Shown here: in pieces, positions 1-64,000 of the stretch | Position numbering within the stretch: position 1 is the first letter of the stretch | How the letters are laid out: the number at the start of each line of letters is the position of its first letter | Position numbers and translations under genes: made by a program | The notes under the pieces: generated by a model | What the model was told of the DNA's origin: nothing | Databases searched by the model: none | What the model saw: the letters and a program-made list of their open reading frames with translations, nothing else | NCBI GenBank assembly: GCA_021811085.1 | Contig: JAJZPQ010000006.1 | Coordinates: forward strand, 4,914 to 68,913 | Direction of reading: 5' to 3' | Length of the DNA: 64,000 nt | Source: Pseudomonadota bacterium | GTDB lineage: Bacteria > Pseudomonadota > Gammaproteobacteria > Burkholderiales > SG8-39

Positions 1-412
1 GGCACTTGCGTGCGATCATGCTGCGCCCGACGGCCTGGGCGACGAAAAACGCCCCCTTGCAATTGGTGTCGGTGACGTAATCGTAGTCGGCTTCCTCGAC
101 CTCGGTCGCGCGCTGCTGCTTGCTCACCCCCGAATTGTTGAGCAGGATGTCGATGCCGCCCAGCGCGGACTCGGCGGCGGCCACGGCGCCGCGCACGCTC
201 GCGATGTCGGTCACGTCCATGTTCACAGCCCAGGCTTTGCCGCCGGCTTCCTCGATCTCGCGTTTGAGCTGCTCCAGCTTGTCCGTACTGCGCGCCGCCA
301 AAGCGACGCCGGCGCCGGCTGCGGCGAGAACCTGGGCGAAGCGCCAGCCGAGGCCGCTCGAAGCGCCGGTGACCAGCGCGGTCTTCCCGTCCAGCCGTAT
401 GCCTTGCTGCAT
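1..412 (-). CDS. short-chain dehydrogenase/reductase (SDR), 3' end outside the window
   Basis: My translation of the minus strand from the ATG at 412 gives MQQGIRLDGKTALVTGASSGLG...LLNNSG. The TGxxxGxG Rossmann motif and the NNxG motif are both present. The gene is absent from the ORF track because it runs off the window edge. Confidence 0.8.
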   Translation of the reverse strand, partial: MQQGIRLDGKTALVTGASSGLGWRFAQVLAAAGAGVALAARSTDKLEQLKREIEEAGGKAWAVNMDVTDIASVRGAVAAAESALGGIDILLNNSGVSKQQRATEVEEADYDYVTDTNCKGAFFVAQAVGRSMIARKC

Positions 413-512
413 GTGCTTTCCTTTCTACTATGACGATGGACAATTCCCGCGCCACGGTAGCGCGTTCTTGCGGCGACGGCAAGCTGGTAGACTTGCGCCG
501 AACACATCACCC

Positions 513-1712
513 ATGCGAGAGGACAGCGTGACCTGGCAACCGGAGATAGACGAGCTGCGCAAGCGCGAAGAACTGGGGCGCAGGATGGGCGGGCCGGAGA
601 AAATCCAGCGCCAGCATGCCGGCGGCAAGCTGACGGTGCGCGAGCGCGTCGCCGGCCTGCTCGACGCGGGTTCGTTTCACGAGATCGGCGCCATCGCAGG
701 CAAGGCGCGTTACAACGACGCGGGCGAGCTCATCGACATGGTGCCGACGAACCTGGTCATGGGCCGCGGCCGCATAGACGGGCGGCCGGTGGTGATAGCC
801 GGCGACGATTTCACCGTGCGCGGCGGCGCCAACGACGGCGGTCTGCGCGAGAAACTCGAGCGCGTCGAGATGATGGCCTACGAGCTGCGCCTGCCCATGC
901 TGCGTCTGGTCGACGGCACCGGCGGCGGAGGCTCGGTAAAGAATATCGAGCAGGATGGCAGGACCCAGATTCCGACGATCGCAATCTGGGAGCAGGTGGT
1001 GAAGAACATGTCGGTGGTGCCGGTGGTGTCGCTCGCGCTGGGGTCGGTCGCTGGGCTGGGCTCGGCGCGGGTGGCGGCGAGCCACTACTCGGTCATGGTG
1101 AAAGATACTTCGCAGCTGTTCGTCGCCGGCCCGCCGGTGGTGGCGCGGGTGGAGAAGAGCCACGAAAAGAACGAACTCGGCGGCAGCGCGATCCATACGC
1201 GCAATGGTGCGGTCGACGATGAGGCGCCGAGCGAGTCCGAAGCGTTCGCGCGCGCGCGGCGCTTCCTGTCCTATTTGCCGAGTTCGGTGTACGAGCTGCC
1301 GCCGCGCACGGCCTGCGACGACGACCCGGGGCGCAGCGACCCCTGGCTGATCGAGGCCGTGCCCAAGGATGCGCGCAAGGTATTCGGCGTGGCCGGCGCT
1401 GCGCACCAGAATTCGGGGCGCTACAACCTGCGCTATGTCTGGCCCTCGGGCGAGTGGGGTTCGCTGCCGATCGCAGGCGGCCTGGAAGCCGCTTACAGAG
1501 CCGATATTGAGGCTGCGCCCGATCCGGCGGCAAGAATGGCCGAGATCGAAAAGCGCCTGAAGGCGCTGACTTCGCCGTTTCGCAGCGCGGAGTCCTTCAT
1601 TGTCGAGGAAATCATCGATCCGCGCGACACGCGGCGACTGTTGTGCGAATTTGCCGATCTCGCGGCGCCGCTGCGCACGCCGGGCCGGACGGCGTTTGGG
1701 ATTCGGCCTTAA
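513..1712 (+). CDS. acyl-CoA carboxylase carboxyltransferase (12S/PccB-type) subunit with an internal in-frame deletion; possibly non-functional
   Basis: MREDSVTWQPEIDELRKREE... aligns end to end with the 520-aa paralog at 43189..44751. About 120 aa are missing between ...VPKDARKVF and GVAGAA..WPSGEWGSLP. The track ORF starts at 120, but that upstream part overlaps the SDR in antisense. Confidence 0.75.
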   Translation: MREDSVTWQPEIDELRKREELGRRMGGPEKIQRQHAGGKLTVRERVAGLLDAGSFHEIGAIAGKARYNDAGELIDMVPTNLVMGRGRIDGRPVVIAGDDFTVRGGANDGGLREKLERVEMMAYELRLPMLRLVDGTGGGGSVKNIEQDGRTQIPTIAIWEQVVKNMSVVPVVSLALGSVAGLGSARVAASHYSVMVKDTSQLFVAGPPVVARVEKSHEKNELGGSAIHTRNGAVDDEAPSESEAFARARRFLSYLPSSVYELPPRTACDDDPGRSDPWLIEAVPKDARKVFGVAGAAHQNSGRYNLRYVWPSGEWGSLPIAGGLEAAYRADIEAAPDPAARMAEIEKRLKALTSPFRSAESFIVEEIIDPRDTRRLLCEFADLAAPLRTPGRTAFGIRP

Positions 1713-2024
1713 CCGGTCCGCCAGCGGGGACATCCGGATAATCCTGGGCACCTCAAATACCGTCGCATGCGACGAAAACCCTTGCGCGCTGTGCGCGCCA
1801 ACCGTGTTTTCCGCACGGATAACAAGCGCATCCGTACAGAATACACGGTTATGGTTAACACCAAACAGGGTATCGGGTTTTATACATGGTCGCCGATTGC
1901 GTGTGGACGGCTTCTCGTCCGTACGCAATCGGCGATCCGCGCGGACGGGCCGCCGTCGGCGCAAGCTCTAGCGGTTGCTTTTCCTCCGCGCAACATCGTT
2001 TTTCACATATGCTAAAATCTTTTC

Positions 2025-2759
2025 ATGAATGTGAAAACTGCCGGCCGTACGCTGGACCTGTTCGAAGCGTTCGCGCGCGAAGGCAAGCCGCTGTCGCTGT
2101 CGCAGCTGGCGCGCGCGATCGATGCGCCGGTGTCTTCCTGCTTCGGCATCGTGCGCACGCTGGAGGCGCGCGGCTATCTGTACGAGGTCAAGGCGCGCGC
2201 CGGCTTTTATCCGACCAAGCTCTTGTTCGAACACGCGCGCGCGATCGCGAGCCGCGATCCTCTGGCCGAGCGCTTCGTGCCCCTGCTGGAAAAGCTGCGC
2301 GACCAGACCGGCGAGACGGTGCTGCTATCCAAGCGCGTCGACCGGCAGGCGGTCTATCTGGCGGTGCTCGATGGCCTGCACAGCATCCGCTACAGTCCGA
2401 AAGTGGGCGAATTCAGGCCGCTGCACGCGAGCGCAAGCGGCAAGGCGCTTTTGGGCAGCCTTGCGCCGGCGCTGCGCAATGAACTGCTCGAGGGCATGAA
2501 GCTGCCGCGTGTGACTTCGCGCACGATTACTTCGCGCGCGGCTCTGGAAGCCGATCTGGAGCAGGGACGCGCGCGCGGCTGGTACGTGACGCACGGCGAG
2601 ACCGTCGCCGATCTGATGGCAGTGGCGGTGCCGGTGGCGGCCAGCGGCGAAATCTACAGCGTCGCACTGGCCGGTCCGATGCAGCGCATGGAAGGCGCGC
2701 TCAAGCGCCACGCGAAACTGCTCGCCGAGTTGCGTGCCATTTTGGAAGATCACGCATGA
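2025..2759 (+). CDS. IclR family transcriptional regulator
   Basis: N-terminal wHTH (RTLDLFEAFAREGKPLSLSQLARAIDAPVSSCFGIVRTLEARGYL) followed by an IclR-type effector domain. Length is 244 aa. Confidence 0.85.
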   Translation: MNVKTAGRTLDLFEAFAREGKPLSLSQLARAIDAPVSSCFGIVRTLEARGYLYEVKARAGFYPTKLLFEHARAIASRDPLAERFVPLLEKLRDQTGETVLLSKRVDRQAVYLAVLDGLHSIRYSPKVGEFRPLHASASGKALLGSLAPALRNELLEGMKLPRVTSRTITSRAALEADLEQGRARGWYVTHGETVADLMAVAVPVAASGEIYSVALAGPMQRMEGALKRHAKLLAELRAILEDHA

Positions 2760-3901
2760 GTTGGCTGCCGCTATCCGGCCTCAAGGTCGCGGATTTTTCC
2801 GCGTTGATACCCGGGCCGTTCACCACCGCGATCCTCGCCGATCTGGGCGCGGACGTAATCAAAGTCGAACCGCCGCGGGGCGACTCGGGCAGGAGCCTGT
2901 TGCCCGCGGTGTTTCATGCGATCAACCGCAACAAGCGCTCGATTGCGCTCGACCTCAAGCATGCGGCGGCGAAACCGGTGATCGAGCGGCTCGCGCGCTG
3001 GGCCGACATCGTGATCGAGTCGAACCGACCGGGCGTAAGCGCGCGCCTGGGTATCGATTACGCCAGCCTGTCGGCGTTGAACCCCGGGCTCATCTATTGC
3101 TCGCTGTCGGGCTTCGGCCAGAACGGTCCCTGGCGCGACAAGCCCGGGCACGACATCGGCTATGTCGGTGCGAGCGGCGGGCTGTCGTACCCGGGTTCGT
3201 GGCTGGGCAAGCCGGCACGCTCGAGCATCCCGATCGCGGACATGCAAGGCGGCAGTTTCGGCACCATCGCGATCCTCGCCGCGCTGCACGAACGCAGCCG
3301 CAGCGGGCGCGGCGCCGAACTCGACTTGAGCCTGTACGAAGCGGGCCTGTTCTGCGCCGCGCTGCGCCACGGCATCGGCGGGCATACCGACCCGCGCGCG
3401 CATATCTGGCCGGTGAACGATCTGTTCGAAACCGCGGACGGCAGCGTGCTGATCCTCGGCATCGTCGAGCAGCATTTCTGGGAAAACTTTCGCGCCGCAG
3501 TGAAAGAGATGGAGCCCGGCGTGATGGACCCGAAATTCGACACCGATCCCAGCCGGCGCAAGCACGGCGACGAGTTGTCGCGCTTGCTGAAGCAGTTGTT
3601 CCTGAAGAAAACCGCGCAGCAATGGCACGATCTGCTGGAACCGCTCGACGTTCCGGCCGAGTTGCCCATGACGCCGGCCGAAGCCTGCAGGACCGAGTAT
3701 GCGGCGGCACGCAAGGACGTGGCCGAAGTCGATGGCGAGCGCCATATTCTGTTTCCGCTGTGGGCCAACGGCGAGCGCGGCGGCGCGCTCAGGCGCGGCA
3801 CGCCCGCGCTCAATGCCGACGGCGCGGCGGTGCTGTGCGAACTCGGTTTCGCGCCGGCCGAGGCCGAGCGCATCCTCGGCTCGGCCGCTGCTGCGAACTG
3901 A
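2756..3901 (+). CDS. CoA-transferase family III (CaiB/BaiF-type)
   Basis: LSGLKVADFSALIPGPFTTAILADLGADVIKVEPPRGD is the typical family III N-terminus. There is a 4-nt overlap with the iclR stop. Confidence 0.85.
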   Translation: MSWLPLSGLKVADFSALIPGPFTTAILADLGADVIKVEPPRGDSGRSLLPAVFHAINRNKRSIALDLKHAAAKPVIERLARWADIVIESNRPGVSARLGIDYASLSALNPGLIYCSLSGFGQNGPWRDKPGHDIGYVGASGGLSYPGSWLGKPARSSIPIADMQGGSFGTIAILAALHERSRSGRGAELDLSLYEAGLFCAALRHGIGGHTDPRAHIWPVNDLFETADGSVLILGIVEQHFWENFRAAVKEMEPGVMDPKFDTDPSRRKHGDELSRLLKQLFLKKTAQQWHDLLEPLDVPAELPMTPAEACRTEYAAARKDVAEVDGERHILFPLWANGERGGALRRGTPALNADGAAVLCELGFAPAEAERILGSAAAAN

Positions 3902-3903
3902 AT

Positions 3904-5070
3904 ATGGAATTTGCACTGTCCGCGGAGCAGCAGGCGATACGCGAGGCGATCGCGAGAATCTGCGCGCAATTCGACGCCGATTACTGGCTGGCGAAAGACC
4001 GCGCCGGCGAATTCCCGCATGAACTGCATCAGGCACTGGCGCGCGACGGCTGGCTCGGCATCGCGATGCCGGAGGCCTACGGCGGGGCCGGCCTGGGGAT
4101 CACCGAAGCGGCGGTGATGCTGCAGACCATCGCCGAGTCGGGTGCAGGTTTCTCGGGCGCTTCGGCCGTGCACATGAACATCTTCGGCCTGAATCCGGTG
4201 GTGGTGTTCGGCACCGACGCGCAGAAGCGGCGCATGCTGCCGCCGCTGATCGCCGGACGCGAAAAAGCCTGTTTCGCCGTGACCGAGCCCAATACCGGCC
4301 TCAATACGACGCGGCTCAAGACGCGCGCCGTGCGCGCAGGCGGTCGCTATATCCTGTCCGGGCAGAAGGTGTGGATTTCCACGGCCCAGGTGGCCGAGAA
4401 AATGCTGGTCCTCGCACGCACCACGCCGATCGAGGAGTGCCGCAAACCTGCCGACGGCTTGACGCTGTTCTATACCGACCTCGACCGGCGCTATGTCGAA
4501 GTGCAGGAGATCGACAAGATGGGCCGCGCCGCGGTCGATACCAACCAGGTGTTCATCGACGGGCTGCCGGTGCCGGCCGAAGACCGCCTGGGTGAGGAGG
4601 GCAAGGGCTTCGACTGCATCCTGCACGGCATGAACCCGGAGCGCATTTTGATCGCGGCGGAGTCGGTCGGCCTGGGACGCGCGGCGCTGGCGCGCGCGAC
4701 GCAGTATGCGAAGGAGCGCGTCGTGTTCGATCGGCCGATCGGCCAGAACCAGGGCATCCAGCATCCGCTCGCGGAGTGCTGGATGGAACTGGAGGCGGCC
4801 AACCTCATGGTGTTCAAGGCGGCGAGCCTGTACGACGGCGGCCAGCCCTGCGGCGCCGAGGCGAACGCGGCCAAATACCTTGCCGGGGAAGCCTGCTTCA
4901 AAACCTGCCAGCAGGCGTTGATGACCCACGGCGGCTTCGGTTATGCCAAGGAATACCACGTCGAACGTTACCTGCGCGAGAGCCTGATCGGGCGCATCGC
5001 GCCGATCACCCCGCAGCTGATCCTGTGCTTCATCGCCGAGAAGGTTCTCGGTCTGCCTAAATCGTATTGA
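3904..5070 (+). CDS. acyl-CoA dehydrogenase
   Basis: MEFALSAEQQAIREAIARICAQF...GWLGIAMPEAYGGAGLG...VTEPNTGLNT, ending with an ACAD C-terminal helical domain. The true ATG at 3904 is in frame inside the 778-aa track ORF. Confidence 0.85.
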   Translation: MEFALSAEQQAIREAIARICAQFDADYWLAKDRAGEFPHELHQALARDGWLGIAMPEAYGGAGLGITEAAVMLQTIAESGAGFSGASAVHMNIFGLNPVVVFGTDAQKRRMLPPLIAGREKACFAVTEPNTGLNTTRLKTRAVRAGGRYILSGQKVWISTAQVAEKMLVLARTTPIEECRKPADGLTLFYTDLDRRYVEVQEIDKMGRAAVDTNQVFIDGLPVPAEDRLGEEGKGFDCILHGMNPERILIAAESVGLGRAALARATQYAKERVVFDRPIGQNQGIQHPLAECWMELEAANLMVFKAASLYDGGQPCGAEANAAKYLAGEACFKTCQQALMTHGGFGYAKEYHVERYLRESLIGRIAPITPQLILCFIAEKVLGLPKSY

Positions 5071-5150
5071 AGTGTCGCGAGGCAATCGGTACGGCTGGAC
5101 GATGAATGGTTGCTTGACGCGATTGGGCGTCGTTTGCTTGTTCGCGCCTC

Positions 5151-6410
5151 GTGGGGATTGATTTGCCAAGAATACCGACGCACACGCGCACCGCACTCAC
5201 TGTGCTAGGCATTTGCGTGGTGTTGAACATGATCGGGCGCGGCACCGCCGACACCTACGTCGTGTTCCTGCTGCCGCTGGAGCGCGATCTGAGCTGGACC
5301 CGTTCGCAGACGACCAGCGTGTATTCGATTTACCTGCTGGTCACCGGCCTGAGTTCACCCATCGTCGGCATGCTGTTCGACCGCTTCGGGCCGCGTGCGC
5401 TCTATACCTGCGGCATGACCTCGCTCGCCTGCGCCTATCTGCTCGCGCCGCAGGTGCACACGCTGTGGCAGTTCTATGCCACCGTCGGCGTGATGACGGG
5501 CATCGCCGCCGCCTCTCTGGGCATGGTGCCTTCGTCCAGCCTGATCAGCCGCTGGTTCCGCGAGCGCCTGGGCACGGCGATTTCGGCGGCTTTCGCCGGC
5601 CTCGGACTGGGGGCGCTGTTCATCGTGCCGGGCGTGCAGTACCTGCTGCAGACCCATGGCTGGCGCGAGAGCTACCAGATCATGGGCGGCGTACTGCTCG
5701 CCTTTGTGCCGCTGGTGTTCTTCCTGCCGTGGAGACGCTTCGCCGAAGGCCATCCGGAATACGACCAGCTGAAGCGCAGCAGCGTCGCGCCCGAGCACGA
5801 ATGGACCGTGCGCACGGCGATGAGAACGCGCATGTTCTGGGGCCTGGTCTGGGTATTCTTTTTCACTTCGGTCGGCATGTATACGATCATGGTGCAGACC
5901 GTGGCCTATCTGGTGGAGCAGGGTTTCTCCCCCATCGTCGCTGCCACCGCGTTCGGCACTTCGTCGATGCTGTCGGTGGTCGGCGTGCTCAGCACTGGGG
6001 CCATCGCCGATCGCATCGGCCCGCGCCGCATCGTCAGCCTGACTTTCGTTGGCAGCATCGTCGGCGTGACCCTGCTGCTGCTCATGACCTGGTTCCCGCT
6101 GCGCGGCCTGCTTATCGCCTACGTGCTTGCGTTCGGCATCTGCCAGGGTGCGCGCGGCCCGATCGTGTCCTCGATCAGCACGCGCCTGTTCGCCGGAAAA
6201 AACGTCGCCGCCATTTACGGCATCATTTTCGCGAGCAATGCGGTAGGGGCGGGCCTGGGCTCGCTGATGGCCGGGCTGCTGCACGATTTTTCCGGCAGCT
6301 ATCGGCCGAGTTTCGTGTTTTCGGTGTGCGCGCTGTTTATCGCCGGACTGCCGTTCTGGCGCGTACCGGAGTTGCGCGATTTCCGCATGCGCCACGGAAG
6401 CCGTCCTTAG
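5151..6410 (+). CDS. MFS transporter
   Basis: 419 aa with about 12 hydrophobic segments. An MFS loop motif (FDRFGPR) follows TM2. The start codon is uncertain. Confidence 0.75.
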   Translation: MGIDLPRIPTHTRTALTVLGICVVLNMIGRGTADTYVVFLLPLERDLSWTRSQTTSVYSIYLLVTGLSSPIVGMLFDRFGPRALYTCGMTSLACAYLLAPQVHTLWQFYATVGVMTGIAAASLGMVPSSSLISRWFRERLGTAISAAFAGLGLGALFIVPGVQYLLQTHGWRESYQIMGGVLLAFVPLVFFLPWRRFAEGHPEYDQLKRSSVAPEHEWTVRTAMRTRMFWGLVWVFFFTSVGMYTIMVQTVAYLVEQGFSPIVAATAFGTSSMLSVVGVLSTGAIADRIGPRRIVSLTFVGSIVGVTLLLLMTWFPLRGLLIAYVLAFGICQGARGPIVSSISTRLFAGKNVAAIYGIIFASNAVGAGLGSLMAGLLHDFSGSYRPSFVFSVCALFIAGLPFWRVPELRDFRMRHGSRP

Positions 6411-6483
6411 CGCCGGGGCGTAGGCGGGCGGTTTGCGCTAAGATTCGCAGCAGTTCGCAAAGATCAAGAAAGCGGGGACAGCG

Positions 6484-7962
6484 ATGCAGAAATTGAGAAT
6501 GTACATAGGGGGCAAATTCGCAGATTCGGCCTCGGGCAAGTGGTTCGACAGCTACAACCCCTACAGCGGCGAACCCTGGGCGCAGATCGCGCAGGGCAAC
6601 GCGCAGGACGTGGACCGCGCCGTGCGCGCGGCGCAGCAGGCGTTCACGACCGGGCCGTGGCCGCAGTTCAACGCGAGCCAGCGCGGCATGCTGCTGCACA
6701 AGCTGGGCGAGCTGGTGGCGCGCGATGCGAACAAGCTGGCCGAAATCGAAGTGCGCGATAACGGCAAGCTGATCGCGGAGATGCAGGGCCAGCTCAACTA
6801 TATTCCGCAGTGGTACTACTACTTCGGCGGTATGGCGGACAAGATCCAGGGTGCGGTGATTCCGCTGGACAAGAAGGGGTTTTTCAATTTCACGCGCTAC
6901 GAGCCGCTCGGCGTGGTGGCCGCGATCACGCCCTGGAATTCACCCTTGCTGCTGACCGCGTGGAAACTCGCGCCGGCGCTGGCCGCCGGCAATACCGTGG
7001 TGATCAAACCATCCGAATTCACGTCGGCGTCGACGCTGGAATTCGTGAAGCTGTTCGAGGAAGCCGGATTTCCGCCCGGGGTGGTCAATGTCGTCACCGG
7101 CTTCGGCAAGGACGTGGGCATGCCGCTGGTCGAACACCCGCTGGTCAAAAAAATCGCGTTCACCGGTTCGGATGCGACCGGCCGCGTGATCAACGAGGCT
7201 GCGGCGCGGATGTTCAAGCGCGTGAGCCTGGAACTGGGCGGCAAGTCGCCGAACATCGTGTTTGCCGACGCGAATATCGAGGACGCCGTCAACGGGGCGG
7301 TGTCCGGCATATTTGCGGCCACCGGCCAGACTTGCATTGCCGGTTCGCGCCTGCTGCTGCAGGAGAGCATCCACGACGTCTTCATGGAGAAGCTGCTGGC
7401 CTTGGCGCAGACCGCGCGCATGGGCGACCCGATGAGCCTGGACACACAGGTTGGCCCGGTGACCACGCGGCCGCAGTACGAAAAAGTGCTGGGCTATATC
7501 GACATCGCGAAACAGGAAGGCGCGCAACTGCTGCTCGGGGGCGGGGCTGCCACGCGCCCCGAATGCGGCAAGGGCTGGTTCGTCGAGCCGACCGTGTTCG
7601 CCGGCGTGAACAACAAGATGCGCATTGCGCAGGAAGAGGTGTTCGGTCCGGTGTTGTCGGTGATCAAGTTCAAGGATGAAGCCGAGGCGCTGGAAATCGC
7701 CAACGACGTGCGCTTCGGCCTGGGCTCGGGGGTTTGGACCAGCGACATCGGCCGCGCCATCCGCATGTCCGAGCGCATCCAGGCCGGCACGGTCTGGGTC
7801 AATACCTACCGCGCAGTGAGCTACCTCTCGCCGTTCGGCGGCTACAAGGATTCCGGTCTCGGGCGCGAGAACGGCATGGACGCGGTGCGCGAATACCTGC
7901 AGCTCAAGAGCGTCTGGATCAACACCGGCGCGGTTACCGGCAATCCGTTCGTCATGCGCTGA
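6484..7962 (+). CDS. NAD(P)-dependent aldehyde dehydrogenase
   Basis: 492 aa with the ALDH signatures ELGGKSP and FAATGQTCIAGSR (catalytic Cys), plus EEVFGPV. Confidence 0.9.
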   Translation: MQKLRMYIGGKFADSASGKWFDSYNPYSGEPWAQIAQGNAQDVDRAVRAAQQAFTTGPWPQFNASQRGMLLHKLGELVARDANKLAEIEVRDNGKLIAEMQGQLNYIPQWYYYFGGMADKIQGAVIPLDKKGFFNFTRYEPLGVVAAITPWNSPLLLTAWKLAPALAAGNTVVIKPSEFTSASTLEFVKLFEEAGFPPGVVNVVTGFGKDVGMPLVEHPLVKKIAFTGSDATGRVINEAAARMFKRVSLELGGKSPNIVFADANIEDAVNGAVSGIFAATGQTCIAGSRLLLQESIHDVFMEKLLALAQTARMGDPMSLDTQVGPVTTRPQYEKVLGYIDIAKQEGAQLLLGGGAATRPECGKGWFVEPTVFAGVNNKMRIAQEEVFGPVLSVIKFKDEAEALEIANDVRFGLGSGVWTSDIGRAIRMSERIQAGTVWVNTYRAVSYLSPFGGYKDSGLGRENGMDAVREYLQLKSVWINTGAVTGNPFVMR

Positions 7963-8051
7963 AGCGCGCCATGCGGAGTCAAAATGCATAAGCAGGAAAA
8001 CAATTTGGCCGCCGAGGCAAAGCGAAACGCGGCGCCGCGGCGGGTGGGGGC

Positions 8052-9713
8052 ATGAACCAGGTTCTGGTCCCGCGTCCGGCCGCGACCCTGATTCTGGTGC
8101 GTGATGCGAGCGACGGCATGGAGGTGTTCATGATCCGGCGCACGCAATCGGCCGCATTCATGGGCGGGGCCCACGTGTTTCCGGGAGGAGGCGTCGATGC
8201 AAGCGATGCCTCGGCCGAGTTGGCGGCGCATTGCGAGGGTCTGGACGACGCCGAGGCGAGCCGCCTGCTCGGCGTGGAGCGCGGCGGCCTGGCCTATTGG
8301 ACTGCCGCCGTACGCGAGTGCTTCGAGGAGGCCGGCTTGCTGCTCGCGCACGACGCCGAGGGCCGCTATGCCGACCTGAACGATGAACAGCATGTCAGCG
8401 TCTATGCCGAATGGCGCGAATCCGTGCGCGCCGGGCGGGCGACGCTGGCCGACCTGTGCCGCGAGCGCGGCCTGCGCCTCGCGGCGGGACGGCTCGCCTA
8501 TTACAGCCACTGGATCACCCAGCCCGGGCGGCCGCGGCGCTACGACACGCGGTTTTTCGTGGCCGAGGCGCCGGCGGCGCAAACCGCTTCGCACGACAAC
8601 AGCGAGACCGTAGATCACCTGTGGGTCCGGCCCGGCGAAGCGCTGGAGCGGCATCGGCGCGGGGAAATGCAGCTCGTGTTTCCCACCATCAAGACGCTGG
8701 AGAGCATCGCCGGCTTCGATGCCGCGGCGGCGTTGCTGGCGTACGCGCGTTCGCCGCGCAAAATGCCGACCATGGCGCCGCGCACCGCGAGCAGCCGCGA
8801 AGGCAGCAAGCTGCTGGTGCCCGGCGACTACGCCTACGCCGAGGTCGGGCGGCTCGATCCCGAGAGCAGCGGCAGCGCATCCTGCGAAATCGTTCCCGGC
8901 AACGTAGTGCAGCTCTCGCCCAAGCTGCGGCGCATTACCGCGCCCAATCCGGGCTTCATGACCGGCCCGGGCACCAATACTTACCTTCTCGGTGCGGGCG
9001 CGGACGTCGCGGTGATCGACCCCGGTCCGGCTATCGACGCACATGTCGCGGCGGTGCTGGCGGCGGCCGGCGGGCGTATACGCTGGATCCTCGTCACGCA
9101 TACGCATCTGGACCATTCACCCGCGGCCGCGCTGCTCAAGGCGAGAACCGGGGCCGAGCTCCTGGGCATGCCCCCGCCGCCGTTCGAGCGCCAGGACCAG
9201 AGTTTTCGCCCGGATCGGGTGCTTACCCACGGCGAGCGCATCGAGGTCGCGGGTTGCAGGCTGCGCGTGATCCATGCGCCGGGGCACGCGTCGAACCAGC
9301 TGTGCTATCTGCTCGAAGAAGAGAAATTATTGTTTACCGGCGACCACGTCATGCAAGGTTCGACCGTGGTCATCAATCCGCCCGACGGCGATATGCGCGT
9401 CTATCTCGACTCCCTGCGCCAGCTGCAAAGCGAAGACCTGGCCTGGTTTGCGCCGGGACATGGATTTCTCATGGACAAGCCACAGGAAGCGCTGGAGCGC
9501 CTGCTGATCCATCGGCTCACGCGCGAAAACAAGGTGCTGAACGCGGTGCGCGTGGGCCGCGCAGCCACGCTGGAACAACTGCTGCCGGCAGTCTACGACG
9601 ATGTGTCGCCGCGCCTGTACCCGGTGGCGAGCCGCTCCCTGCTGGCGCATCTGCTCAAACTGAGGGACGAGGGCAGGGTGCGCGAAGCGCAGGGAAGCTG
9701 GAGCCCGGCATGA
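8052..9713 (+). CDS. Nudix hydrolase / MBL-fold metallo-hydrolase fusion protein
   Basis: The N-terminal half has a Nudix box (...AVRECFEEAGLLL). The C-terminal half has the HTHLDH (HxHxDH) metallo-beta-lactamase motif. Confidence 0.8.
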   Translation: MNQVLVPRPAATLILVRDASDGMEVFMIRRTQSAAFMGGAHVFPGGGVDASDASAELAAHCEGLDDAEASRLLGVERGGLAYWTAAVRECFEEAGLLLAHDAEGRYADLNDEQHVSVYAEWRESVRAGRATLADLCRERGLRLAAGRLAYYSHWITQPGRPRRYDTRFFVAEAPAAQTASHDNSETVDHLWVRPGEALERHRRGEMQLVFPTIKTLESIAGFDAAAALLAYARSPRKMPTMAPRTASSREGSKLLVPGDYAYAEVGRLDPESSGSASCEIVPGNVVQLSPKLRRITAPNPGFMTGPGTNTYLLGAGADVAVIDPGPAIDAHVAAVLAAAGGRIRWILVTHTHLDHSPAAALLKARTGAELLGMPPPPFERQDQSFRPDRVLTHGERIEVAGCRLRVIHAPGHASNQLCYLLEEEKLLFTGDHVMQGSTVVINPPDGDMRVYLDSLRQLQSEDLAWFAPGHGFLMDKPQEALERLLIHRLTRENKVLNAVRVGRAATLEQLLPAVYDDVSPRLYPVASRSLLAHLLKLRDEGRVREAQGSWSPA

Positions 9714-10531
9714 ACGTCAGCAGCATTTGCGCGGGACGCGATCAGAGCGAACCGCTGCAGCGCCGCGCGAAGACGCAGCCAAGCTGCGATGCGCTCGCAT
9801 GCAGATATTGCGGCATCTATAAGCTGTGCCTGCCGCTCGGGCTGGAGCGCGCCGACTCGACCCTGCTCGACAGCATAGTCAGGCGCAAGGCGGTGTTCAA
9901 GCGCGGACAGCTGCTGTTCCGGCCGGGGCAGCGCTTCGAATACGTTTATGCCATCCGCAGCGGCTCGGTGAAGAGCTATCTATGTGCCGAAGACGGCCGC
10001 ACGCAGATAACCGGGTTTCACATCGCGGGCGAGCTGCTGGGCTTGAGCGCGTTCCCGGCGCGCGAGTACAGCTGCGAGGCGCGGGCGCTGGAGACGACCT
10101 CGGTGTGCATGGTGGACGCCGCCCGATTCGAGGAACTGGCCCAGGAAGTTCCGGCGCTGCAGTATCAAATGCTCATCATCATGAGCCGGCAGATTTGCCA
10201 AGACGAGGAATTGATGCTGTTGCTGGGCAAGCGCAGCGCCGAGGAGAAACTGGCGGGCTATCTGGTCGGGCTGTCGCGGCGCTACGCCAGCCGGAATTAT
10301 TCGCCCACCGAATTCCACCTGAGCATGTCGCGCGGCGATATCGGCAACTATCTGGGAATCGCCGAGGAGACGGTATGCCGCGTGCTGGCGCGCTTTCGCA
10401 AAGACAAGCTGATTACGACGCAGCGCAGGCACATCCGTCTCAATGACATCAAGCGGCTGAGCGCGATGGCAGACATCTTTGCTGGCGCGCGCACAGCGCA
10501 AGTGCGCAAGGCAGTCGCCGGCCCCGTCTAG
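9710..10531 (+). CDS. Crp/Fnr family regulator, FNR-type with N-terminal Cys cluster (paralog 1)
   Basis: The N-terminus has the Cys cluster SCDALACRYCGIYKLC. A cNMP-like barrel (YAIRSGSVKSY...ITGFHIAGELLG) and an HTH (RGDIGNYLGIAEETVCRVLARF) follow. The ATG overlaps the upstream stop (ATGA). Confidence 0.85.
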   Translation: MNVSSICAGRDQSEPLQRRAKTQPSCDALACRYCGIYKLCLPLGLERADSTLLDSIVRRKAVFKRGQLLFRPGQRFEYVYAIRSGSVKSYLCAEDGRTQITGFHIAGELLGLSAFPAREYSCEARALETTSVCMVDAARFEELAQEVPALQYQMLIIMSRQICQDEELMLLLGKRSAEEKLAGYLVGLSRRYASRNYSPTEFHLSMSRGDIGNYLGIAEETVCRVLARFRKDKLITTQRRHIRLNDIKRLSAMADIFAGARTAQVRKAVAGPV

Positions 10532-10691
10532 TCGCGGTCCGCGCCGGGCTTGGACCGCCGAAGTTGACGCAGGTCAGGGTTTCAAATCGAAAATAACATT
10601 ACTATTATTGTGGCTATTGGGGGCCACTTATCGCTTCCCGGCCTGGACCAGCCAGAGCAGGAGCGAAGCCGGATGCGCCGGGGGCAAGGGT

Positions 10692-10705
10692 CTGATCCAA
10701 ATCAA
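10692..10705. promoter_or_regulatory. candidate FNR/Anr box upstream of ccoN
   Basis: CTGATCCAAATCAA has one mismatch to TTGAT-N4-ATCAA. It lies about 90 nt upstream of the ccoN ATG. Confidence 0.6.
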
Positions 10706-10794
10706 AGGGGCGAGCCAAAGCGGTTGCTAAAGTCGCCCATGGGGGCATATTCAGCGCAAGCGGGTTTTTGTCAATCGATTACAGCGAGACGCGC

Positions 10795-12222
10795 ATGGAC
10801 AAGACGAATACATACAATTACACGGTAGTCAGGCAGTTCGCGCTGATGACGGTGGTGTGGGGCATTGTCGGCATGCTGGTGGGGGTGGTGATCGCGGCGC
10901 AGCTGCGCTGGCCCGAGCTCAATTTCAACATTCCCTGGCTCACCTACGGACGCTTGCGGCCGCTGCACACCAACGCGGTGATTTTCGCGTTTGGCGGTTC
11001 GGCGCTGTTCGCCAGTTCCTACTACGTGGTGCAGCGCACTTGCCACGCGCGGCTGTTTGCGGGCGGCCTCGCGGCTTTCACGTTCTGGGGCTGGCAGGCG
11101 GTGATCGTGCTCGCGGCGGTAACGCTGCCGCTGGGCTACACCACCGGCAAGGAATATGCCGAGCTCGAATGGCCGATCGACATTCTGATCACCCTGGTGT
11201 GGGTGGCCTACGCCGTCGTGTTTTTCGGCACCATCGCCAAACGCCGAACGCCGCATATCTACGTCGCGAACTGGTTTTTCGGCGCCTTTATCCTGACGAT
11301 CGCATTGCTGCACCTGGTCAACAGCGCCGAGGTTCCGGTCACGTTTTGGAAGTCCTACTCGGCCTACGCCGGGGTGCAGGATGCCATGGTGCAATGGTGG
11401 TACGGACATAACGCAGTCGGCTTTTTCCTGACCGCCGGGTTCCTCGGCATGATGTACTACTTCATTCCCAAGCAGGCCGGCCGCCCGGTGTATTCCTACC
11501 GGCTGTCGGTAGTGCATTTCTGGGCGTTGATCTTTACCTACATGTGGGCCGGCCCGCACCACTTGCACTACACCGCACTTCCGGACTGGGCGCAGTCGAT
11601 CGGCATGGTGTTCTCGCTGATCCTGCTGGCGCCGTCCTGGGGCGGGATGATCAACGGCATGATGACCTTGTCCGGCGCCTGGCACAAACTGCGGCAGGAT
11701 CCCATCCTCAAGTTCCTCATCGTGTCCTTGTCGTTTTACGGCATGTCGACGTTCGAGGGGCCGATGATGTCGATCAAGACCGTGAACGCGCTGTCGCACT
11801 ATACCGACTGGACCATAGGCCACGTGCATTCGGGGGCGCTCGGCTGGGTCGGTCTGGTGACCATGGGATCGATCTATTATTTGATCCCGCGCCTGTTCGG
11901 GCGCACCGAGATGCACAGCGTGCCGCTCATCAACACGCATTTCTGGATGGCCACGATCGGCATCGTGCTCTACATCGCCTCGATGTGGATCGCCGGCGTG
12001 ATGCAGGGCCTGATGTGGCGTGCGGTCAGCGACGACGGCACGCTCACCTATACGTTCGTCGAGGGCGTCAAGGCGACCTATCCGTTCTACACCATACGCC
12101 TGCTGGGCGGCCTGTTGTATCTCAGCGGCATGCTGGTGATGGCCTACAACGTGTGGAAGACGGTAGCGGGCCGACAGGCGGTGAACGCCACCATCCCGGC
12201 GGTTGCGCCAGCGCACGCCTGA
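10795..12222 (+). CDS. ccoN: cbb3-type cytochrome c oxidase subunit I
   Basis: Polytopic heme-copper oxidase subunit ([29 protein letters not shown]), followed by ccoO, ccoQ and ccoP. Confidence 0.95.
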
Positions 12223-12237
12223 GCGGAGATAGAAATC

Positions 12238-12852
12238 ATGAATTTCAGTCACGAAATGATCGAGAAGAACAACGCCCTGATGATCGTGCTGATCATCCTG
12301 GTGGTGGCGGTCGGCGGTTTGGTGGAGATCGTGCCGCTGTATTTCCAGAAATCCACCACTGAACCGGTGGCCGGATTGAAACCCTACACGCCGGTGCAGC
12401 TGGCCGGGCGCGATATCTACCTGCGCGAAGGCTGCTACAACTGCCATTCGCAAATGATCCGGCCGTTCCGTGCCGAAACCGAGCGCTACGGCCACTACTC
12501 GGTGGCGGGGGAGTTTGTCTACGACCATCCGTTCCAGTGGGGCAGCAAGCGCACCGGGCCGGACCTGCAGCGCGTCGGCGGCAAGTACAGCGATGACTGG
12601 CACCGCACCCACCTCAACAATCCGCGCGATCTGGTGCCGGAATCGAACATGCCTGGCTATCCCTGGCTCGCCAAAACCCAGGTGCGCAGCGACGACATCG
12701 AGGCCAAGATGCGCGCACTGCGCAGCGTCGGCGTGCCCTACAGCGATGAAGACATCGCCGGCGCGCGCAAACTGCTCGCCGGCAAGACCGAGCAGGATGT
12801 ATTGATCGCCTACCTGCAGGTGCTCGGCACCGCGCTCAAGACGGTGAGGTAG
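12238..12852 (+). CDS. ccoO: cbb3-type cytochrome c oxidase subunit II (monoheme)
   Basis: One N-terminal TM segment, the heme motif CYNCHS, and a conserved FixO-type sequence. Confidence 0.95.
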
Positions 12853-12854
12853 CC

Positions 12855-13022
12855 ATGGATATCAATACGCTGCGCAGTGTCATTACCGTGGTGTCCTTCG
12901 CGATATTCATAGCCATCGTCCTATGGGCGTACAGCGGGCGCAGCAAGGCGGCATTCGACCAGGCGGCGCGCCTGCCATTCGATGAAGAGGACGAAGCGAT
13001 CGAATACGGAGAGCGGAAATGA
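12855..13022 (+). CDS. ccoQ: cbb3-type cytochrome oxidase small subunit CcoQ
   Basis: 55-aa ORF found by hand; it is below the track cutoff. MDINTLRSVITVVSFAIFIAIVLWAYSGRSKAAFDQAARLPFDEEDEAIEYGERK. It sits between ccoO and ccoP, and its stop overlaps the ccoP ATG. Confidence 0.8.
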   Translation: MDINTLRSVITVVSFAIFIAIVLWAYSGRSKAAFDQAARLPFDEEDEAIEYGERK

Positions 13023-13957
13023 GCGATTTCACCGGCGGTTTCTGGAGCATCTATATCAGCATCATCACGATCGTGAGCATCATCGCCTGCGGCGTGCTGT
13101 TGCAGGTGATGAGCACGCGCAAGGTGTCCGGGTCGAAGGTGGAAACGACGGGACATGCCTGGGACGAGGATCTGGTCGAATTCAACAACCCGCTGCCGCG
13201 CTGGTGGATCTGGCTGTTTTATATAACCATCGTCTTCGCCCTGGCTTACCTCGCGCTTTATCCGGGGCTGGGCACCTACAGCGGCTCGTACGGATGGACC
13301 TCGAAAAAGCAATATGAAGAAGAGGTGGCCAAGGCCGAGGCCCAGTCGGCGCCGATTTACGACAAATACGTCAAGACCGACTTGAAGCAGCTGGCGGCCG
13401 ATCCCGCGGCGCGCGCGCTTGGGCAAAAGCTGTTCCTGAACAATTGTGCGCAATGCCACTCGTCGGACGCGCGTGGCGGCAAAGGCTACCCGAACCTGAC
13501 CGATGCGGACTGGATCTATGGCGGCGAGCCGGAGACGATCAAGGAGACGATCCTGAAGGGCCGGCAAGCCGTGATGCCTCCCTGGGGTCCGGTGCTGGGC
13601 GACGACGGGGTCAAGGACATGGCCCACTACGTGCTCTCGCTCAATGGCAGAACCTACGATCCCCTGCGCGCGGCGCGCGGCAAGGAGAAATTTGCCACCA
13701 CCTGCGTTGCTTGCCACGGTCCGGAAGCGAAAGGCAATCCGGCCATAGGTGCGGAAAACCTCACTAAGGTGGCCCTGCTCTATGGTGCGGACGAACCCTC
13801 GCTGATCGAGACGATCAGCAAGGGCCGCATGAGCACCATGCCGGCGCAAAAGGAACTCTTGGGCGAGGCCAAGGTGCACATACTCGCTGCCTATGTCTGG
13901 GGCCTCTCGAATTCAGCAGGGACTGCCGCGCCGCCGGCCAAACCCAGTGCGCAGTAG
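13019..13957 (+). CDS. ccoP: cbb3-type cytochrome c oxidase subunit III (diheme)
   Basis: N-terminal TM segment and two heme c motifs (CAQCHS, CVACHG). Confidence 0.95.
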   Translation: MSDFTGGFWSIYISIITIVSIIACGVLLQVMSTRKVSGSKVETTGHAWDEDLVEFNNPLPRWWIWLFYITIVFALAYLALYPGLGTYSGSYGWTSKKQYEEEVAKAEAQSAPIYDKYVKTDLKQLAADPAARALGQKLFLNNCAQCHSSDARGGKGYPNLTDADWIYGGEPETIKETILKGRQAVMPPWGPVLGDDGVKDMAHYVLSLNGRTYDPLRAARGKEKFATTCVACHGPEAKGNPAIGAENLTKVALLYGADEPSLIETISKGRMSTMPAQKELLGEAKVHILAAYVWGLSNSAGTAAPPAKPSAQ

Positions 13958-14080
13958 TCCCGGCGCCGCCCCTGCCCGGGCGCGCCGCAATATACCGGAC
14001 GAGTTCGAAGCGGCTGTGCTGCCGCCCGTTGCCGGGACGCCACGGACGGGGCGTGCGGGCATATTTCAAGGCAAACAGCA

Positions 14081-15532
14081 GTGAACGACAGACCCAAGGA
14101 AGCGGACTTGATCCAGGCGGAAGAGGTGGTCGAGCAGCCGCTATACGAGGTCCGCAAGGAAATCTACGCGCGCGCAGTCAGCGGATGGTTCGCGCGCTGG
14201 CGCTGGGCGCTGGTATTTTTCACGCAGCTGGTGTTCTACGGCGGGCCGTGGTTGATCTGGAACGGGCGCCAGGCGGTGCTGTTCGACCTGGTCGCGCGCA
14301 AGTTCTATATTTTCGGCATCGTTTTCTGGCCGCAGGACTTCATCTACCTCACCGGACTGCTGGTCGTATCCGCGCTGTCGCTGTTCCTGTTTACCGCAGT
14401 CGCCGGGCGACTGTGGTGCGGTTACGCCTGCCCGCAAACGGTATATACCGAGATATTCATGTGGATCGAGCGCAAGGTCGAAGGCGACCGCTCGGCGCGC
14501 ATGCGGCTCGATCAGGCGCCGATGTCGCCGCGCAAATTGGCGCTCAAGGCGACCAAGCACGGCCTGTGGATCCTGTTGTCGCTGTGGACCGGATTTACTT
14601 TCGTCGGCTACTTCACGCCTATCCATCAACTCGCCGCGGAGGTCGGCGCTCTGCTTGCCTCCGGAGCGCAGGCCGGCGCGCCCACGCTGGGCGCGTGGGA
14701 GATATTCTGGGTGCTGTTTTACGGCTTTGCCACCTACGGCAATGCGGGCTGGATGCGCGAGCAGGTGTGCAAGTACATGTGCCCCTATGCGCGCTTCCAG
14801 AGCGCCATGTTCGATCCGGATACCCTGGTCATTACCTACGATCGCGAGCGCGGCGAACCGCGCGGCCCGCGCGCGCGCAGGCTCGAACCCAAGTCTCTGG
14901 GGCTGGGGCATTGCGTCGACTGCGATATCTGCGTTCAAGTCTGTCCCACGGGGATCGACATACGCAACGGGCTGCAATACGAATGCATAGGCTGCGCGGC
15001 CTGCATCGACGGCTGCAATCAGGTGATGGCGAGAATGGGTTATCCCAAGGGCCTGATCCGCTACACCACCGAGAACGCGCTGCAGCAGAAGTTGACCGGG
15101 CGCCAGATCATCGCGCGCGCGCTGCGTCCGCGCGTGCTCATTTACACCGCGATCCTGTGGGCCATAATCCTGGCGATAGCGGTGACGCTGTACACGCGCG
15201 TGTCGCTCAAGGTGGATGTGATCCGCGACCGGGCGAGCCTGTCGCGCGAGGTCGACGGCCGCTGGGTGGAAAACATCTACCAGCTGCAAATCATGAATAC
15301 GCAGGAGAAGCCGCACCGCTTCATCATCCGCGCGAGCGGAGCGGACACGCTGCAGGTGGCCGACGCGGACACGGTGGATATCCCCGGCGCGACCACGCGC
15401 ATGGTGCCGGTGCGGCTGCGCATCGAGATGGGCAAGTTGCCGCCCGGGTCGCATAAAATCGAATTCGAAATCAGCGCGACGGACGACGCCGCCCTGATCG
15501 CGCGCGAGCGCTCGATATTCCTGGTGAGATGA
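14081..15532 (+). CDS. ccoG: cytochrome c oxidase accessory protein CcoG (4Fe-4S ferredoxin-type membrane protein)
   Basis: TM segments plus CVDCDICVQVCP and CIGCAACIDGC ferredoxin motifs. Located immediately after ccoP. Confidence 0.9.
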   Translation: MNDRPKEADLIQAEEVVEQPLYEVRKEIYARAVSGWFARWRWALVFFTQLVFYGGPWLIWNGRQAVLFDLVARKFYIFGIVFWPQDFIYLTGLLVVSALSLFLFTAVAGRLWCGYACPQTVYTEIFMWIERKVEGDRSARMRLDQAPMSPRKLALKATKHGLWILLSLWTGFTFVGYFTPIHQLAAEVGALLASGAQAGAPTLGAWEIFWVLFYGFATYGNAGWMREQVCKYMCPYARFQSAMFDPDTLVITYDRERGEPRGPRARRLEPKSLGLGHCVDCDICVQVCPTGIDIRNGLQYECIGCAACIDGCNQVMARMGYPKGLIRYTTENALQQKLTGRQIIARALRPRVLIYTAILWAIILAIAVTLYTRVSLKVDVIRDRASLSREVDGRWVENIYQLQIMNTQEKPHRFIIRASGADTLQVADADTVDIPGATTRMVPVRLRIEMGKLPPGSHKIEFEISATDDAALIARERSIFLVR

Positions 15533-15539
15533 GGTGGAG

Positions 15540-16070
15540 ATGAACGCGAACGGCGTGCGCGCACAACCCTGGTATCGCGAACCCTGGCCGTGGATACTGA
15601 TGGCCGGTCCGGCGGCAGTCGTGGTCGCCAGTTTCTTTACTGCCTGGCTTGCCGTGCGCAGCGACGACGGGCTGGTGGCGGACGATTATTACAAACAGGG
15701 CCTCACCATCAACAAGACGCTGCGGCGCAGCGAGACCGCCGAACGCCTGGGCATCAAAGCGGAACTCACGCTCGTCGATGGCCGCGTGCGGGTGCAGCTC
15801 GGCGGCGCGCGCAGCGGCGCGCTGACGCTGCTGCTGGCGCATCCTACGCGTGCGGGCATGGATCAGAAAGTGAAACTGAGCATGGTGCAGCCGGGTGTCT
15901 ACGAGGGGCAGCTGCAGCCGCTGCGGGCCGGGCGCTGGCATGTGTTTCTGGAGCAGAGCGACTGGCGCCTCGAGGGCGACTGGATGCTGCCCGCGACGGG
16001 TGCGCTGGCGCTCGACGCTCACACACAGTTGCCGGCGGGCGAGGAGTATCCGAAGGGGGGCGGACGATGA
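15540..16070 (+). CDS. ccoH: FixH/CcoH family protein
   Basis: N-terminus PWYREPWPWILMAGPAAVVVASF..DDGLVADDYYKQGL is typical of FixH. A GTG at 15534 is an alternative start. Confidence 0.8.
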   Translation: MNANGVRAQPWYREPWPWILMAGPAAVVVASFFTAWLAVRSDDGLVADDYYKQGLTINKTLRRSETAERLGIKAELTLVDGRVRVQLGGARSGALTLLLAHPTRAGMDQKVKLSMVQPGVYEGQLQPLRAGRWHVFLEQSDWRLEGDWMLPATGALALDAHTQLPAGEEYPKGGGR

Positions 16071-16366
16071 CGCAGAGACTGATGTGGATCCTGTGGCCGG
16101 CGTTTTTGGTCGCAGGGGTAGCCGACGGGATCATCTTCACCTTGTTCGATCCGCGCGACATGCAGGTGTTCGGCGAATCCGTGAATCTTGGTCGGACGGC
16201 GGTCTATTCGATCGGTTTCTTTGTGTTTTGGGCTTTCGCTGCGGCATCGAGTGCGCTAACCTGTTTCCTGCAGCGCTCGCCGTTCGAAGTGAACCGCTGT
16301 CCGCTGCCGCAGGCCCAAAGGCCGGAAGGCTGCCCCCGGCGCGGCCAGCCGGGCGGGTGCTGCTGA
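16067..16366 (+). CDS. small membrane protein with Cys-rich C-terminal tail, unknown function
   Basis: 99 aa: MTQRLMWILWPAFLVAGVADGIIF...FFVFWAFAAASSALTCF...CPLPQAQRPEGCPRRGQPGGCC. The ATG overlaps the ccoH stop (ATGA). It is in frame inside the track ORF 15590..16366. Confidence 0.55.
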   Translation: MTQRLMWILWPAFLVAGVADGIIFTLFDPRDMQVFGESVNLGRTAVYSIGFFVFWAFAAASSALTCFLQRSPFEVNRCPLPQAQRPEGCPRRGQPGGCC

Positions 16367-16388
16367 TCACTTCTCTAAAGGAGATATC

Positions 16389-16832
16389 ATGTTCAAGAAC
16401 ATACTGATTCCGACGGATGGCTCGAAATTGTCGGCGCGTGCGATTAAATCCGGAATAGTTTTCGCCAAAAGCATCAAGGCTGAGATTACAGGCTGCTACG
16501 TGGTCGAGCCGTTCCAGCCGTATTATTTCGGCGATTACATCCCGCCGGACATGCCCACGCCCAAGGAATTCGAGCGCCATGCGCGTGAGGCGGGGGAGAA
16601 ATACCTGGAGTACATCGCAGCGGCGGCGCGCGCCGCCAGGGTGAAGTACCGCGGCTCGGTGGTGATGGCCGATACGCCTTACGCGGGCATCATCAGCGCG
16701 GCGAGGAAGGGGAAGTGCGACCTGATTTTCATGGCCTCGCACGGCCGCAGCGGCCTGTCGGGCGTTCTGTTGGGCAGCGAAACCCACAAGGTGCTGACCC
16801 ACAGCAAGATACCGGTGCTGGTCTACCGCTAA
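16389..16832 (+). CDS. universal stress protein (UspA family)
   Basis: MFKNILIPTDGS...DLIFMASHGRSGLSGVLLGSETHKVLTHSKIPVLV. The GGAG RBS is in place. Confidence 0.9.
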   Translation: MFKNILIPTDGSKLSARAIKSGIVFAKSIKAEITGCYVVEPFQPYYFGDYIPPDMPTPKEFERHAREAGEKYLEYIAAAARAARVKYRGSVVMADTPYAGIISAARKGKCDLIFMASHGRSGLSGVLLGSETHKVLTHSKIPVLVYR

Positions 16833-16870
16833 GAGACTGTTAGGGGGCGTTTCCCCTGGTTCGCGCGGTG

Positions 16871-17614
16871 CTAGGCCGGATCGCGGCCGAGTACGCTCTT
16901 CAGGCCTTCGCTGTCGAGGATGCGTATGTTCTTTTGCTGCACGCCGATCAGGCCGTCTTCCTGGAACTTGGAGAAGGTACGGCTGACGGTCTCCAGTTTC
17001 AGGCCGAGGTAGCTGCCGATTTCCTCGCGCGTCATGCGCAAATTGAATTCAGAGGCGGAATAGCCGCGCGAGGTGAAGCGCTGCGACAGATTGAGCAGGA
17101 ACGCGGCCAGCCGCTCCTCCGCGCGCATGCTGCCCAGGAGCAGCATCACGCCGTGCTCGCGTACGATTTCGCGGCTCATGACTTTGTGAAAGTGCTGCTG
17201 CAGCATGAACATTTCACGCGACAGTTCTTCCAGGCGGCCGTAGGGAATGACGCAGACCTCGCTGTCCTCAAGCGCGACGGCGTTGCAGGAATGCTGGTCC
17301 GATCCGATGCCGTCCATGCCGAGCATGTCGCCGGCCATATGAAAGCCGGTGACCTGATCGCGGCCGTCTTCCATCACCAGGGTGGTTTTGAAAAAACCGC
17401 TGCGTATGGCGTAGAGGGACCCGAATTTCTCTTCGGAACGATAGACACTGTCGCCGCGCTTGACGCGTTTGCGCGTATAGACCATTTGGTCCAGTTTTTC
17501 GATCTCGTCCTGGCTGAGTCCGGTCGGCAGGCACATCTCGCGCAAACTGCAGTTCGAGCAGGCACTCTTGAGCGCGCGTATGTCGATTACGCGGGCTAGT
17601 TTGGGGGCGCTCAT
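16871..17614 (-). CDS. fnr: Fnr/Anr-type oxygen-sensing transcriptional regulator (paralog 2)
   Basis: MSAPKLARVIDIRALKSACSNCSLREMC provides the C-x2-C-x5-C cluster. YAIRSGFFKT..VTGFHMAGDMLG follows, and the recognition helix is the canonical ETVSR. I prefer the ATG at 17614 to the track GTG at 17650. Confidence 0.9.
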   Translation of the reverse strand: MSAPKLARVIDIRALKSACSNCSLREMCLPTGLSQDEIEKLDQMVYTRKRVKRGDSVYRSEEKFGSLYAIRSGFFKTTLVMEDGRDQVTGFHMAGDMLGMDGIGSDQHSCNAVALEDSEVCVIPYGRLEELSREMFMLQQHFHKVMSREIVREHGVMLLLGSMRAEERLAAFLLNLSQRFTSRGYSASEFNLRMTREEIGSYLGLKLETVSRTFSKFQEDGLIGVQQKNIRILDSEGLKSVLGRDPA

Positions 17615-17641
17615 GCCAGCTGCGCGTAAGGGAGTATTGGT

Positions 17642-17655
17642 TTGATCCACATCAA
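17642..17655. promoter_or_regulatory. consensus FNR/Anr box in the divergent fnr-hemN intergenic region
   Basis: TTGATCCACATCAA is a perfect TTGAT-N4-ATCAA. It lies about 55 nt upstream of the hemN ATG and about 28 nt upstream of the fnr ATG. Confidence 0.75.
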
Positions 17656-17709
17656 CATTTCCGTCTTGGATTTCGGCAGACTTGGCCGATGAAAGTAACT
17701 GCCTTACGC

Positions 17710-19104
17710 ATGAATCCGCCCCAGAATAACCTCCAGGTTGATGCCGAGTTATTGAGAAAATTCAATATCAGCGGCCCGCGCTACACTTCGTATCCGACCG
17801 CAGACCGCTTTGTCGAGGCTTTCGACGAGGCCGCGTATCGCAGCTGGCTGGCGAAACGAAACGTCGGCGGCATGGCCAGATCGCTCGCATTATACGTCCA
17901 CTTGCCTTTTTGCGACACTATTTGCTACTACTGCGGTTGTAACAAGATCGTCACCAAGGACCATGGCCGTTCAGCTAAGTATCTGAAGTATTTGGGTTGG
18001 GAGATCCGCATGCAGAGCGCCGAGCTGGGTGGCCGGCGGCGCGTGACGCAAATGCATTGGGGCGGGGGCACGCCTACTTTTCTAAGCCAAGCCGAACTCA
18101 CCGAGCTGATGCAGATGATACGCGAGAGCTTCGATCTCGATGCGCACGGCGAATTTTCGATCGAAGTGGATCCGCGCAAGGTCGGGGCGGAAAAAGTGGC
18201 GCTGCTGGGCCAGTTGGGCATGAACCGCATCAGCGTCGGAGTGCAGGATTTCAATCCCGAAGTGCAGCGCGCCGTCAATCGCATGCAGAGCGTGGAAGAG
18301 ACGGTCACGGTGATCGACGCGGCGCGCAAGCACGGTTTCCAATCCGTCAACATCGATCTGATCTACGGTCTGCCCAGGCAAACGCTGGAAGGTTTCAGCG
18401 CGACGCTGGCGCAGGTGATCGCGTGCTCGCCGGACCGCATTGCACTGTATAACTACGCGCATCTGCCGGCCGTGTTCAAGCCGCAGCGGCGGATTCTGGA
18501 TGCCGACCTGCCGCAGCCTGAGGTAAAGCTTCAGCTCATGATCATGGCGATCGAAACGCTGCTGGAAGCGGGCTATGTCTACATCGGCATGGATCATTTC
18601 TCCAAGCCGGACGACGACCTTGCGGTGGCGCAGCGGCAAGGCCGCCTGTACCGCAATTTTCAGGGCTACTCGACCTACGGCGACTGCGACCTGATCGGAT
18701 TGGGTGTATCGGCGATAGGAAAAATCGGCCCGACCTACAGCCAGAACGTGCGCACCTTGGATGAGTATTACGACCGCCTCGACAATGACCTGCTGCCGGT
18801 GATGCGCGGCATCGAAGTCACTGCCGACGATCTGGTGCGGCGCGCCGTGATCCAGGCGTTGTCCTGCCATTTCGAGTTGTCGATGGAGGCGATCGGAATC
18901 GCGCACCTGATCGATTTTCCCAGCTATTTCGCCACCGAGCTGGCGGAGTTGCGCGCGTATGCCAAGGACGGGCTGGTGGAAATCGACGGCGATTGGATCG
19001 TGGTCACGCCCAAAGGCCGGCTGCTGGTGCGCATTCTGTGCATGGTGTTCGACAAATACCTGCGCCAGGCAAGCAGGCGCGCGAGTTATTCCAAGGTCAT
19101 CTAG
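17710..19104 (+). CDS. hemN: oxygen-independent coproporphyrinogen III oxidase (radical SAM)
   Basis: GPRYTSYPTADRF and the radical-SAM motif CDTICYYCGC, with the length and C-terminal domain typical of HemN. Confidence 0.9.
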   Translation: MNPPQNNLQVDAELLRKFNISGPRYTSYPTADRFVEAFDEAAYRSWLAKRNVGGMARSLALYVHLPFCDTICYYCGCNKIVTKDHGRSAKYLKYLGWEIRMQSAELGGRRRVTQMHWGGGTPTFLSQAELTELMQMIRESFDLDAHGEFSIEVDPRKVGAEKVALLGQLGMNRISVGVQDFNPEVQRAVNRMQSVEETVTVIDAARKHGFQSVNIDLIYGLPRQTLEGFSATLAQVIACSPDRIALYNYAHLPAVFKPQRRILDADLPQPEVKLQLMIMAIETLLEAGYVYIGMDHFSKPDDDLAVAQRQGRLYRNFQGYSTYGDCDLIGLGVSAIGKIGPTYSQNVRTLDEYYDRLDNDLLPVMRGIEVTADDLVRRAVIQALSCHFELSMEAIGIAHLIDFPSYFATELAELRAYAKDGLVEIDGDWIVVTPKGRLLVRILCMVFDKYLRQASRRASYSKVI

Positions 19105-19107
19105 ACC

Positions 19108-19812
19108 ATGGTGGCGGGGTTTGCGGCCGCCTTCCTGATTGGACTTCTGGGCGGCGTCCATTGCGTCGGCATGTGCGGCGGCATAGTCGGCGCGTTCACG
19201 GTGCAACTGCGACAAAACCGCCAGCGCACATGGGACTTGCATCTGGCGTACAACGCGGGGCGCATCGTGAGTTATGGCGCGGCCGGGGCAATCATGGGCA
19301 TGATCGGCGGCGCCGGGTTGTTGTTCAGCCACATCCTGCCGATGCAGCTGCTGCTCTACCTGCTGGCGAACCTCGTGCTGGTCGGTTTGGGCCTGTATCT
19401 TGCCGGGCTGGGCAATCAACTGGCCCGGGTGGAGGCGCTGGGTGCGTGGCTGTGGCGCCGGATTCAACCGTACGGCGCCAGACTCCTGCCCGCCGACACG
19501 CTAGCCAAGGCCTTCGCGCTGGGCAGCTTGTGGGGCTGGCTGCCCTGCGGCCTGGTGTACGGCATGCTTGCGACCGCTTTGGTGAGCGGCGGGGCCGCCA
19601 GCGGCGCTGCTGTGATGCTCGCGTTCGGCCTGGGCACGTTGCCGAATCTGCTGCTGGCGGGGATGGCGTTCAAGCGTTTGCGCGACTTTACTTCCCATCG
19701 GCGCGTCAAGCTGGCCGCCGGCCTGCTGGTCGCGGGATTCGGCTTCGCCGGTTTGGCCAAAGCCGCTCATTTGGGCGAGCATATCCGCCAGGGCTTGTTG
19801 TGTATCATGTGA
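19108..19812 (+). CDS. DsbD_2 / TauE-SafE-like integral membrane protein
   Basis: 234 aa and polytopic. GGVHCVGMCGG and WGWLPCGLVYG motifs resemble the membrane proteins commonly encoded next to hemN/cco accessory genes. Confidence 0.6.
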   Translation: MVAGFAAAFLIGLLGGVHCVGMCGGIVGAFTVQLRQNRQRTWDLHLAYNAGRIVSYGAAGAIMGMIGGAGLLFSHILPMQLLLYLLANLVLVGLGLYLAGLGNQLARVEALGAWLWRRIQPYGARLLPADTLAKAFALGSLWGWLPCGLVYGMLATALVSGGAASGAAVMLAFGLGTLPNLLLAGMAFKRLRDFTSHRRVKLAAGLLVAGFGFAGLAKAAHLGEHIRQGLLCIM

Positions 19813-19841
19813 TCAGAGCTTTCAACGTATAGGAGCATAAC

Positions 19842-20276
19842 GTGACCAAAATATTGATCGCAGTCGACGGATCCTCGCATTCGGCCAAGGTGGCCAAGGC
19901 GGCGATCCGGCAGGCCGCCGCGTGCCGGCAGACGCCGGAATTGCACCTGATCTATGTACATCTGCCGGTTCCGACCCTAGGCGGCCTGATCAGACCTGTC
20001 GGCCACGAAGCGCTGCAGCGTTACTATCGCGAGGAAGGCGAGGACGCCTTGCGCGGCGCGAAGAAACTGTTCGATCGCGCCAAGCTGAAGTGCAGCCTGC
20101 ATATCATGGTCGGGCCGATCGCGGAGAGCCTGGTGGGCGAGGCGAAAAAACTGAAATGCGACCTGATCATCATGGGCACGCACGGCATGGGCGCGGTGTC
20201 GGGGATGCTGCTCGGGTCGATCGCGACGAAGACGGTGCACCTTGCGCATTGCCCGGTGATGCTGATCCGGCAATAA
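19842..20276 (+). CDS. universal stress protein (UspA family)
   Basis: MTKILIAVDGSSHS...DLIIMGTHGMGAVSGMLLGSIATKTVHLAHCPVMLI. The start codon is GTG. Confidence 0.9.
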   Translation: MTKILIAVDGSSHSAKVAKAAIRQAAACRQTPELHLIYVHLPVPTLGGLIRPVGHEALQRYYREEGEDALRGAKKLFDRAKLKCSLHIMVGPIAESLVGEAKKLKCDLIIMGTHGMGAVSGMLLGSIATKTVHLAHCPVMLIRQ

Positions 20277-20299
20277 GCGCTCGCGCGCCTGGGGCAGGC

Positions 20300-21931
20300 A
20301 TGCTCGATTGGCTCAAGCAATTCGGCGCCAAGCCGGATCATCCGCTGCGCGACGCGCAGGCGGCGCAGGAAGCGCTCGCGGGTCTGCCCGAGGAGGTGTC
20401 GCTCGATACCCTGGAGCAAATCTCGCACTGGGTCGCTTCGGTCAAGGATACGCCGGGTTTTTCCTGCGACGACCGCCTGGCGGTGATGTGCCTGCTCGAC
20501 CAGGCCGCCGCCGCGCATGTCGGCCCGCTGTTCGATGAGTTCTTTCAAAAGATCCATCAGCAGGACCGGGCTGTGCGCAATATCTGGGATGCGCTGTGCG
20601 AGTACTGGGGGCGGCTCTCCGAGGGCTACGCCCAATGCGTCGCCGATTTCGAGCACGGCGAAAAGGGTGCAAAGCTCGTGGAGCCGCAGATGCCGCAGGC
20701 ACTGGCGCGCTCCCTGCGTGCGACCAGCGAGCGTTTCAAGCTGCGCTATTTGCGCTTTATCGGCATCGAGCCCAAGGCATGGGCGCCGCTGTACCGCCTG
20801 TACGCGTTCGCCGAGCTCAAGCAACTGGACGACAAGCCGGTCGTCGCCTATGTGCGTGAAGCACATACCACCGTGCGCGCCGAGTTGCAGAAGATCATGT
20901 TGTTGTACCTGGCGGCGCCGCACGAGTTTCCGCCGGTGCAGCTGGAACTCGCGTTTCGCATCCTGGCGCGGTTTGCGATCTCCGCGGATTGGTCGCGGGT
21001 GCCGCAGCCCGAGTGCAATTTCGGCTTCAATTTGGCCGGAGGCGGACCACCGGTGCTCGCGCCGGCAAAGGAGGCGCCCGGCGCAAACAAGCGCTTTGTC
21101 GGCGGCGGGCAGGCGCTGCCCAAGCTGGCCGAACTGCGCCTGTTATGCGAAAAGAACATGCTCAGCGAAGAGCAGCGTTTCGGCAAAGAGTTCTCGCCGG
21201 CGCAGATCATCACTGTGATCAAGCACCTGCAGCTCTACCTCGGCGTCGCGCCGCCACACCGGCGTTACGCGCGAATCAAAGCGGCAGCGCAGGTGAGCGT
21301 AGTGCATGGGCTCAAACCGATTTGCCAGCGCGTGACCAAGATCGAATTGGGCTCCAACGTGGCGCTCAGCGAAGACATGGCCCTCAAAGAGAAGACGTCC
21401 AACATCATGAAGCTGGTCGCGGAGGAAATCGAATCCATTCCGGAAACCTGGGTGCAACAAGACCTGAGCGAATGGGGGCTGGGCGCCGAAATACCGCCCG
21501 ATCTGGGCAAGTGGGCCGAGCCGGGCAAGCTCTGCGGCATACAGCTGCAATCAGACAAGGTGTGGTGGGTCGGCATCATCCGGCGCATGGACGCGGGTGC
21601 GGGGCTGCGCTGCGGCATACGCATATTCTCCAAGCGCCCGGTTTCCGTGTGGCTGCGGGTGATCGGTGCGGACGAACACAAGGCCGACAACTGGGCTTCG
21701 TCGACCGGGTCGTTTTCCTTCGATTACATGCGCGCGATCATGCTGCCCGATGCGCTGAAATCGCACGATCATCCGGTGATGATCCTCGAGAACAAGAGCT
21801 TCGTTCCCGGCCAATCGTGCGAGGTCATGATGGGCGAACACAGCCGCATCATCAAACTGGTGGAGTTCCTCGAGGAGGGCGAGGATTACATGCGCGCCGC
21901 ATTCGAGTGGCAGCAGGCGGACAAGGCCTGA
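20300..21931 (+). CDS. hypothetical protein (543 aa), possible degenerate PilZ-like C-terminal region
   Basis: Long ORF with coding-like composition that starts at MLDWLKQFGAK. I recognise no family. RRYAR (21260-21274) and DLSEWG (21461-21478) resemble the RxxxR / DxSxxG PilZ signatures, but the spacer is atypical at about 67 aa. Confidence 0.6.
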   Translation: MLDWLKQFGAKPDHPLRDAQAAQEALAGLPEEVSLDTLEQISHWVASVKDTPGFSCDDRLAVMCLLDQAAAAHVGPLFDEFFQKIHQQDRAVRNIWDALCEYWGRLSEGYAQCVADFEHGEKGAKLVEPQMPQALARSLRATSERFKLRYLRFIGIEPKAWAPLYRLYAFAELKQLDDKPVVAYVREAHTTVRAELQKIMLLYLAAPHEFPPVQLELAFRILARFAISADWSRVPQPECNFGFNLAGGGPPVLAPAKEAPGANKRFVGGGQALPKLAELRLLCEKNMLSEEQRFGKEFSPAQIITVIKHLQLYLGVAPPHRRYARIKAAAQVSVVHGLKPICQRVTKIELGSNVALSEDMALKEKTSNIMKLVAEEIESIPETWVQQDLSEWGLGAEIPPDLGKWAEPGKLCGIQLQSDKVWWVGIIRRMDAGAGLRCGIRIFSKRPVSVWLRVIGADEHKADNWASSTGSFSFDYMRAIMLPDALKSHDHPVMILENKSFVPGQSCEVMMGEHSRIIKLVEFLEEGEDYMRAAFEWQQADKA

Positions 21932-22036
21932 AATGCCGCAACAGCGGCGCGCCGCGAGCCGATTGCCGCACGCCGGCGGCCGAGTATTTGCGCGTATAAT
22001 GACGCATTCCAACTCGATCCAGAAAGAATCCCGCCG

Positions 22037-22402
22037 ATGAGAACAGTACCCGTATTGCTTGCCTTGGCTGTTTTTTCCGCTTACGCCGGCGCCCAGCCGC
22101 TGCCCGCCGGGCACCCCGGTGTGGGTCCGAGTGCGGCGGAGAAGGGCGCAGCCGCGGCGCAGTTGCCGCAAAAGGCCAAAGTCCTCAGCACGATCGCTGC
22201 GGCGCCGTATATCTACCTTGAGGTGAAGCAGGACAAGAAAACGCTGTGGCTCGCCGCCAACGCCGTGCCGGTGAAAAAAGGCGATGTGATCCGCTTCGAC
22301 AAGGGCATGGAAATGACCAACTTCCACAGCAAGACGCTGAACCGCACTTTCCCCAGCGTGCTGTTCGTCAACAGCGTGGTCGTCACCAAAGAAAAGGAAT
22401 AG
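22037..22402 (+). CDS. small exported protein of unknown function
   Basis: Signal peptide MRTVPVLLALAVFSAYAGA and 121 aa in total. The conserved-looking core is YIYLEVKQDKKTLWLAANAVPVKKGDVIRF..MEMTNFHSKTLNRTF. Confidence 0.6.
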   Translation: MRTVPVLLALAVFSAYAGAQPLPAGHPGVGPSAAEKGAAAAQLPQKAKVLSTIAAAPYIYLEVKQDKKTLWLAANAVPVKKGDVIRFDKGMEMTNFHSKTLNRTFPSVLFVNSVVVTKEKE

Positions 22403-22469
22403 GGCTGCGCGCGCCCGCCGGCGAGGCAGTCAAGCGGGCAGGCCGCGCCGCGTGGACGCAGGCGGTGAC

Positions 22470-23141
22470 ATGACAGCGGACAAAGCAGCGCAGATCTGGC
22501 GCTCCAGGCTCACCAAACACGGTCTCGATGAGGTGCGCAAACTGGCCGCAGTGCGGCCGCTGCGGTCGCGCGCGCGGCGTTTCATCTTTCTGCGCCACGG
22601 GGAAACCGAGGGCAATGCGCGGCGCGTTTATCAGCCGCCCGAAATTCCGCTGAATCCGACCGGATTGGCGCAGGCCAGGCGTGCCGCCGAATATCTGCGG
22701 GCGCACCCGGTCGAACGCATACTGGCGAGCGATATGCGCCGCGCCTGGCAGACGGCGCAGGCTGCGGCAGAGGTCGTGCGCGCGCCGGTGATTGCGGAAC
22801 CGCGCCTGCGCGAGAGATGGTTCGGCGATCTGATCGGCAAGTCTTCGGAGAACCTCGATTGGCGCGTGGAGCCGCCCAACGGCGAGTCATTGCGCGATTT
22901 TATCGAGCGCACCCAGGCAGGATTCAACGACGCCCTGGATAACGAAGCATCCACGCTGCTGGTCGCCCACGGCGGCCCGCTGTACGTGCTGGTTTTCAGC
23001 CTCGGCGCCGATTTGCTGGAGCAGCACATCGCCAACGCTACTCCGCTGTTGTTCGAATACGAAGCGCAGGCGGGCAGCTGGCGCATCAGCAATCTCGCGC
23101 CCGCACAGGTCACCGCAGGCTATCGCACCACTGCGAACTGA
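22470..23141 (+). CDS. histidine phosphatase family protein (phosphoglycerate mutase-like)
   Basis: Catalytic RHGE motif in FIFLRHGETEGN, with a downstream His in LLVAHGGPL. Confidence 0.8.
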   Translation: MTADKAAQIWRSRLTKHGLDEVRKLAAVRPLRSRARRFIFLRHGETEGNARRVYQPPEIPLNPTGLAQARRAAEYLRAHPVERILASDMRRAWQTAQAAAEVVRAPVIAEPRLRERWFGDLIGKSSENLDWRVEPPNGESLRDFIERTQAGFNDALDNEASTLLVAHGGPLYVLVFSLGADLLEQHIANATPLLFEYEAQAGSWRISNLAPAQVTAGYRTTAN

Positions 23142-23155
23142 ACCGCGGCGCCGCC

Positions 23156-23719
23156 CTAGAACAGGTGTACTGCGGTCGGCGCGAAAAATCCGAGGCTGCA
23201 GAACACGATCCCGACCAGCCCGAGCCCGCCAGCAATCCAAGTGAGCAGGACGACGCCGGTGATGATTTCGGCCGATGCGAGCACGATGGCGATCTGGAGC
23301 GCGGCCGAGGCAATCTCGTAATTGTGGTAGGCAGCGAGCGAGCGATCGCGCTGGTCCTCAGCGGTCTTTGCGCGCGCGGCGAGTTCTTTTCGTCCTTCTT
23401 GCGTTTGCGGCTCCGACTCGTAGCGGGCAATCCCTGCCTTCCAGTCGGCGATGCGCTTTTGCATGGCCTCTCTTTGCTCAGGACGGGAGACCTGCGCCAA
23501 TTCCACTTCGAGCGCTTCTGCCGCGGTGCGCAGCGTAGTGCTGCGTATGGTCTTCGCCTGGAAGAAGGTCCACAGGTTGGAAGCATGGATGTTGTGGCTT
23601 AGCGCAGCTGTTTGTGCACCCTTGCCCAAGGTCTCGGCAAACGCGAGCACCAAGGCGAGGATGGAAATCAGCAGCGCGATTTTCTTGTTGGACGGGTCTA
23701 CGTGGCCGTGTCCGGACAT
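23156..23719 (-). CDS. DUF4337-like membrane-anchored protein
   Basis: MSGHGHVDPSNKKIALLISILALVLAFAETLGKGAQT...HASNLWTFFQAKTIR, with a C-terminal TM segment. The family was recognised from memory. Confidence 0.6.
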   Translation of the reverse strand: MSGHGHVDPSNKKIALLISILALVLAFAETLGKGAQTAALSHNIHASNLWTFFQAKTIRSTTLRTAAEALEVELAQVSRPEQREAMQKRIADWKAGIARYESEPQTQEGRKELAARAKTAEDQRDRSLAAYHNYEIASAALQIAIVLASAEIITGVVLLTWIAGGLGLVGIVFCSLGFFAPTAVHLF

Positions 23720-23921
23720 ATTGCATGGCTCCAATCAACGTTTGGTACGAAATACAAGGTACGAGGCCGCTGCGGCAATTTGCAGACGGGTTGCAAGTTT
23801 ATCAGGCGGCGGCCAGGCCGGAGGCGGGGGATGCTGACAAGCCCGGAAAACGCGGTCGGAATCCGTCGTATCGTCTGCGTGGGATATAATCGGCGCGTCG
23901 TTCGCGAACAAGGAGCGCTCC

Positions 23922-24209
23922 ATGTCTAGTGTCGGTTATCACGAGCCAGTCGAGGAATTGTCCGATGAGACGCGCGATATGCACAGGGCAATCGTGTCGT
24001 TGATGGAGGAGCTGGAGGCGGTCGATTGGTACAACCAGCGCGCTGACGCGTGCAAGGACAAAGAACTCAAGGCGATCCTCGCGCACAATCGCGACGAGGA
24101 AAAAGAACATGCCTCGATGGTGCTGGAATGGATCCGGCGCAAGGATCCGGCGTTTTCGAAGGAGCTGAAGGATTACCTGTTCACCGACAAGGCCATCGCG
24201 CACAAGTAA
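23922..24209 (+). CDS. EncFtn-type (encapsulated-ferritin-like) ferritin-like protein lacking a C-terminal extension
   Basis: HRAIVSLMEELEAVDWYNQRADACKDKELKAILAHNRDEEKEHASMVLEWIRR closely matches the EncFtn core as I remember it from Rhodospirillum rubrum, and the Glu/His metal ligands are conserved. The protein is 95 aa and ends 8 aa after YLFT. Confidence 0.8.
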   Translation: MSSVGYHEPVEELSDETRDMHRAIVSLMEELEAVDWYNQRADACKDKELKAILAHNRDEEKEHASMVLEWIRRKDPAFSKELKDYLFTDKAIAHK

Positions 24210-24337
24210 TTGCGCTTAGGGCTGTTGCAGAACGGGGGGAGAGGCCCCGAAGGTCTCGATCCCCCTCGAGGGGAAAGCCCTCCGGGGGCGGGTGGAGGAT
24301 GCCGGAAACTTGGTTTTCAGCGGCGCCTGCGTCGCGA

Positions 24338-24490
24338 TTAAAGATGCAGATTGCCCGCGCCGAAAAGTCCGATCAAGCCGATGACAATCAAATACAGCGC
24401 GACGATGTAATTGAGCAGCCGCGGAATGATCAGGATCAGAATCCCGGCGATCAGCGATACCAGGGGAGCAAGCGCCAAGGTGATGTTCAT
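24338..24490 (-). CDS. DUF3096-like small membrane protein (50 aa)
   Basis: Hand translation gives MNITLALAPLVSLIAGILILIIPRLLNYIVALYLIVIGLIGLFGAGNLHL. A GGA-rich RBS lies upstream. The ORF is below the track cutoff. Confidence 0.55.
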   Translation of the reverse strand: MNITLALAPLVSLIAGILILIIPRLLNYIVALYLIVIGLIGLFGAGNLHL

Positions 24491-24720
24491 GGAGTAATCC
24501 TTTCTTCAGAGAAGGCGATGCGCGAAGTGCCGGGGTTCGGCCTTGCGTCGGTCGTACGCCATGTCAACATTTACGCCGAAGATGAGGCCGGCACCGTACG
24601 CTCCCGCACATAGCAGCATCGGTTGCTTGGCGGAAAAGGTTGCACGGATATGAAAAAAGCCGGAAACCCTTGCTGCTGCTTGGTCTTCCGGCTTCTGGCG
24701 AACTTCTTTGAAGGTTCGGA

Positions 24721-24795
24721 TGGTGGGCGATACTGGGATCGAACCAGTGACTTCCACCGTGTGAAGGTGGCACTCTACCGCTGAGTTAACCGCCC
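24721..24795 (-). tRNA. tRNA-Val (anticodon CAC)
   Basis: The reverse complement GGGCGGTTAACTCAGCGGTAGAGTGCCACCTTCACACGGTGGAAGTCACTGGTTCGATCCCAGTATCGCCCACCA folds as a cloverleaf. The anticodon loop is TTCACAC, and the CCA end is encoded. Confidence 0.9.
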
Positions 24796-24891
24796 GGCCG
24801 AGTGCGGATTTAATCACATACGGCCGCTCCCGGTCAATTCGAAAGCCGGTGTAATCCAGTAAAATGCGAGCTTTATGCAGCCGGCCTTCCC

Positions 24892-26292
24892 ATGATCCGC
24901 ACCCGTTTCGCTCCCAGTCCCACTGGTTATCTGCACGTAGGCGGCGCGCGCACCGCGCTGTTTTCCTGGGCCTACGCGCGCAAGCACGGCGGCAAGTTCG
25001 TGCTGCGCATCGAGGACACCGACCTGGAACGCTCCACCGAAGCCTCGGTGAACGCGATCATCGAGGGCATGAAGTGGCTGGGCCTGGATTGGGACGAAGG
25101 GCCGTTCCGGCAGATGCAGCGCCTGGCGCGCTACCGCGAAGTGGCGGAACAGCTGCTCGCCGCGGATAAGGCCTACTGGTGCTATGCGAGCAAGGACGAG
25201 CTCGAGCAGATGCGCGAGCAGCAGCGGGCGCGCGGCGCGAAGCCGCGCTACGATGGCCGCTGGCGCCCGGAGAATGCGAAAGCGGCGGGATTGAAGCCGC
25301 CGGCGGGCGTCAAGCCGGTGCTGCGCTTTCGCAACCCGGACGCGGGCGCGGTGACGTTCATCGACCTGGTGAAGGGGCCGATCACCGTCGCGAACGCCGA
25401 GCTCGACGATCTGGTGATCCTGCGCGCCGACGGCGTGCCCACCTACAATTTTGGCGTGGTGGTGGACGACCTCGACATGGGCATCACCCACGTGATTCGC
25501 GGTGACGACCATGTCAACAACACGCCGCGCCAGGTGAACATATTCCAGGCGCTCGACGCGCCGCTACCGCAGTTCGCGCATGCGCCGATGATCCTCGGCG
25601 CCGATGGCGAGCGTTTGTCCAAGCGCCACGGCGCGGTCTCGGTGATGCAGTACCCGGAGGACGGCTATCTGCCCGAGGCGCTGTTCAACTATCTCGCGCG
25701 CTTGGGCTGGAGCCACGGCGACGCGGAGAAATTCACGCGCGAGCAGTTCGTCGAATGGTTCGACCTCGCGCATGTGAGCAAGTCGACTGCCCAGTTCGAC
25801 ATGGCCAAGCTGGCCTGGCTCAACCACGATTACATCAAGCAGGCGGACCCCGCGCGCCTGGCCGAGTTGGCGGGGCCGCGCATAGAGCGCGACGGTGGCA
25901 GACTGGCCGACGGACCGGCACTGGTGGAAGTGGTGAAATTGCTCAAGGATCGCGCCACCACGCTGGAGCATATGGCCGAGGCGGCGATGATGTTCTACCG
26001 GCACATGGAACCAAGCAAGGCGCTTATTGCCGAACATCTGACGCCGGAGGTGATGCCCGCCGTGCGCGAACTCGCGAGCAGCCTGGAGCGGGTCGAGTGG
26101 CAACGCTTGAAACTGAACGAGGCGGTGAAAGCGGTGGTCGCCAAATTCGGCCACAAAATGCCCAGGATCGCGATGCCGCTGCGGGTGATGCTGCTCGGGC
26201 AGACGCAGACGCCGTCGATCGACGCGGTGATGGAGGTTTTAGGGCGCGAGGCGGTACTGGCGCGGCTGCAACCCTATCTCGCGGAAAGCTGA
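24892..26292 (+). CDS. gltX: glutamate--tRNA ligase
   Basis: [24 protein letters not shown] carries the HIGH-type motif, and RLSKRHG is the KMSKS-type motif. Length is 466 aa. Confidence 0.95.
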
Positions 26293-26341
26293 GCCGCCTT
26301 TACACGCGAGGGCGCAAACCGGTATAATTCGCGCCTTTCGT

Positions 26342-26417
<76 letters not shown>

Positions 26418-26454
26418 CACCGACCGGCAATTCTGGTTAGCACCAAGCCCTTTA

Positions 26455-26530
26455 GTCCCCATCGTCTAGAGGCCTAGGACATCACCCTTTCACGGTGAGT
26501 ACGGGGGTTCGAATCCCCCTGGGGACGCCA
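26455..26530 (+). tRNA. tRNA-Glu (anticodon UUC)
   Basis: GTCCCCATCGTCTAGAGGCCTAGGACATCACCCTTTCACGGTGAGTACGGGGGTTCGAATCCCCCTGGGGACGCCA has the anticodon loop CTTTCAC. Confidence 0.9.
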
Positions 26531-27229
26531 ATTTAATCAAATAGTTAAGGCGCGCTAGGCGCTAAGCTGCAGCCCCGTGCCAAATTGGTGCCAAACACGC
26601 GGCGCAAAAGTTGCCTCGCCCATCATCTCAGAGGGCACTCCTTTGTTCCATGTTGGCAGCGACGCATGGTCCGCCCGCAGCGCGAGCGAGGACGGACGCG
26701 TCGGCGATGCTGTGGCCCTAGGCACCCATGCTCATCCTTGCCTGTCGCATGCCTCTGCCTGTACCGTCATGGCGTTTCCCATTACCGTGGCGTGCGGCTG
26801 CGTGCGAGAGAAACGCCGCCCGCACGCCACCGTGGAAAACGCCGCAGATCTTTAGTTTGTCGTGTTGACGCTTGACACCTCCACTTTTGTGGATCACGAA
26901 CGTGCAGTCTTCCTGCGATCAGACTGCAGCAGGGTCGCAGTCGGCCTGCAGTCCTTTTGCAGTTTATTCGCCGTCTTTACGATAACCGCCATTGTTCTCT
27001 CTCAATTCTGATTCATCGGGTTTTGCCACCTTCTGGTTGCTGCCTTGATGCTGCTGGTGTGTAATGCCTGTCAGGTTAGTGTTTCTGTCCGTCTCGCCTG
27101 CTCAGCAGAGCGAGATCTACGAGGGACGCGGGACACCACTCCCGTTTCGTGCCGTTTGCTTTGCTGCTTGCCGCCGCGGCACGCGGCATTGGCGTCGATG
27201 GCGCTCCCTGTGGGAAGTCGATCCGTCGA

Positions 27230-27830
27230 GTTGAGCCATAACCCAAGGCTCGGGGGTGCGCGGGTTGCGCGCGAGATCAAACGACGCCCGTCGGGAACGG
27301 GCAGAGGGACGAACCGCATTGCGCGGTTGCTCGGTGTGATGCGCCAGGGAGCTCATCACTGGGTCGCGGAACGGGGAATATCGGCTGGAGAAGCCCGCCG
27401 ATATTGGTTCCGCACGCAGCGTCACTACCGGCTGGCGCCGGGGTAGTGACGCTGCGATTGGCGCAGATGGTTGACGCACACGGACAGCAGGTTGTTTGGC
27501 GCAGGTATCACGACGGACGAAGCCGCCGCGATCCATTGGCGCAGACCCGCTACGAGCTTACGAGCGCGATAAAGACTGCCGCAGCTTTCAACGGACTGAA
27601 ACAGCATTTACGGTGCCGGGACGAAGCCGCCCAGGCGAGAGGTACAAGCTTACGATTATCACCAGCCCTGCGGCCACCGGATCTCAGGGGATCTGTCCGG
27701 TTTCAGGCGCTCTTGCGAGCAAAGGCGATGCGCTAACGGGCATCAACCGGGCTGACTCAGCCAGCGTGAAAATTCTATTCGACGAACCGCGCGGGCGACT
27801 TGCTTCAATCGGCGCTGATCGCTCCTGTCC
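27230..27830 (+). pseudogene. possible heavily decayed IS3-family OrfB transposase remnant
   Basis: There are only weak echoes, spread over three frames: ..GRGTNRIARLLGVMRQ.., ..QTRYELTS..FNGLKQ.., ..KILFDEPRGRLASIG.. (compare FYNxxRxHSSLG). No intact ORF is present. Confidence 0.25.
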
Positions 27831-28139
27831 TTGCATCACAGGACCACACGGATCAACGAACGACAGGCCCCGCAGTTGACGGTGTGACCGCGACGACCTC
27901 TGCGAGTTCCATGCGCTACTACAAAATATTCACGCCGAGGTGTTTGCACTGCTAACACCTGATGCGATCGACTGGCGAGCGCGCAACGACTTCCCGCGCC
28001 GTCGGTATGTGCGCCCCTTTGCCAAACACAAGTGTCAAGCCGAATCGTGGCCTCGACGAAGCCATGAATCGGGGAGACAGCACGGCCGCGCCATGGAAAT
28101 ATGACTCCTCATTCCGCTACGAGCGATGAGGTGACAAAC

Positions 28140-28364
28140 ATGTCCGATCAATACCAGCAAGGGCTATCCATTCTTCGACGTAAGCAGGTCGAAGCCCGCA
28201 CGGGGCTTGCGCGCAGCACGATTTATCACCACATCAAGGCCGGCACATTTCCGCGACCGATCCCTCTCGGTCCCCGCGCGGTCGGGTGGCTCGAATCCGA
28301 CGTGAGCAACTGGATCGCCGAGCGGGTACGGATGGCGCGCGACGGTGCCAATCGCTCTGTTTGA
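28140..28364 (+). CDS. alpA: AlpA family phage/island regulatory protein (MerR-like HTH)
   Basis: MSDQYQQGLSILRRKQVEARTGLARSTIYHHIKAGTFPRPIPLGPRAVGWLESDVSNWI. A GAGG RBS lies 8 nt upstream. Confidence 0.8.
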   Translation: MSDQYQQGLSILRRKQVEARTGLARSTIYHHIKAGTFPRPIPLGPRAVGWLESDVSNWIAERVRMARDGANRSV

Positions 28365-28398
28365 TCGGATGCGCCTGGGGCAGTGGCACGAGGATGGC

Positions 28399-28998
28399 TC
28401 ACGCCGCGATTGTTGCGCGTGCGCCGGCCATGCCGTAGCGATCGAGCAGTCCCGTGTAGCGTACGGTGAAGTTCTTTTCTTCGGTCAGATTCTTGAACGT
28501 GGCCGACAGGCTGTCGCTGCGGTGCTCCTGCGGGGCGCCACCGGCTTGCCACAGGGCGTTCTGCAGCCCCTTGGACAACGTCTCGAAGCTCTCGCCACCT
28601 TCAACCACTTCCACATGCTCCCAGCACGAGAAGGCCAGCACGAAGTGGTACAGAATGTGCGCAAACGGCGCGTTGGCAATCGTGATGTGCAACTCGCCCA
28701 TCGCGGTGAAGTCCAACAGGCCACGATGGCCCGGCGCATGCTCTTGCGGGAAGAGCACTTCCTTGGGTGGTCCTTCCAGCGCGCGCCATTGCCGGACGTG
28801 ACGCTGCAGGGTGCGCAGCACGCCGTCGGGGAAGCTCTCGGGGTGATCGTCCTGGAGCTTACGCAGCAGCGTGATGGCCATCAGCTTGGTCGCGCTCTTG
28901 AGCAGCGGCACGACCTCATTGTCCCAGACCTGGGCAAACGGATCGGTTCGCGAGCGCCAATAGCGTCGGGGGGTTCTGTGAAGGCAACTTTGAGGCAC
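28399..28998 (-). pseudogene. 3'-truncated DDE (rve-type) transposase gene, possibly an IS21-like IstA type
   Basis: RRYWRSRTDPFAQVWDNEVVPLL..DGVLRTLQRHVRQWRA..GLLDFT..ILYHFVLAFSCWEHV..PQEHRSDSLSATFKN covers the N-terminal HTH and the first two catalytic Asp regions only. It ends about 35 nt from alpA. The family assignment is from memory. Confidence 0.55.
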
Positions 28999-29245
28999 TT
29001 CTGCTCCCGGCTTTCATCGAGCAACGCTTGCGCTTCTGCCGTGCCCGGCTCAAGCACCACGACGTCAAGCTCGTTTTCACTCGCTATCGCGATGATGCGC
29101 AAGTTCGCCAAACCCGGGTGATACGCCAGGATTCGGTGGCGCAGGCATCCCGATTACCGAGCGGATGCCACAACAGCTTCGGATACCTCGATTCGCATCG
29201 CATGATGACCGTGAAGCGCCCGGCCACTAGGCGTTACGGCGTTCA

Positions 29246-29347
29246 TCATTTCCAGTTTGCCAATATTTGTGACGCGCATCTCGACGTCTTGCTCTCCGCC
29301 GCACAGCACGTAACCCCGCGCTCACCGCGATTACGCTTCATCGCGCG
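29246..29347 (-). pseudogene. IS30-family transposase gene, distal fragment (continuation after the IS200-like insertion)
   Basis: Reads RAMKRNRGERG.. and then decays to a stop. Joining it to 31925..32038 restores ..NRQKSISRAMKRNRGERG.., the IS30-type HTH (xSxISRExxRN). Confidence 0.55.
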
Positions 29348-29368
29348 GCTAAACCAACATAGGATATC

Positions 29369-29385
29369 CCCCGGCTCTGCCGGGG
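29369..29385 (+). repeat. IS200-like left-end hairpin
   Basis: CCCCGGC-TCT-GCCGGGG, a 7-bp stem. The identical 17-mer occurs at 31901-31917. Confidence 0.75.
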
Positions 29386-29402
29386 AGGCAGTAGAAGTTT
29401 GA

Positions 29403-31313
29403 GTGCGCCGGGAGACCGGCAAGGAGTAGATGGTGCAAGTCCATTGTGATGAAGGCGTAGCGAGCCACATCAGCCCTGAGCCGTGCGCAGGCACCCGCGA
29501 GGGTGTAGGCGAAGCGTCGGCAGGGGAACGTGCAGGCCAGCCATTGAGCCGCGAAAGATACTTGATTTCGGGCGCCGACGCTGTTCAAACGGCGGAAGGC
29601 AACATGAACGGGTGCGCTCACGCGAGCGCCCGGACAGCCCGGCGTGGTCGGAGACCCTGGCATGCACGGACGCTCTTTGCGCGGGAACCGGGAGGTCTCC
29701 GGACTGGCCAGTGCGGCAGATGTGCGCTGGTCCGCATTGGGAAGGCGAGGAGCCGAAGCCAATGATGCACGGTCTGGAGAAGTCAGACTCCTCCATAAGA
29801 GCGAAGAAGTCGGCGAACAAACCTGGGCGACCGGGGGCGGAGTCGATGGAGCAAAGGGAGGGGACCAAGGAGAACACGGGAGAGTCACCCGCGAGCCGGA
29901 CACTGAGCCGGGAAATCGTGACTGGAGGGCTGGACCGTGTACGGCAAGCAGCAAGAGGCAACAAGAAGGAGCGGTTCACAGCGCTGATGCACCATGTGAC
30001 GATAGATCTTCTGAGGCAGGCGTACTACTGGCTTAAACGCAGTGCGGCCCCAGGGGTAGATGGCGTCACCTGGCATGACTATGAGGACAACCTAGAAGCG
30101 AAGCTCACCGATCTGCATACGCGCGTCCACCGTGGCAGTTATCACCCAATGCCATCGAGGCGCAAATACATCGCCAAGCCGGACGGGCGCAAACGCCCGC
30201 TCGGAATTGCCGCGCTGGAGGACAAGATCATCCAGCGAGCGGTGGTGGAGGTGCTCAATGCGATCTACGAGCAGGACTTCCTGGGGTTCTCGTATGGATT
30301 CCGGCCCGGGCGCGGGCAGCACGACGCGCTCGATGCACTGGCGGTCGGAATTTCGCAGCGGCACGTGAACTGGATTCTGGACGCGGACATCGCCGCTTTC
30401 TTTGATACGGTTTCCCACGACTGGATGCTTCGGTTCCTGGAACACCGTATCGGCGATCGCCGCTTGCTTCGCTTGATTGGCAAATGGCTCAAGGCGGGAG
30501 TGATGGAAGAGGGCGTGGTTTCAGCAACCGAGACCGGAACCCCGCAAGGGGCGGTGGTTTCACCAGCGCTAGCCAACGTTTATCTGCATTACGTCTTCGA
30601 CTTGTGGGCGCATCGCTGGCGGCAGCAGCAAGCCCGCGGTGCGGTTATCTTCGTGCGATATGCCGACGATGTAGTGGCGGGATTTGAGCACGAAGGAGAG
30701 GCCAGGCGCTTTCTGGTGGAGTTGCGGCAGCGAATGGAGAAATTTGCGCTATCGATGCATCCCACCAAGACGCGATTGATCGAGTTCGGTCGCTACGCGG
30801 CTGAGCGCCGAGGTAAGCGCGGTCTGGGTAAGCCGGCGACGTTCAACTTTCTTGGCTTCACGCACATCGCTGGACGGACTCAAAAGGGCCGCTTCCAGTT
30901 GATACGCAAGACCCGGCGTGATCGCATGCGGGCGAAGCTCAAGGCCATCAAGGAAGAACTACGACGGCGCATGCACCACTCCATTCCGCAACAGGGGCAG
31001 TGGCTGCGGCAGGTCGTGCGCGGCTACTTTGCGTACCACGCCGTGCCAACCAATCTCCAAAGTCTGTCGGCCTTTCGGTACTTTGTGGGGCGGCTCTGGC
31101 TGAAGACGCTGCGGCGTCGCAGTCAGAAGAACCGCTTCTCGCGGGACCGGCTTACCCGACTCGCTGCGGACTGGCTCCCTTCTCCGCGAATCCTTCACCC
31201 ATGGCCCGATGCCCGCTTTGTCGTCAAACATCCAAGGTAAGAGCCCAGTGCCCGAATGGGGCCCGCTGGGATCCGTGCGGGGGGTGCGCAGAAATGGGCA
31301 TCCCTACCGCGAT
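29403..31313 (+). mobile_element. bacterial group II intron (ribozyme plus RT/maturase ORF)
   Basis: The 5' end is GTGCG at 29403. A domain V-like helix with a 2-nt bulge (GAGCCCAGTGCCCGAATGGGGCCCGCTGGGATC) lies at 31241-31273. A domain VI-like helix (GGGGTGC/GCATCCC) has a bulged A at 31306, 7 nt before a ..GAT 3' end. The 3' boundary is inferred. Confidence 0.75.
29762..31240 (+). CDS. group II intron reverse transcriptase/maturase
   Basis: RT motifs RKYIAKPDGRKRPLGIAALEDKIIQ, TPQGAVVSPALANVYL and VRYADDVV (YADD) are followed by a maturase (X) domain. I see no obvious HNH domain. The start codon is uncertain. Confidence 0.9.
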   Translation: MMHGLEKSDSSIRAKKSANKPGRPGAESMEQREGTKENTGESPASRTLSREIVTGGLDRVRQAARGNKKERFTALMHHVTIDLLRQAYYWLKRSAAPGVDGVTWHDYEDNLEAKLTDLHTRVHRGSYHPMPSRRKYIAKPDGRKRPLGIAALEDKIIQRAVVEVLNAIYEQDFLGFSYGFRPGRGQHDALDALAVGISQRHVNWILDADIAAFFDTVSHDWMLRFLEHRIGDRRLLRLIGKWLKAGVMEEGVVSATETGTPQGAVVSPALANVYLHYVFDLWAHRWRQQQARGAVIFVRYADDVVAGFEHEGEARRFLVELRQRMEKFALSMHPTKTRLIEFGRYAAERRGKRGLGKPATFNFLGFTHIAGRTQKGRFQLIRKTRRDRMRAKLKAIKEELRRRMHHSIPQQGQWLRQVVRGYFAYHAVPTNLQSLSAFRYFVGRLWLKTLRRRSQKNRFSRDRLTRLAADWLPSPRILHPWPDARFVVKHPR

Positions 31314-31334
31314 CATTTAAGGGAGTCCACCGCA

Positions 31335-31380
31335 GAAACTTCCAACCGTGAGCCGCCAAAGCACACGAAAAGGGAGTTTC
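31335..31380 (+). promoter_or_regulatory. stem-loop sequestering the tnpA Shine-Dalgarno sequence
   Basis: GAAACTTCC (31335-31343) pairs with GGGAGTTTC (31372-31380) over 9 bp including one G-U. The 3' arm contains the SD just upstream of the ATG at 31384. Salmonella IS200 is known to occlude its RBS in the same way. Confidence 0.55.
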
Positions 31381-31383
31381 GCG

Positions 31384-31815
31384 ATGGACGAGTACGAAAG
31401 TTTAAGTCATACGAAGTACGAATGCATCTATCACGTGGTGTTCATACCGAAGGGTCGGCGCCGAGCGTTGTACGGGGAGTTGAGGAAACACCTGGGCGAG
31501 ATATTTCGGCGGTTGGCAGAGCAAAAGGAGAGTCGCATCGAGGAGGGGCACCTGATGTCGGATCACGTGCACATGATGATCCGGATTCCGCCGAAGTACG
31601 CAGTGTCGCAAGTCATTGGTTTCATCAAGGGAAAGAGCGCGATTCACCTGGCGCGGGTATACGGAGAGCGGAAGCGAAATTTCGTTGGGCAGAGTTTCTG
31701 GGCACGAGGGTATTTTGTGTCGACCGTGGGCAGGGATAAAGAGATGATTCGCGACTACATCCGGCATCAGGAAGAAGAGGACAAGCGGTTGGACCAGTTG
31801 AAGCTTTGGCAATAG
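31384..31815 (+). CDS. tnpA: IS200/IS605 family Y1 (HUH) transposase TnpA
   Basis: MDEYESLSHTKYECIYHVVFIPKGRR..SDHVHMMIRIPPKY carries the HUH motif, and WARGYFVSTVG carries the catalytic Tyr. Confidence 0.9.
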   Translation: MDEYESLSHTKYECIYHVVFIPKGRRRALYGELRKHLGEIFRRLAEQKESRIEEGHLMSDHVHMMIRIPPKYAVSQVIGFIKGKSAIHLARVYGERKRNFVGQSFWARGYFVSTVGRDKEMIRDYIRHQEEEDKRLDQLKLWQ

Positions 31816-31899
31816 GAGGGCCACCTTCAGGTGGCGACGAGAACTGGGGTCGCGTTAGCGCCCCCCATCAAGCCGCTTTGAGCGGCTCACAATTTAAGG

Positions 31900-31918
31900 C
31901 CCCCGGCTCTGCCGGGGG
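31900..31918 (+). repeat. IS200-like right-end hairpin
   Basis: CCCCCGGC-TCT-GCCGGGGG, an 8-bp stem. It is preceded by a second hairpin, AGCCGCT-TTG-AGCGGCT, at 31871-31887. Confidence 0.7.
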
Positions 31919-31924
31919 ATATTT

Positions 31925-32038
31925 ACTGATCGATTTTTGTCGGTTCATCACTCGGGCAATGTCGCTCTGATTATGTCCGGCTTTGTTGAGGATGGCAATT
32001 TGGTATCGTTCGTCTTGGGTGAGATGTGTGTAGTTCAT
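31925..32038 (-). pseudogene. IS30-family transposase gene, 5' fragment interrupted by the IS200-like element
   Basis: Hand translation from the ATG at 32038 gives MNYTHLTQDERYQIAILNKAGHNQSDIARVMNRQKSIS, the typical IS30-family N-terminal HTH. Confidence 0.7.
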
Positions 32039-32287
32039 TCCAGACAACTTTGACTTGGCGGTCGAGAGGCTCGGATGCTATCGTATCTCGCCGTCCCAAC
32101 CCGTTAATCAGAGTCGCACTTCAGTGTACGACCGAACAGGAACAGTACGTGCTTTCCTGTCGCACTGTCGCCACGGCGCCCGTCGCATGAAATCTCATTA
32201 TTGAGCTTGCCTCGCCGGAGGGGTCGCGGGCGACAAGATTTGTCGATGTGCTAATCGCCTGCGGCTAATCAGCTCTCGTGATGGCTT

Positions 32288-32992
32288 TTAGCCACGTTTG
32301 CGCAGTACGTTCACGCGCATCGGTCGGACGAACCGGACACCTTGAGGCGTGGCGTGGAGTTCGAAGCGCTGTTTCACCTCCACGAGCTGGTCGCCTACCT
32401 GCGTGTGGTCGCGGTGTGTGGCCCTGACGACGCGCTGGAAAAATTCGTCGAAATCGTGGAAGGCGAGCGGCGTGTCGAATCTCTCTTCTGTCACCACATC
32501 CATCAGCCCGGTCGAGATGGCGCGCCCGAGCGCGTCGTAGGCGGCCTTCCGCACGACTTCCTCGTCATTGAAGAGGCGCAGGATCTCGTTGAACTCGCCT
32601 GCAAACACCGGCTCGGAGACGTAGAGCAGACCGCCGGGCGCGAGCACACGCCCGATCTCGGCGAGTGCGCGGTCGAGGTGTTCGAGCGGTACGTGGTGCA
32701 GCGATTTAAGCATCATCGCGATGTCGAAGCTATTCGCGTCGAAGGGAATGTCGGCGGCACCGGCGAAGACGAAGTCGAGTCCCGCGACGGGCGTCGCGGT
32801 AAGGTTCTGAGTGTGCTGCACATAGTCTACTTCTAGTCCGGTCACCGAGGCGACCAGCCCGTCCTTCAGGAGGCGGCGTGGTATCTCCGCATTCCCGCAA
32901 CCGAGGTCGATCACCTTCGCGCCAGAAAGCGGCAGGAGCCGACGCATCAGGTTGACTTCATCTGGGATCAGCTCAATCGTGTTCACGTCCAT
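32288..32992 (-). CDS. class I SAM-dependent methyltransferase
   Basis: VIDLGCGNAEIPRRL is motif I, and LAPGGLLYVSEP is the post-II motif. Length is 234 aa. Confidence 0.8.
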   Translation of the reverse strand: MDVNTIELIPDEVNLMRRLLPLSGAKVIDLGCGNAEIPRRLLKDGLVASVTGLEVDYVQHTQNLTATPVAGLDFVFAGAADIPFDANSFDIAMMLKSLHHVPLEHLDRALAEIGRVLAPGGLLYVSEPVFAGEFNEILRLFNDEEVVRKAAYDALGRAISTGLMDVVTEERFDTPLAFHDFDEFFQRVVRATHRDHTQVGDQLVEVKQRFELHATPQGVRFVRPMRVNVLRKRG

Positions 32993-33092
32993 GGCCTGCC
33001 CTGGTTATCTGTCTTTCGTGGTCGATATCAGTTTCAGGTTTGACTGCTGCATCCGATCCTGGCGTGCGTGACTCCCGCTTGCGCGGGGATGA

Positions 33093-33743
33093 CTAATCCT
33101 CCGGTAGCGTCAGCATCCCGGCGACCCGTGCCGCACCTGGCGCCGCGAGATGCGGCACGCTGCCCAACAGAGGCGCGTCCAGCCGGGCTTGCAGCGCGGC
33201 GATGTTCTCCTGCACGCAGGCCATCTTTGCATCGACTTGATTGGCGATCCAGCCGGCCAGGCGTAGTCCGCGCGCGCGGACGGCTTCGGCTGTCAGCAGG
33301 GTGTGATTGATGCAGCCCAGCCGCAATCCCACCACCAGGATCACCGGCAGCCCGAGCCACGCGGCTAGGTCGGCGCTGTCGCGCGACTCGTCTAGCGGCA
33401 CGCGAAAGCCGCCGGCGCCCTCGACGACGAGGAAGTCGGCCAGCCCGCGCAGTTCCCCGAAGCACCGCGCGATGTGCGGGATGTCGATCGTCACGCCGTC
33501 GCGGCGCGCGGCAATGTGCGGCGCCAGCGGTTCGCGCAGCAGGTAGGGATTCACGCAGTCGCGCGGCGCGTCGACGCTGCTCGCGGTGACGAGGGCGTCG
33601 ACATCCTCGCTGCCGCCCGCCGCCACCGGTTTCATGCCAAGCGAGCGCATGCCTTGCGCGGCGGCGGCGTGCAGCAAGGCGCAGGCCGCGAGGGTCTTGC
33701 CGACTCCGGTGTCGGTACCGGTGAGAAAGTAGGCGCGGTTCAT
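33093..33743 (-). CDS. bioD: dethiobiotin synthase
   Basis: [24 protein letters not shown] carries the P-loop, and GMKPVAAG is present. Operon context with bioF and bioA supports the call. Confidence 0.9.
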   Translation of the reverse strand: MNRAYFLTGTDTGVGKTLAACALLHAAAAQGMRSLGMKPVAAGGSEDVDALVTASSVDAPRDCVNPYLLREPLAPHIAARRDGVTIDIPHIARCFGELRGLADFLVVEGAGGFRVPLDESRDSADLAAWLGLPVILVVGLRLGCINHTLLTAEAVRARGLRLAGWIANQVDAKMACVQENIAALQARLDAPLLGSVPHLAAPGAARVAGMLTLPED

Positions 33744-34885
33744 TCGAGTTCCATGACTGTCTCGGCAAGCCGCGCGACCTGCGCCTCGGTATGCGCCGCC
33801 GAAAGCGTGATGCGCAGGCGCGCCGTGCCGTCCGGCACCGTCGGCGGACGGATGCCCGGCACCCAGATGCCGCGCGCGAAGAGCCGGCTTGCCACATCCA
33901 TCGTTTCCGCGTTCTCCCCGATCAGCAGCGGGTGGATGGCGGTTTCAGACGGCAGCAGCTGCCAGCGCTTGAGTTTCATTGAACTGTGCAGCAGTGCGTT
34001 CAGACGGGCGAGATGGCCGCGGCGCTCATTGCCCTGCTCGATGAGGTCAATGCTCTTTAGCAGTGCGTGGGCGATGAGCGCGGGCTCACCGGTGCTGAAG
34101 ATGTAGGTGCGCGCTTTTTGCAGTATCCACTCGATGGCCTCCTGCGTCCCGGCGGCGAAGGCGCCGGCCGCGCCGGCCGCCTTGCCCAGCGTGCCCATGT
34201 AGATCAGGCGCGGCGAGGCAAGACCGAAATGCGCGGCGGCGCCGCGGCCCTGTGGCCCGAGCAGACCGAAGCCGTGGGCGTCGTCCACCAGCAGCCAGGC
34301 GTCGTGCCGCTCGGCGAGGGCGAGCAGGTCCGACAGTGGCGCGAGGTCGCCGTCCATGCTGAATACGGACTCCGTGATGACCAGCTTGCGCCGCGCATGC
34401 GCTGCGGCCAGCCCGCGTTCCAGCGCCGCCAGGTCGAGGTGGGGGTAGATGTTGAGGTCGGCGTGGGACAGGCGTGCAGCGTCGATCAGCGAGGCGTGAT
34501 TGAGCCGGTCGCAGAAGAGGGCGTCGCCGCGCCCGGCAAGCGCCGGCACGATTCCCAGGTTGGCCATGTAACCGGTGGAGAACAGCAGCGCGCGCTCCAT
34601 GCCCGTAAATTCGGCCAGGCGACGCTCCAGCGCAGCGTGCGGCCTCACGTGGCCGTTGATGAGCGGCGAGGCGCCCGAGCCGACGCCGTAGAGCCGGGCG
34701 CCTTCCTGCGCCGCTGCGACCAGCGCGGGGTCGTTTGCCAGGCCGAGGTAGTCGTTGCTGCAGAAGGCCAGCGCCGGGCGGCCGTCGACGATGAGTTCCG
34801 GTGCGCAGGGCGAATCGAGGACGCGCCGCCGGCGCCGCAGCGCCAGCGCATCGAGTTCGGCGAGCTCCGCGTCGAAATCGCTCAT
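33740..34885 (-). CDS. bioF: 8-amino-7-oxononanoate synthase
   Basis: [37 protein letters not shown] (PLP Lys). The ATG at 34885 is in frame inside the 805-aa track ORF. There are 4-nt overlaps with both bioA and bioD. Confidence 0.9.
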
Positions 34886-36198
34886 GGCAGCACGTCGTCC
34901 AGCGCGGCCTGCGTGCCGGCGACGAGCAGCTCGATCTCGTCGCCGCCGATCACGTAGGGCGGCATAAAATACACGGTGTTGCCGATCGGGCGCAGCAGCA
35001 GGCCGCGCGCCAGCGCTGCCTGGTGGAAGCGGCGTGCGAAGAGCGGGTCGTCGGTGGCGGCATCGAAGGCCCAGATCATGCCGGTGTTGCGGAAGTGGCG
35101 CACGCGCGGATCGGCGGCGAGCGCCGCCGCCCGCTCGTTCAGTCGCGCGGCGGTGCGGCGATTGGCATCGATCACATCGTCTTCCTCGAAGATCGTCAGC
35201 GTGGCCAGGGCGGCGCGGCAGGCGAGCGGATTCCCGGTATAGGAATGCGAATGCAGGAAGCCGCGCGTGGAGCTGTCGTCGTAGAAGGCGGCATATACGG
35301 CGTCGGTAGTCAGCACCACCGAGAGCGGCAGGGTGCCACCGCTGATGCCCTTGGACAGGCACAGGAAGTCCGGCATGATGCCGGCCTGCTCGCAGGCGAA
35401 GAACGTGCCGGTGCGCCCGCAGCCGACGGCGATCTCGTCGGCGATGAGGTGCACGCCGTAGTGCTCGCACAGGGCGCGTGCCCGGCGCAGGTATTCCGAG
35501 TCGTACATGGCCATGCCGGTGGCGCATTGCACCAGCGGCTCGACGATGAACGCTGCCGTCTCGGCGTGGTGCTCGGCGAGATGGGCCTCCAGCGCCGCGG
35601 CGGCGACCAGCGCCGCGTCGCGCGGCGACTGACCCGGCGCCGCGTGCCGCCAGTCGGGGCTGGGCACCGTGGCACCAGCGCGCAACAACGGGGCGTAGAC
35701 GTCGCTGAAGAGGGCTACGTCGGTCACCGCCAGCGCGCCGAGGGTTTCGCCATGGTAGCTGCCAGTGAGGCTGAGGAAGCGGGTCTTCTGCGGCCGGCCG
35801 CTGTTGTGCCAGAAATGGAAGCTCATCTTCAGCGCGATTTCCACCGCCGAAGCGCCGTCCGAGGCGTAAAAGCAGTGGCCGAGCGCATGGCCGGTCAGCG
35901 CCGAGAGCTTTTCCGACAGCTCCACCACCGGCATGTGGGTGAAGCCGGCCAGCATGACGTGGTCGAGTTGTTCGAACTGCTCGCGCAATGCGGCGTTGAT
36001 GCGCGGGTTCGCGTGCCCAAACAGGTTCACCCACCAGGAGCTGATGGCGTCGAGGATGCGGCGTCCGTCGAAATCCTCCAGCCAGACACCCTGTGCTCGG
36101 CGGATGGGCACCAACGGAAGGATTTCGTGCAGCTTCATCTGTGTGCACGGGTGCCACACCGCAGCGAGACTGCGCTCCAGTAGCGATTGGTTGTTCAT
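34882..36198 (-). CDS. bioA: adenosylmethionine-8-amino-7-oxononanoate aminotransferase
   Basis: Class III aminotransferase with WHPCTQM, GSYHGETLGALAV, and DEIAVGCGRTG..LCLSKGISGG (PLP Lys). Confidence 0.9.
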   Translation of the reverse strand: MNNQSLLERSLAAVWHPCTQMKLHEILPLVPIRRAQGVWLEDFDGRRILDAISSWWVNLFGHANPRINAALREQFEQLDHVMLAGFTHMPVVELSEKLSALTGHALGHCFYASDGASAVEIALKMSFHFWHNSGRPQKTRFLSLTGSYHGETLGALAVTDVALFSDVYAPLLRAGATVPSPDWRHAAPGQSPRDAALVAAAALEAHLAEHHAETAAFIVEPLVQCATGMAMYDSEYLRRARALCEHYGVHLIADEIAVGCGRTGTFFACEQAGIMPDFLCLSKGISGGTLPLSVVLTTDAVYAAFYDDSSTRGFLHSHSYTGNPLACRAALATLTIFEEDDVIDANRRTAARLNERAAALAADPRVRHFRNTGMIWAFDAATDDPLFARRFHQAALARGLLLRPIGNTVYFMPPYVIGGDEIELLVAGTQAALDDVLP

Positions 36199-36365
36199 CG
36201 TCTAAGGCCGACTTTACGGCGGCGTGCTTTCTGAGGCGTCAATTCCGGCAAGCCGAATGCGGTGCTGACGTTGGTCAGCGCCAATAAGGAAAAGCATATC
36301 ACCATCAATCACCCTCGAGCCGAAGCGATTGCAGGGCCGCGCCGCCAAGTGCGTGACGGGCGCAA

Positions 36366-37373
36366 CTAGAACGGATGCATGCCCAGCTTCGCGAGCAGGA
36401 CGCGATCCTTCTCCGTTTCGGGGTTGCCGGTGGTAAGGAGTTTTTCTCCATAAAAAATCGAGTTTGCCCCGGCAAAAAAACATAGTGCCTGCACCGCTTC
36501 GGGCATCTCTTGGCGGCCGGCCGAAAGCCTCACCATGGCCTTCGGCATGCTGATGCGCGCCACAGCGATGGTGCGCACGAATTCGAGGGGATCGAGTGCT
36601 TCGGTGCCGTGCAGCGGTGTGCCTTCCACTTGCACCAGATTATTGATGGGCACCGACTCGGGGTAGGGGTCGAGGTTCGCAAGCTGCGCCACCAGACCCG
36701 CGCGCAGCCGGCGCGATTCGCCCATGCCGACAATACCGCCGCAGCAGACGTGAAGTCCCGCATCGCGCACTTTTTCCAGCGTGTCCAACCGATCCTGGTA
36801 TTCGCGGGTGGTGATGATGTCGCCGTAGAACTCGGGCGCGGTATCCAGGTTGTGGTTGTAATAATCGAGTCCCGCCTGCTTCAGCTGCTCGGCTTGTCCC
36901 TCCTTGAGCATGCCAAGGGTGGCGCAGGTCTCCAGTCCCAGCGCGCGCACCGCCGCGATCATCTCGGCAACCTTGTCCAAGTCCTTTTGCTTGGGGCCGC
37001 GCCAGGCCGCACCCATGCAGAACCGGCTTGCGCCCTGTTCTTTGGCCGCGCGCGCCGCGCCCACCACTTCTTCCAGCGTCAGCAGGTCTTGGTTTGCAAT
37101 GCCGGCGTCGTGGCGCGCGGATTGCGGGCAGTAACCACAATCCTCGGAACAGCCGCCAGTCTTGATCGAGAGCAAGGTCGAGAGCTGCACCGCGTTGGGG
37201 TCGTGGTAATGCCGGTGTACCTGGTGTGCGCGGTGCAGGAGATCGCTGAATGGCAGATCAAACAGGGATTGCAACTCGAACACCGTCCATTTTTCTATCT
37301 GCGCCTTGTCAACGTCGGCGACTGGCTTCACGGCAGAGGGTTGATCGTGCTCGGCGATAGCGACGGGATTCAT
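36366..37373 (-). CDS. bioB: biotin synthase (radical SAM)
   Basis: [11 protein letters not shown] is the CxxxCxxC motif. YNHNLDT and GGIVGMGES are also present. Confidence 0.95.
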
Positions 37374-37720
37374 TGATGTCCTTTCATTTTGTCGTGGGTC
37401 CGCAGCTCTGCGGTCCGCATTTATCTTTATCCGGGTCGACGCCCTCTAGTGAGGCAATAAATGCGCCGTAACGGAGTCATAAAGTTGACTGAATTTGCCT
37501 CATATTTAATAGTATGAAAACAAGATTGTCAACAAATAGTTTGCGCTACTCTTTAGTTGGATAGAATGCCGAGCGGCAGAGTAAAAACATAATTGAAACA
37601 TGCAATAATGATATTATTAGCAAGCCAATGTCGCTCCGACAGGCGGCAGTTGGCTGACGGACGCAGCTAATTGAAATTAGCATAATATATCTATATAAAT
37701 GTGTTGCGCAAATTTAATTG

Positions 37721-37750
37721 TTGACAAAAATGTCAACTGTTGTTTATAGT
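37721..37750 (+). promoter_or_regulatory. candidate sigma70 promoter embedded in an 18-bp palindrome upstream of the GntR gene
   Basis: TTGACA (37721-26), an 18-nt spacer, then TATAGT (37745-50). The -35 element is part of the perfect palindrome GTTGACA-AAAA-TGTCAAC (37720-37737). Confidence 0.45.
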
Positions 37751-37844
37751 CGCGCCATCCCGGTTTATCGAGATTGTCTCAAGCCGGAAAAACGGAATCA
37801 AACAGGCTTGCCTGTTTTTCCATCCACTCTCTCCTGGAGGACGC

Positions 37845-38552
37845 ATGGCGACGCGGTTGAAAAAGGCGGTCCAGGTTGAGCAACGCCCCGGAGCAAAGGG
37901 CGGTCCTCACGGCAAACGCGGGATCGATCTGCAAAAGGTGTTGCGCGAACGCATCGCGAAGCAAGAGATTGCCCCCGGAAGCAAATTGCGGGAACAAGAG
38001 CTTTCCACAGAATTCGGCGTGCCGCGCGCCCTCGTGCGCGAAACACTTTGCGCCCTGGAACAGCGCGGTTTGATCGAGCGTATTCCCAACCGCGGCGCAG
38101 TGGTCGTTCGTCTCGATTTGTCCCAGGTGTTCGAAATTTACGACTTGCGCGAAGTGCTGGAGGGACTGTGTGCGCGGCTGGCCGCCCAGAATACGTCGCC
38201 CGAATCCTGGCAGGACATGGTCGACATGTTCGAAGGACCAATGGAGGAGTACGTAAAGCGAGGCGATTATGAGTCGTTTCTTGCGGGCTACGCAGTATTT
38301 CGTCGACGGCTGATCGAGGCGGCGGCCAATCCGGTACTCGCCGACATGCTGGACAGCATCTACGAAAAGACCCAAGCCATCATCCGCCGCATCATTATTC
38401 TGCCGGGGCGTGCGGAACAAGGACTCTCGGAACATCGGGCAGTGCTCGCGGCAGTGTGCCGTGGCGATGCCGAGGCAGCCGAGCGCTTGCGGCGAGAGAA
38501 CATGCGCAGCGGCAAGGATTACCTCAAGCGATATCAAAGTTTCGTACTGTAG
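37845..38552 (+). CDS. GntR family (FadR/FCD-type) transcriptional regulator
   Basis: LREQELSTEFGVPRALVRETLCALEQRGLIERIPNRGAVV forms the wHTH, followed by a helical FCD-like domain. A GGAGG RBS lies at 37836-40. Confidence 0.85.
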   Translation: MATRLKKAVQVEQRPGAKGGPHGKRGIDLQKVLRERIAKQEIAPGSKLREQELSTEFGVPRALVRETLCALEQRGLIERIPNRGAVVVRLDLSQVFEIYDLREVLEGLCARLAAQNTSPESWQDMVDMFEGPMEEYVKRGDYESFLAGYAVFRRRLIEAAANPVLADMLDSIYEKTQAIIRRIIILPGRAEQGLSEHRAVLAAVCRGDAEAAERLRRENMRSGKDYLKRYQSFVL

Positions 38553-38628
38553 GGCATAGGCACAGTTCCCCGGCAGACGCGAATTTGGCCAACACGGACA
38601 CCACAGTTTGAAACCGAGGCAAAAAAAC

Positions 38629-39894
38629 ATGAATGAAATTTCGCCCGGCGGCCCATTGTCCGGCTACCGGGTGCTCGAGATGGGTTCCACCGTGGCCGGA
38701 CCGTTTTGCGGACGGCTTCTCGCGGATTTTGGCGCGGAGGTGATTAAGGTGGAGCCGTTCGAAGGAGATGCCGTGCGCACGATGGGCAAGCGTTTTCATG
38801 GGAAATCGCTGTATGCGGCGAGCATTTTCAGAAACAAGTCGCTGATCTCGGTGGATTTGCGCAAGCGCGAAGGCCAGGAAATCATCAGGAAGATTGTCAC
38901 CAAGTGTGACCTTGTGGTGGAGAATTTTCGCCCGGGAGGCTTGGAAAAATGGAGCTTGGGATACGCAGATCTCTCACACCTCAACCCGGGGATCATCATG
39001 GTGCGCATCAGCGGCTTCGGTCAAACTGGCCCTTACAGCCAGCGTGCCGGTTACGGTGTGATCGGCGAGGCAGTCAGCGGCCTGCGCCATATCACCGGTG
39101 ATCCGGATCGCCCACCTAGCCGAGCTGCGGTGTCGATCACCGACTACATTACCGGCTTATACGGTGCTTTCGGTGCGGTCATGGCATTGCTTGCTCGCGC
39201 CAAGACCGGGCGGGGGCAGTACATCGACACCGCGCTCTACGAATGTGCTTTCAGCTTTATGGAGCCGCACGTCCCCGCATATGAAAAGCTTGGGCACGTC
39301 GCCATGCGCGCCGGCTCGCGACTGCCTGACAGCACGCCGAATAATCTGTACGTGACCCGCGACCGGCAATTCATTCATATCACGGCGATGGGCGATGCCG
39401 TGTTCAAGCGCCTGACGGCTTGCATGGGCCAGTCCGAACTGTTCGATGACCCGCGTTTTGGCGACCCGGTCGAGCGTTCCCGTCACGACCAGGATCTCGA
39501 CGACATCATTACGCGCTGGACCGAAAGCCACGACCTCGCTGAACTGGAAAGTGTGCTGAATGCGGCGGCGGTACCTGCAACGCGCGTTTTCACCATGGCT
39601 GACATTTTCAGAGATCCCCAATACCAGGCGCGCGAAATGCTCGCGCAAGCACCCGATGACGACCTGGGCACGGTAGCTATGACGGCGCCGGTGCCACGAT
39701 TGTCGGAGACCCCTGGCAGCATCCGCCACGCCGGCAAGCGCATCGGGCAGGACACGCGCCGGGTACTTTCCGAAATTGCAGGACTGTCCGCCGGGGAGCT
39801 GGACCAACTCGAGACCGCACGCGTGATTTTCAGTGACCGAGGGCTATCGGGGCAGATTGCCACTCCCGTCGGAGCGTGGGCGGGTGCAGCGTGA
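38629..39894 (+). CDS. CoA-transferase family III (CaiB/BaiF-type)
   Basis: GPLSGYRVLEMGSTVAGPFCGRLLADFGAEVIKVEP..NFRPGGLEKWSLGY..ISGFGQTGPY. Confidence 0.85.
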   Translation: MNEISPGGPLSGYRVLEMGSTVAGPFCGRLLADFGAEVIKVEPFEGDAVRTMGKRFHGKSLYAASIFRNKSLISVDLRKREGQEIIRKIVTKCDLVVENFRPGGLEKWSLGYADLSHLNPGIIMVRISGFGQTGPYSQRAGYGVIGEAVSGLRHITGDPDRPPSRAAVSITDYITGLYGAFGAVMALLARAKTGRGQYIDTALYECAFSFMEPHVPAYEKLGHVAMRAGSRLPDSTPNNLYVTRDRQFIHITAMGDAVFKRLTACMGQSELFDDPRFGDPVERSRHDQDLDDIITRWTESHDLAELESVLNAAAVPATRVFTMADIFRDPQYQAREMLAQAPDDDLGTVAMTAPVPRLSETPGSIRHAGKRIGQDTRRVLSEIAGLSAGELDQLETARVIFSDRGLSGQIATPVGAWAGAA

Positions 39895-39996
39895 GGAGGA
39901 TCGCTACCTGCAGTCGCGACGAGGGGCCGTGCGCCGCCTATGTATCTGAACAGACGGCCGCATATCAGTCGCAATGGGACCAACGAGGACGACATC

Positions 39997-41532
39997 ATGG
40001 CGTTTGAAGAACTATTGATCGAATACGAAGAACGGCGCGCAAAAGCGATTGCGATGGGCGGATCCGAGAAATTGGAGAAGCGGCGCGCAGCAGGACTGCT
40101 CAATGCGCGCGAGCGCATCGAGTACCTGGTGGACCCGGGCAGTTTCATGGAGTCGGGACTGTTCGGGACTTCGGCAGCGTATGAGCACGACCGCGAAAAG
40201 ACACCGGCTGATGGAAAGGTGGCGGGCTACGCGCGTCTCGGCGGCCGCGACATAGCAGTCATCTCCAATGATTTTACCGTCAAGGGCGCCTCCAGCAGCG
40301 CAACTAACGGCAGGAAGATCGGCCAGATGAAACGCGTTGCGATCCAGCGTGGTCTACCGTTGGTGTTTCTGGGCGAGTCCTCCGGGGCACGCATGCCTGA
40401 CACCATGGGCTCGCGCGGCATGGGCACCATGCTTGGCAACGACCCCACGCAGTACCGGCGCATGCGCGAAACGCCCTGGGCCGGCGCGGTGCTGGGTTTG
40501 TGCTACGGTTCCTCGACTTGGTACACCGGCTATTCCGATTTCAGCGTGATGCGCAAGGGCGCCATCATGGCCGTATCCAGCCCGCAGCTCGTGTCGCTCG
40601 CGATCAGGGAAAAAGTGGATCCGGAAGAAATCGGAGGATGGAAGCTTCACAGCGAGGTGACCGGGCTTATCGACCAGGTGGTGGACACCGACGAAGAGGC
40701 GCTCGACGCGATCAAGAAGTTTCTGTCCTACATGCCGGCCCACCACAACGAGGCGCCGCCCGTGCATCCGGTGCCTGCTGGATCGGGCGAGGGCATGCAG
40801 GACATCGTGAACCTGCTGCCGCCCAAGCGCACCCAGGTATACGACGTGCGCAAGATCATCAAAACCATCGTTGACCGCGACAGCTACTTCGAACTCAAGC
40901 CGCGCTTTGGCAAAGTGGCGGTGACCGCTCTCGCGAGGATCAATGGCCGCAGCGTCGGCATCATCGCCAACAATCCTTTGTTCAAGGGCGGAGCGCTGGA
41001 CTCGGACGGGTGCGATAAAGCCACCAGCCTTACCGTCATGTGCGACTCATTCAACATCCCGATTGTCATGCTCGTGGATACGCCCGGATTCATCATCGGC
41101 CTCGATGCAGAGCGCAAACGCGCGCCAGGCAAGATCGTGAATTTCATGGGCGCGCTGTCGCTGGTGACGGTGCCCAAGCTGACGATCGTCCTGCGCAAGA
41201 GCTACGGCCAAGCTTATCTCAACATGGGCGGGGGGCGCAATTCCGACGAGTTTGCGGCCTGGCCCACGGCCGAAATCAGCTTCATGGATCCGAACTTCGC
41301 CGCCAGCATCGTGCATGGACTCAATCCGGGCGACCCCGGCTACGAGGAAGCCGTTGCGGAAATGGCGCGCGGCAACAGCGTCTGGGACATTGCGTCGATG
41401 TATGCGGTGCAATCGGTGGTTTTGCCGAGCGAGACGCGCAATTACCTTATCCGCATGCTGGAGGTGCATCAATCGCGTCTATCTAACGGCGTGGGCGAAC
41501 ACCTGATGCGCACTTGGCCGACCACTTTCTGA
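39997..41532 (+). CDS. acyl-CoA carboxylase carboxyltransferase subunit (12S/PccB-type), paralog A
   Basis: GLLNARERIEYLVDPGSFMESG..DFTVKGASSS..GIIANNPLFKGGALD..LVDTPGFIIG. Length is 511 aa. Confidence 0.85.
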   Translation: MAFEELLIEYEERRAKAIAMGGSEKLEKRRAAGLLNARERIEYLVDPGSFMESGLFGTSAAYEHDREKTPADGKVAGYARLGGRDIAVISNDFTVKGASSSATNGRKIGQMKRVAIQRGLPLVFLGESSGARMPDTMGSRGMGTMLGNDPTQYRRMRETPWAGAVLGLCYGSSTWYTGYSDFSVMRKGAIMAVSSPQLVSLAIREKVDPEEIGGWKLHSEVTGLIDQVVDTDEEALDAIKKFLSYMPAHHNEAPPVHPVPAGSGEGMQDIVNLLPPKRTQVYDVRKIIKTIVDRDSYFELKPRFGKVAVTALARINGRSVGIIANNPLFKGGALDSDGCDKATSLTVMCDSFNIPIVMLVDTPGFIIGLDAERKRAPGKIVNFMGALSLVTVPKLTIVLRKSYGQAYLNMGGGRNSDEFAAWPTAEISFMDPNFAASIVHGLNPGDPGYEEAVAEMARGNSVWDIASMYAVQSVVLPSETRNYLIRMLEVHQSRLSNGVGEHLMRTWPTTF

Positions 41533-41541
41533 GGGATGCGC

Positions 41542-42882
41542 ATGTTCGATAGAGTCGTCGTCGCCAATCGCGGAGCTGTCGCCGCCCGGGTCCTGCGCGC
41601 GCTCAACGCTATGCGCATCCATTCGATCGCGGTGTATTCGGAGGCTGATGCTGGCGCGCCCTACCTTGAACTCGCCAGTGAGACCCACGCGATCGGCCCG
41701 GCGTCCCCGCGCGAAAGCTACCTCAATCAGGAGACTCTGCTCGATATTTTCCGGCGCTCGCGCGCGGACGCAATGCATCCGGGCTACGGTTTTCTCTCGG
41801 AGAACGCCGGATTTGCGACTCGGGTGGAGTCTGCGGGCACGCGTTTCATCGGACCGGCGCCGCGCTGGATCGAGGCGATGGGACACAAGACCCGTGCCCG
41901 CGCCCTCGCCCGAGAGTACGGACTGCCAGTGGGCAGCGGATCTGACATCCTACCCGCGGACAAGGACATTGTCGCCGCTGCGGCAAGGCGCATCGGCTTT
42001 CCCGTGTTGGTCAAACCGGCGGCCGGCGGCGGCGGCATCGGTATGCTGCCGGCCTACGACGAGACTCAACTGGTCGAGGCAGTGGAGCGCGCGCGCTCCA
42101 TGGCGCAGCGCGGTTTCGCCAATGCCGAGGTGTATTTGGAAAAGCTGCTGACGCGACCACGCCACATCGAATTTCAAGTGCTGGGGGACCATTTCGGCTC
42201 GGTCCGACATCTGTTCGAGCGCGACTGCTCGGTGCAGCGCCGCCATCAGAAGGTGATCGAGGAAGCACCCGCACCGCTCGTCGAGCGCAATCAGATCGAA
42301 GGCCTTGCCGACAGCGTTGCGGCGATCTTGCAGAAAATGGGCTACGACAATATCGGAACGGTAGAAATGCTCATGGGAGCCGACGGCTCGTTTTCCTTTC
42401 TCGAGATGAACACCCGCCTCCAGGTCGAGCACGGCGTGACCGAGGAAGTCACCGGCGTCGACCTGGTTCAGGCACAGATCCGGTCGGCCGCGGGCGAAAG
42501 GCTGGAGACAATTTTGCCTGCGCACATTAAATTGGACGGTCACGCCATCCAGGCGCGAGTATACGCCGAGGACCCCAAGCGTTTTTTCCCATCGCCGGGG
42601 AAACTCAATGTATTCCGTCCCCCGGTGGATCCCAGCGTACGCATCGAGACTGGCTACGTCGAGGGCCGCGACGTGACGCCGCACTACGACCCGCTCCTGG
42701 CCAAGGTGATCGTGCACGCGCCGACGCGCGAGGCGGCGATCGGGCGTCTGTGCGATGCGCTCGAGGAGTTCGCGATCGAGGGCGTGAAGAACAATATCCC
42801 GGCGCTGCTGACGATTTTGCATTCGGCGCCTTTCCGCGCAGGGCAGGTTCATACCGGGATCGTGGCGGAAGTGATTTCCTGA
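41542..42882 (+). CDS. biotin carboxylase (stand-alone ATP-grasp BC subunit)
   Basis: MFDRVVVANRGAVAARVLRA..HPGYGFLSEN..KPAAGGGGIGM..FLEMNTRLQVEHGVTE. No fused BCCP. An ATG at 41536 is an alternative start. Confidence 0.9.
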   Translation: MFDRVVVANRGAVAARVLRALNAMRIHSIAVYSEADAGAPYLELASETHAIGPASPRESYLNQETLLDIFRRSRADAMHPGYGFLSENAGFATRVESAGTRFIGPAPRWIEAMGHKTRARALAREYGLPVGSGSDILPADKDIVAAAARRIGFPVLVKPAAGGGGIGMLPAYDETQLVEAVERARSMAQRGFANAEVYLEKLLTRPRHIEFQVLGDHFGSVRHLFERDCSVQRRHQKVIEEAPAPLVERNQIEGLADSVAAILQKMGYDNIGTVEMLMGADGSFSFLEMNTRLQVEHGVTEEVTGVDLVQAQIRSAAGERLETILPAHIKLDGHAIQARVYAEDPKRFFPSPGKLNVFRPPVDPSVRIETGYVEGRDVTPHYDPLLAKVIVHAPTREAAIGRLCDALEEFAIEGVKNNIPALLTILHSAPFRAGQVHTGIVAEVIS

Positions 42883-42918
42883 TCCCGTATCACCTAATAC
42901 ACATGGAGAACAAGCAAA

Positions 42919-43140
42919 ATGGCGACAGTGGAACTTAAGTCCGAGGTGACCGGAGCGGTCTGGCAGATCAAGAAGCAGCCGGGCGAGGTTGTCGCCGAAG
43001 GGGACATCGTTATGATTTTGGAGTCGATGAAGATGGAGATTCCAGTGATAGCGGAACAAGGGGGCACGCTCAAGGAACTGGTCGTGAAAGAGGGCGAGCC
43101 TGTGGCCGAGGGCCAGACCGTTGCGATCCTCGAAACCTAA
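42919..43140 (+). CDS. minimal biotin carboxyl carrier protein (biotinyl domain only, 73 aa)
   Basis: VMILESMKMEIPV carries the MKM biotinylation motif, with the Lys codon at 43030-43032. There is no N-terminal or linker region. Confidence 0.8.
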   Translation: MATVELKSEVTGAVWQIKKQPGEVVAEGDIVMILESMKMEIPVIAEQGGTLKELVVKEGEPVAEGQTVAILET

Positions 43141-43188
43141 CCCGGTATATCGGCGCTGTTTCATATCCAACTCTTCAAGGGTAATTAA

Positions 43189-44751
43189 ATGACGTGGTTA
43201 CCGGAAGCAGAAGAAATCGCATTGCGCCGCAAATGGGCGGAAGAACTGGGCGGGAAGGAGGCCATCGCCCGTCATCACGCACAGGGGCGACTTACGGTGC
43301 GCGAGCGAATTGGCGGCCTCGTGGATGCCGGTTCGTTCCAGGAAGTCGGCAAGCTGACCGGAAACGGCACTTACGTCGACGGCCAAGTCACAAAAGTGAC
43401 GCCGGCCCCTTACGTAATGGGGCTCGCCAGTGTCGACGGACGGTCAGTTGCAATAGGCGGCGAAGATTTTACCGTGCGCGGCGGCACCAGTTGGGGCGGT
43501 GATCGACGCAAAGGTGGTCAGGGCGGCTTCGTCGAGGACCTGGCTGCGCGGTATCGCATTCCATTGATCAATCTGATCGACGGCGCCGGCGGCACCGTAA
43601 CCTCGGCAAAGCGACGCGGCCACACTGTGTTCCCCGGCGTGGACGGGTACGAGCGCGCGGTGCAGTTGCTGGGAACGGTGCCGGTGGTCAGCGCGGTCAT
43701 GGGAACGGCGGCCGGCGGCCCGGCCGGGCGGGCGATACTGTCCCACTGGTCGGTGATGGTAAAGGGCTCGAGCCAGATTTTTGCTGCGGGTCCACCGGTC
43801 GTTGAACGCTCCTTGGGGCAAAAGGTGAGCAAGGATGAACTCGGTGGAACCCGGATGGCGGTTGACACTGCCGGCACCGTAGACAATGCGGCCGAAAGTG
43901 AGGAAGACGCCTTTCGTCTGATTCGGCGTTTTCTCAGCTACATGCCGCAGAACGTGTGGGAGCTGCCACCGGTTACGAGTTGCGATGATCCGGTGGACCG
44001 CCGCGAAGAGGCGCTGCTTAATCTGGTGCCGCGGGAGAGGCGGCAGCCGTACAACATGAAGAAACTGATCGAAATGGTGGCCGACCGGGGCTCGATATTC
44101 GAGATTCAACCTACTTTTGGCCGCGCCGTGATCACCTGCCTCGCGCGCATGAACGGAAAGGCAGTCGGCATCATCGCCAACAACCCCATGGTCTATGGTG
44201 GCGCAATGGACGTCAGGGCGGCGCGAAAGCAGATCCACTTCATCGAGTTGTGCGACACATTTCATATACCGCTCATTTTTCTTGTGGATCTGCCCGGGTT
44301 CATGGTTGGCATGCAGGCAGAGGCCGCGGCCACCTTGCGCGATGGCATGCGCGCCGTGTACGTAGGGCTGCAGGCAAGCGTGCCGATTCTCACCTTGGTG
44401 ATCCGCAAGTGCTACGGCATGGCAGGCATGGGCACGACCGACAAGAACGGTCTGGATTTCAAGATCGCCTGGCCATCGGCCGAATGGGGCTCGTTGCCGG
44501 TCGAAGGTGGTGTGGCGGCAGCGTTCAAGCGCGAGATTCAGAATGCTACAGATCCGGCGCAGCGACAAAAGGAGCTTGAGGAAGAGTTGCGCGAGTTGGA
44601 TTCGCCTTTTCTCACCGCCGAAGCGTTTGGCGTGGAGGACATCATCGATCCGCGCGAAACCCGACGCTATCTGTGCCGCTTCATTGACTTGGCGCAGGGG
44701 CGGCTCAAGACGGAAGTCGGCGTCAAACTGAAGACGGGTGTGCGCCCCTAA
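43189..44751 (+). CDS. acyl-CoA carboxylase carboxyltransferase subunit (12S/PccB-type), paralog B
   Basis: QGRLTVRERIGGLVDAGSFQEVG..DFTVRGGTS..GIIANNPMVYGGAMD..LVDLPGFMVG..WPSAEWGSLP. Length is 520 aa. Confidence 0.9.
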   Translation: MTWLPEAEEIALRRKWAEELGGKEAIARHHAQGRLTVRERIGGLVDAGSFQEVGKLTGNGTYVDGQVTKVTPAPYVMGLASVDGRSVAIGGEDFTVRGGTSWGGDRRKGGQGGFVEDLAARYRIPLINLIDGAGGTVTSAKRRGHTVFPGVDGYERAVQLLGTVPVVSAVMGTAAGGPAGRAILSHWSVMVKGSSQIFAAGPPVVERSLGQKVSKDELGGTRMAVDTAGTVDNAAESEEDAFRLIRRFLSYMPQNVWELPPVTSCDDPVDRREEALLNLVPRERRQPYNMKKLIEMVADRGSIFEIQPTFGRAVITCLARMNGKAVGIIANNPMVYGGAMDVRAARKQIHFIELCDTFHIPLIFLVDLPGFMVGMQAEAAATLRDGMRAVYVGLQASVPILTLVIRKCYGMAGMGTTDKNGLDFKIAWPSAEWGSLPVEGGVAAAFKREIQNATDPAQRQKELEEELRELDSPFLTAEAFGVEDIIDPRETRRYLCRFIDLAQGRLKTEVGVKLKTGVRP

Positions 44752-44924
44752 TGGTGCGTCGTGAGCATTCGGTGTGGCGGACCTTCATCTTCAAAAGACA
44801 AAGACATTATCAACGAATGGAACAGGAGGCAGATGGATCAACCGATTACATGGTCACGCATTTACATAACTAGACGCACACCAATGACATGCGTTCAACT
44901 CATTGAGCAATAGGAGGAGGTAGA

Positions 44925-45935
44925 ATGAAATTTCCCAGATTGATTTCTTTGTTTTTCGTTGCGATTGTCACCCTCGCCGGAATGGCCGGAAATGCATCGG
45001 CTGAAGCGAGCGAAGTCAGGATCGCACTGCAGTTTGGTATTGGTTACTTGCCACTTACCGTAATGCAGCACGACAAGCTTATCGAAAAGCATCTCAAGGC
45101 TTCTGGCCTTGACAATACCAAAGTGGTTTGGTCAAAGACGGGTGCCGGGTCTGCGATGAACGATGCGTTGCTCGCAGGTCAATTGGACTTTGCCTCTGGC
45201 GGGATTCCGCCGTTTTTGCTGCTGTGGGGCAAGACTCGCGACAACCTTGACGTCAGGGGCGTGGGTGCATTGTGCTCGATGCCCAATTTCCTCAACACCA
45301 GCAATCCGAATATCAAATCGGTGAAGGATTTCACGGACAAGGACAGAATTGCGGTGGCCGGAGCTGGATCATCGGTTCAAACTGTTTATCTGCAGATGGC
45401 GGTTGCCAAGGCTTACGGGGACGCACACTATAACAAGCTCAACCCGATTATGGTAAAGCTATCCCATCCAGACGGCATGGTGGCGCTGCTATCGGGCCAG
45501 ACGATCGATGCCCAATTTACTTCGCCGCCGTTTCAGTACGAGGAGCTGGAACACCCTGGTATTCATAAGGTGCTTAGCTCATACGACGTAATGGAAGGGT
45601 CAAATAGTTTCCTCATGATGTGGGGTACGGGGAAATTCCGGAAGGAAAATCCGAAAACGTACCAAGCGGTCTTTGATGCCTTCAAGGAAGCCACCGAGTC
45701 GATTAATCAAGACAAAAAAAGAGCCGCCGAGATTTACGTAGAGAGTGTCAACGGAAAGGCCTCACTGGACAGTATCCTTAAGATGCTCAACGACCCGGAA
45801 ATCAAATATACCTTGGCGCCGGAAGGGATCATGCAATTCGTTCAGTTCATGAACAAAGTGGGTACCCTAAAGAGCAAGGCTGCGTCATGGAAGGATCTGT
45901 TTTTCCCCGAAGTCTATAACCTGCCTGGCAGCTAA
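44925..45935 (+). CDS. ABC transporter periplasmic substrate-binding protein (NMT1/NitT-TauT-like)
   Basis: Signal peptide MKFPRLISLFFVAIVTLAGMAGNASA. Length is 336 aa, and cognate ATPase and permease genes follow. Confidence 0.8.
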   Translation: MKFPRLISLFFVAIVTLAGMAGNASAEASEVRIALQFGIGYLPLTVMQHDKLIEKHLKASGLDNTKVVWSKTGAGSAMNDALLAGQLDFASGGIPPFLLLWGKTRDNLDVRGVGALCSMPNFLNTSNPNIKSVKDFTDKDRIAVAGAGSSVQTVYLQMAVAKAYGDAHYNKLNPIMVKLSHPDGMVALLSGQTIDAQFTSPPFQYEELEHPGIHKVLSSYDVMEGSNSFLMMWGTGKFRKENPKTYQAVFDAFKEATESINQDKKRAAEIYVESVNGKASLDSILKMLNDPEIKYTLAPEGIMQFVQFMNKVGTLKSKAASWKDLFFPEVYNLPGS

Positions 45936-45955
45936 CTGCAGCGAGCTGTAGTTAG

Positions 45956-45997
45956 AAAGGCGGGTTCGCCAGAGTCCGCCTTTCGTGGCTTTTTTTC
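45956..45997 (+). terminator. intra-operon hairpin / partial terminator after the binding-protein gene
   Basis: AAAGGCGG-(12 nt)-CCGCCTTT gives an 8-bp stem. A T7 run follows at 45990-45997, displaced by 6 nt. Confidence 0.4.
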
Positions 45998-46026
45998 AGC
46001 CGCGAGCCTTATAGAGGAGTGTGGAG

Positions 46027-46824
46027 ATGGACGAGGACCAAGGCGCGCTGCCCTTACTAAGCGTAAGCGACGTCACTTTGCAGTATAAGACCAAGGAGCA
46101 CCTGGTGACCGCCACTTACCGGGTGAGCTTCCAGGTGTTCAAATCGGACCGCTATGTCCTGCTGGGGCCTTCGGGCTGCGGCAAGTCGACGCTGCTGAAA
46201 GCCGTGGGTGGCTATCTCACCCCGGTGGAAGGCGCTATCCGCCTGAAAGGCGAGACAGTCACCAAGCCCGGTCCGGACCGGATGATGGTGTTCCAGGAGT
46301 TCGACCAGTTGCTTCCCTGGAAGACGGTGAAGCAGAACGTCATGTTTGCTCTCGTTTCGAGCGGTAAATACAAGGGTAAGGCCGCTGAAGACAAGGCGAT
46401 GCACTGCATCGAGAAGGTGAACCTCACCAAGTTCGCCAACAGCTTCCCGCACACGCTCTCAGGAGGCATGAAGCAGCGCGTCGCCATCGCCCGGGGAATG
46501 GCGATGGAGCCTGACGTGCTCCTTATGGACGAACCCTTCGCAGCGCTCGATGCCTTGACGCGCCGCAAGATGCAGGAAGAGCTCTTGCAGCTCTGGGATG
46601 ACATCCATTTCACCGTATTGTTCGTGACCCACTCGATCCCCGAGGCGGTCAAGATTGGCAATCGCATCCTGCTGCTCTCCCCCCATCCCGGTCAGGTCAA
46701 GGCTGAGTTGAACAGTAGCGGGCGCGACGAAGAAGACCCGGTGACCGGCAAGCGGCTTTCCGACCGCATCCACAACATGCTGTTTGCCGACGAGATCGAA
46801 GAGGAAGAGGTGACCCATGTCTGA
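46027..46824 (+). CDS. ABC transporter ATP-binding protein (NitT/TauT family)
   Basis: Walker A GPSGCGKST, signature LSGGMKQRV and Walker B LLMDEPF. An AGAGGAG RBS lies 7 nt upstream of the ATG at 46027. Confidence 0.9.
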   Translation: MDEDQGALPLLSVSDVTLQYKTKEHLVTATYRVSFQVFKSDRYVLLGPSGCGKSTLLKAVGGYLTPVEGAIRLKGETVTKPGPDRMMVFQEFDQLLPWKTVKQNVMFALVSSGKYKGKAAEDKAMHCIEKVNLTKFANSFPHTLSGGMKQRVAIARGMAMEPDVLLMDEPFAALDALTRRKMQEELLQLWDDIHFTVLFVTHSIPEAVKIGNRILLLSPHPGQVKAELNSSGRDEEDPVTGKRLSDRIHNMLFADEIEEEEVTHV

Positions 46825-47686
46825 CTTACAAGTGCAACGCGCGGAGTTCGTGCGGGAACAGGTGGAAATGAGCGCGTTCGGCGTGGTGGAGAAGCCCCTC
46901 ACTGTCTGGGAGAAGGTCTTCAACCGGGACGAAGTGCGCAAGGGGCTCATCCTGGTGGCACTCGCCGTGATCTGGCAGGCCTACGCCGCCCACCTCAACA
47001 ACCCGCTACTTTTCCCCACCTTCAGTTCGACCATAGAGGCCCTGTGGGACCACATGGTGAACGGCAGCCTGCTCACCAAAGCGTGGTTCTCCATCAAGGT
47101 GCTGCTCATGGGTTACGCCGCAGGGGTCGTGCTGGCCACTTTGCTCACCATGGTCGCGATCACCTCCCGCCTGGGCAACGATTTTCTGGAAACACTGACC
47201 GCGATGTTCAACCCCCTGCCGGCCATAGCGCTGCTGCCCTTGTCCCTCATCTGGTTCGGGCTGGGCAACGGCAGCCTCATCTTCGTTCTGATCCACTCGG
47301 TGCTGTGGCCGGTAGCGCTGAACACTCACTCCGGGTTCATGTCGGTGTCCAACACCATGCGCATGGTTGGGAGAAACTACGGCCTTGGCGGGTTCCGCTA
47401 CGTTTCCAAGATCCTGATCCCGGCGGCGTTCCCCAACATTCTCGCGGGATTGAAGATCGGCTGGGCGTTCGCCTGGCGGACCTTGATTGCCGCCGAGCTC
47501 GTGTTCGGTGCGACCTCCGGGTCGGGGGGCTTGGGCTGGTTCATCTACGAGAACAAGAACGAGCTCGAAATCCCCAGCGTGTTCGCCGGGCTGTTCACCG
47601 TGATCCTCATCGGCCTCATCGTAGAGAACCTGATCTTTCGCAATATCGAGCACAGGACCGTGCGCAAGTGGGGAATGCAGAACTGA
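46817..47686 (+). CDS. ABC transporter permease (NitT/TauT family)
   Basis: 289 aa with 6 predicted TM segments and an EAA-like loop (WAFAWRTLIAAELV). Overlaps the ATPase stop by 8 nt. Confidence 0.85.
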   Translation: MSDLQVQRAEFVREQVEMSAFGVVEKPLTVWEKVFNRDEVRKGLILVALAVIWQAYAAHLNNPLLFPTFSSTIEALWDHMVNGSLLTKAWFSIKVLLMGYAAGVVLATLLTMVAITSRLGNDFLETLTAMFNPLPAIALLPLSLIWFGLGNGSLIFVLIHSVLWPVALNTHSGFMSVSNTMRMVGRNYGLGGFRYVSKILIPAAFPNILAGLKIGWAFAWRTLIAAELVFGATSGSGGLGWFIYENKNELEIPSVFAGLFTVILIGLIVENLIFRNIEHRTVRKWGMQN

Positions 47687-47806
47687 GCGGCGGGACGGCG
47701 GTGGTTCCTCCGGCATCGCCAATTGCCTGTTGCGGGTGCTCGCGTTTTGCAGTGATATCTTGACGGGCCGATTCGGCGGCGCCTTAGCTGGGAGCGCAGG
47801 CCGGGA

Positions 47807-49876
47807 TTAATTGCGTGCCGGTTCAACGCCGGTATCAGCATGTCGCGGCTCTTGGCAAAGCATCGCGCCGCTTTCGTGCAATTTCACTGACCAGTTAGGC
47901 GGTACTACAGAGGTACCGCCTGCCTCTTCCACTATGGCGGGCCCGCTAAACGTGAACTCGGGCTCCAAGGCTTCGCGTAGGTAGACCGGACAGTCGACCC
48001 ACCCGTCGAACCACACGGAGCGCCGTTCGATCAGTGGCTTCCCGCCCTGCGCAGGCTTGTATTTGAGCTGTGGTTTGTCGACGTCGCCGAGGGAGACCAG
48101 GCGGATATTGACGATTTCCACGTCGTGTTCGACAGAGGAATAGCCGAAGTTCTCCTTATGGCGGGCATGAAATGCTTCGCGTAGTGGCGCCCAATCCCTG
48201 TCGGTGGGGTTCCATTCGATCGGAAGCGTAAACGACTGCCCGACGTAGCGAAGGTCGAGCGAGTACGTGTGGCGATGCCGGTGTACGGAGATGCCGTCAC
48301 CCAACAGGAGTTTCTCCGCCGATTCGCGCAGACAGGCGGCGCGTGCTTTCAACTCCTCAATGCCTAGAACGCTCAACTTTCCGCCAGAAGCAAGGACGAA
48401 ATCCCGGTGGATATCGGCCAGCATCTGGCCAAGTGCGCAAAGGTGGCCAGGTAAGCGGGGAATCATCACGCGCGCTATGCCCAGTTCCTCGGCGACATGG
48501 AAGATGTGCATCGGTCCCGCGCCACCATATCCGACCAAGGTAAAGTCCCGCGGATCGAATCCGCGGTGAACTGAGACCTCGCGCACTGCGCCGGCCATTT
48601 TCGTAACTGCGATGCGTAACGCGCCGTCGGCTAGTGCAACGATGTCCGGAACTCGCAATTCTTCGGCAATGTTGCGGAATGCCCGCTCGGCGTGTCCCTT
48701 GTCAAGCTTTAGACCGCCGCTGATTGGGCGCCGGGTGGGCAGCCGGCCGAGGATCAGGTTGGCATCCGAGATGGTCGGTTGGTTGCCGCCGCGACCATAG
48801 CAAGCCGGGCCAGGTACTGCACCGGCGCTTTGTGGGCCGATCTGGAGCGTTCCGTCTGCGCCGATCCAGATGATTGAGCCTCCTCCTGCACCGATGGCAT
48901 GGATGTCAAGCTGTGGCATCTGGAGCGGGTAGGCGTCGATCTGGTTGTCGTAGGACATGAGCGGTTTGAGTGCGTGCACGAGTGAAACATCGGTGCTTGT
49001 GCCCCCCATATCAAACGTGATGATGTTGGCAATTCCGGCAAGCTCGGCGACCCGAATTGCGCCGCTAACGCCGCCGACCGGCCCCGAGAGGAACGTGCCG
49101 GCCACACATTGCGAGGCCGCTTGCAGTGTCATCGCTCCGCCGTTGGAGCCCATGATGTTTACAGGTGCTACGACGCCGCGTTCTTTTAGCGCAGCAGTTA
49201 GGGTGCGGAGGTATTCCACCATCAGGGGCGTAAGATAGGCGTTCAGTACGCAAGTGGACGTACGCTCGAACTCTCCACGTTCGCGAACCAGCGCAACGGA
49301 CTGGGATATCGCAGCTTCGGGCATCAGTCTTTGCAATGCGGCAGCTGCCGCAGTTTCGTTAGTGTCGTTCATAAAGCTGTTGATGAACGCCACTGCGATT
49401 GACCGTATGCCCTTTCGGCGGAATTCATCGACGATCGGCACTAGTTCAGCTGCATCGATTTCGCGCTGGATCACGCCTGCAGCAGTCGCTCGTTCAGACA
49501 CCTCAAAGCGTAGATCTCGCGGCACGATCGGTGCCGGCCGTTGCCACACGATATCGAACAGACCTCCGATTAGCCGGCGTCCCTTGCCGATTTCAAGAAC
49601 GTCCCGGAAACCGCGCGTTGTGACCAGACCGGTTGGCGCTCCCTTGCGCTCGAGCAGTGCGTTCGTCGCGATAGTAGTGCCATGAACGAACGCCCGAATT
49701 GAATCCGGGGCGATGCCAAGCGCTGCCAATGCGTCGAGGACCCCTCGCCATTGCTCGCCGGGCAGCGAAGGGACCTTTGCGGCAAGAAGCTCTTGTTCTG
49801 CCGCGTTGAATGCCAGGACGTCCGTAAATGTGCCGCCGACATCGATTCCGACGAGATAAGTAGGACGAATCCCCAT
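47807..49876 (-). CDS. hyuA: hydantoinase/oxoprolinase family protein, A (HyuA-type) subunit
   Basis: YLVGIDVGGTFTDVLAF..FDMGGTSTDVSLV shows the ASKHA-fold ATPase motifs. Length is 689 aa. Confidence 0.9.
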   Translation of the reverse strand: MGIRPTYLVGIDVGGTFTDVLAFNAAEQELLAAKVPSLPGEQWRGVLDALAALGIAPDSIRAFVHGTTIATNALLERKGAPTGLVTTRGFRDVLEIGKGRRLIGGLFDIVWQRPAPIVPRDLRFEVSERATAAGVIQREIDAAELVPIVDEFRRKGIRSIAVAFINSFMNDTNETAAAAALQRLMPEAAISQSVALVRERGEFERTSTCVLNAYLTPLMVEYLRTLTAALKERGVVAPVNIMGSNGGAMTLQAASQCVAGTFLSGPVGGVSGAIRVAELAGIANIITFDMGGTSTDVSLVHALKPLMSYDNQIDAYPLQMPQLDIHAIGAGGGSIIWIGADGTLQIGPQSAGAVPGPACYGRGGNQPTISDANLILGRLPTRRPISGGLKLDKGHAERAFRNIAEELRVPDIVALADGALRIAVTKMAGAVREVSVHRGFDPRDFTLVGYGGAGPMHIFHVAEELGIARVMIPRLPGHLCALGQMLADIHRDFVLASGGKLSVLGIEELKARAACLRESAEKLLLGDGISVHRHRHTYSLDLRYVGQSFTLPIEWNPTDRDWAPLREAFHARHKENFGYSSVEHDVEIVNIRLVSLGDVDKPQLKYKPAQGGKPLIERRSVWFDGWVDCPVYLREALEPEFTFSGPAIVEEAGGTSVVPPNWSVKLHESGAMLCQEPRHADTGVEPARN

Positions 49877-49892
49877 AAAGAAGATGCTCTCT

Positions 49893-51902
49893 CTATTCGG
49901 GTAGGACGGAGACCGCCCGGATCTCGGCCATGGTTCCCGGCGCGGCGTTCAGTACGGCCAGCCCGCGTGGGCCGATGTGTAGCGCAGTGCCATTGTCCTG
50001 TAAGCAGGCCCAACCTCGAAGGGCAGAGGCCGACGTGCTGGCCACCAGTTCGACCAGTGCACCATTGGCTACACCGAGTCGGGCGGCGAACTCACCGGAA
50101 AATTCGAAGCGCCGGCGCGGGCCGTCGTACACGTCGGTCTCAGCTTGCTCAAGCAAGATGCGGACGCGGTCTTTTCTCAGCTGCTCGCGCTCGGCGGTTG
50201 TACCCTCAGCATCCGCACGTCCCTCTTGACTCAGCACAACCCCAAAGCGGCGCCGCGCGTGCTCCGCCGTGAGGTAGCCGAGCGCGACGTCCGACTCTAC
50301 TCTGCCGACATCGCGTAGCAGAGGGTCGCCGTAGCCCCCGCCCCCTGCGGTCTCGATCCGCACGATGTCTCCCTGCTGAAGTGCGAACCCACCGACCTTC
50401 CCGGGAATGGGGGATGGGTCGATTACCATTCCGTCGCGTAAGACGATGAACCGGTTGCCTGCGCCGCTTTTGGCGGTCGCCGTGCCGAACGGCGGAATAA
50501 CACACTTGTCGGCAAGGACCGAAAGGCTTGCGTTTTTGCTTAGAATGCGCAGGTCACGCCGAATTCCGCAGCCGCCGCGGAACTCGCCGTCGCCGCATGA
50601 CCCTTCCCGGATGCCGTACTGCACCACTTCCACGGGACATTGGGATTCCACTACCTCGACCGCCCACACGGCGTTGAAATCGCCTTCGGAATAGGCGCGT
50701 ACGCCATGGTTTCCGTCGAACCCGCGCGTCGCTCCGGTCCCGCCTGCCGGATACTCGTACATGAGGAAAAGGCTGCTGTCCTCGAGCAGACCAGAGAGGT
50801 ATACATGATTGGCGCCGCCTTTCAGGTCGCCAACGCGCTTATTGGGCAGCGCGAGCCCGAGGGCGGAGACTACGAGTGAAGAGAGCAGTGCCCGGCATTC
50901 GACCATTCCGCCGCAAGGGGCGGGTAGTGTCGCGTTAAGAAAGCTTCCGGCCGGATTGACTATTTCCAGGGAATTGAAGGAGCCGTGATTGACTGGCGTG
51001 TAGGGGTCAAGGAATGCCTTGACCATGGTCGCCACCGCGTTGAACGCCATTGCGGGGCCGACATTAATCGGCCCCCTGGTTTGCGGGGAGGATCCGGTGA
51101 AGTCAGCAATCAGCCGATCGCCCGTTACAGTCATCTTAAGCCGTCCAACCAAGGGATCCGGGCTATGGCCGTCGCTGTCCATGTAGCCCTCGGCATAATA
51201 GGTGCCGTCAGGCACCTCTGCGATGCGTTGGCGCATGACCCGCTCAGCGCGAGCGATGAGTTCATCGATCCCTGAGAGTAGTTTTTCGCCGCCAAAGCGC
51301 CGAAAAAGCCGCCGCAGGTGCTCCGCTGCCTTACGCGAAGTCCCGAGCATCGTGTTGAAATCGCCCTTACGCTCGTGGGGGATGCGCATATTCGCGAACA
51401 GCAGGTCAAGAAATGCCTCGTTCATCCGGCCGCTCTCACAGATGCGAGTCGGAACGATCCGTAGTCCCTCTTGATAGATTTCTTTCACCCGGCCGGAAAG
51501 GCTGCCGGGAGTCATGCCTCCCACGTCGCCCCAGTGGCACCGGACCGCGGTAAAAAGCGCCAAGCGTCCCTCGAGAAACACAGGGTAAAGCATCAGCACA
51601 TCGTTCAGGTGTGTGCCACCCGTGTAGGGATCGTTGTGCAGGAAGATGTCGCCTTCGTTGATATCGTTGCCAAAGCGTTTCACGACTTCGGCGGTCGAAT
51701 AGGGAACGGCGAAGATATGAAGCGGATTATCGTCCAGACTTTGCGCGACCAGCCTGCCGTCTGCAGCAACCAGCCCACAAGAGAAGTCGTGGCCCTCGTA
51801 GATGATTGACGAATACGAACTATGGATTACGTTCGCGCGCATCTCGTTGACAACCGCCACGAGCGACTCGCGGATTAGTTCAAGACGTCCTAGTTCGTTC
51901 AT
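49893..51902 (-). CDS. hyuB: hydantoinase/oxoprolinase family protein, B (HyuB-type) subunit
   Basis: LIRESLVAVVNEMRANVIHSSYSSIIYEGHDFSCGL..NDPYTGGTHLNDV. Length is 669 aa. Confidence 0.9.
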   Translation of the reverse strand: MNELGRLELIRESLVAVVNEMRANVIHSSYSSIIYEGHDFSCGLVAADGRLVAQSLDDNPLHIFAVPYSTAEVVKRFGNDINEGDIFLHNDPYTGGTHLNDVLMLYPVFLEGRLALFTAVRCHWGDVGGMTPGSLSGRVKEIYQEGLRIVPTRICESGRMNEAFLDLLFANMRIPHERKGDFNTMLGTSRKAAEHLRRLFRRFGGEKLLSGIDELIARAERVMRQRIAEVPDGTYYAEGYMDSDGHSPDPLVGRLKMTVTGDRLIADFTGSSPQTRGPINVGPAMAFNAVATMVKAFLDPYTPVNHGSFNSLEIVNPAGSFLNATLPAPCGGMVECRALLSSLVVSALGLALPNKRVGDLKGGANHVYLSGLLEDSSLFLMYEYPAGGTGATRGFDGNHGVRAYSEGDFNAVWAVEVVESQCPVEVVQYGIREGSCGDGEFRGGCGIRRDLRILSKNASLSVLADKCVIPPFGTATAKSGAGNRFIVLRDGMVIDPSPIPGKVGGFALQQGDIVRIETAGGGGYGDPLLRDVGRVESDVALGYLTAEHARRRFGVVLSQEGRADAEGTTAEREQLRKDRVRILLEQAETDVYDGPRRRFEFSGEFAARLGVANGALVELVASTSASALRGWACLQDNGTALHIGPRGLAVLNAAPGTMAEIRAVSVLPE

Positions 51903-51953
51903 TGGTGGGTTCGTGTTTGCCGAGGATTCGAACGTGCGGGGGAGGAACCCCGT

Positions 51954-53291
51954 TCAGAGTCGGGTCACCTTGCCAGCATCGATCAAGTCCTTTACCGCGC
52001 CCGCAAACGCTTCTAGCGTCGGGTCAATATCAGCGTCCGTGTGGGCGAGCGAAGTGACTCCGCCGGTGTACGACATAAAATCGACGCCGCGCTTGCGAAG
52101 GCCGCAGGTATAGACATCGAGCGCGTCGCGCTTCATCGAGCGAATCGCGTCGGGGGGAACCTGGTCGATAATGGAGCGTCGGGCATGCTGCCCAAAGTAG
52201 ACGTGGAAGGTTGAAGCTTCGCCATAAACGATGGCATCGACTTGCAGTTGGTCTAGCACCCGTTGCATGCCGGCACGCAGCTGGGCAGCAATGCGGTTTG
52301 CCTGACGGTGGGGCTCACCGGTGCGGATAACTTTAAGGGCCGCCACCGCGGCAGCCGATACTATGGGGCTCGCGTTAAACGTGCCGCGGTGGATGATGGG
52401 TGGCTTGAATCCTTCGATCTCTTGCCTCGGGTCTAGCAGCCGCATAATCTCAGCGCTGCCACCGATCGCGCCGCCGGGCATGCCGCCGGCCACAATCTTC
52501 GCCATGGTCGTCATGTCAGGCTTGATACCGAGCAATGCCTGCTTGCCACCAGGACTCCAGCGGAACCCCGTGATTACCTCGTCGAAGATCAGGACGCAGT
52601 CGTAGCGGTCGCAGAGTGTGCGCAAGGCTCTCAGGAGCTCGTCGGCGATGGGAACGCTGCCCCAGTTAGCGCCTGACACCTCGCAGATCACGGTGCCGAT
52701 CTGTCGATCGGCCTTGAGCCTACTTTCGACCTGATGCGCGTCGGTCGGGCACACCACCATAGTTTCCCGTATGCAATCAGGAACACCCAGCGTGGGAATC
52801 CGGTCGTACGGTGTCTTCATACCTTGGACGACGTAGTCGTGCCAGCCGTGGAAGTGGCCCTCGAAACGCAGGACCTTCGGGCGCTTCGAGTAGGCGCGCG
52901 CGACGCGAAGTGCGAGCATCGTTGCCTCGGTTCCGGACGCGACGAAGCGCACGCGCTCGGCTGAGGGCACGAGTTCCTGTACCAGTTCAGCCCATTGAAT
53001 TTCGAGCGGGTGGACCGTCGCGAAGAACGTGCCCTCGCTCGCCTGTGACACGAGTGCCGCAACAACGTCTGGATGTGAATGGCCGAGCATCATCGCGGCG
53101 CTTCCCATTGCGTAGTCGATGTACTCGCGTCCCTCGACGTCCCATTTCCGCGCGCCTCGGGCGCGGCTGAAATAGGCGGGATACGGTGGTAAGAAGCGCC
53201 CGTCGTGCGAGACACCGCCTGCGAGGGAGATCTGTGCGCGCTCCCAGAGCTCCCTAGACGAAAGGCTCCTCACGTCCACGTTTGCGTTCAT
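51954..53291 (-). CDS. class III (omega-type) aminotransferase, glutamate-1-semialdehyde aminomutase-like
   Basis: GREYIDYAMGSAAMMLGHSHP..ASGTEATMLALRVAR..FDEVITGFR..TMAKIVAGGMPGG (PLP Lys). I chose the ATG at 53291, which has a GGAG RBS. Confidence 0.85.
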   Translation of the reverse strand: MNANVDVRSLSSRELWERAQISLAGGVSHDGRFLPPYPAYFSRARGARKWDVEGREYIDYAMGSAAMMLGHSHPDVVAALVSQASEGTFFATVHPLEIQWAELVQELVPSAERVRFVASGTEATMLALRVARAYSKRPKVLRFEGHFHGWHDYVVQGMKTPYDRIPTLGVPDCIRETMVVCPTDAHQVESRLKADRQIGTVICEVSGANWGSVPIADELLRALRTLCDRYDCVLIFDEVITGFRWSPGGKQALLGIKPDMTTMAKIVAGGMPGGAIGGSAEIMRLLDPRQEIEGFKPPIIHRGTFNASPIVSAAAVAALKVIRTGEPHRQANRIAAQLRAGMQRVLDQLQVDAIVYGEASTFHVYFGQHARRSIIDQVPPDAIRSMKRDALDVYTCGLRKRGVDFMSYTGGVTSLAHTDADIDPTLEAFAGAVKDLIDAGKVTRL

Positions 53292-53417
53292 CCCAGTTCT
53301 CCTTGACAATAAACAAGTACGTGGTTTTGGCTGGTTTGCAGGAATGTCGACATTTATGCAGAGTGCCACAACTTTGTGGAACAGGCAATTGCAGAAGCGA
53401 AAATGGGAGGAGACTCA

Positions 53418-54173
53418 ATGGATCTTCAGTTGCGGGGAAGGGTCGCAGTGGTTACCGGGGCCAGCGCGGGAATCGGGCGAGGTATCGCGTCCGTCCTAGC
53501 GCTTGAAGGCGCGCAGACCGTGCTTGTAGCACGCCGCGCTTCGCTGCTTGAGCAGCTTGCAGAGGAGATTGCGCAGTCCAAAAGTCCCACGCCATTAGTA
53601 ATCTTGGCTGATCTGCGGGACCGCGAGGCACCGCGACGCGTGGCGGAGGAGGTGCTGATGAAGTTTGGGCGCACGGACATATTGGTAAACAACGCTGGGG
53701 GGTCAAGACCTCTGTCAATCGATGCCAACGACGATCTTTGGGAGGAAGCGTTGAGCGTAAATTTCACCGCTGTTCGGAAGATGGCTCAGGCGCTACTTCC
53801 CGCTATGCGGGCGCGGCGTTGGGGTCGGATAGTCAACATCACGGGGTCCTTGGAGCCGAGGACCGTCAACGGAGCGAACGTTGCTAAGGCGGGCGTGCAT
53901 GTATGGGCGAAGGGCCTTGCCTGCGACGTGGCGAAGGAGGGCATTACCGTGAACTGCATCGGCCCAGGGCGCATTCATAGCGAGCAAATTGACGAGCGCA
54001 TGCATCCTACGCCAGAGAACCAGGCCGCATTCGCTGCACTCAACATACCGATGGGCTATTTCGGCGACCCTGAAGACATCGCCTACTTGGTCGCTTACTT
54101 GTCCTCCGAAAAGGCGCGCTATATAACGGGACAAAGTCTGTACGTAGATGGAGGCATGCACCGCGCTATCTGA
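53418..54173 (+). CDS. SDR family oxidoreductase
   Basis: RVAVVTGASAGIGRGIA is the TGxxxGxG motif, with LVNNAGG. A Y/K catalytic region lies in AKAGVHVWAKGLA. Confidence 0.85.
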   Translation: MDLQLRGRVAVVTGASAGIGRGIASVLALEGAQTVLVARRASLLEQLAEEIAQSKSPTPLVILADLRDREAPRRVAEEVLMKFGRTDILVNNAGGSRPLSIDANDDLWEEALSVNFTAVRKMAQALLPAMRARRWGRIVNITGSLEPRTVNGANVAKAGVHVWAKGLACDVAKEGITVNCIGPGRIHSEQIDERMHPTPENQAAFAALNIPMGYFGDPEDIAYLVAYLSSEKARYITGQSLYVDGGMHRAI

Positions 54174-54220
54174 GCCCGGTTCTAGCTCGGCCCACACGTC
54201 ATTGTGGCATTGCCGGTCCG

Positions 54221-54955
54221 TCACTTCTTCGCAGGGACCGACGTCGTGCGATTCACGCGAGCTAAGGAGGTGCGCTCGCTGCGCTCGCGGCGTTCTAGCT
54301 CGGCGAGAGCGGCGACAAGATTTTGTGTGGACAGGCGGCGGTGCAAAGTCTCGGCCAGTTCGGCATCGCGTGCGGCAATTGCCCGAAGTAGGCGCGCCCA
54401 ATTCGCGAGCGACTGCTTACGGCGTTGGGGTTGGCTCAGTCCCAATCGGGTGTATCTTCCAATGCGCAACGCAAAATCGGCGATATAGTCCGTAAGCTGT
54501 TGATTTCCGCTTAGGTGTGTGAACACGGCGACGAGGTCTGCGCTCGCTCTTGCATAGGCGGCGGCATCGTTCTTCGCTGCCTGCAGCTTGCTGTACCCTG
54601 CGTAAAGCGTGCGCTTTACCTCGGGCGAATAGTTGAGCGCAACTCTGCGAGATACAAGCCCGAGCAAGACCGCTCGTATTTCAAACAGATCCTCCAATTC
54701 TCGGCGCGACAGTTTCGTCACCTGAGCGCCGCGCTGCGGGACAATGGATACAAGATTGCGCTGTTCGAGGATCCGGAGCGCCTCGCGGACCGTGGCGCGA
54801 CTCACCCCAAAACTTTTCGCGAAGACAACTTCCTTCAGGCGTTCTGCCGGGCGCAGCTTCTCCTCAATGATCAATGCGCCGATGCGTTCTGCAATCTGCA
54901 AAGGTAGTGTTCGCGTTATTGGGGACGCGGTTAGGGACGTATCCATAGTACCCAT
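54221..54955 (-). CDS. GntR family (FadR/FCD-type) transcriptional regulator
   Basis: LKEVVFAKSFGVSRATVREALRILEQRNLVSIVPQRGAQV forms the wHTH, followed by an FCD-like domain. The gene is divergent from the 55048 operon. Confidence 0.85.
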   Translation of the reverse strand: MGTMDTSLTASPITRTLPLQIAERIGALIIEEKLRPAERLKEVVFAKSFGVSRATVREALRILEQRNLVSIVPQRGAQVTKLSRRELEDLFEIRAVLLGLVSRRVALNYSPEVKRTLYAGYSKLQAAKNDAAAYARASADLVAVFTHLSGNQQLTDYIADFALRIGRYTRLGLSQPQRRKQSLANWARLLRAIAARDAELAETLHRRLSTQNLVAALAELERRERSERTSLARVNRTTSVPAKK

Positions 54956-55047
54956 TATAGAGGCTGATACTATTTTGCCCTAATGTCGACATTATGGCAG
55001 AATGAACTAGAGACTTTACGCAAATCACCAACAGGAGGGTTCAGCAT

Positions 55048-56745
55048 ATGTCCAGCATGTCTGGAGGAAAGGCCGTCGTCGAGTCGCTTCGGGCCGAAGG
55101 CGTAAAGGACGTATTCGGACTCATCGGATCTGCGGGAATGGAGATCTTCGATGCGCTCTACGATGCTCGCGACATTCGATTCATTGGGGTTCGCAACGAA
55201 TGCACTGGCACCCATATGGCAGACGGTTATGCGCGGGCCTCAGGCCGCGCCGGGGTGATTATCGCCGGGCAGAACGGTCCGGGAGCGACGAATCTAGTCA
55301 CTGGCCTGGCGCAGGCATACGCGGCCTTTTCGCCGGTGGTGGCCCTAGCCGGGTCGCTGTCCTCAGCGCATATCTATCGCGATGCTTTCCAGGAGGTCGA
55401 TCAGCAGGCGCTGTTTCGGCCGATCACCAAGAAGACCTGGACTGCTACGCAGTCGGCAAGGCTTCCTGAAATGATGCGAGAGGCGTTCCGCACGGCGCTG
55501 ACACCGCGTTGCGGACCAGTCGCGTTGAACCTTCCGCGGGATCTTCTTGCTGAGGTGGTTGAGATTGCCGAGATCTTTGGTCCGAGCGGGCGCGAAGCCA
55601 TGGGCCGCTCGGCAGGCGATTGGGAGTTGATCGAGCAAGCGGCGCAGCTGTTAGCTGGTGCGAAGAAGCCGCTTATTATCGCTGGGGGCGGGATTAAGAA
55701 CGGGCGGTATCACCGCGAGTTGCTGGCGCTCGCGGAGTTGCTGAAGGCACCTGTCGCTTTGTCGCCCGGGCACGGCGATGCGTTGCCCTGTACCCATGAA
55801 CTGTATGCTGGCCAAGTAGGCCCGCGGGGCAATGCCGTCGCTTCGGCGCTTGCGCTCGAGGCCGACGTCATTCTTGCCATCGGTACACGGCTCGGTTTCA
55901 ACACTACGTTCTACTCTTGGGACAACCTGAATCGATCGGCGAAGATAATTCAGGTGGACATTGAGCCCACTGCCGTGGGTCGATTCTTCCCGGTCGAGAT
56001 CGGAATCGAAGGTGACGCCGGCCGCGTGGCGGTCGCACTGACCCGGGCGCTATCGAGCCACAAGGCCACGGCTTCTGTCGAGTGGACGAAAACCTTCATG
56101 GCAAAGCGCAAGGTTCTTCTCGCCGAGCGGGAGGCGACTGCGGCGGAGGCGGGCGGGTCTCCTATCCAACCGGCCGCGCTCTTCGCGGCGTTACGAGTCG
56201 CGCTCCCAGATGACACGATGTTCACCGTGGATGCAGGGACGCTATGCCTGCAGGCAACTGACCAGATGCTCTATCGTCACCCGCCCGCGCTGTTTTCCCC
56301 GCTTGACTTTGGGCTGGTTGGTTTCTCCTACGCGGCCGGGCTCGGGATAAAGATCGCCTGCCCGGAACGCACGGTGGTCAGTCTGATGGGCGACGGCGGC
56401 TTCGGCATGACACTTGGCGAGATCGGCACGGCTGTCTCTAATGGCATCAACACAGTCTGCATTGTAATGAACAACGGCTGCTGGGGCGCTGAGAAGTCCT
56501 ATCAGAAGGACTTTTTCGGCGAGCGCTACATCGGCGCCGACGTGCCCAATCCGCCCTACGATAAGGTCGCCGAACTCTATGGTGCGAAGGGTTACCGCGT
56601 CGAGCGAACCGAACAAATAGCGCCTATGGTTCGCGCGGCCGTGGAGTGTGGCAAGCCAGCTATTGTGGACATCCAGGTTGACCCCGCCGCGCTCTACAGC
56701 TTTCGCCGGGATTCCTTTAAGCACAGGGACAAGGCAGCCAAGTGA
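55048..56745 (+). CDS. thiamine-diphosphate-dependent enzyme (acetolactate synthase large-subunit-like family)
   Basis: N-terminal Pyr domain (GVRNECTGTHMADGYARASGR). C-terminal TPP motif GDGGFGMTLGEIGTAVSNGINTVCIVMNNG (GDG-X-NN). Confidence 0.85.
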   Translation: MSSMSGGKAVVESLRAEGVKDVFGLIGSAGMEIFDALYDARDIRFIGVRNECTGTHMADGYARASGRAGVIIAGQNGPGATNLVTGLAQAYAAFSPVVALAGSLSSAHIYRDAFQEVDQQALFRPITKKTWTATQSARLPEMMREAFRTALTPRCGPVALNLPRDLLAEVVEIAEIFGPSGREAMGRSAGDWELIEQAAQLLAGAKKPLIIAGGGIKNGRYHRELLALAELLKAPVALSPGHGDALPCTHELYAGQVGPRGNAVASALALEADVILAIGTRLGFNTTFYSWDNLNRSAKIIQVDIEPTAVGRFFPVEIGIEGDAGRVAVALTRALSSHKATASVEWTKTFMAKRKVLLAEREATAAEAGGSPIQPAALFAALRVALPDDTMFTVDAGTLCLQATDQMLYRHPPALFSPLDFGLVGFSYAAGLGIKIACPERTVVSLMGDGGFGMTLGEIGTAVSNGINTVCIVMNNGCWGAEKSYQKDFFGERYIGADVPNPPYDKVAELYGAKGYRVERTEQIAPMVRAAVECGKPAIVDIQVDPAALYSFRRDSFKHRDKAAK

Positions 56746-58367
56746 ACGAATCGATTTTTGACTACGTGGTCATTGGTTCCGGGTCTGCCGGTGCGGCTCT
56801 CGCAGCCCGGCTTACGGAGAGCGGTCGGCACCGCGTCCTAGTTCTTGAGGCGGGCGGCGAAGGCCGCAACATTTGGATTCACGTCCCACTAGGTGTCGGA
56901 AAGCTGCTGAACAACGAGCGGTATGTATGGAAATTTCAGACGGAACCTCAGGCGACTTTGCATGGGCAAAGCATCTACTCACCGCGCGGCAAGGTACTTG
57001 GGGGGTCGAGTGCGCTAAATGGCATGGCCTATGTTTGGGGCGATCCGACGGAATTTGATAGCTGGCGCGAGAAAGGTTGCCGGGGATGGGGCTTCTCCGA
57101 CGTGCTGCCCTACTTCCGGCGGATGGAGGCCAACCTCTTTAGTAAGCAGGTCGGGCGCGGTCGGGAAGGGCCGATGCGCATTACGGACCGTGCGGTCCGC
57201 GATCCTGATGCCCTATCGGATGCCTTTGTACGCTCCTGCGGCGAGGCTGGAATTCCGCCGACGGCCGACTACAATGTGGGTTCCTATGAAGGAGTACGCT
57301 ACCTCGAGCAGACGGCCTTTAACGGGCGCCGCTGGAGCACGGCAGTAGCCTACCTTGGGGCGGCGCGTCGCCGGCAGAACCTCACCATCGAGACCCTCGC
57401 GCAGGTCTGCCGTGTGGTATTCGAAGGAACCCGTGCCGTTGGCGTCGAATACGTGAAGCACGGCGAGAAGCGCACGGTGCGCGCGGCTCGCGAAGTTCTG
57501 CTTTGCGCTGGTGCGATCCAATCGCCGCAATTACTGGAGCTTTCTGGCATAGGGGATGCGGCACGGCTGCAGCAGCTCGGAATTCCGGTCGTCGCTCATA
57601 GTCCAAACGTCGGCGAGAACATGATTGATCACCTGCAGGTACGGTGCACGTACCAGACAACCTTGCCAATCACCATCAATGACATCATGCGAAGCGCTTG
57701 GCACCGCATGCGCGTGGGCCTGCAGTATCTCGCATATCGCAAGGGTCTATTAGCGGGAACGTCATCCACCGCTCATGCGATTACCCGGTCCAGCGCGTCG
57801 CTTTCGCGTCCGGACGTGATGGTGCGAATCTATCACATCAGCGGCAAGGACAGGTACTCACGCTCGCCAGGCCAGGGTATCGATCCGTTCTCGGGTTTCT
57901 CGATCGGTGGATTCAAGCTCTATCCGGAGTCGCGTGGCTTCTGCCACATCGACTCGCCTGACCCGCTAGTACATCCACGCATACAGCCGAATTATCTGGT
58001 GAGCGAGGGCGACCAAAATACCGCGGTAGCGCTCCTGCGTCTGATCCGGAACATCGCCGCGCAGCCCTCCCTGAGCGAACTGATCGTTAAGGAGCATCGA
58101 CCTGGTCCTGCGACAACTGAAGACGCGGCGTTGCTGGAATACATACGCGAATCGGGCCAGACGGCATGGCACACAGTCGGAACCTGCGCTATGGGAGGCG
58201 CGCCCGATTCCGTCGTCGACGAGCGACTCCGAGTGCGCGGCGTTGAGGGTCTGCGAGTTATTGACATTTCCGTTATGCCCACTATTGCCTCATCCAACAC
58301 TAACGCGCCCGCCATCATGATTGGTGAAAAAGGCGCCGATCTGGTCGCCGCAGACGCGCGTGTCTGA
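56742..58367 (+). CDS. GMC family FAD-dependent oxidoreductase (choline dehydrogenase-like)
   Basis: FDYVVIGSGSAGAALAARL forms the GxGxxG FAD fold, with the GMC signature GGSSALNGMAY and a C-terminal active-site region (HTVGTCAMG). Overlaps the upstream stop (GTGA). Confidence 0.9.
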   Translation: MNESIFDYVVIGSGSAGAALAARLTESGRHRVLVLEAGGEGRNIWIHVPLGVGKLLNNERYVWKFQTEPQATLHGQSIYSPRGKVLGGSSALNGMAYVWGDPTEFDSWREKGCRGWGFSDVLPYFRRMEANLFSKQVGRGREGPMRITDRAVRDPDALSDAFVRSCGEAGIPPTADYNVGSYEGVRYLEQTAFNGRRWSTAVAYLGAARRRQNLTIETLAQVCRVVFEGTRAVGVEYVKHGEKRTVRAAREVLLCAGAIQSPQLLELSGIGDAARLQQLGIPVVAHSPNVGENMIDHLQVRCTYQTTLPITINDIMRSAWHRMRVGLQYLAYRKGLLAGTSSTAHAITRSSASLSRPDVMVRIYHISGKDRYSRSPGQGIDPFSGFSIGGFKLYPESRGFCHIDSPDPLVHPRIQPNYLVSEGDQNTAVALLRLIRNIAAQPSLSELIVKEHRPGPATTEDAALLEYIRESGQTAWHTVGTCAMGGAPDSVVDERLRVRGVEGLRVIDISVMPTIASSNTNAPAIMIGEKGADLVAADARV

Positions 58368-58381
58368 AGTCCGGAGGACAT

Positions 58382-58789
58382 ATGCCGAAAAAGAAGCAAC
58401 CGAAGACCCCTCATACCGATGCACAGAGAAAAACCGGGGACTGGAATCCACTGTGGAACACATTCGCCGAATGGGATCCCGAGTTCCTTGAGGCCTATCT
58501 GCGCCTACGGAACGTGCCGATTGAAAACGGGCCGCTTCCGAAGAAAATCAAGGAGTTAATTCTGGTGGCGATCAATGCAGCCACCACTCACTTGTATGCG
58601 CCCGGGGTGCGCCGGCATATTCGTAATGCGCTGCAGCATGGCGCAACTCGGGAAGAGATTCTGGAGGCGATCGAGCTGACGACGGTGTTAGGTATCCATT
58701 CGAGCAACATTGCAATTCCGATTCTCGCCGAAGAGCTCGCCGAAAGGGCTAAAAAAGGGCCCGCAAAAAAAAGACTTGGAAAGATATAG
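58382..58789 (+). CDS. carboxymuconolactone decarboxylase (AhpD-like) family protein
   Basis: 135 aa. WDPEFLEAYLRLRNVPIENGPLPKKIKELILVAINAATTHLY is typical of the CMD domain. Confidence 0.75.
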   Translation: MPKKKQPKTPHTDAQRKTGDWNPLWNTFAEWDPEFLEAYLRLRNVPIENGPLPKKIKELILVAINAATTHLYAPGVRRHIRNALQHGATREEILEAIELTTVLGIHSSNIAIPILAEELAERAKKGPAKKRLGKI

Positions 58790-58847
58790 ATGTTTGCATA
58801 TCATTCGGCTTTCAACGATTATAAATACAACTACGACCACACTTGAA

Positions 58848-60197
58848 ATGACGCCCATAACGCGCGAGATTGCTACGTTGATTGCCTCGACCCAGTTCGA
58901 AGACATTCCGAACGATGTCGCCGAGTACAGCAAGACGCTCGCCATGAGCGCCCTCGGCGCGATGATCTCCGGTCCCGCCTGTTTAGGTTCAGACATTGTC
59001 ACGCGCTACGTGCGCCGCGCCGGCGGTGCGGCCGAAGCAACGGTACTCGGTGGGGGATTCAAAACGTCGATCGAGGGAGCGGCGCTGGCGAACGCCACTT
59101 ACGCCCATGCCACGGAATACGAAGACGATAGCTTTCCGGAGGCAGTGTCCAGTTATACTATTTTTCCGGCGATCTTCGCGCTCGGCGAACACCTGCGCTC
59201 GGATGGCCGCAGCACGCTGGAGGCATTCGTGCTCGGTTACGAGACCCAAGCGCGTATCGGTCTTGCCTGCCGCGAGGCGAGACGCCTAGGCTACATGGTT
59301 CTTACTCTGGCCGGGTCCATCGGATGCGCGGCGGCAGGAGCTAAGCTTCTCAAGCTAGATGAGCGCAGAACAGCAAACGCGCTCAGCATCGCCGCCTCTC
59401 AAGGAAGTGGGTTAGGTTATCAGACGGGGTCGATGTCACACATCGTCGAGATGGGGTTCGCCGCACGTAATGGATTGACCGCAGCATTACTCGCGGCAGA
59501 TGGCTTCACGGGGCAGCCGGACATCTTGGAGGCGCCCAGAGGGCTGTTCAACATCATCACCGGGGGCAAGGTGGAAAATGTCGACGGGATCCTCGCCGAC
59601 TGGGGCCGGTCTTATCGGGTGCTAGAGGTCGGAATCAAGCAGTATCCCTGCTGCTACCACCTCCAGCGGATCATCGAATCGACTGTGGCATTGCGCGATG
59701 CTGGTAGGTTGGCTCCAGATAATGTCGAGGAAATCCAGGTGGAGGTGAACGCCTTCTTCCCGACGGTCGTGCAGCATCCGGAGCCCCGCGATGAGATCCA
59801 GGCGCAGTTCAGCCTGCCGCACGCGATAGCGTCTGCGCTGCTCGAGCCGCGTGTGCTGCCCTCCAGCTTTTCTAAGGCGAAGATCGATGCGCCCGCATTC
59901 GAGCAGCTTCGGCGCAAAGTGAAGATGGTGGTACGGGAGGACTGGGGCTGGACACCCACCGGGTGGACTCCAAGGATAACTTATCGGCTTCGCAGCGGAA
60001 CTGAATTGGTTGAAGAGCCCAAGCTCTGCAAAGGCCAACCGCCTGCGCTGCTATCCTTCGACGAATGCATCGAAAAATACCGAGGATGCGTCGAAAGCGT
60101 GTTACCCGAGCACAAGGTTGCCGACTCAATCGAGACCCTCCGGTCACTCGATGTTTGTGGAAATGTCGACCTACTGATGCGCACAGTCACCCGCTGA
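58848..60197 (+). CDS. MmgE/PrpD family protein (2-methylcitrate dehydratase-like)
   Basis: TREIATLIASTQFEDIPNDVAEYSKTLAMSALGAMISG... Length is 449 aa. The ATG at 58848 is in frame inside the track ORF 58710..60197. Confidence 0.85.
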   Translation: MTPITREIATLIASTQFEDIPNDVAEYSKTLAMSALGAMISGPACLGSDIVTRYVRRAGGAAEATVLGGGFKTSIEGAALANATYAHATEYEDDSFPEAVSSYTIFPAIFALGEHLRSDGRSTLEAFVLGYETQARIGLACREARRLGYMVLTLAGSIGCAAAGAKLLKLDERRTANALSIAASQGSGLGYQTGSMSHIVEMGFAARNGLTAALLAADGFTGQPDILEAPRGLFNIITGGKVENVDGILADWGRSYRVLEVGIKQYPCCYHLQRIIESTVALRDAGRLAPDNVEEIQVEVNAFFPTVVQHPEPRDEIQAQFSLPHAIASALLEPRVLPSSFSKAKIDAPAFEQLRRKVKMVVREDWGWTPTGWTPRITYRLRSGTELVEEPKLCKGQPPALLSFDECIEKYRGCVESVLPEHKVADSIETLRSLDVCGNVDLLMRTVTR

Positions 60198-60210
60198 AGC
60201 GCCACAGCCT

Positions 60211-60705
60211 ATGTCCGGATCAACGCCTTTCACGAATGACGATGTCGAGCAAATCCTTCGGGTCGTCGACCGTCTGTCAGACGTCGAGGTCCGCTTCGAG
60301 TTCGGCGATATTAAGCTTCATGTGCGCAAGTCCTCGGCGACTGGAGCGGTTGCGGAAACGCCGATGCCCCCGAGGCCGCCTGCGCAAGTGCAGCGTCCGC
60401 AGCCGCCCGCCTCGCAATCTGCACCGAGATCTTCTTCCGGCAAGGAAGTCCCGTTGCCGCCCGGTACTGTCGCAATCCGCGCGCCGATGCTCGGTACATT
60501 CTATCGGTCGCCTTCGCCCACCGAGCCGCCGTTCGTCGAGGTCGGAAAGCGGGTTGCGGCTGACGACCCTGTCTGCCTCATCGAAATAATGAAGTTGTTC
60601 AATACCGTGAACGCAGGAGTCGACGGTGTCATCCTAGCGATGGCCGTAGAGAACGGGACGATGGTCGAGACCAACGACATCCTTTTCCTGGTGAAGATTG
60701 ACTAG
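60211..60705 (+). CDS. AccB-type biotin carboxyl carrier protein
   Basis: N-terminal domain, Pro/Ala-rich linker, then IRAPMLGTFYRSPSPTEPPFVEVGKRVAADDPVCLIEIMKLFN. The biotinyl-Lys codon is at 60592-60594. The architecture matches E. coli AccB. Confidence 0.85.
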   Translation: MSGSTPFTNDDVEQILRVVDRLSDVEVRFEFGDIKLHVRKSSATGAVAETPMPPRPPAQVQRPQPPASQSAPRSSSGKEVPLPPGTVAIRAPMLGTFYRSPSPTEPPFVEVGKRVAADDPVCLIEIMKLFNTVNAGVDGVILAMAVENGTMVETNDILFLVKID

Positions 60706-62196
60706 ATGGGCAACCAGCCTAGCGTCTGGCCGAATTCCGATCGCAGCGTCGAGATCATCGATACGACGCTGCGGGATGCGCAACAATGCCTGTGGACTAC
60801 CCGGATGACGGCGGCAATGATGACGCCGATCGCGGACATGATGGAGCAGGCCGGGTTCGCGATGATCGACTTCATGGCGCCCGTGCAGTTCGACGTCTGC
60901 GTTCGCTATCTTAGGGAAAATCCCTGGGAGAAGGCTCGTTTTTTTCGCGAGAAATTCCGCACCACGCCGCTGCGCGGTTACTGCCGCAGCAAAAGCCTTG
61001 TCGGCTTCAGCATGGTTCCGGACGATATCGTCGAGTTGTGGATCGAACGGCTAAATGCCAACGGTTTTCGCGTTGTCGGCACGCTTGATGCGCTATTCGA
61101 CGTCGAGAACATGCTCGTGAGCGTGCGCCACGCCAAGCGGCTAGGGATGTATTCGGTCGGTGCCTTGGTTTTTTGCGACAGCCCTGTTCATACCGACGAG
61201 GTTTATGCACGCACCGCTCGCGAGCTGATTGAGCGCGGCGGTGTTGACTCGATTATGATTAAAGACTCGGGCGCGCTGCTCACCCTCGATCGCATTCGAA
61301 CGCTCGTGCCGGCACTACGGGAAGTCATGGGAGGGCGGCCGATCGAGTTGCATAGCCACTGCAATACCGGACTTGCACCCCTCGTTTACCTGGAAGCAGC
61401 CAGACTCGGCGTGCAGCGGCTCCATACCTCGATCGCGCCCTTGGCAAGCGGCCCGGCGCAGCCCGCGACGCAGTTGATGCTGCACAATCTGCAGGTCAGC
61501 GGGTTTAGAACCAACGTGAACCGCGATCGCGTCAATTCTATCAGCGAATATCTGACGGATCTCGCCGCGCGCGAAGGCTTTCCCGTCGGCGAGCCGATGG
61601 AGTACGACGCCTTCCACTACCGGCATCAGATGCCTGGCGGGATGCTGGCCAACTGGAGGTATCAGCTACGCCAATCCGGAATCGAGGATCGTTTCGACGA
61701 AATCCTCGAAGAGATTGCCCGGATCCGCCCGGAGCTTGGCTGGCCGATTATGGTCACACCATTCTCCCAGATTATTGCGGTGCAGGCGATGCTGAACGTC
61801 GTCGGTGGTGAGCGCTACCGTAGCGTGCCCGACGAAGTCAAGATGTACGCGCTGGGGCACTTCGGCAAGCTGCTCGCACCAGTGGATCCCGACGTACTGG
61901 ACCGGATCGTTGAAAACGGGTCGCCGAGGATCCCGCTCCGCCCGCAACCGCTCGCGCCCGCGGCGGTTGAGCTGCGCAGGGCCTATCCGGATGCGGACGA
62001 CGACGAGCGCTTACTACGTTACATGTTCGCAGGCAACGAGGTGGACAACATGCTGGCGGCGGGACCCCTGAAGGTTTCGGTGCCCGGCGCCAGCCCGGTG
62101 GCGCGGCTGATCGAAGCCCTTGCCGAGCGACCGGCGGTGAAATATCTGGAAGTCGAGAGAAAAGGCGCGCGCTTGGTCTACTCAAAGGCCGCGTAA
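60706..62196 (+). CDS. pyruvate carboxylase subunit B / oxaloacetate decarboxylase alpha-like carboxyltransferase without a biotinyl domain
   Basis: HMGL-like TIM-barrel start VEIIDTTLRDAQQC, then IMIKDSGAL and ELHSHCNTGLA (HxH), followed by a PYC_OADA-like region. The protein is 496 aa and ends without a biotin-lipoyl domain. Confidence 0.8.
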   Translation: MGNQPSVWPNSDRSVEIIDTTLRDAQQCLWTTRMTAAMMTPIADMMEQAGFAMIDFMAPVQFDVCVRYLRENPWEKARFFREKFRTTPLRGYCRSKSLVGFSMVPDDIVELWIERLNANGFRVVGTLDALFDVENMLVSVRHAKRLGMYSVGALVFCDSPVHTDEVYARTARELIERGGVDSIMIKDSGALLTLDRIRTLVPALREVMGGRPIELHSHCNTGLAPLVYLEAARLGVQRLHTSIAPLASGPAQPATQLMLHNLQVSGFRTNVNRDRVNSISEYLTDLAAREGFPVGEPMEYDAFHYRHQMPGGMLANWRYQLRQSGIEDRFDEILEEIARIRPELGWPIMVTPFSQIIAVQAMLNVVGGERYRSVPDEVKMYALGHFGKLLAPVDPDVLDRIVENGSPRIPLRPQPLAPAAVELRRAYPDADDDERLLRYMFAGNEVDNMLAAGPLKVSVPGASPVARLIEALAERPAVKYLEVERKGARLVYSKAA

Positions 62197-62255
62197 GCGA
62201 GGTGAGGAGTTGGCGGGGAAGGTGTTTTAGTGGCGTTGTTAACCTAGGAGGACAT

Positions 62256-63257
62256 ATGCAGCGAATCAAGCGAATGAAAGCAGTACTTGTGCTTGCGACC
62301 CTGTTGTCTTGGTCGTTCGGCACGCAGGCTATCGCCCAGAGCATTACGCTCAAGCTGGCACATGGCGCGACGCCGGCCATGGCGGTTGGCAAGGGAATGA
62401 TCCGGTTCGCCGAGCTGGTCAATTCAAAATCCAAAGGTAGCGTAAAAGTTGACTTGTTCCTTTCCGGCTCGCTGTACAACGAGCGCACCTCGCTCGAGGC
62501 AATAGTGAACGGCGCGATCGACTTAGGCGGCGCGTCCAACGCCAACTGGGCGGCGTTCACGGACGCGCTGCTCTTTATGGATCTGCCATATGTATTTAAT
62601 GATGAAGAATCATTCAGCAAGGCGATGCAAGGCCAGGTAGGTGACGAAATACGCAACCGGTTTGCTAAGGATGGCTTCAAACTCTTAATGATTATGGATA
62701 ACGCCGGGTTCCGCGACGTGGTGAACACGAAGCGCGAAGTGCGAGTACCAAGTGACATTAAGGGGCTGAAGATGCGCACGACTGCTTCACCGGTTGAGAT
62801 CGCGATGATGCGCAACTGGGGCGCCGTGACTACCGCGGTTGACTGGGGCGAGGTCTACAATGCCCTTGGCTCCGGGGTCGTGGACGGCGAGTTCGTGCAG
62901 CCCATATGGCTCGCGTTCGCCAAGCATTTCGAGGTGCTTAAGTATGCGACCGAGGTTAAAGCGGTAATAGGTATCAACACGCTTGCCATGCGCAAGGACC
63001 GGTTCGAAAAGCTGCCGGTGTCGGCGCAGAAGGTTATCCTCGACGCAGCCGCCGAGGCTCAGGCGTATTCGAACAAAATCGACGCTGAACAGATGCAGGA
63101 TGGCATCGCGATCGGCCGCAAGCTCGGAGTTAAATTCTACAAACCAACCCCTGAGGAAATGAAGATCTGGCAGTCGACGGGTCGGGCCATCTGGAAGGAC
63201 TTTGACAGCAAAATTGACAAGGCACTGCTAAAAACGGTCCTCGACGCGCAAAAATAA
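62256..63257 (+). CDS. dctP: TRAP transporter substrate-binding protein (DctP family)
   Basis: Signal peptide MQRIKRMKAVLVLATLLSWSFGTQAIA. DctP-like core (LKLAHG, MRTTASPV). An AGGAGGA RBS is present. Confidence 0.85.
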   Translation: MQRIKRMKAVLVLATLLSWSFGTQAIAQSITLKLAHGATPAMAVGKGMIRFAELVNSKSKGSVKVDLFLSGSLYNERTSLEAIVNGAIDLGGASNANWAAFTDALLFMDLPYVFNDEESFSKAMQGQVGDEIRNRFAKDGFKLLMIMDNAGFRDVVNTKREVRVPSDIKGLKMRTTASPVEIAMMRNWGAVTTAVDWGEVYNALGSGVVDGEFVQPIWLAFAKHFEVLKYATEVKAVIGINTLAMRKDRFEKLPVSAQKVILDAAAEAQAYSNKIDAEQMQDGIAIGRKLGVKFYKPTPEEMKIWQSTGRAIWKDFDSKIDKALLKTVLDAQK

Positions 63258-63326
63258 GTAAGCCGGGGGAGAGAAATGCGGGGAAGGGGCACGGCCCCTT
63301 TTCCGTAGATTATAAGGAGAGGGGCC

Positions 63327-63863
63327 ATGTTGCCAAACGAGAAGTCCAAAGTTGGCCTGGCGTGGTTCGTGCTGGTCCGCATCCCGGAACTCATCCTTGC
63401 GCTGCTGGTGGCGGTGCTTGTCGTGTTCCTATCGCTCGCGGTGCTGGGGCGCTACGTGTTCGACGTCGGGCTCGACTGGTCGGATGAACTCGCACGCATG
63501 CTCTTCGTGTGGGTGGTGTTCCTTGGGTTCGCGGTGGCCATCCGGCATCGCGGCAACATAGGTGTCGAAATGCTCGTGGATCGTTTGTCGCGGCGCAACC
63601 GGCACCGGTTGGTGCTGATGCAAGACATCGTGATACTCGCATTCTCCCTGTTCTTCACCTGGGAGGCCGAGGTGACAGTCCGCTTTTCCTTGATGCAGCG
63701 CCTGCCCGTGCTGCAGATCACGATAGCCTGGATGTACGCGGCAGTGCTTGTCGGCGGGGTAATGATGGTGGGCTATGCGGCGGCAAATCTCTGGGATACG
63801 TTGAGCGGCAGGACGCTTCGCGCCGACGAGCAGGGGCAAGACGCCATCCACCACAGCGAATAG
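63327..63863 (+). CDS. dctQ: TRAP transporter small permease (DctQ family)
   Basis: 178 aa with 4 TM segments. WSDELARMLFVWVVFLG is typical of DctQ. Confidence 0.85.
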   Translation: MLPNEKSKVGLAWFVLVRIPELILALLVAVLVVFLSLAVLGRYVFDVGLDWSDELARMLFVWVVFLGFAVAIRHRGNIGVEMLVDRLSRRNRHRLVLMQDIVILAFSLFFTWEAEVTVRFSLMQRLPVLQITIAWMYAAVLVGGVMMVGYAAANLWDTLSGRTLRADEQGQDAIHHSE

Positions 63864-63872
63864 GACAACCCG

Positions 63873-64000
63873 ATGACACTCGCCATCCTCGTAGTTTCCT
63901 TTGCCGTCCTGGTCGTGCTCGGACTACCGATCGCCTTCGCGATGGCGATATCATCGCTAATCACGGTGCTTTACCAGGGGGGCATCCCTCTCAATGTCAT
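63873..64000 (+). CDS. dctM: TRAP transporter large permease (DctM family), 5' part only
   Basis: Hand translation gives MTLAILVVSFAVLVVLGLPIAFAMAISSLITVLYQGGIPLNV. The gene runs off the window. Confidence 0.8.
   Translation, partial: MTLAILVVSFAVLVVLGLPIAFAMAISSLITVLYQGGIPLNV

Follow-up and report, generated by a model that had tools for sequence, protein, structure and literature searches.

A solitary, tailless EncFtn-like gene in an uncultured Burkholderiales lineage: a member of a known clade that likely encodes a free ferroxidase

The EncFtn proteins that serve as encapsulin cargo (FLP-TP), represented by R. rubrum Rru_A0973 (PDB 5DA5) and its counterpart from H. ochraceum (5N5F), consist of two-helix subunits with characteristic ferroxidase, entry and exit residues, carry a disordered tail of 30–50 residues that ends in GSLGIGSLK or LTVGSL, and are encoded directly upstream of a Family-1 encapsulin. 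Without the shell, EncFtn keeps its ferroxidase activity and loses iron storage (He 2016, PMC5012862; bioRxiv 785121). In the archaeal EncFtn-encapsulin fusion (P. furiosus, 5N5E / 2E0Z), the same EncFtn-type domain is covalently joined to the shell via a link of 8 residues past the core. Ferritin, bacterioferritin and Dps also carry a di-iron ferroxidase on a four-helix bundle, as found in the EncFtn dimer (He 2016, PMC5012862), but their subunits of ~160 aa build closed 24- or 12-mer cages, with the mineral stored inside. Beside these systems stands a tailless group that was named "Non-EncFtn" and described as "lacking the encapsulin sequence" in 2016 (PMC5012862), and that was named "s-FLP", with PDB 3K6C as its type, in a review of 2024 (PMC11202242; Biomolecules 2024, 14:624). 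According to this review, 3K6C, an unpublished apo structure of NE0167 from Nitrosomonas europaea, forms a decamer, and LFTD(E/N)KPIAHE is the putative C-terminal motif of the class. Ten NE0167 chains make up the crystal entry. A literature search by locus tag and accession for NE0167 and its s-FLP relatives yielded this review only, and no functional or expression data were found.

The window, that is, the whole 64-kb stretch of DNA that was analysed, contains a gene (Table 1) whose product, by its sequence, is an ordinary member of this tailless EncFtn-like clade. An earlier note on this DNA implied that a tailless stand-alone EncFtn was a novelty; since the class has been set apart in 2016 (PMC5012862) and again in 2024 (PMC11202242), and a structure has been deposited, no new kind of system is involved. 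What makes the gene worth attention is its spread: a 95-residue protein encoded in no fewer than 593 species genomes, with 84–96% identity across the 80 closest loci, represents a real gap as to physiological role.

Table 1. Features of the s-FLP gene and its surroundings in the window; L001 and L009 denote the closest relatives among the 80 other loci compared
Feature	Coordinates	Strand	Basis and remarks
EncFtn-like gene (s-FLP / Non-EncFtn class), tailless, 95 aa	23922..24209, stop codon included	+	PF22277, TIGR04535, identity to 3K6C
Shine-Dalgarno AAGGAG, 6 nt 5' of ATG	23910..23915	+	Read from sequence; AGGAGA-type k-mers in other loci
TATAAT hexamer, putative -10 element of the gene's own promoter	23885..23890	+	GGGATATAATCGG in the window, GGAATATAATCGG upstream of the L001 orthologue
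Structured, GC-rich spacer towards which s-FLP and DUF3096 converge	24210..24337, 128 nt	.	67% GC; palindrome CCCCTCGAGGGG at 24262-24273
DUF4337 membrane protein, divergent from s-FLP; context only	23156..23734	-	PF14235 E 2.4e-44; public call starts at ATG 23719, 187 aa
DUF3096 membrane protein, 50 aa, convergent with s-FLP; context only	24338..24490	-	PF11295 E 1.5e-17
tRNA-Val(CAC); context only	24721..24795	-	ARAGORN, Rfam RF00005; syntenic in L001 and L009

Several lines of evidence place the window protein in the family. Its match to the Pfam EncFtn-like profile PF22277 spans positions 2–85 of 85, which is the whole domain (E value 4.7e-45; score 151.7 bits, cutoff 27 bits), and it scores 136.7 bits (cutoff 125) with NCBIfam TIGR04535, "encapsulin-associated ferritin-like protein". 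The alignment with the latter runs over model positions 1–88 of 114, so that nothing in the protein corresponds to the tail section of the model. The name that automated annotation attaches to such a gene, despite there being no encapsulin nearby, can mislead encapsulin surveys. When aligned with R. rubrum EncFtn, in the site numbering of He 2016 (PMC5012862), the ferroxidase centre comprises E30/Y37/E60/H63 (E32/Y39/E62/H65 in R. rubrum), the entry site E29/E32 (E31/E34) and the exit site H55/E59/E62 (H57/E61/E64). All these residues are present and are invariant across 81 loci, namely the window locus and the 80 best matches among the at least 593 species genomes. Hence, the earlier note was right to identify the protein as EncFtn-type and its ferroxidase site as intact, and the reported lack of a C-terminal targeting tail stands as well; only the distance from YLFT to the end of the chain, given there as 8 aa, has to be corrected to 7 (DKAIAHK), the protein ending in LFTDKAIAHK. 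The features that delimit the clade, namely a length of ~95 aa, no long C-terminal extension and an ending of the type LFT-D/E/N-K-P-I-A-H-x, were recognized in the window protein, and the same pattern recurs in the 81 loci and in Table 2 of PMC11202242.

The closest described relative is NE0167 (3K6C), which also has 95 aa, shows 82% full-length identity to the window protein (E 1.5e-48), and shares with it the metal-site residues, the ending LFT-x-K-x-IAH-x and the lack of a targeting peptide. The two proteins are separated by 17 substitutions and differ in host, the window coming from an uncultured Burkholderiales lineage, and in gene neighbourhood; among the differences is W36, a tryptophan in 81/81 loci that corresponds to R. 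rubrum W38, as against Leu in NE0167. The tailed EncFtns 5DA5, 5N5F and P0192 are more distant, at ~60–65% identity (over residues 2–92 for the two FLP-TP proteins) and E values of ~1e-34, and in a rough NJ tree the window protein sits with the short forms, which are mostly together. While the two-helix subunit and the ferroxidase, entry and exit residues are common to FLP-TP and the window protein, the latter has neither the tail nor a shell gene nearby. The similarity to the P. furiosus fusion is weak (E 0.004), and no shell is joined to the window protein. In contrast to the cage ferritins, with which there is no significant sequence match, it is a half-bundle of 95 aa that is predicted to form an open ring with no cavity. 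In the Pfam scan, the ferritin, Bfr and Dps families gave no match, and rubrerythrin PF02915 reached 16.9 bits, under its cutoff of 22.8. Membership among the rubrerythrins or classical ferritins, which have a full four-helix-bundle subunit (joined by a rubredoxin domain in rubrerythrin), was therefore rejected for a protein of just 95 aa with scores below cutoff.

Relatives of the window protein are widespread: the protein collection contains more than 8000 close homologues. The best 80 loci carry labels of Beta- and Gammaproteobacteria, Nitrospirales, Acidobacteria and other lineages, including Burkholderiales, Rhodocyclaceae, Thiobacillaceae, Chromatiaceae, relatives of Competibacteraceae, and Paracoccaceae. 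Many carriers are nitrifiers, sulfur oxidisers, or organisms of the Accumulibacter or Competibacter types.

We argue that the window protein probably acts on its own, as a free decamer with ferroxidase activity, and that it would oxidise Fe(II) but not store the iron. Because the upstream neighbour is divergent and the downstream one convergent, the gene is monocistronic in the window, and it would be transcribed alone and translated from a strong ribosome-binding site. Judging by homology, two-helix subunits of 95 aa would pair into four-helix dimers, each with one di-iron centre made of E30, Y37, E60 and H63 from two chains, and five such dimers would close into a ring-shaped decamer, as predicted from the ten-chain entry 3K6C. 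Fe(II) would enter at E29/E32, which would face the central hole, be oxidised at the centre, and be released at H55/E59/E62 on the outer rim. Having no targeting peptide and no adjoining shell gene, the protein would most likely be free in the cytoplasm, where such an "open" ferroxidase could lower the Fe(II) pool and hence Fenton chemistry, possibly at the expense of O2 or H2O2. As the ring could not store its product, the Fe(III) would have to go to other acceptors, e.g. bacterioferritin or Dps. A non-storage role had been suggested in the earlier note, and it is what one would naturally expect of a protein that has an intact ferroxidase site but lacks both a targeting peptide and a neighbouring shell gene.

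The C-terminus deserves separate consideration. In a representative library of 1404 clusters (E <= 1e-3), the tailed relatives, all at 70% identity or less, have tails of 30–50 aa with GSLGIGSLK or RLTVGSL, and the tailless ones end exactly 7 residues past LFT, with [DE]KP[IL]AH-x, even at 56–63% identity. The penultimate residue, His94, is invariant in 81/81 loci. The 7-residue C-terminus (K-x-I-A-H-x) is under selection and probably contributes a ligand, or a point for docking, close to the exit site. In EncFtn, the C-terminus emerges at the outer rim (He 2016, PMC5012862), and the heptapeptide of the window protein would leave the ring at the same place. The strict conservation of the motif, together with that of most surface positions, could equally reflect an obligate partner. 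A more far-reaching version of the free-ferroxidase proposal, which we put forward only tentatively, is that the tailless EncFtn ring is a distinct, shell-independent iron-handling device of hundreds of bacterial species, in which the invariant K-P-I-A-H-x on the outer rim serves to dock, or to hand iron to, a universal partner encoded elsewhere, e.g. bacterioferritin, Dps or an iron chaperone. If true, a partner encoded elsewhere would explain how almost all residues of s-FLP are frozen across phyla without any conserved neighbour genes. The comparative results narrow what experiments should address: the gene has neither a conserved neighbour nor a shell gene close by, its synonymous sites are saturated at a very low pN, and the penultimate His never varies.

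A different use of the same di-iron site has to be weighed, namely that it does not handle bulk iron but acts as a rubrerythrin-like scavenger of peroxide or oxygen, or as a redox/iron sensor, in microaerophilic, gradient-dwelling bacteria. Such a role is consistent with the weak, sub-threshold similarity of the protein to the rubrerythrin and COQ7 di-iron families, with the capacity of the ferroxidase chemistry of ferritin-like proteins to consume H2O2, with the frequent occurrence of nitrifiers, sulfur oxidisers and Accumulibacter or Competibacter types among the carriers, and with the cluster of microaerobic genes that lies beside the gene in the window lineage (cbb3 oxidase, FixG/FixH, Fnr, HemN, Usp). 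We nevertheless consider it unlikely: other loci do not share the microaerobic neighbourhood, the upstream regions show no enrichment of FNR boxes, and the invariance of the entry, centre and exit sites altogether fits iron as the substrate. In the upstream regions of the 80 loci, Fur boxes and 7-1-7 PerR/Fur-like boxes, like FNR boxes, were not enriched over shuffles, and no common operator of these types was found that would tie the gene to iron or oxidative stress. The only clear common signal is the Shine-Dalgarno sequence, in the form of AGGAGA-type k-mers, seen in 37 loci versus 4.5 expected (200 nt upstream of the gene, 80 loci).

Could the decamer, instead of being free, be loaded into a shell encoded at a distance? 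The search for shell genes speaks to this point. None of the 39 window ORFs that were scanned against Pfam (all 35 called genes of at least 230 aa and four of 199–229 aa, from 51 called genes) matched Linocin_M18, and tblastn with two Family-1 encapsulins gave nothing in the 64-kb window (best E 8.3), in keeping with the absence of an adjacent encapsulin gene asserted in the earlier note. An ORF of 283 aa without a Pfam match, at 37779-38630 on the minus strand, was considered as a shell gene and discarded as the shadow of a GntR-type regulator on the opposite strand. In 85 s-FLP loci (80 genome loci and 5 contigs with the identical protein), tblastn with the A. noterae and T. maritima encapsulins found none within 10 kb (best E 0.9); the downstream same-strand ORFs that were checked (n=10) are unrelated enzymes. 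In the positive control, Acetoanaerobium noterae, a Family-1 encapsulin of 264 aa is encoded 15 nt downstream of a tailed EncFtn (the tail ending in GNGLNIGKMK); its match to 3DKT, the T. maritima encapsulin, has an E value of 4.5e-55. The window protein lacks both hallmarks of encapsulin cargo EncFtn (FLP-TP), the targeting tail and the adjacent shell gene.

The suggestion that LFT-D/E-K-P-I-A-H-x is itself a targeting motif nevertheless has a basis: the 2024 review lists it as a putative targeting peptide and points out that the archaeal fusion-FLPs are tethered by 8 residues only (PMC11202242), secondary cargo encoded apart from the shell operon has precedent, and the motif is strongly conserved, with its histidine at position 94 never replaced in the 81 loci. 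The motif, however, does not contain the hydrophobic shell-binding consensus L/F-x-V/I-x-x-L/I (GSLxIGSL-type), no encapsulin lies within 10 kb in the 85 loci or anywhere in the window, and the group was set apart by He 2016 as being without the encapsulin sequence (PMC5012862), so that we regard loading into a distant shell as quite improbable.

The flanking genes named in the earlier note, DUF4337, DUF3096 and tRNA-Val, were confirmed by Pfam, ARAGORN and Rfam. The note also proposed the two membrane proteins as possible partners, and this part did not hold up. Proteins of the window neighbourhood (DUF4337, DUF3096, HisPhos, p121, GltX and p669) were compared with the 80 loci by tblastn and turned out to be common to the nearest relatives only. 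DUF4337 adjoins the s-FLP gene in 1/80 other loci (L001, the closest relative) and DUF3096 in 0/80, being missing even from L001 and L009. In L009, the synteny HisPhos / s-FLP / tRNA-Val / gltX is kept without DUF4337 or DUF3096, and in L001 an extra ORF of 77 aa separates DUF4337 from the s-FLP gene. All-against-all clustering of neighbours within 4 kb on either side revealed no real family in more than 7/81 loci; at 10 kb, the sole family above this level was a generic ABC ATPase (15/81). In the absence of a conserved neighbour family, the s-FLP gene is to be considered solitary, and its membrane-protein neighbours a lineage-specific coincidence. It is accordingly very unlikely that s-FLP works with DUF4337 and/or DUF3096, for instance as a membrane-tethered iron-oxidising or iron-exporting module, even though the window and a further four metagenome contigs from this organism have the three genes side by side and DUF4337 also adjoins s-FLP in L001; since they lie on opposing strands, they do not form an operon.

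As for the immediate surroundings of the gene, the TATAAT hexamer is a weak -10 candidate, since a sigma-70 two-hexamer scan did not find a full promoter for the s-FLP gene. The spacer downstream, described in the earlier note as GC-rich and palindromic, is indeed GC-rich and folds more stably than its shuffles (MFE -67.1 kcal/mol, z = -3.0), but the palindrome CCCCTCGAGGGG alone is not significant, as 18/100 window shuffles contained at least one match to it at no more than one mismatch. The plus strand yielded no canonical intrinsic terminator, and the spacer is not conserved in L001; it is probably a hairpin or terminator region. Beside the s-FLP gene, the window lineage has the microaerobic cluster described above.

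The s-FLP gene is under extreme purifying selection. In the 81 loci, 57 of the 95 positions are at least 95% identical; relative to the window gene, synonymous sites are saturated (median pS 0.76) at a pN of 0.076, and, where dS could be estimated, dN/dS is ~0.01–0.06. The notion that the protein is a decaying remnant, an EncFtn truncated after the loss of its encapsulin, to which its shortness relative to the characterised EncFtns and the lack of a nearby shell gene might point, is hardly credible in view of a length fixed at 95 aa, these dN/dS values, catalytic residues that are invariant across at least 81 loci of several phyla, and a strong, conserved ribosome-binding site. Recent horizontal transfer as the source of the high identity was rejected as well: GC3 of the s-FLP genes varies between 0.21 and 0.97 in step with the GC content of the flanks (r = 0.90), which speaks for long residence in the hosts, and the saturation of synonymous sites combined with low pN indicates that the high identity results from long-term constraint. 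No s-FLP gene was found in phage records, and the plasmid records with the gene number 7/72,556 (one of them with a truncated copy). Cys44, which is invariant in the 81 loci, was considered as an s-FLP-specific marker and dropped, the tailed homologue P0192 having Cys44 too.

The tailless, 95-aa EncFtn-like proteins (s-FLP), including that encoded at 23922-24209 in the window, pass the cutoff of NCBIfam TIGR04535, and it is because they score above this cutoff that they are called "encapsulin-associated ferritin-like protein" in public records, for instance in Accumulibacter and Nitrosomonas, with no encapsulin nearby.

Small genes around the s-FLP locus are turning over fast. The DUF3096 gene, which in the window is convergent with the s-FLP gene, is missing from L001, the locus of the closest relative, where a 77-aa ORF (9534-9767, minus strand) is inserted between the DUF4337 and s-FLP genes. 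For the gap at 24506-24720 of the window, the public annotation gives a plus-strand ORF of 31 aa instead of the minus-strand candidate that we list in the table. As to the s-FLP gene itself, on the metagenome contig L084, where the encoded 95-aa protein is identical to that of the window, an IS-type DDE transposase gene (DDE_Tnp_1, 101-1732) lies immediately 5' of it; this adjacency hints that the gene is mobilised now and then.

Features of the window
Feature	Position	Strand	Remarks
Microaerobic cluster	10768-19812		cbb3 oxidase genes (ccoN, FixO, FixP), FixG, FixH, Usp, HemN, DsbD_2
Fnr/Crp-family regulator	16871-17650	minus	within microaerobic cluster
Possible 37-codon ORF	in gap 24506-24720 (DUF3096 to tRNA-Val)	minus	just upstream of DUF3096
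Terminator-like hairpin	in gap 24506-24720		after tRNA-Val
AlpA-like gene	28101-28364		probable mobile-element patch
Integrase-like fragment	28399-28998	minus	weak rve match; Y4rL_C in public gene call
Group II intron	29436-29657		Rfam RF02005, 183 bits
Reverse-transcriptase ORF of group II intron	29483-31240		
IS200-type Y1 transposase	about 31348-31815		last element of probable mobile-element patch

Upstream of the s-FLP gene, the window carries a microaerobic respiration gene cluster, with a perfect FNR box, TTGATCCACATCAA, at 17642 in the fnr/hemN interval; in other lineages, such a neighbourhood beside s-FLP genes is not kept. The gene for a conserved 543-aa protein (20300-21931) retains its synteny in L001 and in L009, another locus of a close relative; this protein has no match in the local Pfam copy and is labelled PF27104 (FimW_N) by the public gene call.

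The segment at 26531-31815, downstream of the genes for tRNA-Ala and tRNA-Glu, is probably a degraded mobile-element patch, the first ~1.6 kb of which (26531-28100) contain no convincing ORF.

Finally, the segments at 120-3901 and 38608-44751 together hold paralogous sets of genes for acyl-CoA carboxylase-type carboxyltransferases (three copies) and family III CoA-transferases (two copies), each set being accompanied by its own IclR- or GntR-type regulator.

Follow-up and report, generated by a model that had tools for sequence, protein, structure and literature searches.

The window, by which we mean the whole stretch of 64,000 nucleotides that was analyzed, contains a patch of mobile DNA between tRNA-Ala/Glu and bio genes. 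An AlpA gene, a fragment of an IS21-family element, a remnant of an IS30-family element and an IS200 element carrying an intron lie in it. The nesting has three levels and is real: an IS200-group element interrupts an IS30-family sequence and itself carries a group II intron. All features described in the original prediction for this locus are present and a chance match is excluded. In order of position, the features are the following:

28395..28986, minus strand: piece from the interior of an IS21-family istA gene, lacking both ends
28987..29315, no strand: 330 nt separating the IS21 fragment from the IS30 remnant, with no family or BLAST match
29316..29352, minus strand: part B of the IS30 remnant, encoding (I)SRAMKRNRGERG and ungapped to the uninterrupted relative L001 after excision of the IS200
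29349..29352, plus strand: IS200 target and left cleavage site CTAA, part of the IS30 sequence and outside the IS
29353..31926, plus strand: IS200-group insertion sequence with intron, 2574 nt (663 nt without it)
29368..29385, plus strand: subterminal hairpin of the left end (LE), 15 nt from the IS start
29390..29402, plus strand: intron target in the 5' exon, with IBS2 AGTAG at 29390-29394 and IBS1 GTTTGA at 29397-29402
29403..31313, plus strand: group II intron, 1911 nt, GTGCG...CGAT
~29557-29562 and 29585-29590, plus strand: EBS2 and EBS1, complementary to IBS2 and IBS1
29762..31240, plus strand: intron-encoded reverse transcriptase (RT)/maturase of 492 aa, an intact ORF with full-length alignment to relatives
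31241-31273 and 31277-31310, plus strand: D5 and D6 (bulged A at 31306), matching the family consensus
31384..31815, plus strand: tnpA, Y1 HUH transposase of 143 aa, with an ATG after a GGGAG ribosome-binding site
31900..31926, plus strand: right-end (RE) hairpin (31900-31918) and 8-nt tail ATATTTAC, ending after TTAC
31927..32122, minus strand: part A of the IS30 remnant, with the left end (GAAGTGCGACTCTGATTAACGGG...), a leader of 84 nt and the coding sequence from codon 1 up to the first base of codon 38

An assembly artifact is excluded, since independent public assemblies, namely an ENA metagenome contig and the Logan assembly of an SRA run, show the same arrangement. Additional public contigs share the neighborhood of the window. 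The exact RT and TnpA proteins occur at a single locus only, no further copies of any layer were found within the 64-kb window, and the junction between intron and IS200 was not found in IMG/VR viral contigs. A search for att-type direct repeats of the tRNA genes that would bound an island found none. With AlpA, IS21, IS30 and the IS200 carrying the intron clustered together, the repeated invasion of one site proposed originally is a reasonable reading. The fragment of an rve-type transposase that had been placed directly against the IS30 gene exists as an internal piece of istA, but about 330 nt lie between the two. It matches NF033546 (2.1e-34) and shows 72-74% DNA identity to istA genes of plasmids; the homology begins 94 nt into the gene, so that istA nucleotides ~95-680 are kept. 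A complete IS21 would have istA, the istB helper and terminal repeats; only the internal istA piece is present here. Within the intervening DNA, a degenerate second RT fragment (29028-29315, plus strand, with an 'FTRYRDD' stretch) was considered and rejected, as no family, plasmid DNA or tblastn match was obtained.

The IS30-family sequence is a remnant and not a complete element. It is a 233-nt 5' piece, made of the left end and 50 codons. As had been predicted, its N-terminal ORF has its start codon at 32038 (minus strand); it matches HTH_38 (E 7.9e-9), including the helix-turn-helix (HTH) with its ISRxxxRN motif. JGI assigns homologues of the N-terminal peptide to the IS30 family, and the longer sequences among them match NF033563, the NCBIfam model for IS30 (2e-9). 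The remnant thus shares with the IS30 family the N-terminal HTH_38 and its ...S(T/I)ISRxxKRN... motif, from which it differs in keeping only 50 codons and the left end. Homology to L001 begins exactly at 32122, while homology to relatives ends at 29316, after codon 50, and a tblastn search with P0003 ends at 29315. No IS30 DDE (rve) domain, right end or other IS30 sequence was found anywhere in the window.

Excision of 29353..31926 gives an ungapped alignment of 233 nt, with ~94% identity, to L001. The restored peptide reads KSIISRAMKRN (11 residues), the uninterrupted relative having KSTISREMKRN. That the junction restores an IS30 HTH had been anticipated and holds; the peptide proposed for it, KSISRAMKRN, does not. 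Intact IS30 copies differing from that peptide had been named as evidence against the nesting, and the relatives do differ narrowly, being one residue longer. This extra residue shows that the junction had been misplaced by a few nucleotides, and leaves the idea of nesting itself unharmed. The insertion had been placed at 29348..31924, with the left border 5 nt and the right border 2 nt off: the excision product of the borders given here scores 205 against L001, versus 195 for the former ones, which need a 3-nt gap. A same-length alternative, 29351..31927, also scored lower, needed a 3-nt gap against L001 and was rejected.

The ends of the IS200 were set by aligned relatives from 80 loci found through TnpA and by a tandem junction in L018. 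In the alignment, the flanks diverge right after ...TTAC and directly before the IS start, and the RE-LE junction of L018 reads TTAC/TGAAATGGG (slashes mark junctions), with CTAA absent from it. The empty site of L001 does contain CTAA (GCTAA/TGG); it reads GCGGCTAA/TGGTTG where the window has GCGGCTAA/IS...TTAC/TGATCG. The element was inserted 3' of CTAA without target-site duplication; the lack of duplication had been predicted and is borne out by this comparison. A tandem RE-LE junction is also present in L025, and the two are suggestive of excision as a single-stranded circle followed by reinsertion. The nearest IS200 relatives are found in metagenome-assembled genomes of Betaproteobacteria and in related soil or groundwater bacteria.

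The element has no terminal inverted repeats. Instead, an identical 18-nt hairpin, CCCCCGGCTCTGCCGGGG, occurs in direct orientation at 29368-29385 and 31900-31917 (~0.1 expected by chance), at unequal distances from the tips, and these same hairpins are kept at both ends of the relatives aligned from the 80 loci. The original prediction had recognized these direct and identical hairpins, for which the conservation gives confirmation, but had put them 21 nt (LE) and 6 nt (RE) from the ends, where we measure 15 and 8. The right-end hairpin also matches in a terminator-like scan. In nearly all of ~30 LE variants, the left end is preceded by CTAA, CTAG or TTAA. The fourth position of this target, A or G, varies in step with the nucleotide 5' of the LE hairpin, T or C: guides ending in T follow CTAA or TTAA and guides ending in C follow CTAG. 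At the other end, TTAC is accompanied by AAAG or AAGG 5' of the RE hairpin, the same pair as at the left end of IS608.

The Y1 HUH assignment of tnpA, made from the outset, was confirmed by Pfam Y1_Tnp (7.7e-37) and by the NCBIfam model transpos_IS200 NF033573 (142.9 bits, cut-off 55). The listed ORF starts at a GTG at 31348. Relatives in the PDB are 2ec2 (2.6e-27) and the IS608 TnpA 2a6m (3.3e-17), and the HUH motif (HVH) and the catalytic Tyr (DYIRHQ) line up with 2ec2/2f4f. The gene could in principle be a domesticated RAYT flanked by REP hairpins, with the IS30 pieces as unrelated fragments, given the GC-rich hairpins on both sides and a match of 40 bits to the RAYT model. This is extremely improbable, however: the match is weak and below the cut-off of 80, in contrast to the IS200 score, the hairpin occurs only twice in 64 kb and in direct rather than inverted copies, whole-element copies are present ~20 times in one genome with different flanks, and the IS30 pieces join in an ungapped alignment. 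As an IS200-group element, it resembles IS608 and ISDra2 in its Y1 HUH TnpA, its subterminal hairpins without inverted repeats, and its insertion without duplication 3' of a tetranucleotide read by a guide 5' of the hairpin. It differs from them in having tnpA only and no tnpB, in its left target (CTAA or CTAG) and in the identity of both hairpins.

The intron, predicted at 1.9 kb and found to be 1911 nt, begins 17 nt 3' of the left-end hairpin, ends 70 nt 5' of tnpA and has the orientation of tnpA. Its borders are exact because intron-less IS200 relatives span the insertion point; across it, L003, L004 and L005 read ...AGTTTGA/CATTTAAGGGAGTCC. Such intron-less copies, expected at about 666 nt, were sought and found, the window element without the intron measuring 663 nt. 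The ends, GTGCG and CGAT, conform to the 5' GUGYG and 3' AY of group II introns, and ends and length are typical of the family (~40 related introns span 1906-1958 nt, most of them 1908-1914 nt). Rfam RF02005, a model of the ribozyme domains D1-D4, matches at 29436-29657 with 183.2 bits (gathering score 49) and the full model covered, while the Rfam D5-D6 model RF00029 gave no match at E<=0.1. We know of no intron class (A-F, CL, ML) that corresponds to the Rfam label D1D4-6. The fold of D5 and D6 is conserved with compensatory changes across ~40 relatives, and D5 has a G-A apposition beside its AGC triad that is typical of the related-intron family. All six EBS1-IBS1 pairs can form (TCAAAC with GTTTGA); EBS2-IBS2 pairing (ATACT with AGTAG) is imperfect, with four of five pairs, both in the window and in most members of the clade. 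Among 29 related introns, 23 show EBS and the exon IBS changing in concert. A class IIC-like insertion after a terminator hairpin was considered and rejected, as the EBS2 is clear and the sites of relatives have no hairpin. The RT, encoded in D4, matches TIGR04416 (355.6 bits, cut-off 300), with RVT_1 at residues 137-367 and a weak GIIM match at 395-461; no HNH or other endonuclease domain was matched in it. The element is a complete mobile-type group II intron, for which mobility and splicing are predicted. Promoter prediction returned nothing upstream of the insertion site or spanning it. The TTGA/CA junction was considered as a putative -35 box of a tnpA promoter split by the intron, but no -10 partner is predicted in the intron-less L003 or in the window.

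The association between this intron lineage and IS200, which had been overlooked in the original prediction, is recurrent and specific to the lineage. All informative contigs with an RT 87-95% identical to that of the window carry the same intron at exactly the same IS200 site; the seven contigs covered from the close clade represent five insertion contexts besides the window. The introns of L169, L170, L172, L173 and L174 are 86.7-95.3% identical over all 1911 nt and occupy the identical site, while L175 and L176 repeat the copy of L174, L175 with the same right flank. The IS parts of the clade hosts are more diverged than the introns, at only 77-79% identity to each other, and each host IS has a closer intron-less relative (91.5% between the window and L003, 92.2% between L173 and L010). 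Since the introns are more alike than their hosts and the hosts have closer relatives without an intron, the data point to a lineage that homes to a conserved IS200 site. Eighty introns with an RT identity of at most 73% lie outside IS200 and have different EBS/IBS. Among the contigs inspected, the clade thus appears so far solely at one conserved IS200 site, and we infer that it has passed among diverged IS200 lineages and did not stay with a single one. Occupancy is low, as none of the 80 IS200 loci from species-representative genomes (0/80) has an intron.

The last result, the single-copy state of the composite and the imperfect EBS2-IBS2 pairing would also fit an ectopic intron insertion that occurred once, with the nesting a chance piling-up of mobile DNA. 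We regard this as very improbable, given five more independent IS200 hosts with the same clade at the same nucleotide, whose flanks and IS sequences differ, and the perfect 6-bp match of EBS1. Alternatively, the IS200 with its intron could be a long-established unit, spread through DNA transposition with the intron hitch-hiking on it, the intron-less relatives arising by repeated precise loss. The first 50 nt of the LE and the whole RE are intact, so TnpA could still move such a unit, and composites are present in at least six different flanking contexts. Yet the introns are 87-90% identical although the IS parts are only 77-79%, and host elements are closer (91-92%) to intron-less relatives, which would require many independent precise losses. 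In addition, no composite was seen at two sites, and IS608 excision reportedly drops with element length, which would penalize an element of 2.6 kb. We therefore consider joint movement improbable and read the locus, very probably, as a decayed patch of mobile DNA in which an IS30 remnant received an IS200 insertion and this in turn an intron of a lineage homing to a conserved IS200 site.

That introns can reside in IS elements has been established for more than 20 years. RmInt1 of Sinorhizobium meliloti is endonuclease-less, homes into ISRm2011-2 and prefers the lagging-strand template. The window intron resembles it by features alone, namely the lack of an endonuclease, EBS1/EBS2 recognition and a home inside an insertion sequence, whereas ISRm2011-2 is a DDE element of another family than IS200. 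A group II intron in IS200 is a kind already known, to which this locus adds a further member: in Thermosynechococcus (T. elongatus), group II introns are found in ISEL1, an IS200-family element (PMC2882425). In both cases, an intron lineage homes to a conserved position in an IS200-family element and the IS serves as a harmless multi-copy landing place. The likeness holds at the level of the IS family. The host organism and the intron clade are different, the window intron being full-length with its own RT, and its clade has diverged IS200 lineages in several organisms as hosts, in contrast to the ISEL1 copies within one genome. IStrons, in which a group I intron is fused to IS200/IS605 genes (Tourasse et al. 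2014, PMC4227781), likewise combine a self-splicing intron physically with a transposon of the IS200/IS605 family. An IStron is a single chimera in which element ends are intron ends and splicing takes out the entire element; here, the group II intron sits inside the IS and would be the only part that splicing removes. The locus is not an IStron, given that the intron is internal, 50 nt from the LE tip, and has a history separate from its hosts. Taken alone, the locus is ordinary, as mobile elements accumulate in dispensable DNA. Its value lies in the nucleotide-exact anatomy of an uncharacterized IS200 lineage (target CTAA or CTAG, end TTAC, guide-target covariation) and in an intron clade that offers a natural system for studying how introns without an endonuclease make use of single-stranded DNA and of other transposons to persist.

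Regarding the course of events, the first 233 nt are what is left of an IS30-family element, and the IS200 is inserted in codon 38 of the IS30 frame, 3' of CTAA on the plus strand. The anatomy fits single-strand 'peel-and-paste' transposition by a Y1 HUH TnpA, in which base pairing with nucleotides 5' of the hairpins would serve to recognize the left tetranucleotide and the right TTAC. The intron presumably reached the left end of the IS200 by RNA-guided retrohoming, and the home site of its clade (~87-95% RT identity) would be the conserved IS200 sequence. Since the RT has no endonuclease, priming was probably from nascent lagging-strand DNA. Over the full 64 kb, GC skew stays between +0.02 and +0.06, the plus strand being the G-rich one, which would make it the lagging-strand template, an orientation that IS200 top strands and introns lacking an endonuclease both favor. 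Among 52 related loci, 36 have the top strand of the IS on the G-rich strand (p=0.008), as judged from short flanks. Splicing from any transcript crossing the left end would restore the 5' UTR of tnpA. Because the first 50 nt of the IS, with guide and hairpin, are untouched, the IS should remain recognizable to TnpA.

A stronger version, in which the clade depends obligately on IS200 as a 'parasite of a parasite' and has adapted to its single-strand lifestyle, is rather unlikely. If true, the 14-nt target, lying on the IS top strand shortly after the left hairpin, would be exposed on the lagging-strand template and excised as part of a single-stranded circle, and the intron could reverse-splice into IS200 DNA at replication forks or even into a transposition intermediate. 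The IS would in turn carry the intron to new genomes, resulting in a two-tier mobile system across diverged IS200 lineages and hosts.

Two smaller observations concern the relatives. Insertions between LE and tnpA in L043 and L045 were considered as further cases and turned out to be a different, non-intron element. In the search results, 'IS30 transposase' calls for the family of the remnant are short, mostly truncated fragments, which is of relevance for annotation.

The IS30-type ORF, the Y1 tnpA, the hairpins and the intron, all named in the original prediction, are present in the window, as is a gene for the intron's reverse transcriptase (RT). The arrangement is not an assembly artefact, since public contigs from independent assemblies (L002 from SRR13178629, L163/L164 from ERZ27236928) show it base for base. 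The features are the following:

26342-26530: tRNA-Ala and tRNA-Glu genes, 1.6 kb from the AlpA-type gene
28101-28364: AlpA-type regulator gene (E 3.6e-20)
28395-28986: internal piece of an IS21-family istA (NF033546, 2.1e-34)
29353..31926, plus strand: IS200 element, 2574 nt (663 nt without the intron), from comparison of left and right ends (LE, RE)
29403..31313, plus strand: group II intron, 1911 nt, GTGCG...CGAT
29762-31240, plus strand: intron RT/maturase ORF, 492 aa, intact (TIGR04416, 355.6 bits, cut-off 300)
31348-31815, plus strand: tnpA ORF, Y1 HUH transposase, likely ATG at 31384 preceded by a GGGAG ribosome-binding site
32038 (start), minus strand: IS30-type N-terminal ORF, MNYTHLTQDERYQIAILNKAGHNQSDIARVMNRQKSIS... 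(HTH_38, E 7.9e-9)

The tnpA product matched Pfam Y1_Tnp (E 7.7e-37) and NCBIfam transpos_IS200 (142.9 bits, cut-off 55) and aligned to solved IS200/IS605 transposases (2ec2, 2.6e-27; IS608 2a6m, 3.3e-17), with the HUH motif and the catalytic tyrosine in register with 2ec2/2f4f in the printed alignments. The 18-nt hairpin CCCCCGGCTCTGCCGGGG occurs in exactly two copies (29368 and 31900), identical and in direct orientation as originally described. A TnpA scan of species-representative genomes yielded 80 loci (TnpA identity 74-94%), and at the RE of the aligned copies the same hairpin is followed in all by ATAYTTAC, with the flanks diverging directly 3' of TTAC; therefore, the window element ends at 31926. 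At the LE of the aligned relatives, apparent conservation starts at CTAA/CTAG, 13-15 nt 5' of the hairpin. Three comparisons show this tetranucleotide to be the target, lying outside the IS. In L018, two IS200 copies stand head to tail and read ...ATATTTAC/TGAAATGGGAG... (junctions and insertion points are marked by a slash), lacking the CTAA that stands before copies of the same IS occurring singly. The empty site, GCGGCTAA/TGGTTG, is present at the matching place in L001, an IS30 relative without the interruption. Finally, among ~30 LE variants, covariation links the tetranucleotide's fourth base to the one directly 5' of the hairpin: a guide (the bases 5' of the hairpin) ending in T occurs with CTAA or TTAA, and one ending in C with CTAG. 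This matches the guide-to-cleavage-site pairing predicted by the IS608 model.

With these ends, excision of 29353..31926 leaves 233 nt that align with L001 without gaps, and it restores ...NRQKSIISRAMKRNRGERG, so the earlier statement that the insertion made no target duplication holds. The borders first proposed, 29348..31924, score 195 in the same alignment versus 205, and the peptide they restored, KSISRAMKRN, is one residue short, homologues of the form KS(T/S/G)I(S/G)RE.KRN all being of equal length. The distance from hairpin to tip is accordingly 15 nt on the left and 8 nt on the right, rather than 21 and 6 nt.

Several further observations concern this IS200 family. Two motifs, GTGAGCCGC in the tnpA 5' UTR (31348-31356) and GCGGCTCAC directly before the RE hairpin (31882-31890), are exact reverse complements of each other and nearly invariant among IS200 relatives; long-range pairing in RNA or single-stranded DNA is possible. 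In a single genome, the Acidobacteriota MAG CAWINY01 (L017-L035), a related IS200 is present in ~20 near-identical copies, with head-to-tail tandems in two loci joined as ...ATATTTAC/TGAAATGGG... (L018, directly after the RE of the first copy at ~4545; L025, second LE/RE at ~4548-5202), which is the sequence that would be expected for the circle junction of a transposition intermediate. In Ectothiorhodospira haloalkaliphila (L043/L045), a 1.8-3.5-kb insertion other than a group II intron interrupts a member of this IS200 family directly before tnpA (LE at 491-531 and 2140-2180, TnpA match from 4001), another case of nesting in this family.

The intron matched the full length of the Rfam group II model RF02005 (183 bits, 29436-29657), and its borders are exact because three intron-less IS200 relatives (L003, L004 and L005), copies of the kind the original prediction proposed to look for, are continuous across the site and read ...GGCAGTAGAAGTTTGA/CATTTAAGGGAGTCC... 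there. The same ends are found in ~40 related metagenome introns, mostly 1908-1914 nt long. The generic Rfam D5-D6 model had no match in the window; D5 and D6 (bulged A at 31306) agree with the consensus of the family and show compensatory changes. The RT has an RVT_1 domain and a weak maturase match, and for an HNH endonuclease there is neither a match nor room in it. The intron is oriented as tnpA, 17 nt 3' of the left hairpin and 70 nt 5' of the tnpA start codon. Intron and exon pairing sequences (EBS/IBS) were searched for in an alignment of 29 introns with known 5' exons. The last six exon bases covary with one fixed alignment column, to which they are perfectly complementary in 23/29 introns, and a second column pairs with exon positions -13 to -8. 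In the window, EBS1 (TCAAAC, 29585) forms 6/6 pairs with GTTTGA and EBS2 (ATACT, 29558) 4/5 pairs with AGTAG, and the predicted ligated exons after splicing are GTTTGA/CATTTAAGG. In intron-less copies the insertion point falls inside TTGA/CA, a perfect -35-like hexamer (29399-29404 / 31314-31315 in the window, ~400-410 in L003) that might belong to a tnpA promoter split by the intron; neither a matching -10 nor a sigma-70-like promoter at or upstream of the site was predicted.

The exact RT and TnpA proteins of the window were found at this locus only. None of the 80 IS200 loci from the TnpA scan contains the intron, and of 80 introns whose RT is at most 73% identical, none lies in an IS200 left end. 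A large protein collection yielded closer RTs (86-95% identity), and of the seven contigs inspected in this clade every one with usable flanks has the 1911-nt intron at the identical IS200 LE nucleotide, followed 3' by the IS200 5' UTR and, where the contig is long enough, by tnpA. Identity to the window intron over the full length is 95.3% in L169, 89.5% in L172, 87.9% in L170, 87.9% in L174 (L175 and L176 being the same copy) and 86.7% in L173. The hosts are diverged: the flanks differ wherever they are readable, the sublineages with CTAA and a T-guide and with CTAG and a C-guide are both present, and TnpA identity to that of the window is 85% in L172 and 81% in L173. Among the composites, introns are pairwise 87-90% identical whereas the IS parts are 77-79% identical, and each host IS is closer to an intron-less relative (window and L003, 91.5%; L173 and L010, 92.2%). 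On these comparisons, the simplest reading is that an intron lineage with the strongly conserved IS200 sequence AGTAG-AA-GTTTGA/C as its home site would have entered several IS200 lineages by retrohoming. That an ancient IS200 and intron composite transposed as a unit and repeatedly lost the intron appears improbable to us, as many precise losses would be required. Apart from this clade, L086 carries an IS200 fragment (2110-2319) in reverse orientation ~150 nt downstream of a distant intron (RT 73% identical, other target), so that intron and IS200 co-occur there even without specific insertion.

As to how such a nest would arise, established knowledge of both families suggests that TnpA would move IS200 by peel-and-paste single-strand transposition, and that the intron would retrohome by reverse splicing, probably priming from nascent lagging-strand DNA since its RT lacks an endonuclease. 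Over the whole window the plus strand has a positive GC skew. This puts the top strand of the IS and the sense strand of the intron on the presumed lagging-strand template, as expected for either element. Among related loci, 36/52 have the IS top strand on the G-rich strand (p=0.008).

RmInt1 in ISRm2011-2 is another intron that uses an IS site. Group II introns at a conserved IS site have been documented, among them three T. elongatus introns in ISEL1, an IS200-family element (PMC2882425). The architecture in the window differs from that of IStrons, in which a group I intron and IS200/IS605 genes form a single chimeric unit (PMC4227781). The kind is thus already known, and this clade, of which no description was found in the searchable literature, is a further member; its value is modest and lies mainly in the clade-level specificity and the clean definition of the IS200 ends and target.

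The nest lies in a graveyard of mobile DNA (IS30 remnant, IS200 with intron, istA piece, AlpA-type gene), which bears out the suggested piling-up at one place. A second transposase fragment, described as abutting the IS30 remnant, does lie beyond it in the form of the istA piece, which begins 94 nt into the gene relative to plasmid relatives; the two do not abut, ~330 nt (28987-29315) lying between them. This stretch (58% GC, slightly below its surroundings) has antisense in-phase open frames on both strands and matched nothing among protein families, plasmid DNA and plasmid-encoded proteins. The opposite side of the patch carries a methyltransferase gene and genes of biotin-synthesis type (dethiobiotin-synthetase-like, aminotransferase domains). 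The tRNA/AlpA region resembles the decayed margin of an integrated element; no recognisable integrase is present there, and no att-type repeats bounding the patch were found.

The IS30 gene is degraded, as had been noted, only a 233-nt 5' remnant being left. Similarity to L001 runs from 32122 (GAAGTGCGACTCTGATTAACGGG, presumed to mark the left end of IS30) to 29316, ending after codon 50, and the 64 kb contain neither an IS30 DDE domain nor a right end. Longer homologues of the peptide go on to match the IS30 transposase model of NCBIfam (E 2e-9), which makes the family assignment a sound one. Database homologues of the N-terminal peptide number 27 (P0001-P0027; L001, L166, L168), all of them short fragments of 47-105 aa and none a full-length transposase with this N-terminus; several stop close to a shared ...GERGY point or have unrelated genes after them. 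One contig with such a fragment (L167, Logan SRR12072165) is a perfect palindrome about it with mirrored gene order, the likeliest cause being misassembly at a repeat.

Follow-up and report, generated by a model that had tools for sequence, protein, structure and literature searches.

A group II intron lies 17 nt downstream of the left-end hairpin of an IS200 element in the 64,000-nt stretch of DNA analyzed here (the window), which raises the question of how it came to that site and what its presence means for synthesis of the transposase. The initial annotation, made from the sequence alone, proposed that a class C intron had been drawn to the hairpin as a terminator-like homing signal and that expression of the transposase gene, tnpA, now depends on splicing. 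Our analysis points instead to a class E intron, which very probably retrohomed by base pairing into the conserved left-end and leader sequence of IS200.

The intron and its host element

The presence of a group II intron inside IS200 was borne out by a complete match to the domain I core model RF02005, group-II-D1D4-6 (29436-29657, + strand; 183.2 bits, E 1e-53, model positions 1-225), by an RT/maturase ORF and by an IS200 transposase gene downstream. RF02005 was the only Rfam family found in 29200-32100 even when E values as high as 1 were admitted; no separate family for domains V or VI was matched, and these domains were therefore set by folding and published consensus. The 1911-nt intron occupies 29403-31313 (+ strand), as judged from empty-site comparison, Rfam, class consensus and shared length. 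The joined exons, ...GGCAGTAGAAGTTTGA|CATTTAAGGGAGTCC..., align without interruption with intronless IS200 copies from other genomes (L006, L007, L008 and about 80 others) at 92-95% identity. These contiguous copies show that the annotated ends, 29403 (GTGCG) and 31313, are exact, and the 17-nt spacing between hairpin and intron start is correct. Plasmid-borne relatives all begin to align from intron base 1. The intron measures 1911 nt in each of the five copies spanned end to end (the window copy and L088-L091), and the L174 and L178 copies agree with this length.

Comparison with the consensus of 43 class E introns (PMC4028801, Additional file 1) gave agreement in all three segments compared. 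The 5' boundary, GUGCGCCGGG at 29403 with GGUGCAA at 29431-29437, satisfies the class E consensus GUGCGCCrrG ... GGUGnAA. Domain V (31241-31273, + strand), which directly follows the RT stop codon TAA (31238-31240) as initially described, has an AGC triad and reads GAGCCCAGUGCCC-GAAUG-GGGCCCGCUGGGAUC, which satisfies GAGCCGnrUGCGG-nAAnn-CyGCAnGynCGGnUC; every departure from this consensus is a compensatory flip within a stem, and the folded domain has a terminal loop of 5 nt and a bulge of 2 nt. Domain VI and the 3' end (31275-31313, + strand), folded with a bulged branch A at 31306, read CGUGCGGGGGG...CCCU-A-CCGCGAU and satisfy UGUGnGGGGG ... CU-A-CCnCGAy. IIE/IIF introns are typically small and have a domain V loop of 5 nt (PMC3753933); the ribozyme here, at 432 nt, is a little under the 450-700 nt cited for them. 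The Rfam structure has a terminal-loop hairpin at 29605-29636, a candidate for the DId3 stem-loop that bears α' at its tip in class E introns, but no covarying α partner emerged when the alignment of relatives was inspected.

Class C introns, by contrast, have a domain V of the form CCGCCGUrUrCG-GAnC-CGyAyGynnGGUGG, with a CGC triad and a 4-nt loop, whereas the domain here begins GAGCC and has the 5-nt loop. The class C 5' motif GUnyGCCnrGCAUGG is likewise not matched by the intron 5' end, which reads GUGCGCCGGGAGACC. We therefore assign the intron to class E (IIE), not class C, on RNA motifs rather than on an RT tree. The initial annotation had itself stated that a lineage that does not target hairpins would refute its reading, and the boundaries and domains V and VI place the intron in just such a lineage. 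S.me.I4, a class E intron described on the S. meliloti plasmid pRmeGR4b, was sought among the plasmid matches; these yielded only unnamed fragments in other Sinorhizobium plasmids, and no link is drawn.

The intron encodes an RT/maturase of 492 aa with a YADD motif (29762-31240, + strand), which matches TIGR04416 with 356 bits (cutoff 300) over residues 84-453 of 492. RVT_1 was the sole Pfam match of this ORF and no HNH domain was found, which indicates an RT and maturase without a DNA-binding/endonuclease domain, as expected of class E. The ORF is uninterrupted in five copies and the changes fall mostly in third codon positions, a pattern of purifying selection in all five. The best sequence matches in the PDB were the class C RT of GsI-IIC (159 bits, 1.4e-45), LtrA (128 bits, 3e-36) and TeI4h (125 bits); all group II RTs in the PDB belong to class C, ML or CL. 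These matches do not discriminate between classes and were not used.

The IS200-family element that houses the intron extends from 29351 to 31927 (+ strand; 2577 bp, or 666 bp minus the intron). Its ends were set by agreement with intronless relatives, the left flank stopping at ...GGCT and the element at ...TACT. When 29351-31927 is deleted in silico, an IS30-type ORF is rejoined (...NRQKSIS|RAMKRNRGERG) and its Pfam HTH_38 match becomes 2-44/44; this seamless restoration indicates that IS200 insertion caused no target duplication. On this reconstruction and the HTH_38 match, the N-terminal part of the split IS30-family transposase remnant lies at 31928-32047 (- strand), and the remnant resumes on the minus strand from 29350 downward.

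The left-end subterminal hairpin, CCCCGGC-TCT-GCCGGGG (29369-29385, + strand), sits 18 nt inside the left end, and the right-end hairpin (31900-31918, + strand; 8-bp stem, followed by a T-rich tail) sits 9 nt inside the right end. The exact left-end 17-mer occurs twice in the window (29369-29385 and 31901-31917; chance expectation 0.01). Both ends thus share the hairpin, including its loop, on the same strand, and there are no terminal inverted repeats. The left-end hairpin is kept in about 80 IS200 relatives and is presumed to be the TnpA recognition hairpin. tnpA (31384-31815, + strand) encodes an IS200 Y1 (HUH) transposase of 143 aa (NF033573, 143 bits, cutoff 55; Y1_Tnp 2-121/121, 6e-37). 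The model for REP-associated tyrosine transposases scored only 40, against a cutoff of 80. The Y1 transposase, subterminal hairpins and Shine-Dalgarno-sequestering leader place the host in the IS200 group of the IS200/IS605 family.

The tnpA leader and transposase expression

RNAalifold analysis of 24 leaders revealed a structure at 31325-31389 (+ strand) in which GUCCA (31325-31329) pairs with UGGAC (31385-31389), covering the AUG, and CUUC (31339-31342) pairs with the Shine-Dalgarno sequence GGAG (31373-31376). In the alignment of these leaders, pairing holds in 93% of cells and double changes occur at six pairs, a value that none of 500 shuffles reached; the occluding structure described in the initial annotation is therefore real. 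In Salmonella IS200, a leader stem-loop sequesters the tnpA Shine-Dalgarno sequence and transcription of tnpA begins about 6 nt past the hairpin (PMC4513863). If initiation is similar here, the intron would part the putative promoter/start region from the occluding leader. No sigma-70-like promoter was predicted on the + strand in the 3' part of the intron or in the leader, and the leader structure starts only 12 nt past the 3' splice site, at 31325, too near for a promoter to fit in between. It is therefore plausible that the transposase would be made from spliced transcripts only, or that tnpA is silenced.

The insertion site itself falls within a perfect, family-conserved TTGACA (TTGA|CA). 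The intron could on this account inactivate the IS200 copy by splitting its promoter/start, leaving tnpA untranscribed, so that expression of neither the intron nor the transposase would hinge on splicing of a tnpA transcript. Bacterial introns have been described as holding back the dissemination of IS elements in which they reside (PMC5894124). As a tnpA -35 box, however, TTGACA was rejected, since intronless copies have no usable -10 after it and the promoter scan of these copies was empty. Were transcription to begin some 30 nt past TTGACA, positions 31325-31338, which form part of the covarying pairs, would moreover be missing from the leader, and the Salmonella start lies just past the hairpin, upstream of the equivalent of this site. 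Purifying selection on the RT in every copy also implies expression of the intron from its IS200 location. Inactivation by promoter splitting is accordingly unlikely.

Target recognition and the history of invasion

Homing to a sequence site is the rule in all group II lineages but class C (PMC4424553). The pairing with the 5' exon that the initial annotation had proposed to look for was found: EBS1, UCAAAC, in a domain I hairpin loop (29585-29590, + strand), complements IBS1, GUUUGA, at exon positions -6 to -1 (29397-29402, + strand). This pairing is supported by covariation, six introns having six different targets, and is Watson-Crick at 0.97-1.00 for exon positions -1 to -5 among 29 related introns. 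EBS3, a G at 29650 (+ strand), pairs with IBS3, the C at 3' exon position +1 (31314, + strand); across the 29 introns this pair is Watson-Crick at 1.00 with a variation of 1.55 bits, and the +1 base is C in every IS200-resident copy.

EBS2 is less clear. In relatives, EBS2-IBS2 pairings comprise 6-7 bp at exon positions -8 to -14, with a mean score of 5.36 against 4.12 for the null. In the IS200-resident copies the core UACU (29559-29562, + strand; internal loop 29554-29566) pairs with AGUA at -13 to -10 (29390-29393, + strand), which at 4 bp is at chance level; since its register agrees with that of the relatives' IBS2, we call it weak rather than dropping it. Its chance-level length could mean that distal features of the 5' exon, including the hairpin, aid recognition by the protein. 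A 6-nt EBS1 that covaries with the exon, together with EBS2-IBS2 in relatives, again differs from class C, in which EBS1 is shortened and EBS2 is absent (PMC3753933).

At least six further IS200 copies carry the intron at the identical site (L088, L089, L090, L091, L174 and L178; for L178, the exon evidence consists of the final 7 exon bases and the IS200 leader only). They differ from one another in the IS200 leader and in the flanks outside the element. This sample of about seven intron-bearing copies is small and comes from short metagenome contigs; the close copies were obtained by exact-protein look-ups, and an RT scan of metagenomes gave only relatives of up to 73% identity. The introns are 86-95% identical, as against 75-78% for the host IS200 sequences, and third-codon-position divergence is 21-25% for the RT and 38-46% for tnpA (L090 omitted, its tnpA being apparently frameshifted in the extracted sequence). 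The nearest kin of each host IS200 is an intronless copy, at 91.9% identity for the window copy and L006 and 92.3% for L090 and L015. Polyphyly of the hosts, with about twice the divergence seen among their introns, indicates repeated, sequence-directed homing into a conserved site. Of the roughly 74 unoccupied IS200 copies, nearly all have this site unbroken. Judged from these comparisons, the introns form a sub-lineage (RT identity of about 86% or more; EBS1 UCAAAC) that is specialized on the IS200 site and has invaded diverged copies several times.

A rival history is a single ancient invasion, followed by transposition of IS200 and intron as a unit, with the IS literally the vehicle, and by intron loss in the copies now intronless. 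The window copy does have intact IS ends and an intact tnpA, composites are found in differing genomic contexts, and, with the intron placed on the inner side of the left-end hairpin, end recognition should be undisturbed. Yet the hosts are polyphyletic, each being closest to an intronless copy, and at third codon positions they have diverged about twice as far as the introns. Exact intron loss is rare, and no composites with near-identical IS parts at different flanks were found among the copies compared. We regard this history as quite improbable; it does not exclude repeated homing, and composites may possibly transpose now and then.

The hairpin fared poorly as a homing signal. Among relatives, 33 independent site groups showed no excess of upstream hairpins over 111 control windows (mean MFE -10.79 in both, p=0.73, with stem lengths also alike). 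The left-end hairpin has no T-run, and the scan of the + strand did not flag it as terminator-like. A few relatives (L130, L140 and L122) do lie 10-17 nt past hairpins, whereas close relatives occur in genes without them, at the end of a porin gene (L001) and in an IS5 transposase gene (L005). That a class C intron inserted downstream of the hairpin as a terminator-like stem-loop is thus very improbable indeed: its position behind a perfect 7-bp GC stem, compact ribozyme, endonuclease-less RT and top PDB match to GsI-IIC are outweighed by the class E boundaries and domain V, the 6-bp EBS1 pairing, the EBS2 loop that pairs with the exon in relatives, and sites unrelated to hairpins. The 17-nt spacing instead follows from the arrangement of IS200, in which the conserved segment GGCAGUAGAAGUUUGA|C directly follows the TnpA-binding hairpin. 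The suggestion that the IS is a vehicle for the intron stands insofar as the IS serves as its home, but not as to recruitment through the hairpin, and proximity to a hairpin alone is no proof of class C.

Mechanism and relation to known systems

On the base-pairing route that we favor, an intron with a compact ribozyme and an endonuclease-less RT/maturase retrohomed into the IS200 left end and 5' leader, reading the target through EBS1-IBS1, the EBS3 G-C pair at +1 and the weak UACU-AGUA pairing. Because the intron has no endonuclease, reverse splicing probably took place into transiently single-stranded DNA at replication forks. For the intron, the IS would be a home that does no harm, is transcribed and can move horizontally.

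A more ambitious reading, to which we attach little weight, is that this class E lineage is a dedicated parasite or partner of IS200 that targets the one conserved stretch beside the TnpA hairpin because this strand is exposed as a single strand, and that ribozyme activity gates transposase synthesis from a position between the start region and the occluding leader. The top strand of IS200/IS605 elements is single-stranded on the lagging-strand template and in the excised circle, and could be an ideal substrate for reverse splicing by an endonuclease-less intron. GC skew is positive across the entire window, which puts the top strand of the IS, and with it the sense strand of the intron, on the probable template of lagging-strand synthesis; this agrees with the reading but is a single case. 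If this were true, the two would form a reciprocal, two-layer mobile element with the IStron arrangement reversed.

Residence of bacterial group II introns in other mobile elements is a well-established principle, and the present case is an ordinary but clean nested mobile element. It puts on record that a class E sub-lineage has a natural homing site in the leader of an IS200 family that is widespread, and that this site has been invaded several times independently; we did not find the IS200 left end described as such a home in the literature searched. The many intact, unoccupied targets offer a ready system for studying the use of single-stranded DNA by endonuclease-less introns and the gating or throttling of a transposase by an intron.

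Class E introns such as Cl.be.I2 (Nagy et al. 2013, PMC3753933; Toro et al. 2002) share with this intron the boundary motifs, the 5-nt domain V loop, a compact ribozyme, an endonuclease-less RT/maturase and exon recognition dominated by EBS1-IBS1; the ribozyme here is slightly smaller, and the sub-lineage is specialized on the IS200 left end. The likeness to class C introns such as B.h.I1, which insert downstream of terminators or of attC stem-loops (PMC1702495; Robart et al. 2007), is confined to compactness, an endonuclease-less protein and a nearby hairpin, and the intron is not a member of that class, from which it differs in domain V, boundaries, EBS1 length, the presence of EBS2 and relatives without a hairpin preference.

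A parallel is provided by RmInt1 and RmInt2 of Sinorhizobium meliloti, which reside in ISRm2011-2 and IS elements related to it (PMC5894124, PMC4615759). These introns are also endonuclease-less, home to a conserved IS site through EBS1, EBS2 and EBS3, have invaded many times independently and are thought to limit their IS. They belong, however, to class D rather than E, and occupy the transposase coding region of DDE-type elements, whereas the site here is in the untranslated leader of an HUH-type, single-strand IS200. Direct precedent for pairing an intron with IS200 comes from the F4 introns of Thermosynechococcus elongatus, found in the IS200-family element ISEL1 (Mohr et al. 2010, PMC2882425), although those are chloroplast-like (IIB), ORF-less and cyanobacterial, and are likened here without regard to position within the IS. 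IStrons (PMC4227781) likewise join a self-splicing intron to an IS200/IS605-family transposon, splicing being a prediction in the present case. In IStrons, the IS lies within a group I intron and the entire element is spliced from host genes; here the nesting is the other way round, with a group II intron inside the IS, and its splicing would restore no more than the leader of the IS itself.

Intron boundaries, intron class and the nested host elements

Joining the two exons (...GGCAGTAGAAGTTTGA + CATTTAAGGGAGTCC...) gave a sequence that aligns gap-free to intronless IS200 copies, which were taken from 80 reference-genome loci encoding close TnpA relatives (92–95% identity for the copies L006–L008). 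The intron is therefore exactly 29403–31313 (1911 nt), which confirms the boundaries proposed in the initial annotation, since intronless copies are contiguous across the junction. Alignments to plasmid-borne relatives all start at intron base 1. The single Rfam group II intron match in the 64-kb window was RF02005 (group-II-D1D4-6; 29436–29657, 183 bits, full-length model). The reverse transcriptase (RT)/maturase ORF (29762–31240, 492 aa; NCBIfam TIGR04416, 356 bits, cutoff 300) has RVT_1 as its sole Pfam match, and the Pfam search found no nuclease domain. Domain V (31241–31273) lies directly 3' of the TAA stop codon of the RT, and domain VI features a bulged A at 31306.

The class E consensus from the Zimmerly laboratory (PMC4028801 Additional file 1) comprises a 5' end GUGCGCCrrG...GGUGnAA, a domain V GAGCCGnrUGCGG-nAAnn-CyGCAnGynCGGnUC and a 3' end UGUGnGGGGG...CU-A-CCnCGAy. 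The corresponding parts of the window intron are GUGCGCCGGG...GGUGCAA, GAGCCCAGUGCCC-GAAUG-GGGCCCGCUGGGAUC and CGUGCGGGGGG...CCCU-A-CCGCGAU, and the departures in domain V are compensatory stem flips. A 5-nt domain V loop is peculiar to IIE/IIF introns; unusually small size is another of their traits (PMC3753933). The intron does not match the class C consensus (CCGCC... domain V, GAnC loop, GUnyGCCnrGCAUGG start; PMC4028801 Additional file 1); a PDB sequence search with the RT did not discriminate between intron classes.

The host transposase gene tnpA (31384–31815) was assigned to IS200 (NF033573, 143 bits); the model for REP-associated transposases stayed under its cutoff. CCCCGGCTCTGCCGGGG, a 17-mer, is present at two places in the window and no others (29369–29385 and 31901–31917; chance expectation 0.01). 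The distance from hairpin to element end is 18 nt on the left of IS200 and 9 nt on the right. A minus-strand IS30-type helix-turn-helix ORF enters the right end from 32047. Deletion of 29351–31927 in silico fuses ...NRQKSIS with RAMKRNRGERG and extends the Pfam HTH_38 match from 2–35 to 2–44 of 44 positions, thus defining IS200 as 29351–31927, or 666 bp without the intron. This reconstruction revealed no target duplication at the IS200 ends. The order of nesting is intron within IS200 within IS30 remnant: IS200 is lodged in the part of an IS30-family transposase gene that encodes its helix-turn-helix (31928–32047 and ~29190–29350, both minus strand). This IS30 copy is a remnant, because the restored ORF decays shortly after the IS200 site. 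Nearby are tRNA genes at 24724–24795 (-), 26342–26414 (+) and 26455–26527 (+), followed by an AlpA-like gene (28101–28364) and a Y4rL_C-domain ORF (28399–28998, -), and the nested elements appear to lie in a tRNA-linked island or mobile-element graveyard (24724–28998 region).

Target recognition

In each of six introns, all with distinct 5' exons, the loop at 29585–29590 is complementary to the last 5–6 exon bases. In 29 non-redundant introns (plasmid matches, close relatives and 80 metagenome relatives as sources), exon positions -1 to -5 form Watson–Crick pairs with columns 29585–29589 in a fraction of 0.97–1.00 despite 1.5–2 bits of variation, falling to 0.66 at position -6, and G29650 pairs with the first 3'-exon base in 29/29. 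In most relatives, an internal loop (29554–29566) forms 6–7 bp pairings with exon -8 to -14; IS200-resident copies have UACU:AGUA only, at exon -13 to -10. Recognition is IIB-like, via EBS1, EBS2 and EBS3; EBS2 is absent from IIC introns (PMC3753933).

The initial annotation had proposed that a class C intron homed to the IS200 left-end hairpin as a terminator-like signal, which our analysis does not support. Relatives' insertion sites were merged into 33 independent groups, and the 45 nt upstream of each were folded alongside 111 control windows 100–280 nt further upstream; mean MFE was -10.79 kcal/mol in both sets (Mann–Whitney p 0.73), with similar long-stem fractions and thus no hairpin excess. 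The insertion sites of close relatives include a porin gene's stop codon (L001) and the interior of an IS5 transposase gene (L005). The left-end hairpin lacks a T-run, and the + strand scan did not mark it as terminator-like; terminator/attC targeting is restricted to class C (PMC4424553).

A 9-bp REP-like hairpin precedes the intron of one distant relative (L130:153-2080), where a second intron copy appears to abut the first in tandem, since the 3' exon begins GTGCGCCGGTGAAGCCGG.

Recurrent homing into IS200

Tracing proteins 86–95% identical to the window RT to their contigs revealed this 1911-nt intron at the identical site (...AGTTTGA/GTGCG...CGCGAT/C..., slashes marking the junctions) in L088, L089, L090, L091 and L174. 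L178 is likewise occupied; its 5' exon is known only from the last 7 bases, and its 3' exon only as the IS200 leader. Leaders differ among intron-bearing copies, as do outside flanks among L088, L090, L091 and L174, the four contigs extending past the IS200 left end. Pairwise identity is 86–95% among the introns and 75–78% among the host IS200 parts; third-codon-position divergence is 21–25% for the RT versus 38–46% for tnpA. The nearest relative of each host IS200 is intronless (window copy–L006, 91.9%; L090–L015, 92.3%). These comparisons indicate a younger age for the introns than for the IS200 copies housing them, and spread of the introns among already diverged IS200 elements. The five RT ORFs that were compared are all intact and differ mainly at third positions of codons, from which we infer that the lineage is active. 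None of the 80 reference-genome IS200 relatives is occupied; GTTTGA/C is kept in nearly all of them.

Two further relatives occupy non-IS200 targets matching their own EBS1: UCAGG for ...CCTGA/ in L177 (RT 86% identical) and CACCC for ...GGGTG/ in L173 (78%). With its changed EBS1 loop, the L177 intron represents a retargeted form of the lineage that homes into IS200; it follows ...AGGCCTGA within an array of GGCCTGACCCCAGC-like repeats (L177:258-2168). A Rhizobium sp. CCGE532 plasmid (L004) contains two copies of the same intron (2504–4414 and 5806–6922) with identical IEP accessions, in inverted orientation and ~1.5 kb apart. In L068, an intronless IS200 copy has a same-family intron fragment (1448–2097, -) ~1.4 kb upstream of it, on the opposite strand. 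In L178 (1918–2839), the tnpA following the intron-bearing leader is degenerate (no Y1_Tnp gene called), and the host IS appears to have decayed while the RT is intact.

The tnpA leader and comparison with known systems

Comparison of 24 diverse intronless IS200 leaders revealed a consensus structure in which GUCCA (31325–31329) pairs with UGGAC across the AUG, double changes occur in a CGC/GCG helix, and CUUC (31339–31342) pairs with the SD GGAG (31373–31376). Overall, 93% of cells were paired, with compensatory changes at 6 pairs; 0/500 shuffles reached the observed values, and slid controls were 25–38% paired. This covariation implies that the tnpA transcript must start upstream of 31325, 12 nt past the 3' splice site. 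No sigma-70-like + strand promoter was predicted in the intron 3' part, the leader or intronless copies. Salmonella IS200 transcripts start ~6 nt past the terminator hairpin, with promoter elements undefined (PMC4513863). By analogy, tnpA transcripts here would start at ~29391, upstream of the intron, with a ~12-nt 5' exon containing IBS1, and splicing would then be required to rebuild the leader. Alternatively, the insertion may break the tnpA start region and silence this IS200 copy.

A second SD-like motif, AGGGAG (31320–31325), lies upstream of the anti-SD. In IS200 relatives this motif and the anti-SD segment change in concert, and the motif may rival the true SD for pairing with the anti-SD, which suggests an alternative-pairing switch in the leader (31320–31344).

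A reading of low probability is that an endonuclease-less intron is drawn to this site because IS200 has a single-stranded life cycle. All 4-kb bins of the window (1–64000) have positive GC skew (+0.002 to +0.066), and the + strand is probably leading-strand sequence throughout; the top strand of IS200 and the sense strand of the intron would then both belong to the lagging-strand template. This one observation is consistent with the single-strand idea.

No description of a class E intron paired with an IS200 left-end leader was found in searchable papers. In its mode of action the element resembles other endonuclease-less introns of bacteria that target insertion sequences, such as RmInt1 and RmInt2 in ISRm2011-2 (PMC5894124). 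A direct precedent is ISEL1 of T. elongatus, an IS200-family element with group II introns at a conserved site (PMC2882425). The apparent novelty lies in the combination: a sub-lineage of class E that is specialised on the leader at the left end of an IS200 family from betaproteobacteria and acidobacteria.

Follow-up and report, generated by a model that had tools for sequence, protein, structure and literature searches.

In the window analyzed here, that is, a stretch of 64,000 nucleotides from contig JAJZPQ010000006.1 of a bacterium of the Burkholderiales, six intact core genes lie on the forward strand, separated by gaps of 76, 102, 9, 36 and 48 bp, in this order. They encode a GntR-family regulator with an FCD effector domain (37845-38552; 235 aa; Pfam GntR 3.6e-14, FCD 7.8e-26), a family III (CaiB/BaiF-type) CoA-transferase (38629-39894; 421 aa; Pfam CoA_transf_3 over the full length, 3.4e-116), a carboxyltransferase of the PCC-beta/12S type, CT-A (39997-41532; 511 aa; Pfam Carboxyl_trans 6.8e-92), a stand-alone biotin carboxylase, BC (41542-42882; 446 aa; Pfam Biotin_carb_N, CPSase_L_D2 and Biotin_carb_C), a mini-BCCP consisting of the biotinyl domain only (42919-43140; 73 aa; Pfam Biotin_lipoyl 1.9e-15; LESMKMEIPV in the translation) and a second carboxyltransferase, of the PCC/ACC-beta type, CT-B (43189-44751; 520 aa; Pfam Carboxyl_trans 2.9e-99). 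The domain families of the six genes were assigned with Pfam or NCBIfam E-values from 1e-14 to 1e-152. Both the open reading frame listing and a separate gene prediction, run on the source contig, returned the gene set, order, coordinates and sizes given in an earlier note on this DNA.

The unit does not end with CT-B at 44751, where the range given in the earlier note stops. Genes for a periplasmic SBP with the NMT1/SsuA/TauA fold (44925-45935; 336 aa; Pfam NMT1_2 and NCBIfam SsuA_fam, both below cut-off), an ABC transporter ATPase of the NitT/TauT family (46027-46824; gene call; Pfam ABC_tran; NCBIfam TauB and NtrCD at about 1e-59, below cut-off) and an ABC transporter permease (46817-47686; Pfam BPD_transp_1; NCBIfam SaoP, NtrB, SsuC and TauC, all below cut-off) continue on the same strand to 47686, and these three genes are syntenic in 24-26 loci (26 for the SBP). 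The gap between the SBP and ATPase genes contains, on the forward strand, a GC-rich hairpin of 13 bp with a T-run behind it (45955-45984; folding energy of the RNA -36.3 kcal/mol, z = -2.76), which resembles a partial terminator or attenuator. At the other end, the operon starts with a promoter/operator region at 37720-37750, where the promoter scan found a forward-strand sigma-70-like promoter (TTGACA-18-TATAGT, 11 of 12 matches). It is overlapped by a perfect palindrome from the hairpin list, GTTGACAAAAATGTCAAC (37720-37737), which is probably the operator of the GntR/FCD regulator; its exact core occurs once in the window and recurs in locus L005, there upstream of the GntR ortholog. The architecture first described, with a split BC, a mini-BCCP, two carboxyltransferases and a leading CoA-transferase, stands, but the transporter genes, the putative operator and the recurrent accessory genes had been missed.

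Among the latter, an Xsc/ALS-like TPP enzyme (55048-56745, forward strand; NCBIfam sulfoacetaldehyde acetyltransferase, 441 bits against a cut-off of 620) and a GMC oxidoreductase (56742-58367, forward strand; NCBIfam choline-dehydrogenase subfamily, 548 against 605) are preceded by their own FCD-GntR regulator on the reverse strand (54221-54955). They probably form an accessory pair, whose membership in the system is uncertain. Orthologs of the TPP enzyme adjoin the carboxylase cluster in nine other loci and those of the GMC oxidoreductase in eight, in differing arrangements, and in L059 and L062 they share an operon with it. On the other side of the cluster, bioB (36366-37373, reverse strand; gene calls; Pfam Radical_SAM and BATS) opens a divergent bioB-A-F-D-C operon (32288-37373). 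It adjoins the cluster in seven loci, in at least three arrangements, and also in Pandoraea (L090), while a Sulfitobacter relative carries bioY beside its BC and BCCP genes. Such adjacency fits a high biotin demand.

Relatives of the cluster occur in 579 species genomes, mostly of Burkholderiales. The operon is real, intact and conserved across about 580 bacterial species, and since the same set recurs in dozens of genomes, the core arrangement is no chance juxtaposition. All six core genes have dN/dS values of 0.045-0.11, and the order GntR, CoA-transferase, CT-A, (BC), BCCP, CT-B is kept between loci. Of 83 loci, 57 have the GntR/FCD gene in synteny, with an identity of at least 55%. For 46 sampled loci, defined by CT-A, adequate flanks were fetched (4.7-10 kb upstream and 8-10 kb downstream). 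The CoA-transferase, a conserved cluster member, is present in 41 of them, CT-B in 38 and BC in 33 (72%). Twelve of the 46 carry CT-A, BCCP and CT-B and lack a BC in the flanks fetched, so ATP-dependent carboxylation there would need a BC supplied in trans. Seven others have CT-A without CT-B (L007, L009, L011, L015, L018, L019 and L072), and all seven possess BC; a single locus misses both. The transporter type varies between loci (NMT1-type ABC, TctC, MFS or TRAP) and the enzymes are constant, as would be expected for the uptake of an external anion.

Aligned over 516 residues, the two carboxyltransferases share 34% identity, and both resemble PCC/ACC beta subunits, which bears out their description as clearly divergent 12S-type paralogs. 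The best PDB matches were the PCC beta subunit 1vrg (2.7e-88) and the 12S subunit 1on3 for CT-A, and the ACC beta subunit 7w5u (3.9e-91) for CT-B. For both, matches to PCC/ACC beta subunits reached about 1e-88 to 1e-91, those of the MCC/GCC type were much weaker and GcdA was the weakest. Active-site motifs are invariant within each family (GARMPD and YGQAYLNM in CT-A; AAGGPAGR and RKCYGMAGM in CT-B), and both genes are under strong purifying selection (dN/dS 0.05-0.06 and 0.045-0.05, respectively). Neither is therefore a pseudogene or a degenerate scaffold, and the suggestion of one catalytic plus one scaffolding subunit appears unlikely; judged from their sequences, both are predicted to be catalytically competent. 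Alignment onto ScPccB and MePccB placed Leu in CT-A and Met in CT-B at the position of Asp422, the pocket residue responsible for the propionyl specificity of PccB. At Gly419, the neighbouring oxyanion-hole position, CT-A has Gln and CT-B has Met, each invariant within its family and found at this site in none of the solved PCCs compared. With both positions changed, canonical PCC is not expected to be an exact model of how the substrate is handled.

The BC has readable EMNTRLQVEH and RDCSVQRRHQK motifs and a GGGG loop, and its score with NCBIfam AccC-type models (508 bits, below the cut-off of 597) marks it as a paralog of the housekeeping AccC. The mini-BCCP carries the MKM biotinylation motif and just passes the NCBIfam model NF004547, "biotin/lipoyl-binding carrier protein" (75.8 bits; cut-off 75). 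We know of no docking element for BC or CT in this 73-aa protein, which leaves its assembly without explanation. Among NCBIfam models, the CoA-transferase came closest to those for succinate-glutarate, oxalate and mesaconate CoA-transferases, with scores far short of every cut-off, and its nearest solved structures were 4ed9, SUGCT and YfdE.

With moderate confidence, we favour a substrate-inducible catabolic operon that combines anion import, CoA transfer and carboxylation by a split carboxylase with separable carboxyltransferases. Until it has bound the pathway acid, the FCD-GntR protein would act as a repressor at the palindrome that covers the -35 box. The ABC importer, replaced by a TctC, MFS or TRAP system in other genomes, would take up a small organic anion, and the CoA-transferase would convert it into its CoA thioester at no ATP cost, most likely with succinyl-CoA or the carboxylated product as CoA donor. 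The dedicated BC would then use ATP to carboxylate biotin on the free-standing BCCP, from which the PCC-beta-type carboxyltransferases may pass CO2 to a short acyl-CoA, at its alpha-carbon. As core transferase, CT-A is the stronger candidate of the two, and CT-B would be a second, separable one that works with the same BC and BCCP, most likely on another acyl-CoA or at another step within the same pathway. Against this reading, the conserved core holds no enzyme to consume the product (mutase, epimerase, hydratase, lyase or reductase), so the pathway is incomplete as read; the loci without BC in their fetched flanks, the BCCP with no known docking element and the correlated CT-A and CT-B distance matrices described below count against it as well.

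The earlier note had contrasted this gene set with bacterial carboxylases in which BC and BCCP are fused and paired with one carboxyltransferase, a rule with published exceptions. In HpeCBA/XccBCA, BCCP, CT and BC are all separate (PMC9618137), and the long-chain acyl-CoA carboxylase of mycobacteria (LCC) has an (AccD4)2(AccD5)4 core (PMC13012033, PMC13612425). By analogy with AccD4/AccD5, CT-A and CT-B may possibly form a hetero-oligomer, and a single holoenzyme built on a hybrid hetero-hexamer, with two kinds of active site per particle, is the foremost alternative, although we consider it somewhat improbable. Besides the structural precedent, it is favoured by the co-encoding of both proteins in 38 of the 46 loci, by the preserved BCCP/CT-B and CT-A/BC adjacencies and by the correlation of the CT-A and CT-B distance matrices, the highest of all gene pairs (r = 0.825), which is compatible with physical co-evolution but equally with simple co-inheritance. 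However, the mycobacterial hybrid is organised by epsilon-like and fused alpha subunits, neither of which is encoded here. Moreover, CT-B is missing from the seven loci named above, and in L092 a CT-B ortholog (77% identical) stands beside only LysR and CoA-transferase genes, and the 10 kb to each side of it contain no CT-A, BC or BCCP, so that the hetero-oligomeric core suggested at first need not be obligate. In Variovorax, two modules of CoA-transferase plus a CT-B-like gene adjoin one CT-A, a further point against the hybrid.

An ordinary split propionyl-CoA (or acetyl/propionyl-CoA) carboxylase, fed by propionate or C3 units from larger acids and with CoA recycled from succinyl-CoA, is unlikely. 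PCC/ACC beta subunits are indeed the best solved relatives of both carboxyltransferases, the hydrophobic residue at the Asp422 position recalls ACC-type and relaxed-specificity variants, and carboxyltransferase relatives adjoin genes of pathways ending in propionate or propionyl-CoA, Dml/DmdAB-like in L092 and a MaoC hydratase with a CoA-ester lyase in Sulfitobacter L086. Nevertheless, methylmalonyl-CoA epimerase or mutase occupies no conserved position, NCBIfam gives a single near-full-length match, to an MmdA-type model whose cut-off is about three times the score reached, the family-invariant Gln and Met at Gly419 depart from every solved PCC compared, and propionate alone explains neither dedicated high-affinity transporters nor two carboxyltransferases.

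The recurrent neighbours, that is, swapped carboxylate/sulfonate-type transporters, TauE-like exporters, the Xsc-like TPP enzyme and GMC oxidoreductase, SuyAB-like lyases and bioB/bioY, suggest organosulfonate or hydroxy-acid catabolism as a candidate lead. In its specific form, a C2-C3 acid bearing a sulfonate (or sulfinate) group, for example 3-sulfopropionate or sulfoacetate, would be activated by the CoA-transferase, and the carboxylase would act on the thioester or on the desulfonated acyl-CoA. The modelled SBP comes nearest to SsuA and TauA, which bind alkanesulfonates and taurine (Foldseek top PDB matches of an AlphaFold2 model with pLDDT 89.6; TM about 0.65, 15-19% identity). TauE/SafE-family exporters directly follow the cluster in five loci, with TauE-like genes within 10 kb in about four more; two-subunit SuyAB-like lyases occur in L006, L008, L062, L073 and L080, and the links to the Xsc-like enzyme and the GMC dehydrogenase (nine and eight other loci) point the same way. 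Bacterial degradation of 3-sulfopropionate and 3-hydroxypropanesulfonate is unreported except in a thesis, and a TauE homolog has been proposed as a 3-sulfopropionate exporter (PMC11489063), both of which we count in favour. We still regard this specific form as doubtful, given that all "sulfonate" assignments fall below curated cut-offs, that the same families also use non-sulfur substrates, that only about one quarter of the loci have any of these genes, that no known desulfonation route was found to give carboxylation a chemically necessary role, and that our literature search found no paper joining the carboxylase module to sulfonate catabolism. Finally, an ATP-independent acyl-CoA:acyl-CoA transcarboxylase, in which one 12S-type subunit would decarboxylate a (methyl)malonyl-CoA-like donor onto the mini-BCCP and the other carboxylate an acceptor, with BC priming or supplementing, is very improbable despite the twelve loci without BC in their fetched flanks, the bare 1.3S-like carrier and the single locus lacking both BC and CT-B, because the presence of BC and CT-B shows no departure from independence (Fisher p = 0.41), BC occurs in most loci, including all seven without CT-B, housekeeping AccC could serve the others, and we know of no transcarboxylase with two 12S-type subunits.

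Returning to the catabolic operon with separable carboxyltransferases, the earlier impression that the set matches no described pathway held: our literature search found no described ortholog set, CT-A, CT-B and the CoA-transferase reach the cut-off of no curated NCBIfam model, and neither these models nor the literature searched assign a substrate. The carboxylase itself is an unusual, multi-part biotin enzyme with two different carboxyltransferases among its separate components.

The carboxylase genes of the window form an intact single operon that brings together a regulator, an importer, a CoA-transferase, a biotin carboxylase (BC), a carrier (BCCP) and two conserved transferases of the PCC-beta type. 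It includes, all on the plus strand, a GntR/FCD regulator (37845-38552), a family III CoA-transferase of 421 aa (38629-39894), the carboxyltransferase CT-A (511 aa, 39997-41532), the BC (446 aa, 41542-42882), a 73-aa biotinyl carrier with the segment …LESMKMEIPV… (42919-43140) and the carboxyltransferase CT-B (520 aa, 43189-44751). These six genes were recovered in the ORF listing, in an independent gene call made on the public contig ENA ERZ27237050 k141_705512, which agrees with that listing, and by Pfam and NCBIfam, with very low E-values from the regulator through CT-B. An SsuA/TauA-fold binding protein, an ABC ATPase and a permease, identified by Pfam/NCBIfam and the gene call, follow on the same strand up to 47686, and a stable hairpin is located 3' of the binding-protein gene. 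A strong sigma-70-like promoter (TTGACA-18-TATAGT, 37721-37750, plus strand) is overlapped by the perfect palindrome GTTGACAAAAATGTCAAC, the core of which was found again 5' of the orthologous regulator gene in L005 (L numbers denote loci of other genomes carrying CT-A or CT-B relatives). The earlier note gave the protein sizes, the gene order and the carrier motif correctly, as shown by the ORF listing and the gene call. Its six-gene unit also holds but was drawn too short, for the promoter and palindrome on the 5' side and the ABC importer to 47686 belong to it as well.

The stand-alone BC matches three Pfam BC domains over their full length and AccC-type NCBIfam models at 2e-152, and its translation shows EMNTRLQVEH, RDCSVQRRHQK and a GGGG loop. 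The carrier contains ESMKME, matches Pfam Biotin_lipoyl at 1.9e-15 and NF004547 at 75.8 bits (cut-off 75), and is a predicted biotinylation target by its (A/E/V)MKM motif. The CoA-transferase covers positions 1-366 of the 366 of Pfam CoA_transf_3 (3.4e-116) and reaches no NCBIfam equivalog, its top score being 262 bits against a cut-off of 750. In the June 2026 release of NCBIfam, none of CT-A, CT-B and the CoA-transferase is assigned by any model.

CT-A and CT-B are 34% identical, and each covers the Pfam Carboxyl_trans profile nearly end to end. Among PDB sequences, both match the solved PCC/ACC beta and 12S subunits at 1e-78 to 1e-91; MCC/GCC-type subunits are far weaker matches, with GcdA the weakest. 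Since their mutual score (260 bits) places them no nearer to each other than either is to the solved PCC/ACC/12S enzymes, the two probably diverged long ago as separate lineages and do not stem from a recent duplication. Measured against the orthologs in L004 and L005, dN/dS was 0.05-0.06 for CT-A and 0.045-0.05 for CT-B, the lowest values of the operon. Moreover, in alignments of 20 members per family the active-site stretches GARMPD and YGQAYLNM of CT-A and AAGGPAGR and RKCYGMAGM of CT-B are invariant. With dN/dS of about 0.05 and invariant motifs in both, neither seems to be a pseudogene or a relaxed scaffold; that candidate was rejected, and the scaffolding subunit envisaged in the earlier note is unlikely. 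A third CT-like ORF, similar to CT-B, is present at 120-1712 of the plus strand (DGTGGGGS, VWPSGEWGSLPIAGG). Some 120 residues of its C-domain core appear to be missing, and its N-terminus, as listed, is extended by 140 residues; it may be a degenerate paralog or have a mis-called start.

When one genome per species was scanned, 579 genomes proved to have a CT-A relative. The best 80 of these belong mostly to Burkholderiales and allies, with few Alphaproteobacteria (Xanthobacter, Reyranella, Hyphomicrobiaceae) and one Vicinamibacterales MAG. When the window proteins were compared with these 80 loci by tblastn, the order GntR-CoA-transferase-CT-A-(BC)-BCCP-CT-B was found repeatedly, so that the neighbourhood mining proposed in the earlier note did recover the pattern across loci. 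Among the 46 loci with adequate flanks, the BCCP was present in 44, the CoA-transferase in 41, CT-B in 38 and the BC in 33. Annotated records and plasmids, searched for the same proteins, returned generic names only, such as 'carboxyl transferase domain-containing protein'. Four records carry the cluster, which is typically betaproteobacterial, at 68-74% identity under labels that seem inconsistent with their genes: L040 (JBNOAI010000007.1), titled Leptospira interrogans, and L033, L052 and L063, titled Firmicutes or Enterobacteriaceae MAGs. Contamination or mis-binning is the likely cause.

The reading that we favour is an ATP- and bicarbonate-dependent carboxylation of acyl-CoAs, supported only indirectly, by the conserved CoA-transferase of the operon. 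The FCD-GntR protein would repress at the palindrome until released by the pathway acid, and a CoA group would be transferred to the imported acid, the donor being succinyl-CoA or the carboxylated product. The BC would then load CO2 onto the free carrier at the expense of ATP, and CT-A and CT-B would each hand it on to a short acyl-CoA, at the alpha-carbon. The invariable component would be CT-A; CT-B would act as an additional transferase, separable from it, on another substrate or in another step. This proposal has three weak points: the conserved cluster contains no enzyme using up the carboxylated product, a quarter of the loci have no BC nearby, and we know of no docking element for the 73-residue carrier. 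The rival explanations partly overlap with it, because they address different questions, assembly in one case and substrate in another.

The rival that survives best, which we regard as possible although somewhat doubtful, is a true hybrid hexamer of CT-A and CT-B. The two are co-encoded in 38 of the 46 loci, and their distance matrices correlate at r = 0.825, the top value of all gene pairs. Such a correlation fits co-inheritance and is compatible with physical interaction, of which it is no proof. The BC-without-CT-B loci show that CT-A occurs without CT-B, as in Polynucleobacter nymphae (GntR-CoA-transferase-CT-A-BC-BCCP-TctC) and Ottowia sp. VDI28. Conversely, in L092 a CT-B ortholog of 77% identity is accompanied solely by a LysR regulator and a CoA-transferase, and a Variovorax plasmid has two modules of CoA-transferase plus CT-B-like gene next to one CT-A and one BCCP. 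Of the hetero-oligomer suggested in the earlier note, the possibility is thus retained, but CT-A without CT-B and the L092 CT-B without CT-A speak against an obligatory one. Clusters of the Polynucleobacter type without CT-B (L088; L007, L009, L010, L011) end with TctC and a conserved 243-aa soluble protein (L088, 14152-14883), which has a cupin-like HxH...E motif (PLHFHVQNQFQVFIEGSG) and no Pfam or NCBIfam match.

A precedent for such a core is the mycobacterial LCC, shown by cryo-EM to have a hybrid (AccD4)2(AccD5)4 core with two specificities (PMC13012033, PMC13612425). Both systems have two divergent PCC-beta-type paralogs on one biotin carboxylase system, and CT-A and CT-B match the AccD4/AccD5 chains in the PDB at about 230-257 bits. 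The LCC, however, has BC and BCCP joined in one polypeptide, AccA3, and an epsilon subunit by which the complex is tethered and organised, whereas here BC and BCCP are separate genes. Among the called operon genes there is neither an epsilon-like (AccE) ORF nor a fused BC-BCCP, and the operon gaps do not exceed 102 bp, too little to accommodate another gene. Additionally, the LCC is a biosynthetic enzyme of Actinobacteria, acting in mycolic acid formation, without the operon CoA-transferase, regulator and transporter that the proteobacterial operon has in its catabolic context.

A plain split PCC/ACC acting on propionate-type units is unlikely. The nearest solved relatives, aligning over the full length, are indeed PCC/ACC beta subunits (ScPccB, MePccB, Thermotoga 1vrg, Chloroflexus-type 7w5u) and 12S, about 35-40% identical to CT-A and CT-B. 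Their partner is a fused alpha subunit, which the operon does not have, and in NCBIfam CT-A and CT-B reach about a third of the score demanded for the subfamily (324 and 344 bits with the MmdA-type model, whose cut-off is 999). Acyl-pocket positions, whose inspection the earlier note had proposed, were mapped to ScPccB and MePccB by pairwise alignments. Of the oxyanion pairs of ScPccB, G182-G183 corresponds to G-S in CT-A and G-G in CT-B, and G419-A420 to Q-A and M-A; Asp422 (MePccB Asp407), a determinant of propionyl specificity, corresponds to Leu and Met. CT-A and CT-B are thus altered at both G419 and Asp422, and CT-A also at G183. In place of the PccB G419-A420 and Asp, CT-A carries Q-A-Y-L and CT-B M-A-G-M, each invariant in its family. 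According to these alignments, both transferases deviate from canonical PCC at the same positions, and on NCBIfam score and pocket residues they fall outside the PccB and MmdA equivalogs. A natural glycolyl-CoA carboxylase was also rejected: the engineered Tyr143His falls in an indel of the 6ybq alignment, the His of CT-B aligns elsewhere, and CT-B shares with the engineered enzyme only a hydrophobic residue at Asp407.

Separate subunits are found in other carboxylases. The archaeal acetyl/propionyl-CoA carboxylase of Metallosphaera and Sulfolobales has AccC, AccB and PccB fully split, as in the window, with one CT, a longer BCCP, a role in autotrophic CO2 fixation and no CoA-transferase or importer known to belong to it; 1x0u, a Sulfolobus CT, is among the top PDB matches of CT-A and CT-B. 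HpeCBA/XccBCA of Rhodococcus and Aromatoleum also combine separate BCCP, CT and BC in a catabolic cluster (PMC9618137). Compared by description, they differ from the window operon in their single CT, in their phosphorylated aryl methyl ketone substrate and in having no CoA-transferase beforehand.

As regards the substrate, the transporters vary from locus to locus: NMT1/SsuA-type ABC systems are found in about 26 loci and TctC in 23, besides a second NMT1-type ABC, MFS and TRAP. Persistent enzymes beside a varying transporter are characteristic of a system that imports an organic anion from outside. A role in the catabolism of sulfonated acids is rather improbable, in our estimation. TauE/SafE-family proteins lie directly 3' of the cluster in 5 loci (similar genes within 10 kb in about 4 more), and two-subunit SuyAB-like lyases, with a SAF small and a UxaA-type large subunit, were found in five. 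An Xsc/ALS-like TPP enzyme and a GMC oxidoreductase are encoded at 55048-58367; nine other loci have the TPP enzyme adjoining the cluster and eight have the GMC enzyme there, with varying arrangements, and in L059 and L062 both belong to the same operon as the carboxylase cluster. The AlphaFold2 model of the binding protein (pLDDT 89.6) has SsuA and TauA as nearest folds, but at 15-19% identity these are too distant for naming a ligand. All sulfonate-type assignments fall under curated cut-offs, and among the known desulfonation routes we could draw up none with a need for carboxylation; the catabolism of an organosulfonate or substituted acid by the cluster, as suggested by these neighbours, is therefore a lead and not a result. 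Bacterial degradation of 3-sulfopropionate and 3-hydroxypropanesulfonate is unreported except in one thesis (PMC11489063).

Other neighbours were recorded as well. The closest solved relative of the window TPP enzyme is 'BbmA' (8x3x). Within 54221-58367, an FCD-GntR regulator on the minus strand is divergent from the TPP/GMC genes, with the palindrome ATGTCGACAT in the intergenic region, and in L059, L075 and L078 orthologs of this second GntR protein (56-60% identical) are found 5' of the carboxylase operon, in divergent orientation. MaoC-type hydratases occur inside orthologous Cupriavidus plasmid clusters. A glutamate-mutase-type B12 set (GlmE-like, B12-binding subunit, MutL-like) lies directly 3' of CT-B in L091 (11653-15225), and ICL/PEP-mutase-family, aconitase large and small subunit, PrpD-family and TauD-family genes are near the LysR-CoA-transferase-CT-B group of L092 (14147-19862). 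These sets are in single loci only and allow no generalisation, so a link to glutamate-mutase-like or dimethylmalate-pathway genes was rejected. Convergent with the ABC importer, on the minus strand at 47807-53369, are caprolactamase-like hydantoinase A/B subunits (505 and 269 bits, cut-off 1000) and a class III aminotransferase, which look like a putative ATP-dependent lactam-opening and omega-amino-acid module; apart from weak HyuAB matches in L043, the other loci show no synteny between this module and the carboxylase cluster.

A complete biotin biosynthesis operon, bioB-bioA-bioF-bioD-bioC, occupies 32288-37373 of the minus strand (a naive ORF listing merges bioA and bioF as one 805-aa ORF); an AT-rich spacer of 470 bp separates it from the carboxylase operon, which is transcribed in the opposite direction. 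bioB adjoins the cluster in Pandoraea and in seven loci, which show at least three arrangements; in L032 the cluster sits between bioB and bioFDA, and in a Sulfitobacter relative bioY is next to BC and BCCP. We take this proximity to reflect provision of the cofactor to a biotin enzyme that is expressed at a high level. A role in biotin-precursor synthesis was rejected, as no chemistry ties one-carbon carboxylation to pimeloyl synthesis and bioY favours cofactor supply. Just before the bio operon, at about 29436-31815 of the plus strand, a group II intron (Rfam D1-D4 match of 183 bits at 29436-29657; reverse transcriptase ORF at 29483-31240) is followed by an IS200-type Y1 transposase gene.

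It is very improbable that CT-A, BCCP and CT-B make up a biotin machine of a new type, which would move CO2 between two acyl-CoAs via the free mini-BCCP, with the BC as an optional ATP-driven input, and would be dedicated to an aerobic pathway, not charted so far, that handles C2-C3 organosulfonates or substituted acids of a related kind (3-sulfopropionate, for example). The Propionibacterium methylmalonyl-CoA:pyruvate transcarboxylase (12S + 5S + 1.3S) does combine a 12S-type CT with a small free carrier, as the window does, but its 1.3S carries an anchor at the N-terminus, absent from the 73-aa BCCP, and it uses a 5S subunit where the operon has a BC, two 12S-type CTs and no 5S. A complementary presence of BC and CT-B, taken as a transcarboxylase signature, was rejected: both occur in 26 of the 46 loci, BC without CT-B in 7, CT-B without BC in 12 and neither in 1, a pattern no different from independence (Fisher p = 0.41). 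On these counts, a model that requires BC or else CT-B as feeder of the carrier has no statistical backing. An ATP-independent transcarboxylase, for which the 12 loci with CT-B and no BC could be quoted, is scarcely credible. A Na+-translocating decarboxylase (Mmd/Gcd/Oad) membrane beta subunit was not found in the operon or its recurrent neighbours, where the membrane proteins are transporter components and TauE-like only.

A second unassigned biotin-enzyme cluster, without its own BC, is located at 58710-63863 of the plus strand. It comprises an MmgE/PrpD-family protein (58710-60197), an AccB-like BCCP of 164 aa (60211-60705), a carboxyltransferase of the 5S/OadA/PycB type that carries no biotin domain itself (60706-62196) and TRAP DctP/DctQ. 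The 5S-type CT with its own BCCP (60211-62196) is thus in a separate cluster, 16 kb downstream of the operon. In L028, a homologous BCCP-BC-5S-CT set lies directly 3' of CT-B, in one operon.

As far as tested, the subunit plan of the operon, with a free BC, a 73-residue carrier and two PCC-beta-like CTs with altered pockets, fits no characterised enzyme. No described ortholog set was found by a full-text literature search, whose scope left out most subscription-journal papers, and together with the missing NCBIfam assignments this leaves the novelty claimed in the earlier note standing to the same extent. To our knowledge, the biotin-dependent carboxylases are a small, well-mapped set, in which each new assignment revealed a catabolic or CO2-fixing route. 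The operon is compact and strongly conserved in about 580 species, common soil and freshwater Betaproteobacteria and some Alphaproteobacteria. Cultured carriers, in which it can be studied experimentally, include Paraburkholderia phymatum, Xanthobacter tagetidis DSM 11602, Ottowia thiooxydans DSM 14619, Polynucleobacter nymphae and Cupriavidus necator N-1 (pBB2). Its altered pocket, with Gln/Met at the oxyanion glycine and Leu/Met at the PCC aspartate, is relevant to engineering carboxylases for new substrates. Solving the operon would test hybrid CT cores outside Actinobacteria, would reveal how a carrier devoid of a docking domain is shared by its partners, and would add a pathway for an environmental organic acid.
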